A stretch of 64,000 bases of DNA. It comes from Heptranchias perlo (lineage: Eukaryota). Each line of letters starts with the position of its first letter. Within the stretch, counting starts at the first letter, position 1. The stretch covers positions 38,874,001-38,938,000 of the forward strand of contig NC_090332.1 in assembly GCF_035084215.1 (NCBI RefSeq), written 5' to 3'. A program made the translations under genes and the position numbers. The notes under the pieces are model-generated. The model was not told the origin of the DNA. It saw only the letters and a list, made by a program, of their open reading frames with translations, and searched no databases. Shown here in pieces: positions 1 to 64,000 of the stretch.

Positions 1-539
1 AATCTTTTAAAAAATTGCCAGTTTTAAAAAATTTTTTACATAGTAATTAATATTTGTTGCCAACCATGGCAGAATTGAAACACTCGCTGTCTTTAGCTGA
101 AGAACAGCAGCCAAGTTTAACGTCAGAATATTCCTGGTGCAAAATTTAGAAATAATTGTTAAACTCTTGACAACAGCTGAGTGTGTGTGAAATTAGCAGC
201 CTGTACAGAGCAGGAGAGAAGACTGGCAAAGTAAACAGGATTAGAACAAGTCACAAATGGAAGAGACACATAGAACGCTCGGATTGTTTTATCCCCACTG
301 CCGGATCAGTTGCCTCTCTGAGGTGGGTTTTTCCAGAGCTGGGCACATTTTGTTTATAATGCTAACTTCATTTATGTAGTTATGTGCTGGAGAGACAGGG
401 AAGGATGCGTTAGAGCTCTGCTAGCCCAAATCAGACCGACCAAAGGCAGCCCTTAAAAGGTGCTTTTATATGTCCTGAGCAGTTTTCGGAGACGAGTGTT
501 AAGCCAACATTACAATACCTTTGCTCCTCCTTGTCCCCC

Positions 540-760
540 CACAATTACATGCAGCCTGTTGTCGTGCTCCATCAAGTGATGGGCAAAAGTGGAACCAATG
601 GATCTGGTAGCAGTGCACGATACATGAAAAAGTGGATATCCACTGGTGCCAGAAGAAGTTTAGAGAAATAGCCGATTTCAGCTTCAGAAACATTCAAGTT
701 GCAAAACTTGAAATAATCACTAAATCGGTGAGAGAAGCACTCGTTTGCCATCAGTTGCAG
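540..760 (-). mobile_element. Highly degenerate PIF/Harbinger transposase remnant (N-terminal HTH region)
   Basis: Minus-strand translation LKSAISLNFF...IVHC resembles the KVTVALNFFASG...VHxCI block seen in better-preserved Harbinger transposases in this window. Confidence 0.3.
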
Positions 761-2194
761 TTTTCACATGTAGAAGCACCAAAACGCTCACACAGGGCTA
801 CTGAACCTGAGCATGCCAGTACCACCAACCCCCTTCCTCCACAGACTGAAGGCCAGCTACCAATAGACTCGAAACCCACCCACCCCAACCATACTACAAT
901 GTCTCCAGTAGCCCTTCCCAACCAAGCACTTAAGTCAGTGGTTACCAATACTGCTGCGACTAACTCACCTGTTTGCCTGAATCACAATGCTGCTTCCTTT
1001 GCTCACCCACGGTTATAAAGGGAGAGATAAAAACAAGGGAAAAGAGCAGTAGGTGAGACAGAAGTGAAGAACAGAGACGACAGCAAGGGAGGAGAGAGAC
1101 AGTAGTGAAGAAGGGAAAGAGAAAGAAATGAAGGAGGTAGAAATGACATGGTCCATGGAGTCCAAGAAATGCGGAATAGATTGAGAATTCTGCCTGGTTC
1201 AGAAGTACATTAATTCAATCCTTTCCAGCCCAGTCACTAGTTGTGACACACATCTGTTCCACTACTCTTGTACTAAGGTACTCAAGCAAACTTGTCGAAC
1301 ACCTGTGACTTAATTTTATTGACATCAGTGGTTGACATACCTACGTACAGGTTATATTTCTTCCTGGTCATCCTCATTTCACTCCTTGTCACTTTCTTCT
1401 AGAGAGGTGTCTTCATTTGGATATCCTTCCAGGTTCTGTGGGTACATTACCCCGTGCTCATGGTGACGGTGGTTGTTATCTATGCCTGCATAATGCTCTA
1501 GGAGCAGTGGCCTTAAAAATGGTTCTTTAAACCATGCTGTACTCTGGGAAAACTCAAAGTTAATTCTAAGCACTGTAGAAAGTATAGATAACAATCTTAG
1601 AACAAAGGAGCCTTACAACTAGCAGCTGATTCCAATTAGCGACTGGAGCTGGGGAGGTCAAGGTTGTCAAGCTCACAAGCCTGGAGATAACAGATGGGTT
1701 ACACTGTCTGTGTAAGATAAGCAATGCCTGGGAGTGACCCAAAGGCAAGCAAATTTTATGTGGTGTTGTCTGTTTTATCATCATTTAGGGTTGGAAAAGT
1801 AAAAGGAACTTATCAGCTAATGAGCAAGCCTATTTTCAGTGAATAATTACATTTTGCTTGTTATGAGTCCTTGACCTATATCTGTTTAAGGTGGTTGGCA
1901 TTTTAAAGTGAATCCTTGCAATCATATGAGCCATTTTGATTGGTCAGCCATTGAAATAGATGGGGAAGAAGATCTTACTTTATGAAATTAATTGTATAAA
2001 AAATTGTGTTTTTGACACCCAAACTAGAAGTTTGGAGAAATTTGGTGAAGGATTTAGAAGGAAGATTACAAAGTTTAAGAAGCCAGTATTCTAAACTGAG
2101 ATGGTGTTAAGAGTGAAAATTTAAATTTTAGGAAGTTTAATCTAATAGAGACAAACATTTAGAATATGTCACTCTCTTATTTGACAAATCTAAT

Positions 2195-2610
2195 GGGTCG
2201 ATTTTAACCCCCAGCGGGTTTCGGGAGGGAAAGGGGAGTGCCAAACACACTCACATGCCCAGGTTTGAGGCCCAGAGTTATTTGAACTTCCAGGCCTCAT
2301 CTGCATGCCGTTGGTCAGCTGGCTGACTGGAGGCTACTGGCCAGAGCTAAAGGAAAACTCATCGGCAAGTAGCTAAATCACAAAGAGGGGGTCACAGCGG
2401 AAGGAGGGGGAATGTCCTGGGCTGGGGAGGCCGCGACTTTCCCTGTGTGCCCGGAGAGGCACTTCTGTTTCTACTGGCTCCACAAAAAAAAGCTTTTCAC
2501 TTATTTTGGAGGGTCACTTCGTCCTTCCCGACAACCGCCGTCCTGCCTTCACCTGGAGGAAAACTTCTTCGCTCAGGCCCAGGTTTATGTGCAATTGGGG
2601 TCCAGTTGAT
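2195..2610. mobile_element. Degenerate Harbinger-type MITE (left part)
   Basis: Starts GGGTCGATTTT, resembling the GGGCTC(G/A)ATTTT TIRs elsewhere in the window. Carries a decayed copy (2444-2485) of the internal hairpin found at 20273 and 52613. Confidence 0.45.
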
Positions 2611-3844
2611 GTACAGGAGGTTGCATGAAACTCAAGAATAATATTGTCAGTTAGTAGCTTATTTGAAATGCTCTGAAATAGACTTCAAACATACTTATGT
2701 AGACTTGTTATCCAAAGCTATTAACCTGTCAGCTATATAAGGAATCTAATTGTGAAATAACCTAGCTGTGCGATCCTGGACAAGTAGTGTAATGCTATTT
2801 AAACTATAACTGAGCCTGTAACAATTGTAATTCTGTCAGTTCCGAATATCTATCTAAATACTTTCTGTGCTCTTTAATGCTAATCTTATGATGGTGTTAA
2901 TTGTGTTATTATAGATGTGTTGTTAAAATGATGTTAGTTCATGCATATCTATTTCTGACTTCATTTTCGATGACTTTGACAAGAGGAAGTTAACTAATTT
3001 ATTCAATAGTGTTCAGTGTTCTTGCTGTAATTGGTTTTATTTGTATAAATGTTAAAATACTTTTGGACTAATTAGTGTGAGACAGCTCAAACGAGCTAAC
3101 TTTAGACATAGACTGTTCATCTCCAACTTCATTCTCTGATATGGAGTTGAAAGAAAAAGGTTAAAAATTCTTCTATTACCCTTTGGCCAATATTCCTTAC
3201 GTGGTTTACAGATTTACTGTCCATAGAGATCTTACAGTGTGTTGCTGCTCTGCATCATATGATGCATTTCTCTTTTCTCTCAACATGTCATCTTTGACTG
3301 CATATATTGTTAAGTAAATTGTGTTTTCTGCTGTCTGAGGTGTTCCTCCATTTCTCCCAAAAATTGTAGATTCCACAGCTTGATTGACTTGGAGCGTGAC
3401 GTTTAACAGTTAAGTCACTGTTTAGCTAGTGAAACAGCATCTTAAGGATGTTTTGTGATTGCTCACTCATCTGTGTGTTACTATAAGTGCACTCTAACAC
3501 ATTGAGCTTCCAGAAACGTACTGAGGAAAGTGTGCGTTTCTGCAAGTATATTAAAAAATGGTTCAAAAACTGAACTCACTAAATGTTTGTATGCCAAGGG
3601 AATTTCATCCTCAAATGAGGCAATTCTGAGGGGGGATTTTTACCAATATTTATTTTTAACATTAGGTAAACTATGAATTGGTCCTGTCACAATGGATGAC
3701 CTTGCATCATTTGTTGAACACATCTGTCAAAGGAGATTAAAGAGGAAAAGATGATGCACCCACATAGGAGGAGGAGAATCCGCACCCAACCTTATCCCAG
3801 GGAAATGGTCTGTAGATCCAGATTAAACTACCTGCAAGTATTGT

Positions 3845-4400
3845 ACTCTTATTCAGGCGCAGTAGAGAGATAATGACTGAGCCGTGCTGATTGATTCCAC
3901 GTGATTCGAGAGGTTCTCAGTGACTCCAACTATTTTGCCCGTGCCTACAAAATTGACATTGGCAATCAATTTCCTTGCTTTGGGGATGTTCCAGGAACCA
4001 GTGGGTGGTTGTGCTGGCTTTAGTCCGAGTATATTATCCACCTGCATTCAGCAGATAACTGATGCACTGTTCTGGAAGGCTGATGGCTTCATCCTCTGTT
4101 CCAGGAATCTTGAAACACAGCTGTCTGGATAGTAAAAGTTTTATGCTGCTGATATAGTTTTCCCAATATTCTGCTTGTGGTAGCTTATACACACATGAAA
4201 GTATAAGTACTATCAGTCAATCCATTGATTGTAAGGGCTTCTATCCCTTTATCGTACAAGTAGTCTGCAATTGTGTCATGGTGAACTGCATGTTTAGCAT
4301 GTATGCATACTACCTAGATATCACAGAAGAATGCATCCATGCTGTAGCAAATGATAATGAGGAATTGCAACAGCCTGCTGCAGGGGTTGGCAAGTGGGCA
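3845..4400 (+). mobile_element. Degenerate Harbinger transposase remnant
   Basis: ORF 3920-4132 reads PVPTKLTLAINFLALGMFQ...STCIQQITDALF, followed by a decayed CKGFYPF.VQVVC-like motif near 4230-4270. Confidence 0.6.
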
Positions 4401-6109
4401 ATAAGAGCAACCTTATTGATCATCCTTTCAATTGAAGGAAATACTCCAATCAATCTTTCTCAATGCCTAGCCATTGTCTTTTTTATTTTACATGTCAATC
4501 CACAATATGGTCATCTCCATGTTCTCCTTGCTATCATCAAAAATACATCATGCTATTCTCTGTCCTTTACCAATACAAAACTCAAAGGAAATTACATATG
4601 AATGAACAAAACTAAAACATTGGAGTAGTTGCAAATAAATAATGTTCCAAACATATAATACAAAAGCGCCTGAGATATTTGTCATTTACTCAATGTTCTT
4701 CTTCAACTTGTTGCACCAAGTGGGTATTTATTTCTGACTGTATCCTTCATAATTCCCCTGTGGTTGCAGAATTATTGGAGGAGAAAGTCAAAAGTGGCTT
4801 GTGCAATTGGAGTGTTAGGATGAGAGAGGCATTTGCAATCCTCTTGGCTCCACAGGAACATTTTAAAAAACGTTTTTAAGCTGACCTTTTGGTGGTGGCC
4901 ATTGCTTAGGTCACAGCAGCCACTGAAGAGTCATCAGTGGAGCAGGCCCATCACTTGCTCTTCTCCGGACTGTTACATTTGGCAGAGGGTTCCTAAAACA
5001 AGCATTAATCCTCTCATTTAAATATGTAAGGAATCTACCGCCTGTTTTAGGTGGCCTGAAAAATCGTTCAATCCAATTTCAATTTGGATATTTTTCAGGT
5101 GTCCTTGGACCACAGGACGTTGGTCCCAAAAATCGGGCCTTCTTGCACCTGTTTCATTAACTTCAATGGTAAAGAAAATCGGGTGCCGTGTTCGCTAGGA
5201 GTGTGTTTCATGCTACTGGTGAAGACCAATTTCATCCTCGTGGTCTCCAAATACTGGGTTGTAATCAAGTGAGGTACGTACATCCGGATGGAGTAACCAT
5301 TGGCTCAGTGGTAGCATTCCCGCCTCTGAGTCAGTTGGGTTGGGTTTCTGGTGAGCAGAGAGCGGAGCACCAGATCTGAATACTGGATTGACTTCCAGTG
5401 GGTGTATTTGCGTCTGGTGGTTGCTGGTGCCCCTGAAATTGTAACGGGTGAGTCACAAAATCACACATATTGATTGGGCCTCCCGCCGACATCATCGGGT
5501 AGGCAAAGCTGACACCCCTCCCACTGACCACCCAATGTACACCAGAAATGAAAATTGACCCCCATTGTGTGAGCTCCTTCAGGCGCACTGTCTGAAACCA
5601 AGGGTTAGAGTTAATGACCCCATTGAAAAGGTCTCATCAAACTGAACATCATCTTTTTCCTCGGGAGGTTGACCCAAAGCTCTGCAAACAGCAGCTTGTG
5701 CGTACTTTTAGTGGAAGGAAGCCAGCTTCCAATTTGTTCTGTTGTTAATGTGACTACATGGTGACTTATAGACGTCAAGCACTTCACATCTAATTTGATT
5801 AGGTGTATTCATCATTATTACAATAAATCTTTAATAATTGAATAGTTTAAATTTCTGGCAGAAGTGTGATAAATTCCCTACAGATTGAAAATGGTGCAAG
5901 ATAGATTCAAAGTTAATTGAAGACATTTAATACTGTAAAACAGTCTAAGGTCGATAGACTGAAAGAACTCCCACGTTTTGGGATTTTTTGACCATTTTCC
6001 ACAGAAAGGTTTTGGAATAAGAGTTAGTTTAAAATGTTAGGGGTAATTTTAACTTTTGGCGATGGTGTAAAACAGATGATATCTGATTGGCTGCCCGTTC
6101 CCCTTTCTA

Positions 6110-6945
6110 AATTGAGGTGACTGTGGCCCTGAATTCCTATGTTTCAGGGTCATTCCCGGCTGGAACAGGTGACATAAGCATCGTTAGTTAATTTACCGTA
6201 CAACCCTGCATCAAAGCAGGTCACCGATCGAGGAATGCACTGCAAATTCAAAATAAATTCATCTCCTTTCCTACGGAGCCAGCAAAGGAAGAAGATAGAA
6301 TTCTGGGCTTCGCCAGATTGCAGGCTTCCCCCACGTGTGGGGTGTAATTGATTGCACCCTATAGCCTTGAATGCTCCATATCAAGACGCCTTACTGTACT
6401 TGAACAGGAAGGGGTTTCATTCACTGAATTTGCAACTGGTGTGTGATGACAAGCAGCACATCATGCATGTCTGTCCCCAGTGTCCTGGCAGTTGTCATGA
6501 TGCCTTTATCCTGCAGCGGTCTTCAATCCCCCCTCTCTTTCACCCAGGCCATAGGGTTTCCAAATGGCTGCATGGGGACAAGGGGTATCCCCTGAACACA
6601 TGGTTGAAGCACAGACACAGAGGAGCTCTACAATCAGAGCCACATCTCCACCAGAGCTCTGACTGAGCAAACCATCAGCATCCTGACACAAAGGTTCCAA
6701 TGCTTCGATAGATCTGAAGGCGTCCTGCAGTAAAGCCCTAACAGAGTCTCCAGATTCACTGCAGTTTGTTGTATTCGCCATAGCTTTGCCCTGAAAAGGA
6801 GGCAACCCTTAGAGACATCTGAGGAGGAAGATGTCGAGGTGTTGGAGCAGGAAGGACAGCACAATGCCGAAGAAGAGCAAGAGCCACAAGTCCTGCCAAC
6901 TGCCAGAGCTGTACACAAGTACATCATCAAATACTTAGTTGAATC
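6110..6945 (+). pseudogene. Harbinger (DDE_Tnp_4/HARBI1-like) transposase, disrupted
   Basis: Motifs GVIDC, LNRKGFHSLNLQLVCD, PGSCHDAFILQ, WLHGDKGYPL and RFQCFDRSEGVLQ, with an acidic tail. Contains frameshifts and stops. Confidence 0.85.
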
Positions 6946-7056
6946 ATTCCTTTCCTTCCCCAACAGTCTCTTCTACCATCATACCCAATCTTTTTATCCA
7001 CCCTCAACTTACCTATCATTTCACTACACATGGTCCACAAACACCAATCTAAATAA

Positions 7057-7193
7057 TTCATTTCGTTCACCTGAGGAAGGAGGAAGCCTCCGAAAGCTTG
7101 TGAATTTAAAATAAAATTGCTGGACTATAACTTGGTGTTGTAAAATTGTTTACAATTGTCAACCCCAGTCCATCACCGGCATCTCCGCATCAT
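7057..7193 (+). mobile_element. Solo Penelope-like pseudo-LTR fragment
   Basis: Near-identical (reverse complement) to the terminal about 135 bp of the GIY-YIG-encoding element at 35530-36334 and to 51819-51943. Confidence 0.85.
7066..7104 (+). ncRNA. Minimal type I hammerhead ribozyme (PLE-associated)
   Basis: TTCAC-CTGAGGA-A-GGAGG/AAG/CCTCC-GAAA-GC-TT-GTGAA: stem I TTCAC:GTGAA, core CUGANGA and GAAA, 5-bp stem II, palindromic AAGCTT stem III. Confidence 0.8.
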
Positions 7194-8032
7194 AAATGAA
7201 CTCTGCACAACAAGAATTTGGTTAAAAATGGTGATTGCCATAAAACAAATTCCAAAACTAAAGATCACCCTTGAGCAAACCGTTTGTGCCTGTCTTCGGT
7301 GTTCTTTTCGCTACTCTAGTTTTCCTATGAGGTGCTATCCCAGTGGACTACAGTATGGGAAGTGGAAGGCTGCTGAGGGCACTTGAAGTGGCCCTGGTGG
7401 GCGACCTTGAGGAGCTCTGGCTTGAGAGAGTCCGACTTTAGACTGCAACATCCAGTCTATGGCCGGGGCAGTCTGGCCCAGCTGTCTTTCTGGTACCAAA
7501 GTGGGCTCTGGTTAAGGGGCTGGCAAGGGAGTCGGAGTGCTGTCATCTTGAAACAGAACAGCATATGCCTTTCCCATGGTACCACTGCCATTTTTATGGG
7601 GCTATGCCTCAGCGCTCCCACTGCTCTGCGCGAGAACAGAGTGCAGGAGAGATGTGACAGTTTGCAAGCTAGAAGAGATGTTGGAACCCGGATCCTGAAT
7701 GGCAGCAATCTGAGCTTCCATCAAAGCTGTCAGAGCTGATGCCAAAGGCTCTGTGGGCTCGATATAAAAGGGCAGCGGGATGTCAGCGGGCGGGGGGGGG
7801 GGGGGGGGGGCGGGTCAATGGGCGCGGGGCAAACCAGACTAATAAAACCTTGCTGTTCCCCACGTGATCTCGACTTAATTGGTGCCCTTTAACCGTGTTC
7901 CCCGGTTTGCCATCTGAAAGCTGCGCAGTGGGCGGACTGCGCACCCACATGACAGGCTATCAGCTGGAGTGTCTAGATTTAAAGGGTCATTGCTCCAATG
8001 GATTTTGCTGGAACAAAGAGCAAGAAAATCCA

Positions 8033-9975
8033 ATGGGGCAGCACAGGGGCAAGGCTGCTCCAAGATTCAGCGATGCCTGACTTCAGCTGCTACTGGCCGG
8101 AGTGAGGAGGTGGAGGGAACTATTTTACCCAGCCGACAGGACGAGGTGCCCTGCCTCTGCCACTAAGAAGGCCTGGCTTGAGGTGGCAGAGGAGGTCACC
8201 AGCTGGAGCAAAATATTCTGAACTTGGGTCCAGTGGAGGAAGTGTTTCAATGACCTAACTAGGTCAGCAAAAGTGAGTACACTTACTGACTATTCTGCAT
8301 TCCATGTTCCACATCACCACCCCCTCCAACTCATTCTGCACTGCCACGATTACTCCATCACATCACTCCTCACACCCTCTTAAGGCTCATCCTCAACTTA
8401 CCTGCCCTTCCTGAGAACTTCCTCACCTCCCCATTTGTGACCCCACCACTACCACTCACTCCAATCCTCATCCAACGTGATGGCTCTGTCTCATACTCAC
8501 TCTCTGATGCATCTCTTTCATGGTCAGCCTCACTCAAAACAATGCATTCATCGGTTGGCCACTTCACCATCACTCACTCACATGTCTGTTCTTTCTCCCC
8601 TTCTAGGAGAATAGAGTGCAAGATGCACACGAGAGGGCGATGGTTGGAGGGGGGCCACAACAAATAGTGGTCCTCACAGACACGGAGGAGGAGGCCCTGC
8701 AGATTAGCCGTACCCTGGAGTGCCTGTCCGTCGGGGACACTAAGACTGGCATCACACAAACGTCTGGTGACACAACTTTAACATTCATCACACACAACAT
8801 GAATTGATGTTAACAATGCTTGGCATGTTGAACACCTCAGTATGCTCATGCAACATGACACATCTGTGAAGATGCTTAATATTGTCTTCTGTTCTCTTCC
8901 AGGCCTCACCATCTTCAATGACCTCAGTGACGGCAGAGGGCGACCCCTCAGAGGTGCTCCAGGCCTCTGAGGGTGCACCATCACATCTTAGTGAGTCATC
9001 TACCAGCACAAATACTCAAACCTCTGAGGGTCCTAATAGTCAGTTAGTTGGGTTGGCACCTGGTGAGTCACCACACACAAGTGAGCACAAGTAGACATTG
9101 GTGGCAGGGGCAGCTGTGGAGAGTCTGGGTCAGTGGGAGCACTCCTCTCCAGGCTCTGCGCAGCTGGATGCAGATGCTGAACTCTGTAGGCCATCATTTA
9201 AAAGAAGAATGATCGAGGGACAGCAGCACATTTCCGAGGTACTGGAACAGGTGTCACGCACACTCTCCACAATAGCACAGAGGACGGAGGACTCCAACTC
9301 CTGCATTAGTGGAATGGTGGCACAGGTACGGGAGGGAATCTCTAAGGTAGTGTCACAGGGACGTGAGCAACTCTCTGAGATAGTGTCGCACTAACTGCGG
9401 AAATGTCTGAGATAGTGTCGCAGGTAAGTGCGGGAATGTCTGCGATGGAGAGAAGGCTAGCCTCCATTGAGCTTTAAACACGGCTCACAAATGAGTCCAT
9501 TCAGGCCCTGACAATGGCCGTTCGGACTCATGGTGAACAACATTCTGGCGCCTTAAACAGGCAGTCAGAAAATTTACAACGGGGCTTCCAAGGCATCATA
9601 CATGTCCTCCAAACTGTCCTCTAGCAGGGTGGTGGGAGTGGTGGGGGCCTGGTCCAGGGGAAATATGATGGCGAAAGGGGACATGGAAGTGGGGACGCCA
9701 CTCAAAGCGCTCCCACGCCTCACCCATTGCCCCTCTTACAACCAGTACCCGCATTACTGCCTCCTCTCCAGGCGGCCGAGTCAGCCCCTGCACAGGTGCA
9801 GGTTGAGCAGTCTTTGGAGGGGCCCTCACTGGCTCCAAAACCCAGAAGGCGTAGGCCGAAAGCATCTAAACAGACCGGCCATGGGCATGAGTAACCTGCC
9901 ACTACCTCTGCTGCAGCCACAGGGAATGCATCACTTAGAAGCGGTAGGAAGAGAAAAGCTAGGATTTGTGATCAC
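8033..9975 (+). pseudogene. Harbinger Myb/SANT-like (trihelix) accessory gene, 3 exons, disrupted
   Basis: Exon 1 reads MGQHRGKAAPRFSDA*...WVQWRKCFNDLTRSAK with a GTGAGT donor at 8273. Exon 2 follows ...ttctag at 8607 (ENRVQDAHERAMVGGGPQQ..LTDTEEEAL). Exon 3 starts at about 8903 and is Ser-rich, then coiled-coil, then a basic C-terminus. Premature stops are present. Confidence 0.75.
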
Positions 9976-10294
9976 AAAAGGTATGCACAAGGGTGTCTGA
10001 CAGACTGTCACGTTTTTCATTTATATTTGGTTCCTTTTAAAGTCATATTAAATGTTATCATTCTCACCACTACTGCCACGTCTTGCCATTCTTGACTGCC
10101 TTTTGTGATAATGCCCTTTCATGTGCTTCACGATGAACGACGACACTTGATGCCACCCAGTGGGTCACTTTACAATGGGTGTATGTGTAGTTGCAGGACT
10201 GTTTTGTGCGGGGGGGGTGGGGGGTGGAGGGGGCTGGTGTGGGCGCTGCTCTTTCCAGGTGGTGTGAGGACTGGACTTTTCATACTTTCTGATC

Positions 10295-11531
10295 TTACGA
10301 GAAACGTTCAAATATGAGTGACTCCCTGGCCTCACGAGCAGCCAGGTGAGCCGTTGCTCTGCCCGTGGGTTCATTCTCCTCCTCATCCTGCTCCTGCTCC
10401 TCCTCCTCCTCCTCAATGTGGATGGCAGATGTGGATGGTCGAAGAGGGGATGGGGCCTCCTCAATAGGTACCCCTCTCTGTTGCGCTATGTTGTGCAAGA
10501 TACAACACACTACTATAATGAGACCCAATCTCGCTGGTGCATATTGAAGCGCTCCCCCAAAACGATCGAGATGCCGAAATCGCATCTTCAGCAGTCCTAT
10601 CGCATATTCAATTATAGACCGTGGCGATGTGGCTGTCGTTGTATCGACACTGTTGCTCACTGATGGGCTTCCTCAGAGTTGTCATGAGCCACGTGTGCAG
10701 GTGGTATCCCTTGTCCCCGAGGAGCCAGCCCTTAAGGGTGCTCGCTGCGTGGAAGTGGGGCGGGATGTTGGATTCCCTCGGAATGAACGAATCGTGGCAG
10801 CTGCCAGGGAATCTGGCGCATACGTGAAGGAATCTTTTGCAGTGGCCACAAACGAGCTGAGTGTTGATGGAGTGATACCCGTTTCTGTTGATGAACAGAC
10901 TTGGCTTGTGTGGAGGTGCTCGGATTGCTTTATAGGTGCAATCGATTGCACCCTGCACCCTGTGGGAAGCGAACCACAGAGTGGAAGAGTGGAATCCCAT
11001 TGCACTCTCCGTCTGGCTGAGGTTGTCCATGGGGAAGTTGACATATTGCAAGGCCCTGAGAAATAAGTCATCAGTGACCTGCCTTATGCACTTGTGTGCA
11101 GACGACTGAGAGACCCCGGTGATGTCACTGGTGGCACCCTGGAATGATCCTGGAGATGAAGAAGTTGAGAGCAGTGGTGGCTTTAACTGTGACAGGTAAT
11201 AAGATGCCGCCAGACCCAGCAGGGAGCAGCTCGCATGAAGGAGGCTGCAGATGTCTGCGACCACCTGGTGACTCACTCTTAGCCTCCGTATGCACTGATC
11301 CTCAGAGAGGTCCAGGAAGCTGAGCCTCGGTGTGTAGACCCTCTGACGAGGGTAGTGCCTCCTGTGACGTCGCTCCCTCTGTTGTTGCCCTCTGTGATCT
11401 TGTGCAGGTCCCTGTGGTGCAGCACTGTGTTGTGGAGCTCCAAGTGGCGGAAGTGCACGCCCTGCCTGGCGAGGTTGGTGATGTTCCTTGTCCTCGGATG
11501 TAGTGGTGAATGCAGCCATGGCGCCCCCCAT
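10295..11531 (-). pseudogene. Harbinger DDE transposase, frameshifted
   Basis: ORFs 10608-11531 and 10295-10660 give RVQGAIDCT, NRNGYHSINTQLVC, ARFPGSCHDSFI, WLLGDKGY, IEYAIGLLKMRFRHLD, CCILHNIA and a poly-Glu tail. Confidence 0.92.
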
Positions 11532-12984
11532 CCTGATGGTGTGAGTTTGAAGTGGTTTGAAAAGTTGGTCAATATGTGTAAACAGAACAATTCTGAGTGG
11601 AAACCAAGAATTCTCAGTCTAAACACAAAGGTCTCCCAGCCAAAAGTTTGTCCGAGAGAACTGAGTGCCCTGCTGCAATAACTCGCCTTTTATCCCCATC
11701 TGTCAAACAGGGATTTAAATGTCCAAGTGGCTGCTGGCTGCAACACGACTTGTTCCCCATGGCGTGTTTCACACAGCACGGGAAACACGCTGAGGCAGCG
11801 TTGAAATCGCTTGCCTTCAATCTTAATTAGATTCATGTACATTTCAAATACTTCAAGTACTTGAATTCCTTGTTTAAATATCGTCCCACCGGCTTTAATT
11901 GCTGGCCGAACTTTCGGGTTCGGGAACGGCGCTCCTACCCAGATGACTCTGAGTCATGCGCGTTCTTAGGCGTGTTGGAGCTGGGATTTCTACCTGTTTT
12001 TGGAAATCACGATATTCTTCGCCCGACCGCCCCCCCCACCAACGCTCCCGCAGTTCTGGTTTAAAATCGAGCCCCACAACTGAGGACCTCATTGTAATGT
12101 GCATAGAGGTGACCACACGCTCCATGGTTCACCGCATTGATTCGATGCTCTGTGCGATGACCTCTCACAAGTTTGAGATAGACTCCTCCATACTCTCTGA
12201 CTTTGTGTACTGGCACCGTGGCAGATAGTCCAATGCACTGAGCAGTTGGTGGTGTTCTTTTATAGGCTGGGCCCTGGAAGTCATCATATGTGCCCTCTAC
12301 ATCAGGGCTAGAACGTGTGCTCGCCCTCTGGCGAACTGATCCTATCCCCCGACCTTTGCTGCTGCACACTTGTACTCTGTGAATCTCTCAGTGCAGACCC
12401 CTGGAACTGACTCTCTAAAGTACGTGGGGTGGCAATTTTTAAGCTGTGCTTATAAGGGTAAGCCGAGTAGGGTTTGTGCCTCTCTTCTACATCATTGGGT
12501 GCTACAGATGCCCCGCCCACTTTGTGCCCATTGTGGGCACAGATTGAAAATGTCCCCCACTGCTCTCTGTACCCCTATTGCTTTTAGTACTGACAAATCC
12601 AACAAATAATGCTTTCTGTGAGCTCAGATGACTTAAAATTAATGCACAATTGAGGAGCCAATTAGAATGGACCAGCAATAATGCTGCTGAGCCACTTGGT
12701 AAACTGCTAACCATGTCCTTAAGGAGTTCAGACCTGCGAAAGTTGCCTAACTCTCCTGTACGGTGCGTGTGCCTCTAGTGCTTTTCGTTCTGATTGGGTC
12801 ACATTTGTCTTGATGACCCTACATTAGCTCATGCCTGTAGTGCAGCCATTCTGCTTGTGACTTCTTAAAATATAGAAGGCTGTGTTGATACAATCATTTT
12901 CGGAAGTGCTTCTTGTTGCCCTTTTGTTATCAACAATATACTAACTCATGGAACAGATCAGGAATTTTCCAAAACTATGGGAAT

Positions 12985-13353
12985 GAGGGTGGGTGAACAG
13001 CCAGTAGTCGTGGTCCATATTGGTACCAACGACATAGGTAAAAAAAGGGATGAGGTCCTGCAAGGTGAATTTAAGGAGTTAGGAGATAAATTAAAAAGCA
13101 GGACTTCAAAGGTAGTGATCTCAGGATTACTACCAGTGCCACGTGCTAGTGAGTATAGAAACAGGAGAATAGACAGGATGAATGCGTGGCTGCAGAGGTG
13201 GTGTAGGAGGGAGGGATTTAGATTCCTGGGACATTGGGACCAGTTCTGGGGAAGGTGGGACCTGTACAAGCGGGACGGGTTACACCCGAGCACGAGTGGA
13301 ACCAATGTCCTCGCGGGGTGTTTGCTAGTGCTGTTGGGGAAGGTTTAAACTAG
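12985..13353 (+). pseudogene. CR1 ORF1 C-terminal SGNH/GDSL esterase domain (partial)
   Basis: VVVHIGTNDI (SGNH block III) and YKRDGLHP (DxxH block V). The frame ending ...AVGEGLN* requires one more G in the run at 13315-13318. Confidence 0.85.
13344..13350 (+). promoter_or_regulatory. Candidate -1 ribosomal frameshift slippery heptamer T_TTA_AAC at the CR1 ORF1/ORF2 junction
   Basis: GGT TTA AAC TAG. The -1 frame TTT AAA CTA GAG TGG is open for 85 codons into the ORF2 endonuclease with no ATG. Confidence 0.55.
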
Positions 13354-13598
13354 AGTGGCAGGGGGATGGGAATCTCAGCAGGGAGTCAGAAGGGAATAAA
13401 TTCGAGAGCAGCAAGAGAGGGGAAGACCCAGGGGAAATTTACAACACAAATAGTACAAACAGTTGTTCAAGAACAAGTGAAAGGGAAAAGCGTAGAGCAG
13501 CAGAAAGAAAGTGTACTTTAGGCACGACAGATAAAATAAAAACTAGAAGGCGTAAGGCGATTAACCCAGCATCAAAGCTGAAGGTCAGGCTCGGGTGT

Positions 13599-16473
13599 GT
13601 GGCCCAACTAAGAGTTCTATATACAAATGCACGGAGTATAAGGAATAAATTAAATGAATTACAGGTTCAAATTCAAATTGGAGGGTATGACATGATAGCT
13701 ATTACTGAGACTTGGCTGCAGGATGGTCAGGATTGGGAACTAATTATATTGGGTTATAAGGTCTACAGGAGAGATAGGGAAAATGGAAAAGGGGGAGGAG
13801 TAGCCTTAATGATTAGAGATGAAATCACTTCAATGATAAAGGGGGATATAACGAGAGGTAAGCAGCCAACAGAGACCTTATGGGTTGAATTGAGAAATAG
13901 GAAAGGATCCAAGACTATAGTGGGAGTTGTATATAGGAGCCCTGGCAGCAGCTCTGAAGTGCTAGATTGTATAAATGCAGAGATTAGACAAGCGTGTAAG
14001 AAAGACAAAGTGCTCTTAAAGGGGGACTTTAACCTTCACATAGATTGGGAAAAGCAGACTAGCAACTGTCAGAAAGGTAGTGAATTTCTTGAGTGTGTCC
14101 AGGATAGTTTTCTGCAGCAGTATGTCCTAGAGGCAACAAGGGGGCAAGCCATACTAGATTTAGTAATGAGTAATGAACCAGATTTAGTTAACGGCTTAAC
14201 TGTGCGTGAACATCTATCCAATAGTGATCATAACATGATCGAGTTCAATGTGGTGTTTGAAAGGGAAAAAATTGAATCAGCTGCTAAGATTCTAGACTTG
14301 GGCAAGGCCGACTTCAATGGGATGAGACAGAGACTGTCCACAGTAAACTGGGCAAATCAGTTAATGGGTAAAACGACTGATGATCAGTGGGAAATGTTTA
14401 AAGAAACATTTAACGTGATACAGAATCAGTTTATACCCCTGAGGGGCAAGAAGTCTACTTGCCAAAAAAAACAGCCATGGACAACTAAAGAGGTAAGGGA
14501 CAGTATAAGACGTAAGGAAAGGGCATACAAAAAGGCAAAAAATGGCACAGATCCTGGTGAATGGGAAAGATACAAGGATCAACAAAGGGTCACAAAACAG
14601 ATAGTAAGGGCGACAAAAAGAGAGTATGAAAAGAAACTTGCAAGGGATATCAAAACCAATACGAAGAACTTTTATAGTTATATTAGGAAAAAGAGGGTGG
14701 TCAGGAGCAGTGTTGGCCCCTTAAAAACTGAAAGTGGGGATATTGTCATTGACAATGGGGAAATGGCGGACATGTTGAACAATTACTTTGCGTCAGTATT
14801 TACAGTCGAAAAAGAGGATAGCATGCCAGAAATCCCAAGAAAACTTATATTGAATCAGGGACAGGGACTTGATAAAATTAACATAAGTAAAGCAACAGTA
14901 ATGAAGAAAATAATAGCACTAAAGAGTGACAAATCCCCAGGACCAGATGGTTTCCATCCCAGGGTTTTAAAGGAAGTAGGTGAGCACATTGCTGATGCCC
15001 TAACTATAATCTTTCAAAGTTCTCTAGATTCAGGAACTGTCCCTCTAGATTGGAAAATTGAACATGTCACTCCGCTTTCCAAGAAAGGAGCGAGAGGGAA
15101 ACCGAGGAATTATAGACCAGTTAGCCTAACATCTGTTGTGGGGAAAATGCTGGAGTCTATAATTAAGGATAGGGTGACTGAACACCTCGAGAATTTTCAG
15201 TTAATCAGAGAGAGCCAGCATGGATTTATGAAAGGTAGGTCGTGCCTGACAAACCTGATTGAATTTTTTGAAGAGGTGACTAAAGTAGTGGACAGGGGAA
15301 TGTCAATGGATGTTATTTATATGGACTTCCAGAAGGCATTTGATAAGGTCCCACATTAGAGACTGTTAGCTAAGATAGAAGCCCATGGAATCGAGGGAAA
15401 GGTACGGACTTGGTTAGGAAGTTGGCTGAGCGAAAGGCGACAGAGTAGGGATAATGGGTAGGTACTCACATTGGCAGGATGTGACTAGTGGAGTCCCGCA
15501 GGGATCTGTCTTGGGGCCTCAATTATTCACAATATTTATTAATAACTTAGATTAAGGCATAGAAAGTCTCATATCTAAGTTTGCCGATGACACAAAGATT
15601 GGTGGCATTGTAAGCAGTGTAGATGATAACATAAAATTACAAAGCGATATTGATAGATTAGGTGAATGGGCAAAACTGTGGCAAATGGAATTCAATGTAG
15701 ACAAATGTGAGGTCATCCACTTTGGATCAAAAATGGATAGAACAGGATACTTTCTAAATGGTAAAAAGTTAAAAACAGTGGATGTCCAAAGGGACTTAGG
15801 GGTTCAGGTACATAGATCATTGAAGTGTCATGAACAGGTGCAGAAAATAATCAAGAAGGCAAATGGAATGTTGGCCTTTATATCTAGAGGACGAGAGTAC
15901 AAGGGGGCAGAAGTTATGCTGCAGCTATACAAAACCCTGGTTAGATCGCACCTGGAGTACTGTGAGCAGTTCTGGGCACCGCACCTTCGGAAGGACATAT
16001 TGGCCTTGGAGGGAGTGCAGTGTAGGTTTACTAGAATGATACCCGGACTTCAAGGGTTAAGTTACGAGGAGAGATTACACAAATTGGGGTTGTATTCTCT
16101 AGAGTTTCGAAGGTTAAGGGGTGATCTGATCGAAGTTTATAAGATATTAAGGGGAACAGATAGGGTGGATAGAGAGAAACTATTTCCGCTGGTTAGGGAT
16201 TCTAGGAGTAGGGGGCACAGTCTAAAAATTAGAGCCAGACCTTTCAGCAGCGAGATTAGAAAACATTTCTACACACAAAGGGTGGTAGAAGTTTGGAACT
16301 CTCTTCCGCAAACGGCAATTGAAACTAGCTCAATTGCTAAATTTAAATCTGAGATAGATAGCTTTTTGGCAACCAAAGGTATTAAGGGATATGGGCCAAT
16401 AGGCAGGTATATGGAGTTAGATCACAGATCAGCCATGATCTTATCAAATGACAGAGCAGGCACGAGGGGCTGA
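13599..16473 (+). pseudogene. CR1 ORF2 (apurinic endonuclease + reverse transcriptase), disrupted
   Basis: YTNARS, IAITETW, GDFN and SDHN (APE); [35 protein letters not shown] and FADDTK (RT). Premature stop at 15357-15359 and a frameshift near 15445. Confidence 0.93.
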
Positions 16474-16604
16474 ATGGCCTATTCCTGTTCCTATGTTCCT
16501 ATATTGTCTCAACAGGAGGTATGTGTCTAGACTGAGAACATGTTACCCAGTCATATTTAGGAAATTCAACAATGTGCTGAAAGAAAAATAACTGCAAATG
16601 TGCA

Positions 16605-17122
16605 AAGGATATACTTGCCATAGAGGGAGTGCAGCGAAGTTTCATCAGGCTGATTCCAGGGATGGCAGGACTGTTGTATGAGGAGAGATTGGGTCGACTT
16701 GGCCTGTATTCACTAGAGTTTAGAAGAATCAGAGGGCATCTCATTGAAACATATAAAAGTCTGACAGGGCTAGACAGACTGGATGCAGGGAGGATGTTTC
16801 CCCTGGCTGGGGGGGTCCAGAACGAGAGGTCACAGTTTCAGGATACGGGGTAGGACATTTAGGACTGAAATGAGGAGAAATTTCTTCACTCAGAGGGTGG
16901 TGAACCTGTGGAATTCTCTATCACAGAAGGCTGTGGAGGCCAAGTCACTGAATATATTTAAGAAGGAGCTGGATAGATTTCTAGGCACAAAAGGCATCAA
17001 GGGGTATGGGGAGAGAGTGGGAATATGGTATTGAGATAGAGGATCAGCCATGATCATATTGAATGGTGGAGCAGGCTCGAAGGGCCGAATGGCCTACTCC
17101 TCTCCTAATTTCTATGTTTCTA
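16605..17122 (+). mobile_element. CR1 LINE 3' fragment
   Basis: GVQRSFIRLIPG...YEERL.RLGLYSLEFRR...FFTQRVVNLWNSL, followed by a CR1 3'UTR and TTCTATG tail. Confidence 0.9.
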
Positions 17123-17249
17123 AAATCTGAAATATAAGCAGAAGTGCTGAAAATGTACAATAGCTCCATTAACAGCTGAAAATAAAATAAAAGGAGATTC
17201 ACATTTCATATGGATAACCTTCTTAGTTCTGGAAAGCATAGGATGATCA

Positions 17250-17651
17250 CCTTCCTAGCGCCTCAATTTGGAGCACTAGTAGGACAGTAGAGGCTGGGAA
17301 ATCCGGCAGAAACCAGTTCTCTCAGATTCCCGCTGGTTTAAGGCCCCATTCTATTTTCCGGTAGGGCCTGGGGTAGGCATCTGAAGCTCCCGCATGAAGC
17401 AGGTTATTCAAAAGGGAATGAGTGAGGACGTCACACCATTATACAGCGCATGGCATACTGGACGCTGAGTCTCCAGCGTGCCCAGTGATGTTATCGCAAG
17501 TCCCACCAGAGTTTGCACTTGGAATTGTAAATTATTCAAATGAGGTTAAAACAGAAATTGGATGTGCTGTTAGCTCTTGGGATTCAGGCGGGTGTGAAGC
17601 AATGCAAACCAAATTAGAACTGATTTACACCTGGAGATAAAAATCTCCCCC
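17250..17651. mobile_element. Degenerate Harbinger-type MITE
   Basis: GC-richer island ending AAAATCTCCCCC, a TIR-like end comparable to AAAATCACCCCC at 34070-34081. Confidence 0.35.
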
Positions 17652-19984
17652 AGATTCTCTATCCAAAACACGTTTTCCTTTTTCAGATGCCAATAGACCT
17701 ATCGCATCCAATTTAAATGCATTTTTAACAGCATTTTGTGCTACTGCTATTCAGCTCTGCCGTCTGACATGCAGATATGCCGTATCATGGCAACATAAGT
17801 GATAGCCTTGGCATCAATATTAATACATGCTTTAGGATGGAGGTGTTTGTGGCAGGTGGAGCATTTTTCCATCAGGATAGCTTGGGGCTTTCTTCACTCT
17901 CAGTGCCACTTTCCCCATTTGTCTCAGCTTTGCTATTATCCCACATGGTAGTTCTATTATTTTCCAGGTAATGTTTCCCATTCCTTCTGTTGCTGTAATG
18001 TCAGCACTGAACAGTCATCAATAATACTTTTTGACACATAAAATTCAAGGCGTAGGAATTTAGGCTCAAACCCTTCAATTACTTCCTAAGCTTCTAATAA
18101 GCAAAAAAAAACCTTCAATGCAGCAATCAGTACATGATCAAACATTACACCTGTTTACTCCCAGAACCAGTTTTGGGATGTGAGCAAGAGTTAACGTGTG
18201 CTCCATTAACACTGTCGCACAAAATCATTGCCTTTAAAACACATTTATTTGCACAGAGCAAGTACGCTCTCGTAATGTCTGGAAAATATTATAATGGTGG
18301 CTGCAGATTTGATTTGGATAGAATGAACCAAATAGTTTACCTATAGCTAACAATATAGTTGAACAGTGAGTAGAACAGTGTTTAATTTGATTTATTAATA
18401 GAATTTTCATGAAAGACACAGGGCCTGAAATTCTGCAATTTTTTGGAGCAGAAATAGTTTCCTTCCAGTCCAAGGGGATGGAATTTGGAACCTAAGTCAG
18501 ATATACCAGAGTTACACCCATTCAAAAATACTCCAAAGTAGTGCATATATGCAAATTACAGGAATAGAGCTCCAAAACTCCTAGAGTGTGGAACGAAATA
18601 TTTTTTCTAGGGGGCAGAACCCAATTATGCCAGGATCCAGCCCCATTTACACTGGTCCTCAGGTTGATACCGGATCTTCTGCCTGCCCCCCTAGATCAAA
18701 GGGACATATCTGGGGAGGTCCCTGACTCTCCTGGAAAATTCTGTCCATTTTGCCATTATAAGACCTCAGGGGAACTCCTGCCAGCTAAGAGTTGGCATGA
18801 CTCCCACTGAGGGCCTTAAGAGGCCTCAGGTCTTTAATAGGGTAAGATAATCGATCATAGAGTGGATTTATTACCTTCCCAAAAGCCCCGCTTGCTCTTA
18901 GGGTTAGCCATCGCTGAAGTGCCCTTGCAGGTGTGATGCGTCCTCCCCATTAAGTGATTTGGGACAGAGTCTCTTTCATTATGCTAGGGCAGATGAGGGT
19001 TCACTCGGGCACAGTTGAGAGGGCCCACAGAAATTTTAGCGCCAATGAGGGCAAAACTTGCTGCTCCAGAAATTCATCCATTTCCACCAGAGTTGCACCT
19101 GACAACTTAAGCCTGTAGTAAAGATGGTTAAGTTATTTGCACGACTAGTCAAACCAGAAAATGGTTCAGTTCATAGACTGTCCACAATCTTTGTCAGCTT
19201 TAATTGGAGCGATTAGAAAAATCTGTTCCCCACTCTGCTGCTAAGAGAGGATTCTGCAAACTGCGGGGTCAATATTCTTATATGGCATACAGCGTGCGAG
19301 CGTGTAAATGGAGTTTCCACTGCACTTACGGCAAAGTAACAATGGTGCAGTGGCAGAAATTCTGAGGAGATTCAATACCATAGTGACCAGAGAAATTTTC
19401 ACTCTTTGGTTCTTTGACTAAAAACCATATATATCACTACTGTAAGTGTTTGCTTAATTAAATCCAGATTATTTTTGTCCAAACTGCACATTTAAAAATA
19501 ATACTTGTGTTATGAACTTACCAGTGCTATTGAGTGAAAGAAGAATAGGGTAAGCACTGCTTTGAATTTAATGATAGTTTTCAAGGGTTTTATAGAAAAT
19601 TGTAATTATAGTTTAAAGAGAGTGTTTCATTATCAATACATCTTTGTAAAAAGAAACACAATTCTTTCTGTTTTTTCTGTTAACATTATGAATATTTTTA
19701 TTTAAACAAAGACAACATTGGAGAATTGGCTTGGAGAATTTTCTGTACCTGACAATGTGAAGGAGCTAAATTAACATACACTGTTGAAATGACAAGTTAG
19801 TTGATGTACCCATTTAGTAACTGTATCTAATTATGCTAATTCAACTCTTTTGCACTGTTGGGTACAGTAAATCCTCCTCGTCAGTGCCTTAGATTATGTT
19901 ACAAGGGCACACTGATTAAACAGAAGCATTTAAAGAATCAACAGAAACGGGTCAAAGCACAAAAATGTTAAAGTTAACTGTAAT

Positions 19985-20629
19985 CCTTTTTAAGTATGCG
20001 GGTGGGAGGGGGAATTCAACACCCACCTGGAGCAGCCTAAAGCTGGCATCAAGGGGGAGGTTGGGGGGCCCAAAGGATTTTCAGGTTCTGACCTCATTTG
20101 AATGTTGCTGTTGAGCTGCTGGTGCCAAACAGGCCACCCCACTGCAGTTCGCCGGTTGTAGGAGGGTGAGAAATCGTCCGGCTCCCATACTGAGCGGGCC
20201 AGCAGGTCAGGCCTGAAGGGGAGGGACCCTATCCTGGAGGGGGTCCAGCCCAGGCCAGCAGAGGGCTGCGGTATTTTTGTGGGGCCAGGAGAAGCACTCT
20301 TGCTCCTCCTGGCCCCACAAAAATTCACCCCCTAAAAATTCTGGAGATTTACTCGAGGGCCCAGCTTTAAGGACCGCTGGAAAAGGCCGCTCACCAACTG
20401 GTACAAATGGGAGGACAAAATTGCATTGAAGTCCTACGACTGGCATAGATAGGACCCTGATTTGCATGTTGAAGAAGAGTTAAGCCTGAAACAGGCGGGA
20501 GTGCTAGTGGTCCAGTTACAGGTTCTGAAAATTGAATCAGGTGGGCCTGGCCCAGGTGTCCCACTCCCAATTGTCACTTACCCATTTTTCAGGCAAGAAG
20601 TGGGTGGCCGGCAGTTGAAAATTGACCCT
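19985..20629. mobile_element. Harbinger-type MITE
   Basis: Ends GAAAATTGACCC (TIR-like). Shares an internal hairpin (20273-20324) with the MITE at 52327-52988. Confidence 0.6.
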
Positions 20630-23600
20630 GTGGTCTTCATTTAACTTTGGACACTGATCAGTGTACATTACATTCTTTAGTCCCTTATTTTAATGGAGAC
20701 ATTTAAAATAAGCAAGTTAATGCCTCTTAAAGTAATGGATAAAGGAACTTAATATAAGCACCTACATTAAAGGCGCTATAGAAATGCAAATTGTTGTTGT
20801 AGCGAGTTAAGAGTCTCTGTGATAATCTTCGCTCAATGCAATTTGAAGGGAACATTTCCCTTTAAAATACTTACAATTTCAATTTGTTTGTAATTTGTCT
20901 TCTACGTGTATACAATAAGCCTTGCTGTTAAATATATTTCACCAAACTTTACCTTGCCAAAGTTCACATAGATTTACAAATTTGTGCTCTCATGGCAGAG
21001 TTTTGCTCATTGGGAACATCGATGTGAGTGGAGGATGGCAAACCTTGCAGTGCCCACCAACCTCCACACCTGAATTTCCAAAATGCCCTCCTGGTGGATG
21101 AAGCTCTGAGCCAGAAATGCAGCTACATAAAATTTACCCTATACTACTCAAGGAACTAGAGTTGTATTTCTACAAAGTAAGATCTCAAGTGGAAAGTTTT
21201 GCAATCAAGTACAGTTATTCTTAACTTTGTTTAGTATTGCTGTGATTCTGCGGAGTAAAAACTTTGATATCTTAACAGAGTAGGATGTTGAGTTTGTCAA
21301 CAGGAACTTTTGGGGTTACAGTATTGTTGAATTATAATTTTAGTAAGGAGCACTGTTCCAAATAAATCCTTGATTGACTCGCTTTTTCTTGATTTTAAGC
21401 TGTGATTAATTATGCTCAGAATATCCAGTGTGGCTTGATTTATTACCACTCACTATTTCTGGAGGCTGTTTCGGCACAAGGATAAAAGTAAGGTGAGCAG
21501 AAGATAGGTTAGCCCCTTAACAAATAATCCACATGTGCAGCTCCAGCAGAATCTGTTTCCACTATGCAATATTTGTACAGATATTTGTGTCCAATATATC
21601 CTCGCCGTGACCACCGAACCATCGCTGGAGTGTTTAAGTCTGGTGTTTAACTCCCTTCGAATTGGCCATTTTCTATTTTCATTGCAGTTTCATTATTCAC
21701 CTATCATACCACCTTCCTCCTCATTTTCAAATTCCTACCCAATCACAATTCACCAAAAATAGTCTACCCAATTGCATTCCAACATGCAAAGGCCACTGTG
21801 CAACCATTGCTCAGGACAACGGGGAATTTCCAGATCAACATTTAACTTCTTGAATGTGTCCATTATCTCCTGTTTATCATTAAACATAATTTTAAATGTA
21901 CATTTAATAAAATGTGATTGTGAATATATGTTGATATTTCATGTGACTACAATGTACACGCTGGGGCTGAAATATCACTGGGCTGCAATTCCAGCAGTTA
22001 TAGGCCCATTTTCTGCCTCCTTCGGTCCCCTGTTTAAGGGGGCTGACAGTCAAGCTCTCAAAAAGAAAATGCCATCAGCAGGAGTTCAGGCCGCTTGCCT
22101 TTTTCTGAGCCATTCTAGAGTTATGGTGGGTTTCCGGGAGAACAGTCTTCTTCTTCTACTTCTACTAGCAATAGCAGCTCCTGACTGCCCAGATTGCTCT
22201 CCGATCAGTTTACAGTTCACCACCACCAGGTACTGCTTACATATATGGAGGAAGGGGCGATTCAGGTGATGGGCATGTTATCTGATGAAGGGAATTATAC
22301 ATTCTTTGGTGGAAGCTCCTGTGGCTGCCGATGTAAGGTGGTGGTCAGTTTGGTGAACTCCTCCTAAGTGGTGGAGTTGCTAGAGAGAATTGTGTCTGCC
22401 TCCAGAACAAATGCCTATGTATAGTCCAACAGCACATCATGGGAGGCAAAGGGCTAATCCTGAGGAGCAGTAACAACTGTTTCAGTAGTTAGTGAATCAA
22501 GAGGGGTTGGTGGAAGTGAGCTTAACAGAAGCAGCTGAAATCTTTAAGAGACATCATCAACAGCAGCACAATTCAAGTGATAAAGTGCAGCAAGTCATTG
22601 CAAGTCAGGAGAGCTGAGCCACTTCCTTTGATATTTTTGGGAGTCAACAACATGTACCTCATAGTAAGAGGTGGAGACCCTTTTAAAAGAGGGTGAGACC
22701 TTTTTAAGTGGGCAAAAATGAGAGACACCCTTTGGAGTAGAGGAGAGGAAAGAGAGAGGGAGAGAAACCTTATCTGGGCCATATCAATGGCTCTGAAAAG
22801 GAGGAAGAATTGCTGTTGGCATATCCTGACTCATCATAAACAATGCCACAGGACATCCAGGAGTATTTTACAAAATTGTTACAATCAGTTAATATCTTTA
22901 TTGACGATATTCTGCTCCTAAGCTGCAGAGTTCAAAGATTATGCAGTATAGGAGTGATAAGTAAGCTGCAGAGGTTATAATGGTTTACCACCTTACATAA
23001 CATGCCCTGCCTCCCCTTGACAGGCACATCCCAAGGACATCCTTAATTGCAAGTTAATTAAAGTACCCCACTGTCTCCAAGATCAAGAAGGATTGGTATT
23101 CCTGGCCTATTTAATAGATAATAATATATTTAGATTTAAATACACTTTTTGATATTATCCACCAATGTATTTGACCTAAGGTGAACAAAAATCATTTAAA
23201 TCTCCCCTTACAGAGAGGATACTACTGCATAATATTTTATATAACTAATTTTTACAAATTAAGCGGCAAGCTGTTGATCTTCTATTCATGAATAAAGGTT
23301 GAAAGGATCTAATTAACACTGAATTGGTAAATGATTTTGTGATTCTATTTTTGTAGTACTTCTCTTGTAAATCTGCAATTTTAACTTGCATGTAAGTCAG
23401 CAGAATGGCGTTATTGACAGCTATACAAGAAAAAAAATATTAAAACTGTGAAGTCTTTTTAATAATTCCTTGCAACCAGTTGCATTATAAATCACAAGAG
23501 CTCTCAGCACATTAATAACATTGATCGTACAAAAAAATATTGTAGCAGCAAGACTGTTTTTTTCTACACATCTGGCTTGGAATGAATCATGACCAAGTAG

Positions 23601-24589
23601 CAGACAGTGAACAAATAACATCACACAGGTGCATTAACCCAGCTCTCCATTAATCCACAAATATTTAAGATTTGCATGTCCTATTTCCAACCAGCAATAT
23701 ATACATTTATTATGGTGAATATTTTTTCTCAGATGCTTAAAATATTTTAAAATTCACAAGACAAGTGCACGGTTCATTGCATTTTGCCACAAAATAGTGA
23801 GCTGCAGGTTGGTGGGCATGACTCCCTCATGGGGATTTTACCATCTCAGTTGTGGTATCGTGCAGAGGCACAGAGTGCAGGCTACGTGTTTCTCCACAGG
23901 AAAGAAGAGAAAATCCTGAGTATGGCTCATTCCTAATTCTGCTCTTATCACGACCTGGATAAGATTGGAGTTTAATGAAGTCATTGATTTGTGTTTGTTT
24001 GTGTTGGAGAAATTTACAAAACAAGTAGGTACACCCTCCAATGAGGATTTTAATTGATTGTGGTTGGTGAGATTTATTCTAGTGGAAAGTTTTATGTGGA
24101 AATGGAATTAAATGCAAACAGCAACAGAAGTGCAAACAGCGCAAGAAAAAAAAGCAAGAAAATTTCACCACCGACAAACTACCACAGGGAAGATCCCTGA
24201 TCTTCTCTATACACTGTGCACAATGGAGTTTAACTTCCAGAAAAATATGATTTCTGTTTCAGGATGTAAGTAAGAGACTATGGGGGTTAAATTGGATAAT
24301 CCCCGAAAATGGGCGCTGGGATCGCAGTGCGCAAATAACCCACGCCTGTTGGTTGAGATACAGGCAGCACATAACATTCGTGCTGCCTGATGATCAACAT
24401 GATTGCTGCGCGCAGCCAGCGCTACATGCACGGTTGAATGGCTCCACCCACCAGCAGGTGGCCCCGATATCGGGAGTGGCTAGCACTACTTAAAGGCAGC
24501 CTGCACCTCTTAAAGGGGAAATGCACTGTGGCTGCAGGGAGAGCTGGAATTCGTTTGTCAACTGACTCTGTGCTACAGCAAAGTGATGA

Positions 24590-27445
24590 ATGGCAGTGCC
24601 TGCGAGACAGCGTGCATCTAGGTTCTCGGTCAATGCACTAGAGGCCTTGGTGCAAGGGATGGACTCATGGAGGGCATCCTTTATCTGCAGAGGGACAAGA
24701 GGCCCTTCAGACATGTGCTGAAGAGGCAGTGGGAGGAAGTCGTGCACAAAGTAAATGCCAGGAGCATCGCACCACGCACATGGATGCGGTGCAGGAAGAT
24801 GTTCAGTGATTTGACCTGAGTGGTGAGTTCAACTGTCAAGTGGCATATCCTACCAACTGCACCACGAGCCTCATCGACTGCTCCACGCACGACACCCCCC
24901 ATCACCTACCTACCAACAAACCTTTTCCATCAGTATGCAACTCTTCAAATCAGATGCTGCATCTCACCCTCACATAGTAGCAATCTTGCAAGCCGCACAC
25001 CCACAACTCACAGATCACGCACACTGGCGGCTATTCAACCATAGCAGCCACATCACCCAAACATCCTGCAGGACACTCATTGACACATGTCCCTCTTTCA
25101 TAAGAACATAAGAACATAAGAAATAGGAGCAGGAGTAGGCCAATCGGCCCCTCGAGCCTGCTCCGCCATTCAATAAGATCATGGCTGATCTGATCCTAAC
25201 CTCAAATCTAAAGAACACAAGAAGTAGGAGCAGGACCCGGCCACTCAGCCCCTGAGCCCGCTCCGCCACCCACAGGGCCTTGACCGATCCGAACTCAGCT
25301 TCATGTCCAATTTCCTGCCCGCTCCCCGTAACCCCTAATTCCCTTTACTTCTAGGAGACTGTCTATTTCTGTTTTAAATTTATTTAATGATGTAGCTTCC
25401 ACAGCTTCCTGGGGCAGCAAATTCCACAGACCTACTACCCTCTGAGTGAAGAAGTTTCTCCTCATCTCAGTTTTGAAAGAGCTGCCCCTTATTCTAAGAT
25501 TATGCCCCCTAGTTCTAGTTTCACCCATCCTTGGGAACATCCTTACCGCATCCACCCGATCAAGCCCCTTCACAATCTTATATGTTTCAATAAGATCGCC
25601 TCTCATTCTTCTGAACTCCAATGAGTAGAGTCCCAATCTACTTAACCTCTCCTCATATGTCCACCCCCTCATCCCCGGGATTAGCCGAGTGAACCTTCTT
25701 TGTACTGCCTTGAGAGCAAGTATGCCTTTTCTTAAGTATGGACACCAAAACTGTATGCAGTATTCCAGGTGCTGTCTCACCAATACCTTATATAACTGCA
25801 GCAATACCTCCCTGATTTTATATTCTATCCCCCTAGCAATAAAAGCCAACATTCCGTTGGCCTTCTTGATCACCTGCTGCACCTACATACTAACTTTTTG
25901 ATTTTCTTGCACGAGGACCCCCAGATCCCTTTGTACTGCAGTACTTTCCAGTTTCTCGCCATTAAGATAATAACTTGCTCTCTGATTTTTCCTGCCAAAG
26001 TGCATAACCTCACATTTTCCAATATTGTATTGCATCTGCCAAATCGCCGCCCACTCACCCAGCCTGTCTATATCCCCTTGTAGGTTTTTTATGTCCTCCT
26101 CCCTCTCTACTTTCCCTCCCATCTTTGTATCATCTGCAGGAGAAGGTGGCGCACAACAGCAGGCAGCACGAAAGACCTAGGGGAGGGCAGATGCGCCTAC
26201 ACGTCCTTGCCCCCATGGAGGAGACAGTGCTGTCGATCACTGGGCGGGCCGTCGCTGTGGCCGCTGGTGGTGCTGGAGGTATCGGAGAGTCTCTGCATAA
26301 CTATTCCTCCTTCTCGCTTCCCACTTCTCCCTCATCCCACAATCTTTTCTGACTCACGTGCTGCAGATGGTATCACCACACACGTCTTACTTTCTCCTCT
26401 CCTCTCACCACAACTCAACCCGTGTCCCTTTGTCATTTCAGATACCCAAGAACTGAAACTGCCACTGTCAGAGGAGGCAGCGGCATACAACAGTGATGAT
26501 GAAGACACCCCGTCACTCGATCTTACACTCATAGCCACCAATTCAGAGGCTGACACTACATAGCTTAGAGGCTAGGATAGAGGAGGGATCTGCACGTGAT
26601 GAGACACCAGGCACAAGTGTGCAGGAGCTGGGGCGGGGGAACGGATACTACAGGTGCCAGCTAGCCGCAGGGCAAGGTCTCACACTGGTTCTGCTGCAAA
26701 GGAGTCAGATGATGACTTCGATGGGTCAGGCTACAGAAGAAGGCTGATAGGTGTACACAACCAAATGCTTGGTGCACTGGAAAGCCTGCCAGAACGCCTG
26801 CGCACAATGTCAAGGGGCATGGAGGAGTCCAGTTCCAACTTGGCACAGGATTTTGCGCAGAGCTTGGAGCCCATCCTTTCCCACATGGAACGGGTGGTCA
26901 CCTCCATCAGCACACCTGTGGAACCCACCAGAATGCAACGTCTGATGACCAATATTGCAACTTCCATTGCAGCACAAACATCTGCCATCCAAAATCTGAC
27001 TGCTGCGTTACAGGCTCAGACTGCTACTTTTGTGGCTCTGGGCTCCACTGTGGAACGGGGCTTCCAGGGCGTCACAGCAGATCACCAGGATTGCTGAGTC
27101 GCCGCCCGTGGAGAGTGGCAGTGGCGCCATAGAAGATGAACCTATTATCCTCTCTCAGGATGACAGCATTCCTGCTCCCACCCCTACCAGTGCCCTTGCT
27201 GTTACCTGTCAGCCAGCTGGCCCACACTTCTGTAGCCCAGGTGAAGATAGTGTAGTCTGAAACCGGGCCATCTCGGCACAAAGTTGCTCGAGGTCTTCTG
27301 CCAAGGCCATCTGCACTCTCCTCAATTGAAGGTCAGCAATGTTCCACCACCAATGCTCCAGCTACTAGGGATGCACCTCGTAGCAGCACTAGGAAAGGAA
27401 AAGACACACAAACGACAGGCACTAAGGGAATGCACAAGGGTAAAC
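24590..27445 (+). pseudogene. Harbinger C Myb/SANT-like accessory gene, 3 exons, CR1 inserted in intron 1
   Basis: Exon 1 reads MAVPARQRASRFSVNALEALVQG...RTWMRCRKMFSDLT, then GTGAGT. Exon 2 from 26140 reads EKVAHNSRQHERPRGG..LAPMEETVL. Exon 3 from about 26443 includes ORF 26654-27097. Confidence 0.75.
25099..26138 (-). mobile_element. CR1 LINE, 5'-truncated at the RT FADD motif
   Basis: ORFs 25883-26122 and 25301-25882 encode the RT C-terminus. (TTCTTATG)3 tail at 25099-25122. Confidence 0.93.
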
Positions 27446-27499
27446 AGTCTCATGTTGTTTCAATTGTTTCAATCGTCAATTTGGATTTGAATTTGCATT

Positions 27500-28908
27500 T
27501 CATAGAATCATAGAAATTTACGGCACTGAAGGAGGCCATTCAGCCCATCGTGTCTTTGCCGGCCAAAGAAGAGCTATCCAGCCTAATCCCACTTTCCAGC
27601 ACTTGATCCATAGCCTTGTAGATTATGGCACTTCAAATGCATATCCAAGTACTTTTTAATGCGATAAACGTTTCTGCCTCTATCAGCCTTTCAGGCAGTG
27701 AATTCCAGACCCCTACCACTCTCTGGGTGAAAAAAATTCTCCTCAGCTTCCCTCTAATCCTTCGACCAATTACTTTAAATCTATGCCCCCTGGTAACTGA
27801 CCCCTCTGCTAAGGGAAATAGGTCCTCCCTGTCCACTCTATCTAGGCCCCTCATAATTTTATACACCTCAATTAAATCTCCCCTCAGCCTCCTCTGTTCC
27901 AAAGAAAACAACCCCAGCCTATCCAATCTTTCCTGATAGCTAAAGTTCTCCAGTCCTGGCAACATCCTCATAAATCTCCTCTGTACCCTCTCTAGTGCAA
28001 TCACATCTTTCTAGTAATGCAGTGTCCAGGACTGTACGCAACACTCTAGCTTTGGCCTAACTAGTGTTTTATATAGTTCTAGCATAACCTCCTTGCTCTT
28101 ATATTCTATGCCTCGGATAATAAAGGAAAGTATCCCATACGCCTTTTTAACCGCCTTATCTACCTGTCCTGCTACCTTCAGGGATCTGTGAACATGCACT
28201 CCAAGGTCCCTCACTTCCTCTACACCCTCTCAGTATCCTCCCATTTATTGTGTACTCCCTTGCCTTGTTTGCCCTCCCCAAATGCATTACCTCACACTTC
28301 TCCGGATTGAATTCCATTTGCCACTTTCCTGCCCACCTGATCAGTCCATTGATGTCTTCCTGCAGTCTACAGCTTTTCTCCTCACTATCAACCACACAGC
28401 CAATTTTTGTTAATCTGCAAACTTCTTAATCATGCCCCCTACATTTAAGTCTAAGTCATTAATATATACCACAAAAAGCAAGGAACCTAGTACTGAGCCC
28501 TGTGGAACCCCACTGGAAACAGCCTTCCCATCACAAAAACACCCGTCGACCATTACCCTTTGCTTCCTGCCACTGAGCCAATTTTGGATCCAACTTGCCA
28601 CTTTTCCTTGGATCCTATGGGCTTTTACTTTCCTGACCAGTCTGCCATGTGGGACCGTGTCAAAAGCCTTGCTAAAATCTATGCAGACTGCATCAAACGT
28701 GTTACCCTCATTGATCCTCCTTGTCACCTCCTCAAAAAATTCAATCAAGTTAATCAGACATGACCTTCCCTTAACAAATCCATGCTGACTGTCCTTGATT
28801 AATCCGTGCCTTTCTAAATGACAATTAATACTGTCCCTCAGAATCGTTTCCAATAATTTTTCCATCACCGAGGTTAAGCTGAGTGGCCTGTAATTACTCG
28901 GTCTATCC
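27500..28908 (-). mobile_element. CR1 LINE, 5'-truncated (family 2)
   Basis: ORFs 28410-29081, 28156-28395, 28011-28214 and 27633-28004 carry RT motifs ([13 protein letters not shown]). TTCTATGA-type tail at about 27500-27514. Confidence 0.93.
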
Positions 28909-29049
28909 CATTTGATGGTGGTTTTTATTTCTGCGATGAGCTGAGGGAGGAAGCAATGTGTAATCATAAGGAGGACGATTTGATGATCAGATGGGAGAGG
29001 AAAGGTAAGGAGTGTGGGACTGTTAGTGAATGGGGAGGTGTTGTTGACG

Positions 29050-29562
29050 TTATTGGTATCTCTCATTAATAATCTGATCACACAGATTACTGGCAGACTG
29101 GGCCTGTCTACCTTGTTGCCTCCCTGCCATTTCCTGCTGCACTTCCTCCTTCTCCTCCTCCACTTCCTCCTCCGCCTCTTCCTCCTCTTCCTCTGCCTCT
29201 GGCTCAGGTTCTCGCCGGATAGACGGTGGCAAGGGCTGTTACCTCATGATGGCGAGGTTGTGCAGCATGCAGCATACAACAACAAAATCGTGATACCCAC
29301 TCAGCTGAGTACTGCAGGGCTCCTCCAGAGTGGTCGAGGCAGCGGAAGCATTGCTTGAGGATGCCTATGGTGTGCTCGATGATGTTCCCTGTGGCAGCAT
29401 GGCCCTCATTGTACGCCTGCTGTGCGTTCCGAACCGGAGTCATGAGCCACTTCATGAGGGGATTGCCCTGGTCACCCAATAGCCATGCTGGTTGAAATAT
29501 AGGTGGCATGTTGGACTGCCGCAGAATGAAGGAGTCATGACTGCTGGAAGGATAGCGGCATT
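29050..29562 (-). pseudogene. Harbinger C transposase, 3' part
   Basis: RYPSSSHDSFILRQS, WLLGDQGNPL, IEHTIGILKQCFRCLD, CCMLH and a poly-Glu tail. Confidence 0.88.
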
Positions 29563-29770
29563 GATCTATTGGCAAGAGCAGAGAGGCCAGAGAGGGGATA
29601 AAGAGCAGCGGAGAAAAGTATACAAAACGAAAACAAAGAAAGAAAAACAGCTAAAGTGACGTGAGCACAAAGGACGGAACTGATTGGTGAGTAGCTGATT
29701 AGTGAGTCTTTCTTTTTGACTCTTTAGTTTATTTCTGTTAAATTGAGTTAGTAGTCTAATAAATAGAGGC

Positions 29771-30697
29771 ATGGCAGGGCACCTCAGTCTCATCGAATGC
29801 ATATCCTGTGCCATGTGGAAAGTCCAGGAAGCTTCCCGTGTCCTGGACGGCGACAGGTGCAGGAAGTGTTGTCAGCTGGAGGAGCTCGAGCTCTGGGTCT
29901 TGGAGCTTGAGCAGCAGCTGGCGTCACAGCGATGCATCCATGAGGCTGAGAGCTACGTGAATAGCACGTTTCAGGAGGTGGTCCCCCGCAGCTTAAGAAA
30001 GTGCAGGCAGAGAGGGACTGGGTGACTGTCAGACAGACAAGGAGGACCAGGCAGGTAGTTCAGGAGTCCATTGAGGTCATCTCACTCTCTAACCAGCATT
30101 CAGTTCTGAATACTGGTGAGGGAAAGGGTTCCTCCAGGGAGTGCAGCTAGAGCCAAGTCCACAGCACCATGGATGGCTCAGCTGTACAGAGGGGGAGGAG
30201 GAAGGTCAGGAGAGCAATAGTGACAGCGGATTCAATAGTTAGGGGAACAGACAGGTGTTACTGCATCCGCAGACATGATTCCAGGATGGTATGTTGCCTC
30301 CCTGGTGCCGGGGTCAAGGATGTCACTGAGCGTCTGCAGAATATTCTGAAGCGGGAGGGTGAACAGCCAGAGGTCATGGTCCATATTGATCCCAATGACA
30401 TAAGTAGAAAGAGGGATGAGGTCTTGCAGGCAGAGTTTAAGGAGCTAGGAAAGAAATTAATGAGTAGGACCTCAAAGGTAGTAATCTCCGGATTACTCCC
30501 GGTGCCACGTGCTAGCGAGTATGGAAATAGGAGGATAGAGCAAATGAATGCATGGCTGGAGAGATGGTGCAGGGGGGAGGGCTTTAGATTCCTGGGGCGT
30601 TGGGACCGGTTCTGGGGGAAGGTGGGACCTGTACCGGCTGGATGGGTTGCACCTCACCAATATCCTTGCTAGTGCTATTGGGGAGAGTTTAAACTAG
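29771..30697 (+). pseudogene. CR1 ORF1 (CxxC...CxxC zinc finger, leucine zipper, SGNH esterase), frameshifted
   Basis: MAGHLSLIECISCAMW...CRKCCQLEELELWVLELEQQL, then ADSIVRG...CLPGA.V.DV...VMVHIDPND, ending ASAIGESLN* at TTTAAACTAG. Confidence 0.85.
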
Positions 30698-30907
30698 CTT
30701 GGCAGGGGGATGGGAACATGAGCGTAGATTCAGAAGGGAGAGAAGCAGAGATGAAAATGGAAGATAGAAAATTAGAAAGTGAGTTTGGAAGGCAGCTCAA
30801 CATTCTTGGTTACAGGGATTTCAGATGAGATAGAGAGGGGGGTAGAAAAAGAAGGGGAGTGGCAATATTGGTTAAAGAAACAATTACAACGGTGAGGAGG
30901 GTTAATA

Positions 30908-32672
30908 TTTTTTTTTATTCGTTCATGGGATGTGGGCGCCGCTGGCAAGGCCAGCATTTATTGCCCATCCCTAATTGCCCTTGAGAAGGTGGTGGTGAGC
31001 CACCTTCTTGAACCGCTGCAGTCCGTGTGTTGAAGGCTCTCCCACAGTGCTGATAGGTAGGGAGTTCCAGGATTTTGACCCAGTGACGATGAAGGAACAG
31101 CGATATATTTTCAAGTCGGGATGGTGTGTGACTTGGAGGGGAACGTGCAGGTGGTGTTGTTTCCATGTGCCTGCTGCCCTTGTCCTTCTAGGTGGTAGAG
31201 GTCGCGGGTTTGGGAGGTGCTGTCGAAGATGCCTTGGCGAGTTGCTGCAGTGCATCCTGTGGATGGTACACACTGCAGCCACAGTGCGCTGGTGGTGGAG
31301 AGAGTGAATGTTTAGGGTGGTGGATGGGGTGCCAATCAAGCGGGCTGTTTTGTCCTGGTTGGTGTCGAGCTTCTTGAGTGTTGTTGGAGCTGCACTCATT
31401 CGGCAAGTGGAGAGTATTCCATCACACTCCTGACTTGTGCCTTGTAGATGGTGGAAAGACTTTGGGGAATCAGGAGGTGAGTCACTCGCCGCAGAATACC
31501 CAGCCTCTGACCTGCTCTTGTAGCCACTGGATTTATGTGGCTGGTCAAGTTAAGTTTCTGGTCAACGGTGACCCCCCAGGATGTTGCTGGTGTGGGATTC
31601 GGCAATGGTAATGCCGTTGAATATCAAGGGAAGATGGTTAGATTCTCTCTTGTTGGAGATGGTCATTGCCTGGCACTTGTCTGGCGCGAATGTTACTTGC
31701 CACTTATCAGCCCAAGCCTGGATGTTGTCCAGGTCTTGCTGTATGCGGGCAAGGACTGCTTCATTATCTGAAGGGTTGTGAATGGAACTGAACATTGTGC
31801 AATCTTCAATGAATAGCTCCACTTCTGACCTTATGATGGAGGGAAGGTCATTGATGAAGCAGCTGAAGATGGTTGGGCTAGGACACTCCCCTGAGGAACT
31901 CCTGCAGCAATTTCCTGGGGCTGAGATGATTGGCCTCCAACAACCACTACCATCATCTTTTGTGCTAGGTATGACTCCAGCCACTGGAGAGTTTTCTCCC
32001 TGATTCCCATTGACTTCAATTTTACTGGGGCTCCTTGGTCCCAAACTCGGTCAAATGCTGCTTTGATGTCAAGGGCAGTCGCTCTCACCTCACCTCCGGA
32101 ATTCAGCTCTTTTGTCCATGTTTGGACCAAGGCTGTAATGAGGTCTGGAGCCAAGTGGTCCTGGCGGAACCCAAACTGAGCATCGGTGAGCAGGTTATTG
32201 GTGAGTAAGTGCCGCTTGATAGCACTGTCGACTAAACCTTCCATCACTTTGCTGATGATTGAGAGTAGACTGATGGGGTGGTAATTGGCCGGATTGGATT
32301 TGTCCTGCTTTTTGTGGACAGGACATTCCTGGGCAATTTTCCACATTGTCGGGTAGATGCCAGTGTTGTAGCTGTACTGCAACAATTTGGCTAGAGGTGC
32401 ACCTCGTTCTGGAGCGCAAGTCTTCAGCACTACAGCCGGGATGTTGTCGGGGCCCATAGCCTTTGTTGTATCCAGTGCACTCAGCCATTTCTTGATATCA
32501 CGTGGAGTGAATCGAATTGGCTGAAGACTGGATTCTGTGATGGTGGGGATATCGGGAGGAGGCCGAGATGGATCATCCACTCGGCACTTCTGGCTGAAGA
32601 TGGTTGCAAACGCTTCAGCCTTTTCTTTTGCACGTGCTGGACTCTGCTATCATTGAGGATGGGGATGTTTAC
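30908..32672 (-). mobile_element. CR1/L2-group LINE of a distinct family (ORF2 ends ...FKKVAHHHLLKGN*), 5'-truncated
   Basis: ORFs 31831-32580, 31562-32044, 31396-31605 and 30971-31399 give KAMGPDNIP, NY.PISLLS, LDIKAAFDRVW and GVPQGSVL, with an A-rich 3' tail. It interrupts the host CR1 endonuclease region. Confidence 0.9.
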
Positions 32673-33253
32673 ATGTTGTATGTTCGAAGGCTCAACAAAT
32701 GAGGACATATGGGTTGAGTTAAAGAACGAAAAAGGGGCAATCACACTGCTGCGAGTGTACTGTCGACCCCCTAACATTCAGAGGGAGATAGAAGAACAAA
32801 TATGTAGGCAAATTTCTAAGAAGTGCTGAAGCAATAGGGCAGTATTAGTGGATTTCAACTACCCTAATATTAACTGGGATACAAGCGGTGTAAAATATAT
32901 AGAGGGCGCAGAATTCTTAAACTGCATTCTGGAGAACTTTTTTAGCCAGTACATGGCAAGCCCAATAAGATTGGGTGGGGGGGGGTACGTTCTGGACTTA
33001 GTTTTAGGGAATGAAGCTGGGCAGATGGAAGGAGTATCAGTGGGAGAGCATTTTGGTGATAGTGATCATAATTCAGTTAGATTTAGCATAGTTATGGAAA
33101 GGGACAAAGAAGGAACAGGAGGTAAAGTTTTCAATTGGGGAAAGGCCAATTTTACTAAGCTGAGAAGCGATTTAGCAAAAGTGGACTGGAAACAGCTACT
33201 TGAAGGTAAATTAGTGTCAGAGCATGGCATGGAAGGCATTCAAAGGAGAGCTT

Positions 33254-34081
33254 GGGCTCAATTTTAGGAGGCGAATGCAGGTGCGTTGGGGGCGGGGGGG
33301 CTCCGAAAATCGCTGAAATCCTGTTCGGGTTCGGAAGCCGGCTCCAACCTACCAACTTCTGAGTTTCCCAGGGTCCCACCAGTGTGCGCATGGACGACCC
33401 GAAGAAAGAAGTCCCGCCGGCAATTAACGTCGGTGGGATGACAGTTAAAGAGTCAAATGGACCTCATTGAGGGTATTTAAGGCACTTTACCTGTGACAGA
33501 TGAAGGGATTAGAAAGATTTTCACTTACCTGGGCGGCTTGCCCATCGCTTCTGATTTCACCAGACGTGAAGGGCCGGATCAGAGAACAAGAAACTAAATA
33601 AATTAAATAAAAAACCATAGACGGAAGTGAAAACACAAAATGAACCTACCTTTGCACCTGGCTCCGATGTCCAATATCTCCTTCTCCGATGTTCCCTCTT
33701 CACCACCCCCTCCCAATGTCCTCCCGATCTTCCCGTCACCCTCCGATCTTCCCCTCTTCCCCACCCCAGTCTTCCAGTCCAGCGCCAGATCTTCCACTCT
33801 CCACCGCCCCCCCCCCCCACCCCGGTCTACCAGTTCAGCACCGGATGATGTCTCACTCTCTCTCTTTCTTGTCCCCTCCCACCTCGCATTGCAGCTCCTG
33901 ATGGCAGCCAGCCTGTTAATCAGGCTGGCTGCTGGGTGCGAAAGCTGGAGTGGACGTTAATCATCAGCGATCAACGTGCGATCGGGTCGGAAACGGTAAG
34001 TTTTGTTCATGCGGGTTTGCCACGTGCAACTTCACCCCCCGCCCCCCGCTGCCAACCCGCCGCCATTGTAAAATCACCCCC
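33254..34081. mobile_element. Non-autonomous Harbinger (MITE) related to element B
   Basis: TIR-like ends GGGCTCAATTTTA and TAAAATCACCCCC with CTT/ATT flanks. Subterminal sequence resembles both ends of Harbinger B. It interrupts CR1 ORF2. Confidence 0.75.
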
Positions 34082-35615
34082 ATTGTGAGGGTTCAGAACA
34101 AACATGTCCCCACAAAGAAAAAGGGTGGGACTGCCAAATCAAGAGCCCCCTGGATGACAAGGAGTATGCAGGGTAGGATACAACAAAAAAGGAAGCTTAC
34201 GTCAGATACTGAGAGCTCAATACTGTAGAAAGCCTAGAGGAGTTTAGAAAGTGCAGGGATGAAATTAAAAAGGAAATTAGGAAAGCAAAGAGGGGGCATG
34301 AAAAGATATTGGCAAGTAAATTAAAGGAAAACCCAAAGATGTTTTATAAATACATAAAGAGCAAGAGAATAATTAAGGAACGAGTAGGGCCTAATAGAGA
34401 CCAAAGAGGTAACCTATGTGTGGAGGCGGAAGACATGGGTATTGTTCTTAATGGATACTTTGCGTCTGTGTTCACAAAAGAGGGGCACAATGCAGAGATT
34501 GTACTTAAGGAGGAGGAGTGTGAAATATTGGATGGGATAAACATAGTGAGAGAGGAAGTATTAAGAGGTTTAGAATCTTTGAAAGTAGGTAAATTGCCAG
34601 GCCCGGATGAAATATAACCCAGGCTATTAAGAGAAGCAAGGGAGGAAATAGCAGAGACTCTCATTTATCATTTTCCAATCCTTCCTGGTGACAGGCATGG
34701 TGCCAAAGGATTGGAGGACTGCTAACGTTGTACTGTTGTTTAAAAAGTGAGAGAGATAGACCGAGTAATTATAGACCAGTCAGTCTAACCTCGGTGGTGG
34801 GCAAATTATTTGAATCAATTCTGAGGGACAGCATAAATCATCATTTAGAAAGGCACGGGTTAATCAAGGACAGTCAGCGTGGATGGTCGCGTCTGACTAA
34901 CTTGATTGAATTTTTTGAGGAGGTAACAAGGAAGGTTGATGAAGGTAACACGTTTGATTTTAGCAAGGCTTTTGACAAGGTCCCACATGGCAAACTGGTC
35001 AAAAAAGTAAAAGCCCATGGGATCCAAGGGAATGTGGCAAGTTGGATCCAAAATTGGCTCAGTGGCAAGAAACAAAGGGTAATGGTTGACAGGTGTTTTT
35101 GCGACTGGAAGGCTGTTTCCAGTGGGGTCCCGCAAGGCTCAGTATTAGGTTCCTTGCTTTTTGTGGCATATATTAATGATTTGGACTTGAATGTAGGAGG
35201 TTGATCATGAAGTTTGCAGATGATACAAAAATTGTCCATGTGGTTGATAATGAAGAGGAAAGCTGTAGACTGCAGGAAGATATCAATGGACTGATCAGGT
35301 GGGCAGAAAAGTGGCAAATGGAATTCAATCCAGAGAAGTGTGAGGTAATGGATTTGAGGAGGGTAAACAAGGCAAATGATTACATAGTAAATGGGAGGAT
35401 ACTGAGAGGTGTAGAGGAACAGAGGACCTTGGAGTCCATGTCCACAGATCCCTGAAGTAGCAGGACAGTAGATAAGCTGATTAAAAAGGCATATGGGATA
35501 CTTTCCTTTATTAACCAGGGCATGGAATGATGTGGAGATGCTGGTGATGGACTGGGGTTGACAATTGTAAACAATTTTACAACACCAAGTTATAGTCCAG
35601 CAATTTTATTTTAAA

Positions 35616-35654
35616 TTCACAAGCTTTCGGAGGCTTCCTCCTTCCTCAGGTGAA
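35616..35654 (-). ncRNA. Minimal type I hammerhead ribozyme (PLE-associated)
   Basis: Reverse complement is identical to 7066-7104. Confidence 0.8.
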
Positions 35655-35880
35655 CGAAATGAAATCCTTGAAATGAAATCGCATTTATAATTCACAGAAC
35701 AATGCTTGGTGATTACAGACAGTTTTTTCAACTGCCCGTTGCCAAGGCAATCAGTGTGCAGACAGACAGGTGTTACCTGCAAGGTCTCAGAATATACAAA
35801 TCACCAAAAAAAAAAATAATAAACAAAAAAAACAGATAGAGAGGTAGAAACATAGAAAAGACAGCAACTGACCCGTTATA

Positions 35881-36330
35881 TTAAAAACAGATAACATTTG
35901 TTCGCTGGTGGGGTAACGTGTAGCGTGACATGAACCCAAGATCCCGGTTGAGGCCGTCCTCATGGGTGCGGAACTTGGCTATCAATTTCTGCTTGACGAT
36001 TTTGCGTTGTCGTGTGTCTCGAAGGCCGCCTTGGAGTACGCTTACCCGAAGGTCGGTGGATGAATGTCCATGACTGCTGAAGTGTTCCCCGACTGGGAGG
36101 GAACCCTCCTGTTTGGCGATTGTTGCGCGGTGTCCGTTCATCCGTTGTCGCAGCGTCTGCATGGTCTCGCCAATGTACCATGCTCTGGGGCATCCTTTCC
36201 TGCAACGTATGAGGTAGACAACATTGGCCGAGTCACAGGAGTATGAACCATGCACCTGGTGGGTGGTGTCCTCTCGTGTGATGGTGGTATCTGTGTCGAT
36301 GATCTGGCATGTCTTGCAGAGGTTACCGTG
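35881..36330 (-). CDS. Penelope GIY-YIG endonuclease domain (partial, C-terminal end of the PLE ORF)
   Basis: HGSYSCDSANVVYLIRCRKGCPRAWYIGETMQTLRQRMNGHR...VGEHF...H...GLNRD, the PLE-type VVY...YIG motif with Cys/His residues. Confidence 0.9.
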   Translation of the reverse strand, partial: HGNLCKTCQIIDTDTTITREDTTHQVHGSYSCDSANVVYLIRCRKGCPRAWYIGETMQTLRQRMNGHRATIAKQEGSLPVGEHFSSHGHSSTDLRVSVLQGGLRDTRQRKIVKQKLIAKFRTHEDGLNRDLGFMSRYTLPHQRTNVICF

Positions 36331-36931
36331 GCAGGGAATGTAAGAGTAGGGAGATTATGCTAGAACTGTATAAAACATTGGTTAGGCCACAGCTTAAGTA
36401 CTGCGTACAGTTTTGGTCACCACATTACAGGAAAGATTTGATTGCACTAGAGAGGGTACAGAGGAGATTTACGAGGATGTTGCCAAGGCTGGAGAATTTT
36501 AGCTATGAGAAAAGATTGGATAGGCTGGGGTTGTTTTCTTTAGAACAAAGGAGGCTGAGGGGAGATTTAATTGAGGTATATAAAATTCTGATGGGACTAG
36601 ATAGAGTGGATAGGGAGGACCTATCTCCCTTAGCAGAGGAGTCAGTGACCAGGGGGCATAGATTTAAAGTAATTGGTAGAAGGATTCGGGGGGAGCTGAG
36701 GAGAATTTTTTTCACCCAGAGAGTGGTGGGGGTCTGAAAGGGTGGTAGATGCAGAAACCCTCATTTAAAAAGTACTTGGAAGTGCACTTGAAGTGCCGTA
36801 ACCTGCAGGGCCTACAGACCAAGTGCTGGAAAGTGGGATTAAGCTGGATAGCTCTTTTTTGGCTGGCACGGACACAATGGGCCGAATGGCCTCCTTCTGT
36901 GCTGTAACTTTCTATGATTCTATGGATCTAT

Positions 36932-37587
36932 AATGTGCTGCGTGTGCTTGCTTTCCAGCTGCAATTGAGGGAGTGGAATCCCTTTCTGTTCATGAATATG
37001 GCCGAGTTCAGATGTGGAAAACGCACGGCAATATGCATGCAGTCAATGGCACCCTGCACGAAGGGGAAACCTGCAATGCGAGCAAGTCCTCATGCTTGCT
37101 CCTGCTGCTTGACTTTGTCAAGAGAGAACGTGATGAATCTGTTTCTGAGTGCGTTCAGAGCCTCAGTGAACTCCCTTATGCAGCAGTGCACTGTAAAGTG
37201 TGAGATGTTGCTTATTTTGTCAGCAGCAGTTTGAAAGGAGCCAGAACCGTAAAAATTAAGCACCAGGGTTATCTTGACAGCCACATGCAATGCTGTTCTT
37301 GCCCTGCTCTGAGGCTGGAGTTGTGGCTGCAACAGTTGACAAATCTCAGTCACGACCTCTTTTGTGAACCGCAGCTGTCTGATGCACTGGTCATCGCTGA
37401 AATTGAGGTAAGAGAATTGGTCCCTGAAGGCCCTCATTGTATATGGCCTCCTGTTGAGTGCCCTGCGCCTTTTCCTCCTCCTTCTGCTTCTAGCAGCTTG
37501 TCCTGCACTGCATGGCCTTTCTGCATGCTCCCAGTCATGTTCAATTGCCAGGGTAAGCCCTAGCAGGCCACCCATGTCTGGCAGCAA
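36932..37587 (-). pseudogene. Harbinger C transposase, 5' part
   Basis: ORF 37090-37587 reads YLNFSDDQCIRQLRFTKEVVTEICQLL...VAVKITLVLNFYGSGSFQ, continuing to GAIDC and NRKGFHSLN. It joins the 29050-29562 piece across the CR1 insertion. Confidence 0.88.
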
Positions 37588-40240
37588 CCTTGTTCAGCGC
37601 ACTATTTCAAATGCCACTACCAATACTTAATGACCACCCAGACCACTCTCTGTATATTATTGCAGCTTTCTCCAAGTATAGGAAACTTCCAGTTACACCC
37701 ACAATTGTACCAGTAGCCAGAATAACTAATACAGCAACTAACCTGTAACTCCAGCATGTTCCCTTTAAATAGCGCTGGTGGGGGATCCTTCATGCCCTTT
37801 CACTCCGGTTCAGTTGTGCGAGGTTAGGGCAGTGCGTTGGCTGGAGCGGAGAGTTCGCAAATTCCGCCGGCTGCTTCAAATCTGCGATGCACACTGATTA
37901 ACTTCATAATCTCCCTACTCTACATGCTGCCGGCGTTTGTTAGGTGCGTGTGTGCAAATGCCTTCACCAAGATGGCATCCTGCGCACATCACGCCGGAAG
38001 TGTGAGTGCGCATCTCAGACGCCATTTTTGGGGCTTAGCTGTCCACATAGCAAGTACAGAATGGGCGCTACGCGGCCCAATTTAGCCCCCTACTTACCTT
38101 CTATCTATATTTTGTAACACTATGGAGTAAGAATTTTTTTGCTTGCTACGTGCAGTCACATTGTAAATTAAATTGTAAACATTTCCTCTGTTTGATATTC
38201 CAAGGAAAACCATAAACACATTTTAAAAGGTGTTTACAATGTCCCTGGAAATATTGAAGAGGAAATGCATTGACTGGCCCACTGCACTGAGCAACCAGAC
38301 AAATTCTTACCCTTTAGTTGTTAAACTGCAACTAACCCGCAAAACTAAGAGAAATGAGCCACTTCATCTGGTATTTTTGGGATCGAAGGACAATTTCTTT
38401 CCATAGCCCCGAATTCGTATTAACACCATAATATACAATGAGCTATACATTTTCTCTAAATGGTGCTCTTGATTTGGTATTGCACTACAGCACAAAACAC
38501 CTTTTTTCCACTTGTACTTCCTTTTTTCTCACCATTTTTTCTCCTCTCTTCCTCTCTTAAAGGCGTATACTTCTTGTCAAAATGTAGTTCCATGGGTACA
38601 ATTTGTCTTCCATTACCTTACCCAATGGGCCATTATTCAAGTGAGAATCTTGACAGTGAGTGTTGTGAAGCTACTCGACCATAGTATCTGAAGGAAAAAT
38701 GAAAGGATGCAACAAGGCCAATGTCAAAACTACAATAAATGAGAAAACAACAACTTACAACAGATTTTGAAATGAGCAAAGGAATGGTGATTTTCCATTC
38801 CAGCTAAATAAAAAGAATTTGTCTAATTGTCAATTAATGCAGTATACATGTTGTTTTAATTCTCAATGAGTATATGTAACATGAAAGTGCAACCTGTTCA
38901 TGGTTGTTGATACCAGAAAACATTTTTGATTTGTTCCTGTAACATTACAAACATAAGAATCTAAGAAGGCATGGAATGGGAGAAGCATATTTGGTCATTT
39001 CAGGCCTTTCCTTTTAACAGGTAAATCTGTGAAACTTTATGAGAATCTATGAGAATTCTATCAGATAACACTGCTTCACTAATTTAGTCACTGCTCCAAA
39101 AATTCCAGTAGACTTCAGAAGCATACAAAGATATATACAAGTAGCTGTTTGAGTGGAACGGCCACTTTAAAAACCTTGTCTAGCTGCGAGCGCAGGGCCA
39201 TGTTCACAGCTGTGTTCACATTAAGTGGAGCTCCTCAAAATTATCCCCAACTAGCTTATGTATTTTTTTCTAAAAACTGAAAGTTGAGAAGACATGTTAA
39301 CAGAAAAATAGAGGGATTAAAAAGATATCGTTGTCTTAAATTTATAAATGATACTTATGGATTATATGAATTGTTATTCTATAAAATCAGATATTGTAAG
39401 GTGTTCTTTATTTGTATAAAGATCAGAGAATCTTTGCCTATTTTTAGTAAGTAGTTAATCCTTCCTCAGAACTCTATAGTCTAGGGCCATATTGTGAAGA
39501 AGCACGCCATGAAATCTAGCATGATTCCTGAAGAGTGCGTAGGAATAACGGGGCCAAAAATCTCCAACCATTCCAGTGGACTCCAGCCATAACTTAGCAG
39601 GAAATGGGCTTGTGTGGGAATTGCTTCTCAGCCTTGTAAGGGGTGAAGCCTTCACCCAGTGGCAATGAAGCGTATGGAAACTTTGAACGCTAGAGTTCCC
39701 GTCTTCTGGGTCTACTCAGGGACTTGGCATATGGTCATCGCTAATACGCCCAGTGAGACCGGGCACATTGACCTATCAATGAATGTAAATGGGGCCACCT
39801 GGGGATTCAGGCCAGGATCATGGCTTGGATCCCTAAAGATTACACAGGTAAATGTTTTTCTGCTGTGAAGTTTAAAGTGACCCCATTTTTATGGGGCAGC
39901 AGAGGCATCGAAGTTTTTCTTCTGGGGTGGGGTAGGCCTGGAACTCTTAGCCATACTTTCCGGCCACTTCAGCTGGGTGCCATCTCAGATGTGCCCCCAG
40001 TTCACTTAAGCCACGCAAATCAGGTGACCTCATCTGACCCCACGACCTTTGGTGAGGTCAGCCGCACGGGTCAGGGGCAGGCGTATCTCGGTGCTTATGT
40101 CTAGATGCACCACCCAGCGGATTTTTGGGACCAGTTTTCTTAAGTCATAAAGATATCTGAACCCAATGGGGAATGTTTCCCACTTTTGAAAATTGGGTGT
40201 TAATGTCATCATTTTTTATTTTTTTTAACAGCAATGAATA

Positions 40241-41128
40241 TCATAGAATCATAGAATGGTTACAGTATGGAAGGAGGCCATTTGGCCCATTGAGTTCGTG
40301 CCAGCTCTCTGCAAGAGCAATCCAGCTAGTCCCGCTCCCCTGCCCTATCCCCGTAGTCCTGCAGATTTTTTCCCTTCAAGTACTTATCCAATTCCCTTTT
40401 GAAAGCCACGATTGAATCTGCCTTCACCACCCCCTCACGCAGTGCATTCCAGATCATAACCACTTGCTGTGTAATAAAGCTTTTCCTCATATTGCCTTTG
40501 GTTCTTTTGCCAATTTTGAATACCTCTATCAAATCTCCTCTCAACCTTCTCTGCTCTAAGGAGAACAACCCCAGCTTCTCCAGTCTAGCCACATAACTGA
40601 AGTTCCTCATCCCTGGAATCATTCTAGTAAATCTTTTCTGCACCCTCTCCAAGGCTTTCACATCTTTCCTAAAGTGTGGTGCCCAGAACTGGACACAATA
40701 CTCCAGTTGTGGCCGAACCAATGTTTTGTAAAGGTTCATCATAACCTCCTTGCTTTTGTACTCTATGTCTCTAGTCACAAAGCCCAGGGTTCCGTATGCT
40801 TTTTTAACCACTTTCTCAACCTGCTCTGCCACCTTCAATGATTTGTGCACATTTACCCCCAGATCTCTCTGTTCCTGCACTCCTTTTAGAATTGTACCCT
40901 TTACTTTATATTGCCTCTCCTCATTCTTCCTACCAAAATGTGTCACTTCATACTTTTCTGCGTTAAATTTCATCTGCCACGGTTCACCCATTCCACCAGC
41001 CTGTCTATATCCTCTTGAAGTCTGTCATTATCCTCCTCACTGTTCACTACCCTTCCAAGTTTTGTGTCATCTGCAAATTTTGAAATTGTGCCCTGTACAC
41101 CCAAGTCCAAGTTATTAATATACATCAA
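40241..41128 (-). mobile_element. CR1 LINE 3' fragment with internal deletion
   Basis: ORF 40326-40991 encodes the RT C-terminus. TTCTATGA-type tail. Confidence 0.92.
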
Positions 41129-41559
41129 TAATAGGAACGCTAATTACATCAGTTTTCCACTGAATGAGTTTGTTCTACAGGGATTTCATTAGCCTGACTG
41201 GGAGAAACCTGACCAATCAGCACTCATTTGCAATAATGCATATTTTGTGCCTCTCAAGTATCACTTTAACCAGTCAAGTAATGGCGAATAACTTTAATGC
41301 AGCTCAGGAAAGTGGGAAACTGAAGGAAAATAAGCACAGCAGTGTATTTGTATAGACTGATTCACTCAAATGTCCATTTTTCGATTTTGAAAGACTGATA
41401 CATGGCATTAAAATCAATGTACTGGCTTTTATCTGTGTAATCAAGCTGTGTGTTCTGTGTTTCAAAAATGTCTTCCGTTGGAAGATCTGGCGTAGGCAGC
41501 AGAAACAAGCAAAAAGAGTGTGACGAGGAGGAACAAAAAAAAAATCAAAATTTCAGTGA

Positions 41560-42075
41560 AATTTATCTCCAAACCTCCTCGCAGAGATTGAACATGAGAG
41601 ACACAGACAGATGGTCTGCACGAGAGGAAACCTCAAAAAAAGTTTCTCTTGTGCCATATGGAGGGAGGTGGCACTAGCACTGAGTGTCAACTCTCTCACC
41701 CCTAGGACTGCAGACCAGCGTTGCAAGTTCAATGACTTGACTAAGCCAGGTAAGATGGCCCATTGGCCCCTCTCGTTTTTCTTCCTTGGGCACCAGTATA
41801 TACTTCACGTCCAAAATTAAGAGCTGCACAACTAACACTTCACACCACTTACTTTAGTGCACAGCCTTAAAACTTCTTCCTCTACTTTAATAGAGTGATA
41901 CCATCACATGTCTTACATCAGCTGTCCAATGCCATGGAGGATAAAGTTCTCAATTGCCACATATGTCACTCGATCATGTTGTAGGAGAAACTTGCACACA
42001 ATGCCCATGAGAGAAAGGGCACCAACATTAAGGAGCTCACCTCCTACAAAGAATAAGCCATGGCGCTGATTAGGA
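41560..42075 (+). mobile_element. Degenerate Harbinger Myb-like gene remnant
   Basis: WREVA..VNSLTPRTADQRCKFNDLTKPG then GTAAG. A second exon, EKLAHNAHERK, follows ...ttgtag at about 41984. Confidence 0.6.
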
Positions 42076-42514
42076 GGCACTCTTGATTATTTTAAACTTT
42101 AATTTGGGGGCTATTTGGCTTAGATACTTCAACTTCCATCAGATGTAGACAGTGAGCTGTTTCATTTTTTCTTATTATTGATCGTTTTACAAAAATATGA
42201 AGTTCATAAACCGAGAAATTTCCATTACGTGTTACAGTGATTTGGCACATGTTGGGCAGGAATCTGTGATCTGTCGGGGAGCACCACTCACAGGAAGTGG
42301 AACTTGGGAAATTCATACTCATGAATGGAGAATCGCGGGATGTGCTGTTTGTGAGTGGTGGATCATGGAGTTACTCCATATCATTTATTTACTGCTCAGA
42401 GAAATTAAGTGGTCTGTATTGATAAAAGACAAATGGAACATTCCTAACTAATAATGGGTAAAGAAAGAAAGACTTGCATTTATATAGCGCCTTTCATGTC
42501 CTCAGGATTTTTAA

Positions 42515-43000
42515 AAATATTCTTTCATGGGATGTGGGCGTCGCTGGCGAGGCCAACATTTATTGCCCATCCCTAATTGCCCTTGAGAAGGTGGTGGTGA
42601 GCTGCCTTCTTGAACCGCTGCAGTCCCTGTGGCGAAGGTTCTCCCACAGTGCTGTTAGGTAAGGAGTTCCAGGATTTTGACTCAGCGACGATGAATGAAT
42701 GGCGATATATTTCCAAGTCGGGATAGTGTGTTACCTGGAGGGGAACGTGCAGGTGGTGTTGTTCCTATGTGCCTGATGCCCTTGTCCTTCTAGGTGGTAG
42801 AGGTCGCGGGTTTGGGAGGTGCTGTCGAAGAAGCCTTGGCAAGTTGCTGCAGTGCATCCTGTGGATGGTATACACTACAGCCACGGTGCGCCAGTGGTGA
42901 AGGGAGTGAATGTTTAGGGTGGTGGATGGGCTGCCAATCAAGGGGCTATTTTGCCCTGGATGGTGTCGAGCTTCTTGAATGTTGTTGAGGAAGCTCGACA
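42515..43000 (-). mobile_element. 3' fragment of the ...HHHLLKGN LINE family, inserted into an L2/SINE-type tail (42460-42507)
   Basis: Closely similar to 30915-31390. The flank AAAGACTTGCATTTATATAGCGCCTTT is an L2-type 3' end on the minus strand. Confidence 0.88.
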
Positions 43001-44489
43001 CCATCCAGGATATCTCAAAACACTTTATAACAAATAAAGGTAAGGGAATGAGGAAGTATTGACCATGTAAGCTACTTCCTCTTTGTATCCTTTATTAGTG
43101 CTCATTTTTCAAAATGTGTGAAAGTTTTAAAAAAGTATTATTTTGCAGCATTTTCCCACACTGTCGTGGGACTAAACTTTGTTATTTGGAGGCTGTTGTA
43201 ATTACTTAGATGATGTCAGCCAGACTGTCACCTACACTGACTCAGTGGCATCTTTCTTCTTCTTAGACACTCCTGATTGATTGAATGCACCACCTAGTTG
43301 ATGGAATCTACATCTGACATTGGGTCAATGTTTTCAAGAGTCTCCACCAAACTTAAAATGTTTGGTTATTATAGTGATGTACCACAGTAACAAAGTAATG
43401 TTTCTCTGAACATTCAGGAGATTTTTTAATAACAAAAATTGTTAAAGTGTAAAAGAGTTTTCCACTGCAGCGTCTTTCCCATCGAATGCCCATACCCTTA
43501 AGACACTTAATTTGCATATTGCATCATGTATTTCATTGGACAGCTTAATTTACCACCATAAATTACCATGTGGAAAAGTAGAAAATGCCATTCTCGTGGC
43601 TGGATAGTAATTACTTTGCAATTACTGTCTAAATAGTCTTAAAGAATAAGTGCAGCCCAAGTGCCTGTCTGTGGTGCATGATTTATCATTAAATATGTAA
43701 CATTATTAGAGCAGATATTAATAAGGGAGGACTGAGACACAGCACATTGGAGCTCAGAGGTGCTATTCCAAGTAATGGCACAATGCAGATTTGTGCCCAT
43801 GATTCCCAACACGTCGACTTCCAGATCTCTGCCGTGCCATAAGGTAGAGGTGGCAAGAAGAGAACAGCTGCTTCCCCACAGGGAGTGAGGAAAAATCAGA
43901 GGAGAATCACACTGGGTTGCTGACATGTATCTTCTAGCTGCCAATTATAAAGTGGCATTGGCAGAGATCTGGGAGCAGTTGTCTGTTTACTCAGCCAATA
44001 GCTGGTGGAGACTTTGAAAAAGAATGAAGAGAATTTTGCAAAACTAACCTAGCAAAGAAAAAAATGTAAAAGTTAAAAATTAATAGATCTTCATTTGAAC
44101 AAATTGGGATATTGTTTCTAAAGTGACAACAGTTGGGTTCTGATATAAAAATGTTAAGAATTGATTTTAGCTGTTGATTTTATCAGCAACCTGTCTAGAT
44201 TTAGAATCATAAGACTTGATCATTTTCATCCTTGATATAACTGTATATGCTAATTATAAAAGTTTTAATTTCCTGAGTTTTTGGTCATAGCAGCAAACCA
44301 GCAAAAGCAGTCAGATGGCACTTGTAGCATAATATCAAGTCCTGTCACTGCTCTAAACATCAGGATAAAACTCCCTGGTATTGGCAGTACAGATGTGCCT
44401 AAGGAGGTTTAGATTCAGCACAGAGGCTGTGAATGAGCTGGACCGTTAGTAAAATCTCTATACAACAGATAACATACAAACAGCACTGA

Positions 44490-44945
44490 CAGTGGAAGTC
44501 AAAGACAGTGTGGCCCTTAATTCATTACTATCTTTCTCCTTCCAGGCTAGCACTGGTGTCATTTGCAGTGTCAACCAGTTTGCTGCCCACACATATCTCA
44601 AGGAGTCTCACACATGCATTATTCAGCAGGGGTAATTACTTCATCACTTTTGCCAATGACCAACAGCAGTAGCATGAGAGGGCAATACAATTTTGTACAA
44701 CTGCTCGTTTTCCTAGTGTTTAGAGGATCATCTCTTGTATGCACATTGCCGTTTGGACCCCAGGGCACAATGCTGTGCCTTATGTGACCCTATATCACTT
44801 GAAAAGGATTTCCTAATCTGAATATGGACATAGTAAGCAACAACCAACACAGAATCAATTAAAGCAAGACCTGGTTTCCTGGAATATCTCACAATGCCTT
44901 CATTTTAAGACGACCATCTCTGCCATCCTTATTTGTAGGGGAATA
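44490..44945 (+). mobile_element. Highly degenerate Harbinger transposase remnant
   Basis: Decayed K.TVALN, ..KGF..LN and FPG.SH.AFILR blocks are recognisable by comparison with 6110-6945. Confidence 0.45.
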
Positions 44946-46964
44946 AAAAGTTGAATGGTCAGAAGCAGGATCCACTTAGTCAACTCACTGAGAGCACAAA
45001 TGGCAAGTGTCAGCAATAGTGCTGACATAGTTCAGCGTTAGCAGCCACTGCAGATGTGGTACACAAGAGGTGATTCCAAGATCTACACCCCCAAGAGGGA
45101 ATTGAGCTAACAAGGAGCACACCCATGATTTCCTGAGGCTTGCTTACGGCGAGCATCATTCTCCACTGGAATGCAGAATCACCCCTATAGGGTCATGTTA
45201 AAGTTTCTGAGTAAGGCAATGATTTTTGAAGACCTCAGAAAGGTGACATGGAAGTCATGGCGTAACTGCTACATTCTGAAGTTCTTGAGGAACGTCAGGA
45301 TTTATGACCAAGCTGTAACAAAGGAGCTATTGCGACTAAGACAAGCAATGCACTTCTTAAATATTTCATAATCATACAGCCTATAATGCATTTTTGGTAA
45401 GTGTATATATGTTGTCAAAGTTATTTTTTAACAATAATGTACTTTTCCGATATTTATAGCTTGCTTCAGATTTCCCATCATTAATCACTAAAAGCATTTC
45501 TGTTGCTGCAAAGTGAGGGGGAAGCTGGTGGAACAGATTATGATCTTAACCACGAGTCTATCTTTTTTGCTAGTCAGCAGGAATAAGATCACCTCGAAGA
45601 AAGCTGCATAGTTGAGGACTATAGCAGAGAACTGTTGCCAACGACTTGAAGAATCCTGATTTGTTGGGCGCAATGGCTTTTTCTTGTTCCTAACAATTCT
45701 TCTATTCTAAAACTTGTAGAGATTTTCTGACCAACAGATGGCTACCCCTAGTGGAATTCAAGTGAGCCAGGACAGCACTTGGATGGGTGGCATTTCTGCA
45801 GGATCCCCATTGAAGACATGCCCCGCATATATTGGCATCAGTATTACACTAACACCAAGCAACACCTGCCAATGAAGCTTGCATTTCAATATACTAAGTG
45901 TGCTGTTTATGTGGTTGTGTGTATGCCTGTGTTGAAGTGAGAAGGAAGCCAATACGTAAAAGCTGGAAGATACTAATCCGTAGCAGAAGGCAAGCCTGCA
46001 GCTTCACCTTCCTTCCTCCCTCTTATAAGCAAGGTGGTTTCCTCAAAGGGATGTTAAGGCTAGTCATTTCTCAGTCCTCTTACAGTTCAGATCTGTTCCA
46101 TTGTATTAGGTACTATCTTGCCATGCAAGTAGAGAAGTAGTTTTGACATTGTAAGTTGAAGGAACACAGGTAGTGACAGACATGTGCTGTAGATGTAACC
46201 CATGCTGGGTATCGTTAACTGACCATTCATCATGCATTTAGGTTGTGTTGCAGTTCTTTTATGTATGAAACCCTTTGAAGCTTTGAGTGTACCAAAGCTT
46301 TCAATTGCAAGTTATAGCTGTAATGTGTGCCCTATAAGTTTGAATGTTCAGCAATAGATGAGCTGTAATGTGACAGCCTGGCATAGGCCAACAATAAATA
46401 TACCACAATTTGCCCAGCAACAACTTTGTGACATGCATACATAGGCTATCTACTTGATAAAAGGTACTGTTTGATTTCCTTGACAGTTTCCTTAAGTTGG
46501 GCCTAATTCTTCCATATCCATTCTCAGATCTTGCGGGGAATGCACGGTGTATTAAACCAGGTTGTCACCTCTCGCTGGGCATTGTGCACTGTTGTTCCTC
46601 GAGAAAAGTGTCCTGGAGTGCTAAGTCAGCAGCTCTTTTCACAGCATGCTGCAGGTCATCCACCTCACTAGCCATCAAACAGTGCTCCATCACTTGCCCA
46701 CAGACTCTATTGTTCACCTCTATACATATTTTGGTTGACACTGGTTTTTGGCAGCCAATTCTTTGCCCTATACAGCCCTTATATATGCCCATATTTGACT
46801 TTGCATATCCTACATTTTCCTACAATGCCTTTGTGCAACTTTAGGATCATGCTTGCCTTGATGGGGGTCATTTTCAACTTTGCCCCTGGGCAGTATCCTG
46901 GTGTGATGGATCGTTCACCCATGTAGAACCTGCCCAATGTTTGTTTCATTGAAATTAATGGATC

Positions 46965-47370
46965 AATAGTGAGTTTTTTGAGGAGAGAGTGATGATGGTG
47001 AGAGAGGAAGTGCTTGAGGAAGCCTTTGATGCTGTCAAGGAGGATTGAGCTAAGGATGGGTAACTGTGTGATAGGAAGTTGGGTCCGTAGTAGTGGAAGA
47101 TTGCAGGAGATGGGTTTTATAGATGGGATGAACTTGATGAGGGCAAGGAGGAAGGGAGATGGTGGAGAAGCTGCAGTGATGTGGGGTTAGGACAAAAGCA
47201 TAGGGTTAGGAGGTTCCATGGAGGAGGAGGAAGTGGTGCTGAGGCAGCTGAGCAGATGGTCCTGATTTTTGAAACCAATAAACTGTCCCAGGATAATCCT
47301 GGAGTAGTTGGACAAGGAGAGAGAGGTGGTTTAGATGATCAAGCCAGAACAAGCAGTGGATGTGTAGGTT
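46965..47370 (-). mobile_element. Degenerate L2-like LINE fragment
   Basis: Purine-rich plus strand and C-rich minus strand, as in L2 ORF2. No long ORF. Confidence 0.4.
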
Positions 47371-47777
47371 GATCTTGCATGAAGTGCAATAAATTAACAT
47401 GATGTATCACCATTCATAAAATGGTAAAGGAAAGTAGCAGTCAATCCAAATTTTATAAGCTTTTCAAATGGTTCACACTAACATTGATTGAACTTTAGAG
47501 TTGGGTCCATCCAACTAATGACCTTCAAATCAAACTGCTTCTGTCAAGCCTGGACTGCCCCACTATTTACTGATGACCAAACTGGCTAATCAGCCCGGAA
47601 TAGCATGAGTTGTAAATATTCATTGGTATAGTATGGATGCTGTCAAACCTCAGAATGTAAGAAACTATGGTACATTCAGCTCATTGAAACACTTTGTTCC
47701 AACAATCCGTGAAGAATTTGCATTGACGTGACTGCATCCAATTCACTTAATCTCCTGATAGAGGGACCATGTTTATT

Positions 47778-48110
47778 CTTTATTCTTTTCGGGGTGTATG
47801 GTGATGTGCAACGTGTGAAGATACTCTTCAACAAGAAAGAATATGCCTTGGTACAAATGTCTGACTGTAACCAAGCTCAGCTGGCTATGAGTCATCTGAA
47901 TGGTCAGAGGCTTCATGGGAAGGCAATGCGTGCGACCATGTCCAAGCACCAGACTGTGCAGCTTCCCCGTGAGGGCCAGGAGGACCAGGGCCTGACCAAG
48001 GACTACAGCAGCTCACCACTGCATCGCTTCAAGAAACCTGGATCAAAGAACTTCCAGAACATCTTCCCTCCTTCTGCCACCCTCCAACTCTCCAATATTC
48101 CACCTTCTGT
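47778..48110 (+). pseudogene. PTBP1: Processed (intronless) internal fragment of polypyrimidine tract-binding protein 1 (RRM3 to start of RRM4)
   Basis: [48 protein letters not shown]...[55 protein letters not shown]. It reads through positions where vertebrate PTBP genes have introns. DVQ, ILF, MSHLNG and KDY favour PTBP1 over PTBP2/3. Confidence 0.88.
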
Positions 48111-48924
48111 ATAATTAACTACTCTCAATGTGAATCCCAGTACTTGATTTACGTGCTGATCACAGCTTTATAATGACTGGCTACTTCCAATAAATAGTTG
48201 ATAATCAGAGCTGGATCTTTTTATCCCCTTTCCAACTTTGCTAATCCAGACTTATTAATTGTGTACATATATGTCTTGCTTCCTGTACAATCAGTATTAC
48301 TTTGCATTTACCCACATTAAATTCTGTACACTATTCCTCAGCTCATCCACTTAATTTGCTCGCAATCTCCCCTATGATAGTTAACTGGTCACAACATTTT
48401 TGGCATCGGTAAATCTGTTAATATTACTAGAGATACTGTCCTCTGTGTTATTTCTGAATGGTTTAGACAGGGAGCCCAAAGCAGACCCTTTTAGAACTGT
48501 ACCACTCCATGCCCATCCTCAGAGAGAGCCTTGTCCATAAATCATCATCTTTTGCTTTCTGCTGCCAAGCAGCAAATTTGCAGCTAACTGCTGATTCAAG
48601 AAGAAGCAGCTTAGATTCAATTTTGTCAGTGAGAAGATTGATATCCTCACTTATTTAATATTTCTGTATAGAATATACTCTGATTTAGCTTACGACAACT
48701 ACATTACAACATGGTAATGCTGGCATGTTACAAACACGTCAGCAAAATAATAAACAAAACATGGAACAGAACAAATTATTCCATTTGAAACATTAGCTCA
48801 AAAACACAGAGAAAAAGAATTTGAATTTCACAGGTTACAATCAACCGTACTGGGAATTTTTCATTGCCCACCAATCTGGTATAAAATTTCACAACAGATG
48901 CGTCCAAAGGTCATGATGAGGAAA

Positions 48925-49355
48925 GAAGAAGAAAGAAAGAACTTGTGTTTATTTAACACTTTTCATGTCTCAAAGTGCATCACAGCCAATGCATTACCTT
49001 TTAAATGTAGCCACTGTTGTTACGAATGTAAATGAAGCAGTTGATTTGCACACAAGCAAATTACCACAAAAAGCACTGAGATAAATGACCAATAATCTGT
49101 TTTTGGGAATGTTGGTTGATGGATAAATGTTGGCTGGGATACCTCAGCTGCTCTTCTTTGAATAGTGTCACAGGATCTGTTACATCCCCCTCAACAGGCA
49201 GACAGGATCTCAAGTGTCTCATCCAAAAGAAAGTACCGCCTACAATGCAGCATTCCCTCAGTGCTGAACTTCAGCCTTGATTGTGTGCTGTAGTCACTGG
49301 AGCTTGAACCCACAACCTTATAATTCAGACAAGAATACTACCATTGAGCCAAGCC
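48925..49355 (-). mobile_element. tRNA-derived SINE, DeuSINE/SacSINE1-like
   Basis: The minus strand starts TTGGCTCAATGGTAG (A box) and GGTTCAAGCTCC (B box), has a central Deu-like body, and ends in an L2-type 3' end with (TTTC)n. Confidence 0.75.
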
Positions 49356-49699
49356 AAGCCGAGCTAAACAAAACAAAACAGAACTAACCAATGAGATGAA
49401 CAGTACATCAGTTGCACAGTATTGCTGGACTCACAATTGCCCAGCTTATGACTGATGTCCAACATTATACACTTATTAATTTGTACTTTGGATTACTTGA
49501 GCGGTCCTTCAGGCTCTGAAAAGTTGATATGGAATGTGAGTCCCTGTCATGTGTGCATTAAGGAAGGAGCAGAGGAAAAACCACACTGTAAGAAATTAAT
49601 GAAATAGCATTGCATTATGACATATACACTGTTTATAGTTAAATAATCTAAAATTCAATTTTCAATAAAGTGACAAATTGCAAATCAACGCTGTTTAGT

Positions 49700-50005
49700 G
49701 AATAGCACAAATCGCGGAGAGTGCTACAGTGAAGCACACATGGGAACAAGGATAAGAATCGAGCAAGCCATTGGGATGCTCAACGGAAGGTTCCGGTGTC
49801 TGGATAGGCCTGGGGGTGCCTTGCAGTATGCAACCAGCACCATCTCACTAATAGTGGTAGCAGGTTGTATGCTTCACAACTTACAATCAGGAAAGGACTA
49901 ATGGTAGATGTCCCAGAGGATGCCAGAGAGCCTGATGACACTGCCGATTCTAAAGCAGGTGCTGCTAAACAGCTGAGTGGAAGACTCATTCGGGAGACCT
50001 TCCGA
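49700..50005 (+). mobile_element. Harbinger transposase C-terminal remnant
   Basis: YSEAHMGTRIRIEQAIGMLNGRFRCLDRPGGALQY...GCMLHNL. A convergent Myb-like remnant (DKVAHNRREK) lies on the minus strand at about 50400-50440. Confidence 0.75.
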
Positions 50006-50534
50006 TCTTCATCCCCAATTTCTGGGTCAGAGTTGAAGCCAAGAAAGCTATTGCTTCCTCTTCACATGGTGTCAAAAGAGATCAGATTTGTGTATTACAT
50101 TCCCTATGGGTCTGCCGTTCCATGGTATTATGTGCTGTCCTGCAGAAGAAATGCATAGGCTACTGCAGTCTTCAGACCTCACACTTCCACTTCACCCTCT
50201 CTCACTACTTTTATGCATAGCATTGTGACAGTTCCCAGTGTGGTCTCTTTGGAAAAAACTCAAGGACTTAATGGGGTAACTTTCAGCTTTGGCAGGGATG
50301 GAAAACTGGTGGTATCGGATGAGCCACCCATTATACACCCTGCCCAATTATCCTTTCCATTGAAGTCAATGCCCACCGAATTTGAAATTACCCTCAACAT
50401 GTGTGTCTTCTCTCTTCTGTTATGAGCCACTTTATCTTGCAAGTAAGAAGCACACTGAAGAGAAGTGTCAGGAGTGCGTGTACTGACACCCAAGTAGTCA
50501 TCCTACAGCCCATCGTGGATGTAAAGTATATATT

Positions 50535-50650
50535 TTTTTTATTTTTTTTTATTCGTTCACGGGATGTGGGCGTCGCTGGCGAGGCCAGCATTTATTGCCC
50601 ATCCCTAATTGCCCTCGAGAAGGTGGTGGTGAGCCGCCTTCTTGAACCTT
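50535..50650 (-). mobile_element. Short 3' end of the ...HHHLLKGN LINE family
   Basis: Near-identical to 30908-31015, with an A-rich tail. An older copy lies at about 50960-51250. Confidence 0.85.
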
Positions 50651-51905
50651 ACCATTAGATTTTGTTTGCAGTACTTTTTGGATGAAATCCTTTAAGGGTA
50701 TCCATGTGGTAGGAGGTCCAGGTACAAGTTGTAGCTGCATTGTGAGCCCTATGATATGCCTGATAAGCATTCAAAGACTTATAATGTAGTCTGAATGGGA
50801 GAAAACAGCTTGTGAAATCCACACTTTGACAATCTACTTGGTATAAGGTAATAGTGGTAGCCTTACCTTGGCTGCTTGGTCAGATCTCTAAGGTTCTGGC
50901 AAACTTGCTGCAAGGAGCTCTGTATGTTGGAAACATCTTTCTGTGGGAGCACCACTTCCTTTGTTTTTTATTTGTTCTCAGCATGGGGATGACACTGGTA
51001 AGGCCACATTTATTGTCCTAGTTGCCATGTGAAGGTGGTGGTTGGCCTTCTCCTTGAACCACTGCAGTCCTTGTGATAAGGTGTTCCCAGTATGGTATTA
51101 AGTAGGGCATTCTAGGATTTTGACCCAGCAACAACAAAGGAATAATTCAGTATTTGTCTAGGTCAGGATGGTGTATGACTGGAGGGGAACTTGGAGATGA
51201 TGGTGTTCCTATGACCTTGCTATCTCTTGCCCTTCTTGGTGATAGTGATTGTGTAATCCCTTGAGTTTAGAAGGTTGAAGGGTAATTTAATTCATTGTAT
51301 CATAGTATCATAGCAGGTACAGCACAGGAGGAGGCCATTCGGCCCATCGTGCCGGGTCTTTGAAAGAGCTATCCAATTAGTCCCATTCCCCTGCTCTTTC
51401 CCCATAGCCGTGTAAATTCCACCACTCTTTCAAGCAGTGCATTCCAGATCATTGCAACTCGCTGCATAAAAAATGTTTCCTCATGTCGCCTCCGACTCTT
51501 TTGTCAATTACCTTAAAGCTGTGTTCTCTGGTTACCGACCCTTCTGCCACTGGAAATAATTTCTCCTTATTTACTCTATCAAAACCGTTCATGATTTTGA
51601 ACACCTCTATCAAATTTCCCCTTAACCTTTTCTGTTCTAAGGAGAACAAGCCCAGCTTCTCCAATCTCTCCACATAACTGAAGTCCCTCATCCCTGGTAC
51701 CATTCTAGTAAATCTCTTCTGCACCCTCTCTAAGGCCTTGACATTCTTCCTAAACTGTGGTGTCCAGAATTGAACATAATACTCCATTTGAGGCCTAACC
51801 AGTGTTTAATAAAGATTTGATGTGGAGATGCCGGTGATGGACTGGGGTTGACAATTGTAAACAATTTTACAACACCAAGTTATAGTCCAGCAATTTTATT
51901 TTAAA

Positions 51906-51944
51906 TTCACAAGCTTTCGGAGGCTTCCTCCTTCGTCAGGTGAT
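51906..51944 (-). ncRNA. Minimal type I hammerhead ribozyme (PLE-associated)
   Basis: Reverse complement reads ATCAC-CTGACGA-A-GGAGGAAGCCTCC-GAAAGCTT-GTGAA. Confidence 0.75.
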
Positions 51945-51965
51945 TGTGTAATCATTTTCACATCG

Positions 51966-52004
51966 TTCACCTGACGAAGGAGGAAGCCTCCGAAAGCTTG
52001 TGAA
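51966..52004 (+). ncRNA. Minimal type I hammerhead ribozyme (PLE-associated)
   Basis: TTCAC-CTGACGA-A-GGAGGAAGCCTCC-GAAAGCTT-GTGAA. It differs from the 7066 copy only at the variable core position N7. Confidence 0.8.
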
Positions 52005-52326
52005 TTTAAAATAAAATTGCTGGACTATAACTTGGTGTTGTAAAATTGTTTACAATAATAAAGATTTAGCATAACTTCCTTGCTTTTGTATTCTATGCCT
52101 CTATTAATAAAGCCCAGGTTGCCATATGTTTTTTTAACAGCCTTCTCAACTTGTCCTGCCACAGTCAAACATTTGTGTATGTGCACCCCCAGGTCTCTCC
52201 ATTCCTGCACCCCCTTTAAAATTGTGCCATTTAATTTATATTGACGCTCCTCATTCTTCTGAGAGATTTAGGTAATTAATCATAGACAACCTCATTTTGA
52301 TGAAGCAACTCAGCAACGGAAACATA

Positions 52327-52988
52327 GGGCTCAATTTTAAAACCAAGCAGGGAAGGGGGCAGGGGTGTCAAATTGAGGACTGGAAGCCCATTGGTACGGG
52401 AATCGGGGTGGGAGGATTGGGGTCGTGGTCACAGGATCAGAGTGGGGGAGGAGGATCGGGGTCGGAGGTCGGGGGAAGGATCGGGGTCAGGGATCGGGGG
52501 TCTGCAATCGGTGGGGGGGGGGGCTGCGATCGGGGATCGGGAGTCCGCGATTGTGTGGGAGGGGATCCGCAATCGGGTGTCCGCGAACATTGAGGGGTCG
52601 GTGCAGGTAGGTTTGTTGGGCCTGGGGGAAGCACTCCTGCTCCTCCGGGCCCACAAGCTGTGCTTTTCTAGGCACCTACCTGTTAGTCTCGGGCCTTCTT
52701 GTCTCCTTTCATGAGGCATAAAACGGAAGGCCCGGGAATTCCAGCCCCCTGGAGTTGAAATCACGAAGTCCAGAAAAATGGAGGCCCGAAGCCTCCTTGA
52801 AAGGTTTTAAGGCCCGATCCACCTCCTGGGAGCGGGTTGGTCACCCGCCCCTCTTCCTGCCCCGGTGAAAACCGGAAATGGGCGGGTGGGAGGCTGGTTG
52901 GGGGTAGGTGTGAAATAATGGCAATTTTCAATGCCCCCCCCCCCCCCCGTCCCCAACCCACATGTTTTTCACTTTGAAAATTGAACCC
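52327..52988. mobile_element. Harbinger-type MITE (about 660 bp)
   Basis: 16-bp TIRs GGGCTCAATTTTAAAA and TTTGAAAATTGAACCC (2 mismatches), with a perfect 3-bp TSD ATA at 52324-52326 and 52989-52991. Internal GATCGGGG-like repeats. Confidence 0.85.
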
Positions 52989-53894
52989 ATAAACTTCAAA
53001 ACATGGCCTATCCATTCAAAATAACCTAAATAATTATATAGGTACAATCCATACAAAATAATCTAAATAAAAAAGCCTATCTTTTCTGCCTTATCCATGC
53101 AGATTACCTTTAACGCCTGATCTGAACGGGCAGGAATGATGTTACGTGGCACGTCTGCCCAAAGATCAGGATATTTGATGGGCTGACTAAAGCCCTCATT
53201 TATACACTGGATGCATGCTAAGTTAAGTTCCCACTCAAAACAAGAGTGATGACTGCCTAATTACCTGGTGCCCATACAATCTAATCCTGCCAGTGGTACC
53301 AATACAGACAGTCAGAAAATTTACGCTTATATCCCACTAGGTCCTGTTCCTGCAAATTTAGTTAACTAGCTCTCTGGGGGCTCACATTTTCAAATATCAG
53401 CAATAGCCTGGATTAAAAGATTTCCTTGACTATGGAACACACTGAATGTAAAAGGAATGTAATCCCGTTGGAGCTACTTGGCCAGTAATCTTCAGCTGTT
53501 ATCCTGGTCCGTAAAAGTTACCAATTGTTACTTTCCTGCTTGCATTTAATTTTGTCAATGAATGTTCTATAGTTCAGCAAATATACAAAAATACCTACAT
53601 GTAGAGAAAGATATTTTGGAGGAAAACCTACCCTTCCACCCTTGCTGTGTTAATTTGTGTATTGGTTGATCGGACAAGAGTTACTTCATTAAAATGAGTT
53701 TGTTAACTCTCCATCCTGTTTCTGGTGGTTATAAACCTGCAAGATTATCACTCAAAATTGGCACTAATTTTACACAGATTTGGTGGTCTTGAGCTGGCAG
53801 AACAATGAGGTAGTTGGTGTGGGAAATAGTGCAATAAGGGATGTTTTTCAATAATGAAGGAAATGGGAAATCCCAGCAAACAGAGTCCCCACCT

Positions 53895-54480
53895 CTGACC
53901 CTATCCCCTCTGTAACCATCCTTCCACTCTTCCTTCTCCTTCAAATGAGGGTGGCACAGATACTGCCTTAAAATGAAAGCAGCATGGGAGCTCCCCAGAG
54001 AGCAGGCATATACCGTCATTATTCTGCACGAGCAGTTCCACATCAGCTGGGCACTGATCGAATAAAATCCCTTACAGTCCCTATAAGCACAGCATTGATT
54101 GCAGGGTGAAACAATAACCCCACCCCCGCCCCTCCCCACCGGATTGTTGGAAAGCATGCAGTCTATCATGCTACTGCTGCTGGTTAGTGACAAAAGTGAT
54201 GAAGTTATTGGTCCTTCTGAAAAATGCATTTGTGACTTTCTTGATACATTTGTGAACAGCTAAATGGTTGAAACTGTAGCTGTCATAATACTGCACTAAT
54301 ATATTATGTAAATTGAGGACCGAAGCAACGTTGACTTTGGCGTGCTGAATGGATGGTTGATCATGTCTGGATGTCTTCATTAAGATGATGGCATAGCTGT
54401 GCGACAGCTTTGCAGCTTAGTGTCAGTCCCCTAAGGCACTGCTCTTCATTCATTCCCAGGTAGCTGTACCTGGAACTGTA
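53895..54480 (-). mobile_element. Degenerate Harbinger transposase remnant
   Basis: HAKVNVASVLNL...AVHKCIKKVTNAFFRRTNNFITF, and CKGFYSISAQLM...GSSHAAFILRQ. Confidence 0.7.
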
Positions 54481-54714
54481 GTCCTGATGTGTTACATGCT
54501 GGCAGGACCTGATGGTTCACCTTGTGTTCCACCTTATATCATTGGCAGCCCTTTCCTGCTCTTGCTGGCCCTTCTTAGCCAACTATAGTGCTGGTGAAAA
54601 ACTGAATCTAAGACCATTATAGACAAAAAAACTCAGGATTGTAGCTCACTTTTGTAACTGCTCACCTCTCAGTACAAGCAATCTGCAGTCTTGACTCAGC
54701 ATTGGCTTCTTTTT

Positions 54715-55372
54715 AGACTGCAGCCTTTGATCTGATCATACCATCCTCCTCACACACCTCTCCTCTGTTGTCCAGCTCAGTGGGACTGCCCATGTCTGGT
54801 TCCATTCTTATCTATCTGATCATAGCCAAAGCATCTCCAGCTGTGGAATCTCTTCCCACACCTACATAGTTACCTCTGGAGGCCCCTAGGATCCAAAGCT
54901 CTGCTGTCTATATAACATCCCACAACAAGTCCCGCTTGCCTATCATCTCTGTCCTTACTGAGCTACATCGGCTCCCAGTCCCCAACATCCTCGTGTTTAA
55001 ATTCATCCGTGGCCTTGCCCCTCCCTATCTCTAAGCTTCTCCAGCCCTACAATTCCCTTCCCCCAATCGAACGGCCATTCTACTGATTTATCTGCATCCC
55101 CGCCCCCCCTTCACCCCACCATTGGGGTCCTGCCTTCAGCCACATAGCCCCATGCTCTGGAATTCCCTTCCTAAATCCCTCTGCCTCTCCACCTCCCTCT
55201 TCTTCTTTAAGACTTGCCTTAAAACTCACCTCTTTGACATTGCTTTTGGTCACCCTCCTAACAGCGTCTTCTTTGGCTCAGCATCTATTATTTGATTATA
55301 CCTCTGTGAACTGTGTTAGGACATTCTTCTACATTAACAGCACTATGTAGATGCAAGATTTTGTTGTTCTTG
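54715..55372 (+). mobile_element. L2 LINE 3' fragment (degenerate, internally deleted)
   Basis: Decayed AFD..DH.ILL..L, WFHSYLS, L..LH.LPV, AFS..AP.LWNSLP and FK..LKTHLFD. Ends in an L2-type tail (CACTATGTAGATGCAAG..TTGTTGTT). Confidence 0.8.
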
Positions 55373-55961
55373 ATGTGTGAGCTTTGGAATATGGTGCATT
55401 TTGGAATGAAATAATTATTATACCATCAATAATTATCTTAACAGGTATAGTGCTACAAGTCACTTCCGCCAAACAACAATTTGACAACATACAAAAACTA
55501 TTGCACACTGCCAAGTTGCTGTTTGGAGGAGCACACAGTGTTCCTCTACTTTCCAATTATTACTACTCTCTAACACATGAATAGCTCAGGAATTCAATGG
55601 AAGACCAGCTGGAATCTTGCACTCATTAATCCGTGCTGGGAAATAGAACTTTTTTACCTTCTTGTGTCAGAATCAATTTCCTGTCAGGTGCAACACAAGT
55701 TGCATTAAGGATAAATCTTCTTCCACACTGGCCTTGGCCGTTAGCCTCAGAAGGAAGCCCCTTCTGCAATGGTATGGCACTTCCAATTCTCACACTAGCA
55801 TTCTTGTATCCTCTTTGAGGAAAATTAATTTAAATTAGAGCTACATCTCAACCAGTTTTGTACTTTGGATAATCATTAGGAAATAATTTGAGATCTAATA
55901 TAGTGGAACTTTAATAATTTGTGATAGTGGAAGGGACCCCCCCCCCCAAATCTTTATTAAA

Positions 55962-56112
55962 GCAGAATTTCTGTTGGGGTTCTCCGATCTCCCACTTGAA
56001 CCCTGGCGAAACAATGTAAACAGACATTTACACCAATTCCCCAGGATTTCCACCAATCTTCCATTGAAGTTACAGTGAGAGATAGAGCGAACCCCCGCAG
56101 AAATTCTGCCCC
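55962..56112. mobile_element. Short (about 150 bp) palindromic MITE
   Basis: About 35-bp imperfect TIRs GCAGAATTTCTGTTGGGGTTCTCCGATCTCCCACT and AGTGAGAGATAGAGCGAACCCCCGCAGAAATTCTGC. Confidence 0.7.
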
Positions 56113-59100
56113 TATGTGTTTCCATTTCATAACTAAATATTCAGGAAGAAAGTTGTTTGTAGCCCAACTGCTGCTGGTCACCCATGGCCAAAGCCCTGAC
56201 TCCCACTGGTCTCTTGACATGATGCTAAATATCACAACTGTGCAGATAGTAAATTCTACCATGTATGGGGCATCTAGGTAACAATTACTTATCCTGCTGG
56301 TTCAAGAACTCAGACTCTGAAAAATCAATTAAAAATGGTCAATTGCATTGCCTTATGCAAAGCTAATCCTTGATTCCCATGAAAATGTTGTGGATAATCG
56401 AAAGTATGAATAATGGAGTGTGTATAATCAAGGTTCCACTGTAATGTGTTTATATAAAAAGCTACATTCAAAAGTGGCACTACCATTACAGCTGGCATTC
56501 AAGCAGTTTGTTAGGTCCTATCTGGTCCTTGACCCCCCTCTTACTGTTAATCTACATAGCAGTGTGTTGGCTCATGTTTTTAAATGTATTTTCAATTGTT
56601 TTCTTTGCTCCTTTAAAAGAGGATCTGAGCAGCGTATAAGTCTCATTGAAACTCCTTGAACATCAAGTGGGATGAAATTGGAAGGGTTGGAGAGAGAGAA
56701 GCTGTTTTCTGCTCCCATTGCTCAGAAACAGGAGGAGAGAAGAGGCATGAAGTTCTGCAATTTTTTGGGGGGGAGGGGGAAAGTGGTGTAGTTCTGGTGT
56801 GGGGGGCTAAAATTTGGGGTGCAAGGCAGATACATCAGAGTTGTACAGGTTCTAAAATATTCTGGTAAAAGTGGCTGCTGGCAGAAGATGCATCCACCCC
56901 AAAGTGGGATATGTGTATGGAGCTAACAGGATAATGAGGGTAATAGTTACTGCCTCAGCAGTTTACACTAGAGTTGCACCTAACAAGTTTGAGATGGGTA
57001 AGTTCCAGCATGACTTGACAAACCAGGAAGTTGTTCAGTTCACAGGCTCTGACTGTCCATGATCGTTGTCTGAAACATCAGCTTTGACCGGACTGATTAG
57101 AAAAAACTGTGCTGCCAAGAAAGGAATCTGCAAACTTTGGCCCTCAACCACAAACAGCCTGTCTTCCTGTCCCATATCTCTATCAGGAGCACATCCAGGT
57201 CAAATCCCTGAAGTTTACTGCCCACACCTTTGATCTGGCTGCCATCCTTCTCACCCAAGTTACCTTCTCCCTCCAGAGCTGCCTTTGCTCCTTTAAACAT
57301 TAGCAAGTTTTATATTGTTTCTGTCTCCACTGGAGGTTTCTGCCTCCATTTTCCACCCCTCCTTTGCTAGTCATTTGGGGCCCATTTAGTGCCTTTCTCT
57401 CCAACTCTGCAGGAGTTTTCCGGCTTCCACTCTCCTAGGATATCTGATGTGCTGTAGGCTTTCGTTTGACAGCTTGCACACTTCTCAGTATTTCAATGAG
57501 CTGACCCTGCAATTTAGGACAGGATCAGTGCTGTAACTTCATGGCATTCAAAGTCCTGCCTACCTCGCTTCCAGTTACTGTTGGAATCTCGGTGGTCACA
57601 GAAATTTATTTTAATCAAGCTCACACCTCTGTTAAAATAGTAGGGAGAGGAATGTTAGCTGAGCACCTTAAGCCTTTGTCTGCTTATATAAGCAATTAAC
57701 ATACATTTTAAAAGACAAAAAAACTTAAGACACCCTCCCCCACTTGACATTTGTAAAAGCTGTTCTTTTAAAACTATGTAGAAATCTCATTGACAGAAAG
57801 AAATGATTCTTGTTTCTATTTGAGATTAAACAATTGTTCTTGAAATCTTATAAAGAAAAAAATAATTACAATAAAAAAAATAATTGTGGTACCTCGATGA
57901 CTTTTGAATTTGAAGAATAGAATCAGATTTCCAACAAGCTCTCTCTATTTCCTAAATGGTGAAACCAATATTTAACTTGGGCCTAAATGCTAGTTTTCAA
58001 AAAATTTAACCTGACATTGTGTCATGGCTGATTGGCCATAAGAACAAAACACTCTCATGCTCCCTGTTAGAATCCATTTAGTCAGTGTGAGCTGTCTATC
58101 CAAATGCTGATTTTCCTCTTTTGCACAAGAAGTAAGAGTTCTGAATCCCAGAGGCATACTTGACGTATATCCACAATGCAATGTATTATATTTTAATTCA
58201 GAGACTCTTGGGAAAAAGATTTATTCAATAATTTTACTGTAGCGACACGTACACAATGGTCTGTAAACTTGAAAAAACAAATACATTTCCCTGATTCACT
58301 TTTCTGATTTGTAGAAATATGTTATACTGGTAGAATTATCGATAATAGAAGGATTTTTAAAAATTATTATTCTACGCAAATCATAAATATGCATTTCTTA
58401 TCTAAATATAAATATTAATAAATAGCATTAAAATATTAATGTTTCTGCAGGGGCAGCACAGCAATGCTAGTGTCCAAGTCTATTGTGACTTAATGCTCTG
58501 TAACAGTGGTCAAGTACCCCAGATTACCACACAGAGATAATACATGAAATCTACTTCCAATTTGCCCTAAAGTTTAAGAAAAACAACTGTTAATTCATTA
58601 GAATTCAAATGCATTCTCATTCATATTAACACTTCAATTTATTAACGATCTCTCAGATAAATAGTTCCAACTTGATTTTAGCTAATTATTTTGCATGGCT
58701 TATTTTTCCTGCTTTTTGCAGATTTCCATAAATTCCAGATTAATAAGGCTGCAGAAATTTAAATTATTTTCGTTTCAGTTTACATTCCAGTATTACATTT
58801 TTGTTGAACTGTAGGGACTAAATTAAATGCATTCTCCATCACTGGCTCACTCTTGCTGTGTCGTTCATGATGGTAAATTATTTTAAAAGTCAGTGACGCT
58901 ATTGGAACAATGGCACTGCTAGGTCACCATCTGTTACAGTTTGCTACCTACACACAAAATGGAGTGCATCATGTAATCATCTTGTAATGCATTATATATG
59001 TGTTGGAGAAGGTGTTCATGAAAATATATGATTACTGTATCAGTGTGTGAATTCATGCATAATAAGCTCTGTCGCACAGAAAACTGAAATTTGATGCACT

Positions 59101-60031
59101 TTGCACTGATGGAATAAGCAAAGTGGAGTGCTTTTAGCAGTCATTAATGTATACTTGTTAATGTTAACATTCACTTATGTGGTGACATAACGTCTGTGGC
59201 AGTCTATAGAATTCTGTCCCTTGTCAATGCACTCTGGTGCTTTCTGCAGTCTGAAGTATTTCCCTTTAATCAGGATTGATTTTCACTTTGATTCAATTTG
59301 CAGTTTCTCAGCAAAGCTCGCAGCAGGAAATTTGAGAATGTGGTAATGTAGGATTTGCCCATTATAAGGAAAACGTTACAGCATTTGAGGTCACGGCAAA
59401 CTGTGATCAGCAAAAGGATAAGCCACTAGCAATTGCTCTTTTCACAATAAGGACAGCATGACAATTAATGAACGATAATTGAATGTAAAACCCAGCTCAC
59501 CACATCACAGTTTGATTGCCCTTTGCATTTATTCCTCTTTAAGGATATCGGTTTGACCCACAGAAAGTTCTATTTTTGTTTTATCAGGCCTGTGCCAAAG
59601 CATTTTAAATGATCAGTTATGACTCTTTAATGGTTCCACTTAAGAAACTAAGCTAGAACAATGATATTTAATTAAGAAAAATGCACACAAGGTGTAGTGA
59701 TTGCCCCCAAGGGCAGAGTGGTGGGCCAGCATGCTGCGGCACCAATGCATAGTACGACAGAGTGCTGAGATGCACTTTTGGTTTCGCCATTTCCCTGTCT
59801 GAGTTCTCGTCTCATGCTCTGATTTTCTGTTGATCCCCGGGCACCTGCACTGCTATGGGTAGAAGTCCCGGTTAGCAAAGTTCACACAGAAACATTTAGC
59901 GCATCTGTACTACATTCCTGTGAGTGGTATTTTTAGGCAGGTGTTAGGAACATAGGAACAGGAAGGCCATTCAGCCCCTCGTGCCTGCTCTGCCATTTGA
60001 TAAGATCATGGCTGATCTATATTGGCCCATA

Positions 60032-62825
60032 TCACTTAATACCTTTGGTTGCCAAAAAGCTATCTATCTCAGATTTAAATTTAGCAATTGAGCTAGTATC
60101 AATTGCCATTTGCGGAAGAGAGTTCCAAACTTCTACAACCCTTTGTGTGTAGAAATGTTTTCTAATCTCACTCCTGAAAGGTCTGGCTCGAATTTTTAGA
60201 CTGTGCCCCCTACTCCTAGAATCCCCAACCAGCGGAAATAGTTTCTCTCTATTCACCCTATCCGTTCCCCTTAATATCTTATAAACTTCGATCAGATCAC
60301 CCCTTAACCTTCGAAACTCCAGAGAATATAACCCCAATTTGTGTAATCTCTCCTCGTAACTTAACCCTTGAAGTCCGGGTATCATTCTAGTAAACCTACG
60401 CTGCACTCCCTCCAAGGCCAATATGTCCTTCCGAAGGTGCGGTGCCCAGAACTGCTCACAGTACTCCAGGTGTGGTCTAACCAGGGTTTTGTATAGCTGC
60501 AGCATAAACTCCTGCCCCCTTGTACTCTAGTCCTCTAGATATAAAGGCCAGCATTCCATTTGCCTTCTTGATTATTTTCTGCACCTGTTCATGACACTTC
60601 AATGATCTATGTACCTGAACCCCTAAGTCCCTTTGCACATCCACTGTTTTTAACTTTTTACCATTTAGAAAGTACCCTGTTCTATCCTTTTTTGATCCAA
60701 AGTGGATGACCTCACATTTGTCTACATTGAATTCCATTTGCCACAGTTTTGCCCATTCACCTAATCTATCAATATCGCTTCGTAATTTTATCTTTTCATC
60801 TACACTGCTTACAATGCCACCAATCTTTGTGTCATTGGCAAACTTAGATATGAGACTTTCTATGCCTTCATCTAAGTCGTTAATAAATATTGTGAATAAT
60901 TGAGGCCCCAAGACAGATCCCTGCGGGACTCCACGAGTCACATCCTGCCAATGTGAGTACCTTCCCGTTATCCCTACTCTCTGTCGCCTTTCGCTCAGCC
61001 AACTTCCTAACCAAGTCCGTACTTTTCCCTCGATTCCATGGGCTTCTATCTTAGCTAACAGTCTCTTATGTGGGACCTTATCAAATGCCTTCTGGAAGTC
61101 CATATAAATAACATCCATTGACATTCCCCTGTCCACTACTTTGGTCACCTCTTCAAAAAATTCAATCAGGTTTGTCAGGCACGAACTACCTTTCACAAAT
61201 CCATGCTGGCTCTCTCTGATTAACTGAAAATTCTCGAGGTGTTCAGTCACCCTATCCTTAATTATAGACTCCAGCATTTTCCCCACAATAGATGTTAGGC
61301 TAACTGGTCTATAATTCGCTGGTTTCCCTCTCTCTCCTTTCTTAAAAAGCGGAGTGATATGTGCAATTTTCCAATCTAGAGGGACAGTTTCTGAATCTAG
61401 AGAACTTTGAAAGATTATAGTTAGGGCATCTGCAATGTGCTCACCTACTTCCTTTAAAACCCTGGGATTGAAACCATCTGGTCCTGGGGATTTGTCACTC
61501 TTTAGTGCTATTATTTTCTTCATTACTGTTGCTTTACTTATGTTAATTTTATCGAGTCCCTGTCCCCGATTCAATATTAGTTTTCTTGGGATTTCCGGCA
61601 TGCTATCCTCTTTTTCGACTGTAAATACTGACGCAAAGTAATTGTTCAACATGTCCGCCATTTCCCCATTGTCAATGACAATATCCCCACTTTCAGTTTT
61701 TAAGGGGCCAACACTGCTCCTGACCACCCTCATTTTCCTAATATAACTATAAAAGTTCTTCGTATTGGTTTTGATATCCCTTGTGAGTTTCTTTTCATAC
61801 TCTCTTTTTGTAGCCCTTACTATCTGTTTTGTGACCCTTTGTTGATCTTTGTATCTTTTCCATTCATCAGGATCTGTGCCATTTTTTGCCTTTTTGTATG
61901 CCCTTTCCTTATGTCTTATACTGTCCCTTACCTCTTTAGTTGTCCATGGCTGTTTTTTTTGGCAAGTAGAGTTCTTGACCCTCAGGGGTATAAACCGATT
62001 CTGTATCACGTTAAATGTTTCTTTAAACATTTCCCACTGATCATCAGTCATTTTACCCATTAACAGATTTGCCCAGTTTACTGTGGACAGTCTCTGTCTC
62101 ATCCCATTGAAGTCGGCCTTGCCCAAGTCTAGAATCTTAGCAGCTGATTCACTTTTTTCCATTTCAAACACCACCTTGAACTCGATCATGTTATGATCAC
62201 TATTGGATAGATGTTCACGCACAGTTAAGCCGTTAACTAAATCTGGTTCATTACTCATTACTAAATCTAGTATGGCTTGCCCCCTTGTTGCCTCTAGGAC
62301 ATACTGCTGCAGAAAACTATCCCGAACGCACTCAAGAAATTCACTACCTTTCTGACAGTTGCTAGTCTGCTTTTCCCAATCTATGTGAAGGTTAAAGTCC
62401 CCCTTTAAGAGCACTATGTCTTTCTTACACGCTTGTCTAATCTCTGCATTTATACAATCTAGCACTTCAGAGCTGCTGCCAGGGCTCCTATATACAACTC
62501 CCACTATAGTCTTAGATCCTTTCCTATTTCTCAATTCAACCGATAAGGTCTCTGTTGGCTGCTTGCCTCTCGTTATATCCCCCTTTATCATTGAAGTGAT
62601 TTCATCTCTAATCATTAAGGCTACTCCTCCCCCTCTTCCATTTTCCCTATCTCTCCTGTAGACCTTATAACCTGGTATGTTTAGTTCCCAATCCTGACCA
62701 TCCTGCAGCCAAGTCTCAGTAATAGCTATCATGTCATACCCTCCAATTTGAATTTGAACCTGTAGTTCATTTAATTTATTCCTTATACTCCATGCATTTG
62801 TATATAGAACTCTTAGTTGGGCCAC
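60032..62825 (-). CDS. CR1 ORF2 (APE endonuclease + RT): 782-aa ORF plus a frameshifted C-terminus; catalytic FADD mutated to FAND
   Basis: ORFs 60477-62825 and 60032-60505 carry all APE and RT motifs, with one frameshift near 60505. Confidence 0.92.
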
Positions 62826-63070
62826 ACACCCTAACCTGACCTTCAGCTTTGATGCTAGGTTAATCGCCTTACGCCTTCTAGTTTTTATTTTATCTGTCGT
62901 GCCTGAAGTACACTTTCTTTCCGCTGCTCTATGCTTTTCCCTTTTACTTGTTCTTGAACAACTGTTTGTACCATTTGTATTGTAAATTTCCCCTGGGTCT
63001 TCCCCTCTCTTGCTGCTCTCAACTTTATTCCCTTCTGACTCCCCGCTCAGGTTCCCATCCCCCTGCCACT

Positions 63071-63571
63071 CTAGTTTAAACCTTCCCCAACAGCACTAGC
63101 AAACACCCCGCGAGGACATTGGTCCAGGTCCTGCTCGGGTGTAACCCGTCCCGCTTGTACAGGTCCCACCTTCCCCAGAACCGGTCCTAATGTCCTAGGA
63201 ATCTAAATCCCTCCCTCCTACACCATCCCTGCAGCCACGCATTCATCCTGTCTATTCTCCTGTTCCTATACTCACTAGCACGTGGCACTGGTAGTAATCC
63301 TGAGATCACTACCTTTGAAGTCCTGCTTTTTAATTTATCTCCTAACTCCTTAAATTCACCTTGCAGGACCTCATCCCTTTTTTTTACCTATGTCGTTGGT
63401 ACCAATATGGACCACGACTACTGGCTGTTCACCCTCCCCCTCCAGAATGCCCTGCAGCCGCTCCGTGACATCCTTGACCCTAGCCCAAGGGAGGCAACAT
63501 ACCATCCTGGAGTCACGTTTGCGGCCGCAGAAATGCCTATCTGTTCCCTTTACAATTGAATCCCCTATCAC
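63071..63571 (-). pseudogene. CR1 ORF1 SGNH esterase domain (partial, frameshifted in an A-run)
   Basis: IGDSIVKG (GDS block I), CLPWARVKDV, VHIGTNDI and RDGLHP. Ends at TTTAAACTAG (heptamer at 63074-63080). Confidence 0.85.
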
Positions 63572-64000
63572 TATAGCCCTGCCACTCTTCTTCCTCCCCT
63601 CCTGTGCAGCAGAGCCACCAATAGTGTTAACCCGTTTAAAACGAATGAGTTAACACTAGTGTAAAAATAACGCGTGAACTTCACCGATCGGAGTTTTTGC
63701 CCTCTCATCTCACAAGTCGCCCAAGGGTGGCGTAGTCGGAGATCCAGAGACCCTCAGGTCATGTAGGGCCCAATGAAACAAGAAAAGGAAGGGAAATGAA
63801 GGAAAAATGAGAAGAGATAGCTGAAAAATAAGGAAAGTAAATGTAATTCAAGCTCGTTAATAAACATTGAGAAAAAAATGCTTTAAGACCAATGTTTAAT
63901 ATCTCTTTATTTTTGCCACAAGGCAATTCTTTTTTATTCTTTCATAGGACATTTTACATAAGACATACAATAAATACAGCAGTAAAAGTATTAATTTAAG

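What the first reader, a model, noticed from the sequence alone, without database searches (positions are those of the whole stretch)
13329..13640. CR1 LINE ORF1/ORF2 junction looks like a retrovirus/coronavirus-style -1 programmed frameshift
Seen: ORF1 ends ...GGT TTA AAC TAG, which places the X_XXY_YYZ heptamer T_TTA_AAC (13344-13350) directly on the stop. The -1 frame opens only 15 nt upstream (TAG at 13326-13328). It then runs TTT AAA CTA GAG TGG... for 85 stop-free codons into the first endonuclease motif (LRVLYTNARS). There is no ATG in this frame until YDM, inside the APE domain, so ATG initiation would truncate the endonuclease. About 10 nt downstream are four G-tracts (GGGGG-at-GGG-aatctcagca-GGG-agtcagaa-GGG). 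Established: U_UUA_AAC is the coronavirus -1 slippery site, downstream structures (G-quadruplexes included) can stimulate slippage, and L1 ORF2 is made by termination-reinitiation instead. Inference: this CR1 makes an ORF1(esterase)-linker-EN-RT fusion, like Gag-Pol. I am not aware of an experimental demonstration of this for CR1, but I could not search the literature. Caveat: this copy and copy b need one extra G in the run at 13315-13318 to bring the upstream esterase frame into the GLN* frame.
Basis: partly seen in the sequence, partly recalled or inferred. Interest (0 to 1): 0.8.

Follow-up and report, generated by a model that had tools for sequence, protein, structure and literature searches.

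The report
Conserved frameshift signal in CR1 LINEs
A very common animal jumping gene (CR1) keeps, at the end of its first gene, the slippery sequence that retroviruses and coronaviruses use to shift reading frame, so it probably makes its copying enzyme as a fusion protein, which has not yet been shown by experiment.

Summary
Three CR1 copies in the window carry T_TTA_AAC directly before a stop. In the two that reach the endonuclease, the -1 frame runs 85 stop-free codons into it with no ATG.

Copies A and B are one base out of phase as sequenced. The family frame ends LN*: 32 of 38 longer relatives, none GKV*.

The constraint looks nucleotide-level. The residue before terminal LN fits a U-ending codon 29 to 1, against 67 to 56 at interior LN. 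Distant relatives end QGN* or xKN*, fitting G_GGA_AAC and A_AAA_AAC. Both esterase-CR1 families recovered as DNA by ORF2 motifs carry in-phase slippery sites, one of them U_UUU_UUA with a predicted stem-loop. Published consensuses from 12 vertebrates keep the heptamer while the stop varies.

The four-tract G-quadruplex is not conserved; only a G-run about 11 nt downstream is.

Best reading: -1 programmed frameshifting giving an ORF1-linker-EN-RT fusion (about 0.8). It is inferred, not shown. Main rival: termination-reinitiation. Ten searches of open papers found no such proposal; the original CR1 papers could not be read.

The parts
12987..16501 (+). CR1 copy A, 5'-truncated inside ORF1, decayed
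   Evidence: 96% identical to copy B over 3519 nt; Pfam GDSL esterase, APE endonuclease and RT
12992..13353 (+). C-terminal part of the ORF1 SGNH/GDSL esterase. The family frame ends GLN* at TAG 13351-13353; as sequenced it ends GKV* at TAA 13346-13348
   Evidence: PF13472 E 1.7e-14; P0001, 76% identical, ends VLGGVFASAVGEGLN
13315..13318 (+). G run where copies A and B are one base shorter than intact relatives
13344..13350 (+). Slippery heptamer T_TTA_AAC, directly before the ORF1 stop
   Evidence: same site in B, C, L017, L007 and in published consensuses
13357..13370 (+). Conserved G-rich element GGCAGGGGGATGGG (G5 run begins 11 nt after the heptamer); candidate stimulator
   Evidence: identical in A, B and C; GGCAGGGGG at the same spacing in L017 and L007
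13381..13394 (+).
   Evidence: four-G3 pattern present in A and B, absent in C, L017 and L007
13353..13607 (+). 85-codon stop-free, ATG-free linker in the -1 frame
13608..16473 (+). ORF2 endonuclease and reverse transcriptase, broken in this copy (stop at 15357-15359, 2-nt gap near 15441); first ATG at 13692
   Evidence: a profile of this endonuclease and relatives aligns its first motif to L1 ORF2p residues 6-20
16480..16501 (+). 3' end in short CCTATGTT-like repeats, no poly(A)
59945..63626 (-). CR1 copy B; heptamer at 63080-63074, same junction, same one-base gap upstream, 872-codon open ORF2 frame
29771..30739 (+). CR1 copy C of a more distant subfamily (79%): most of ORF1 (N-terminal cysteine cluster, esterase), ending ESLN* with heptamer at 30688-30694, then the same G-rich element

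Best explanation
Esterase-type CR1 LINEs probably make their endonuclease/reverse transcriptase by -1 programmed ribosomal frameshifting. Steps: (1) Ribosomes translate ORF1 to its last two codons, UUA AAC. Shown: this is the family's ORF1 end. (2) Most stop at the next codon and release ORF1p. Inferred. (3) A fraction slip back one base on U_UUA_AAC and continue through a variable linker into the endonuclease and RT, giving an ORF1-linker-EN-RT fusion like Gag-Pol. Shown: the frame is open and joins the endonuclease. Inferred: slippage and the fusion. (4) Slippage is helped by the adjacent stop and by a G-rich element about 11 nt downstream, probably a protein-binding G tract or a two-tier G-quadruplex; one distant family has a predicted stem-loop there instead. 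Shown: position and conservation. Inferred: role. Copies A and B are decayed insertions with the heptamer out of phase, so they record the signal but would not use it as they stand.
For: Phase: 12 of 22 and 32 of 38 relatives end LN*; 66 of the 119 hits that reach the domain end do so (166 examined). Nucleotide-level constraint: the residue before terminal LN has only C/U-ending codons in 29 proteins and only A/G-ending codons in 1, against 67 and 56 at interior LN in ORF2 proteins. All 8 GN endings are QGN, and the 2 KN endings are SKN and AKN. These fit U_UUA_AAC, G_GGA_AAC and A_AAA_AAC, which PMC5009743 lists among the most shift-prone heptamers for mammalian ribosomes. An 18-row esterase clade has 0 such endings, so the fold does not need them. 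DNA found through ORF2 motifs, not the heptamer: L017/L007 (ORF1 34% identical to the window's) have T_TTA_AAC TAG in phase, and L017 has an open -1 frame with no ATG before the endonuclease; L001 (28%) has T_TTT_TTA in phase and a predicted stem starting 6 nt later, z -2.3. Published consensuses: 18 junctions from 12 vertebrate species codes keep TTTAAAC before TAG, TAA or TGA. P0024 (named Hypanus sabinus gene model) reads esterase-GFKLDVQGAG-linker-endonuclease in one chain, and P0010 runs into FKLIWQGDG. An AUG start in A or B would remove the first endonuclease motif, which aligns to L1 Asn14.
Against: No translation data. A and B both lack the same base upstream yet share no frameshift in ORF2 and keep their seven other G5 runs, so their source element may itself have been out of phase. 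No stable stem-loop follows the window's heptamers (z -1.5 to +1.1), and pseudoknots were not searched. 4 of 18 published junctions lack the G-run, and 3 of 18 have UAAUG. 43 of 119 esterase ends fit none of the three endings. All GN and KN endings sit in one clade, so there may be only about three independent switches, and no DNA for them was seen. The supplement was searched by the motif itself and its cells are cut at 400 nt, so it gives no denominator.
Confidence: 0.8

Rival explanations
1. Coupled termination-reinitiation, as in SART1 or L1: ribosomes stop at the ORF1 stop and restart nearby at AUG or a near-cognate codon in the -1 frame, making a separate ORF2p. The G-rich element would be the downstream helper.
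For: UAAUG stop-start in 3 of 18 published junctions. P0026's predicted start falls at the junction. SART1 needs a structure downstream of its stop-start (PMC5972666 passage). UGGGA lies 72-116 nt upstream in A, B, C, L017 and L007, though within Trp codons.
Against: 15 of 18 published junctions, and A, B, C and L017, have no AUG at the stop. Reinitiation does not need a re-pairable heptamer, and does not explain the U-ending codon before LN or the switches among canonical slippery sites.
Confidence: 0.12
2. ORF2p is started independently inside the linker (leaky scanning, internal entry, or a spliced or shorter RNA) at a near-cognate or family-specific AUG codon.
For: CTG at linker codon 78 and GTG at codon 85 are present in both A and B. 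C and L001 have linker ATGs, and predicted ORF2 proteins start 24-86 residues before the endonuclease motif.
Against: Start positions differ among families. This reading leaves unexplained why the frame stays open back to the heptamer and why the heptamer is kept. A splice acceptor at the stop is ruled out where the stop is TAA or TGA.
Confidence: 0.04
3. The heptamer is a by-product: ORF1p needs a C-terminal Leu-Asn, or the motif serves RNA packaging or processing, and has nothing to do with frame change.
For: TTTAAAC is common (24 matches in the window) and also arises from an FKL motif inside amniote ORF2. The site is out of phase in A and B.
Against: Under ORF2 codon usage only about 3% of LN pairs would be T_TTA_AAC, and 0 of 5 interior LN pairs in copy B are. 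None of the 23 shown places (of 40) for six other LN* spellings lay at a CR1 ORF1 end. GN, KN and FLV endings replace LN while keeping a slippery pattern.
Confidence: 0.04

Closest known systems
Canonical CR1 LINEs with esterase ORF1 (elasmobranch CR1 families in PMC13343379, e.g. ScyCan_CR1-1a, PriPec_CR1-7)
   Same: Esterase ORF1, APE endonuclease plus RT, and by eye a nearly identical junction; closest named proteins are from sharks and rays.
   Different: That paper's main text has no 'frameshift', 'overlap' or 'translation'; the junction signal is not discussed under those words.
-1 programmed frameshifting of retroviral gag-pol and coronavirus ORF1a/1b
   Same: X_XXY_YYZ in phase at the end of the first ORF, an open -1 frame into the polymerase, and the same heptamers (U_UUA_AAC as in IBV, U_UUU_UUA as in HIV; PMC5009743). 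L001 has a predicted stem at the usual 5-9 nt spacing (PMC3542737).
   Different: The host is a non-LTR element. The U_UUA_AAC class shows no stable stem-loop, only a G-run at about +11 nt. No protease domain was found in these ORFs to cut a fusion.
SART1 and mammalian L1 ORF2 translation by termination-reinitiation
   Same: Bicistronic non-LTR RNA; some CR1 families have UAAUG at the junction.
   Different: L1 has a 63-nt spacer and SART1 an AUG overlapping the stop; most CR1 junctions seen have neither, and have a slippery site.
Drosophila HeT-A gag frameshift
   Same: A frameshift in a non-LTR element (PMC5009743 passage).
   Different: It lies within gag, and HeT-A has no RT; it does not join ORF1 to ORF2.
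Protein-stimulated frameshifting (arterivirus nsp1beta with PCBP)
   Same: A possible model for a short unstructured motif downstream of a slip site (legend passage).
   Different: That motif is C-rich at about 10 nt (recalled, no call); here it is G-rich and no binding protein is known.

Membership tests
CR1 LINE (canonical, esterase ORF1) | ORF2 with APE endonuclease and RT | tested here: met
   PF03372/PF14529 and PF00078 in copies A and B
CR1 LINE (canonical, esterase ORF1) | SGNH/GDSL esterase ORF1 | tested here: met
   PF13472 in copy A above the curated cut-off, in copy C below it
CR1 LINE (canonical, esterase ORF1) | 3' end in short tandem repeats, not poly(A); 5' truncation | tested here: met
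   A and B end in CCTATGTT-like repeats and have different 5' ends
CR1 LINE (canonical, esterase ORF1) | RT groups with reference CR1 elements | tested here: inconclusive
   No labelled reference set on hand; the tree holds only unlabelled relatives. The label rests on by-eye likeness to rows named CR1
-1 programmed frameshift cassette | X_XXY_YYZ heptamer in phase with the upstream ORF | tested here: met
   Met for the family, copy C, L017, L007 and L001; out of phase in copies A and B as sequenced
-1 programmed frameshift cassette | -1 frame open from the slip site into the downstream protein | tested here: met
   A, B, L017 and L001; P0024; broken by one base in L007
-1 programmed frameshift cassette | Stimulatory RNA structure 5-9 nt downstream | tested here: inconclusive
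   No stable stem-loop in A, B, C or L017; a two-tier G-quadruplex is predicted in A, B and C but not L017; predicted stem in L001; pseudoknots not searched; no Rfam match at gathering score
-1 programmed frameshift cassette | Transframe product is made and depends on the heptamer | not testable with these tools
   Needs a reporter, ribosome profiling or mass spectrometry
Three-tier G-quadruplex stimulator | Four G3 tracts conserved at fixed spacing | tested here: not met
   Present in 2 of 5 junctions of this class examined (A, B); absent in C, L017 and L007
SART1-type stop-start coupling | AUG overlapping or next to the ORF1 stop | tested here: not met
   Absent in A, B, C and L017; present in 3 of 18 published junctions

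The most novel reading that the evidence does not exclude
-1 frameshifting is the ancestral way esterase-type CR1 LINEs make their reverse transcriptase, kept across sharks, bony fish, amphibians, reptiles and distant, probably invertebrate, lineages. These LINEs would then make a Gag-Pol-like ORF1-ORF2 fusion. In the U_UUA_AAC class the stimulator would be a short G-rich element (two-tier G-quadruplex or protein-bound G tract) of a kind that the 2016 review said was not yet known in natural use.
Probability: 0.5. Interest if true: 0.9.

Novelty: new variant of a known kind. Interest (0 to 1): 0.78.

Why it matters
CR1-group elements are described as the dominant retrotransposons of most vertebrates (abstract of PMC13343379), yet I found no account of how their ORF2 is translated. 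The LINE models I found (L1, SART1) use reinitiation. A conserved -1 frameshift would mean a major LINE clade makes a Gag-Pol-like fusion, with a set ratio of ORF1p to RT and the esterase tied to the enzyme. It would change how CR1 ORFs are annotated and what counts as an intact copy, and would tell builders of CR1 assays where ORF2p begins. It may also supply a natural G-rich frameshift stimulator; PMC5009743 (2016) said natural G-quadruplex use was anticipated but unknown. The signal is under 100 nt and can be tested in one reporter experiment.

Tried and rejected
- Downstream stem-loop in the window copies: none better than shuffles.
- Four-tract G-quadruplex as the conserved stimulator: rejected.
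- Long-range pairing of the G-rich element with the 3' tail or ORF2: the best partner differs among A, B and L017, so rejected as unspecific.
- Selection on the linker from A versus B: uninformative.
- Systematic homopolymer error as the cause of the shared gap: not supported, since seven other G5 runs are kept in both copies; not excluded either.
- Splice acceptor at the stop: rejected because the stop varies.
- Rfam scan of 13100-13750: one sub-threshold match.
- First genome-contig scan with the esterase alignment: 19 pattern matches, none confirmed.
- Plasmid tblastn: one weak hit, probably a bacterial esterase. Phage tblastn: no match.
- Single-sequence PDB search of the endonuclease: no match; the profile worked.
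- Supplements of PMC4316615 (one file not searched) and PMC8665684 held no junctions.
- Three early CR1 papers were not held.
- The organisms behind the QGN and KN proteins and behind L001 and L017 stayed unknown.
- The viral and metagenome contig collections stayed unchecked, and no eukaryotic genome was available.
Full report
What is there. The finding lies in a 5'-truncated LINE (copy A, 12987-16501, +) with an SGNH esterase, an APE endonuclease and a reverse transcriptase. The window holds two more copies with the same junction: B (63626-59945, -, 96% identical) and C (29771-30739, +, 79%). The closest named proteins are from sharks and rays, so the window is probably elasmobranch DNA (inference). 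The -1 frame has 0 stops in 85 codons, against 3 and 8 in the other frames of A and 5 and 8 in B; 36 and 15 of 3000 shuffles were open. The first ATG, at 13692, lies 28 codons into the endonuclease, after the motif that a profile aligns to L1 ORF2p residues 6-20, including Asn14 (its active-site role is recalled).

The phase problem. As sequenced, the esterase frame of A and B ends GKV*, which puts the heptamer out of phase. Relatives settle the family frame. 12 of 22 short hits end LN*. Of 38 longer hits, 32 end LN* at the domain end, one ends TIN*, five stop earlier, and none ends GKV*. P0001, 76% identical, ends VLGGVFASAVGEGLN. One of 201 pooled esterase hits (P0011) has an out-of-phase GGV* end. 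Copy C reads DGLHL...ESLN* in one frame. Against this, A and B are independent insertions that share the gap, share no frameshift in ORF2 and keep seven other G5 runs. Their source element may therefore have carried the gap. I could not resolve this without the genome.

The constraint looks to be on the RNA. Of 166 esterase hits, 119 reach the end of the domain: 66 end LN, 8 GN, 2 KN and 43 otherwise. U_UUA_AAC needs a U-ending codon before Leu. In the pooled set, 29 terminal LN are preceded by a residue with only C/U-ending codons and 1 by a residue with only A/G-ending codons; at interior LN in 44 ORF2 proteins the split is 67 to 56. All 8 GN ends are QGN, which fits G_GGA_AAC, and the KN ends are SKN and AKN, which fit A_AAA_AAC. 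PMC5009743 names these three among the most shift-prone heptamers for mammalian ribosomes (passage). The sequences are related, so the Fisher value (6.5e-7) overstates the case: on a tree of 103 of these proteins all GN and KN ends fall in one 18-row clade, and I saw no DNA for them. A separate 18-row clade has no LN, GN or KN end, so the esterase fold does not require one; it may be L2-like (inference, unlabelled).

Independent DNA. A scan of genome contigs with ORF2 motifs returned 78 loci, apparently eukaryotic DNA in microbial assemblies (inference). 34 frames matched the endonuclease start and I examined 21 of them. Three loci, in two families, have an esterase ORF1, and both families have an in-phase slippery site at its end. 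L017 and L007 (34% identical to the window's esterase) end RYLN* on T_TTA_AAC TAG. In L017 the -1 frame is open with no ATG before the endonuclease, and GGCAGGGGG follows at the same spacing as in the window; L007 is broken by one base in that run. L001 (28%) ends RFLV* on T_TTT_TTA, with a predicted stem starting 6 nt later (z -2.3 at 80 nt, -1.7 and -1.3 at 60 and 120 nt) and an ATG 14 codons on. In-phase heptamers occur at 37 of 7366 ORF2 codons. Among four loci with a long ORF1 in the -1 relation and no esterase match, L008 ends on A_AAT_TTA TAG, L039 has A_AAA_AAC within a 214-nt overlap, and L012 and L051 have none. L010 and L013 are in the +1 relation.

Published consensuses. In the supplement of PMC13343379 (searched by motif; cells cut at 400 nt) TTTAAAC plus a stop occurs 23 times. 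By eye 18 are ORF1/ORF2 junctions, from 12 species codes covering sharks, rays, chimaera, coelacanth, bowfin, a teleost, a frog, crocodilians and a lizard (species read from the row codes). The stop is TAG in 11, TAA in 6 and TGA in 1. A run of four or more G follows within 14 nt in 14 of 18, and 3 of 18 have UAAUG. Six other spellings of LN* gave 40 places; none of the 23 shown was a CR1 ORF1 end. These consensuses drop bases often, so they say nothing on phase. P0024, a named Hypanus sabinus gene model, reads straight from esterase through GFKLDVQGAG and a linker into the endonuclease. It shows the two frames join at this point, though it may be a mutated copy or an annotation artefact.

The stimulator is the weak part. 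No stable stem-loop follows the heptamer in A, B, C or L017. What A, B, C, L017 and L007 share is GGCAGGGGG with the G5 run at +11. ViennaRNA predicts a two-tier quadruplex in A, B and C but not L017, and only 3 of 137 windows along copy A are as G-rich by G4Hunter. A protein-bound G tract is equally possible (inference). Long-range pairing was tested and is unspecific.

Mechanism and rivals. The best reading is tandem -1 slippage on the last two ORF1 codons, giving a minority ORF1-linker-EN-RT fusion (0.8). The site, its phase in the family, the open frame and the conservation are shown; slippage, the fusion and the role of the G-run are inferred. Termination-reinitiation (0.12) is the real rival. 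It is the known route for SART1 and L1, SART1 needs a downstream structure (PMC5972666 passage), and some CR1 families have UAAUG. It does not explain a re-pairable heptamer that switches among canonical forms. Independent starts in the linker (0.04) and a by-product of protein or RNA constraint (0.04) fit worse. Some families could use both routes.

Literature. Ten full-text searches of open PubMed Central and bioRxiv papers (listings and abstract starts seen) showed no paper proposing frameshifting at the CR1 junction. One search listed 30 of 296 papers and 25 of 28. I read passages only of PMC13343379 (plus supplement searches), PMC5009743 (first 300,000 characters held; no 'CR1'), PMC4120745, PMC5972666, PMC3542737 and PMC3905857. 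For PMC8665684 the term search and the supplement search were both empty; for PMC4316615 I searched the supplement only. The 1997 chicken and turtle CR1 papers and Kapitonov and Jurka 2003 were not held, and Repbase notes and bioRxiv supplements could not be seen. I recall the title of the chicken paper speaking of closely spaced ORFs, so an earlier suggestion is possible. Frameshifting in non-LTR elements is not unheard of (HeT-A gag).

Verdict. A real, deeply conserved feature of a known element, best read as a known recoding mechanism in a setting where I could not find it described. New variant of a known kind; interest 0.78.

Noticed in passing
L006 353-355 and L015 1230-1232: A related LINE family has ORF1 and ORF2 in the same frame, separated by one TGA followed by CAA, with no ATG before the first endonuclease motif: a candidate for stop-codon readthrough.
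   Followed up: partly
L008 2425-2431; L039 1360-1366: LINEs without an esterase match also show in-phase slippery heptamers in ORF1/ORF2 overlaps (A_AAT_TTA directly before the stop in L008), so the mechanism may reach beyond esterase CR1s. No structure is predicted downstream.
   Followed up: partly
L010 2480-2541; L013 271-323: ORF2 overlaps a long upstream ORF in the +1 relation in two related elements, with no ATG before the endonuclease in L013.
   Followed up: no
L007 3662-4915; L017 4054-4698: This CR1-like ORF1 carries an SH3 domain between its N-terminal cysteine cluster and the esterase.
   Followed up: no
window 29680-29770: The 5' UTR of copy C has ATTGGTGAGT followed by a pyrimidine tract; similar donor-like motifs appear in shark CR1 consensus 5' UTRs in the supplement, two of which also hold TTTAAACTA(A/G) there.
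   Followed up: no
window 10298-11618 (-): Broken DDE_Tnp_4 (Harbinger-like, recalled) transposase in a GC-richer stretch.
   Followed up: partly
window 7057-7193, 35527-35664, 51818-51943, 51956-52056: Four copies of a 100-137 nt repeat at 97-98% identity, two of them inserted in older LINE fragments: probably a young short element.
   Followed up: no
window 25113-29120 (-), 31574-36924, 40235-41122, 51298-52261: Many older CR1/L2-like ORF2 fragments; no ORF1 junction was found for them.
   Followed up: partly
P0010, P0223 and loci L001-L078: Animal-type LINE sequences are filed under bacterial names in protein sets and genome assemblies, most simply through contamination.
   Followed up: no
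P0140, P0160, P0182, P0163, P0187: Other esterase ends (SFLQV, TFLQ, SFFQ, QFFH, EFFR) could encode U_UUU_UUA or U_UUU_UUY sites like that of L001; no DNA was seen.
   Followed up: no
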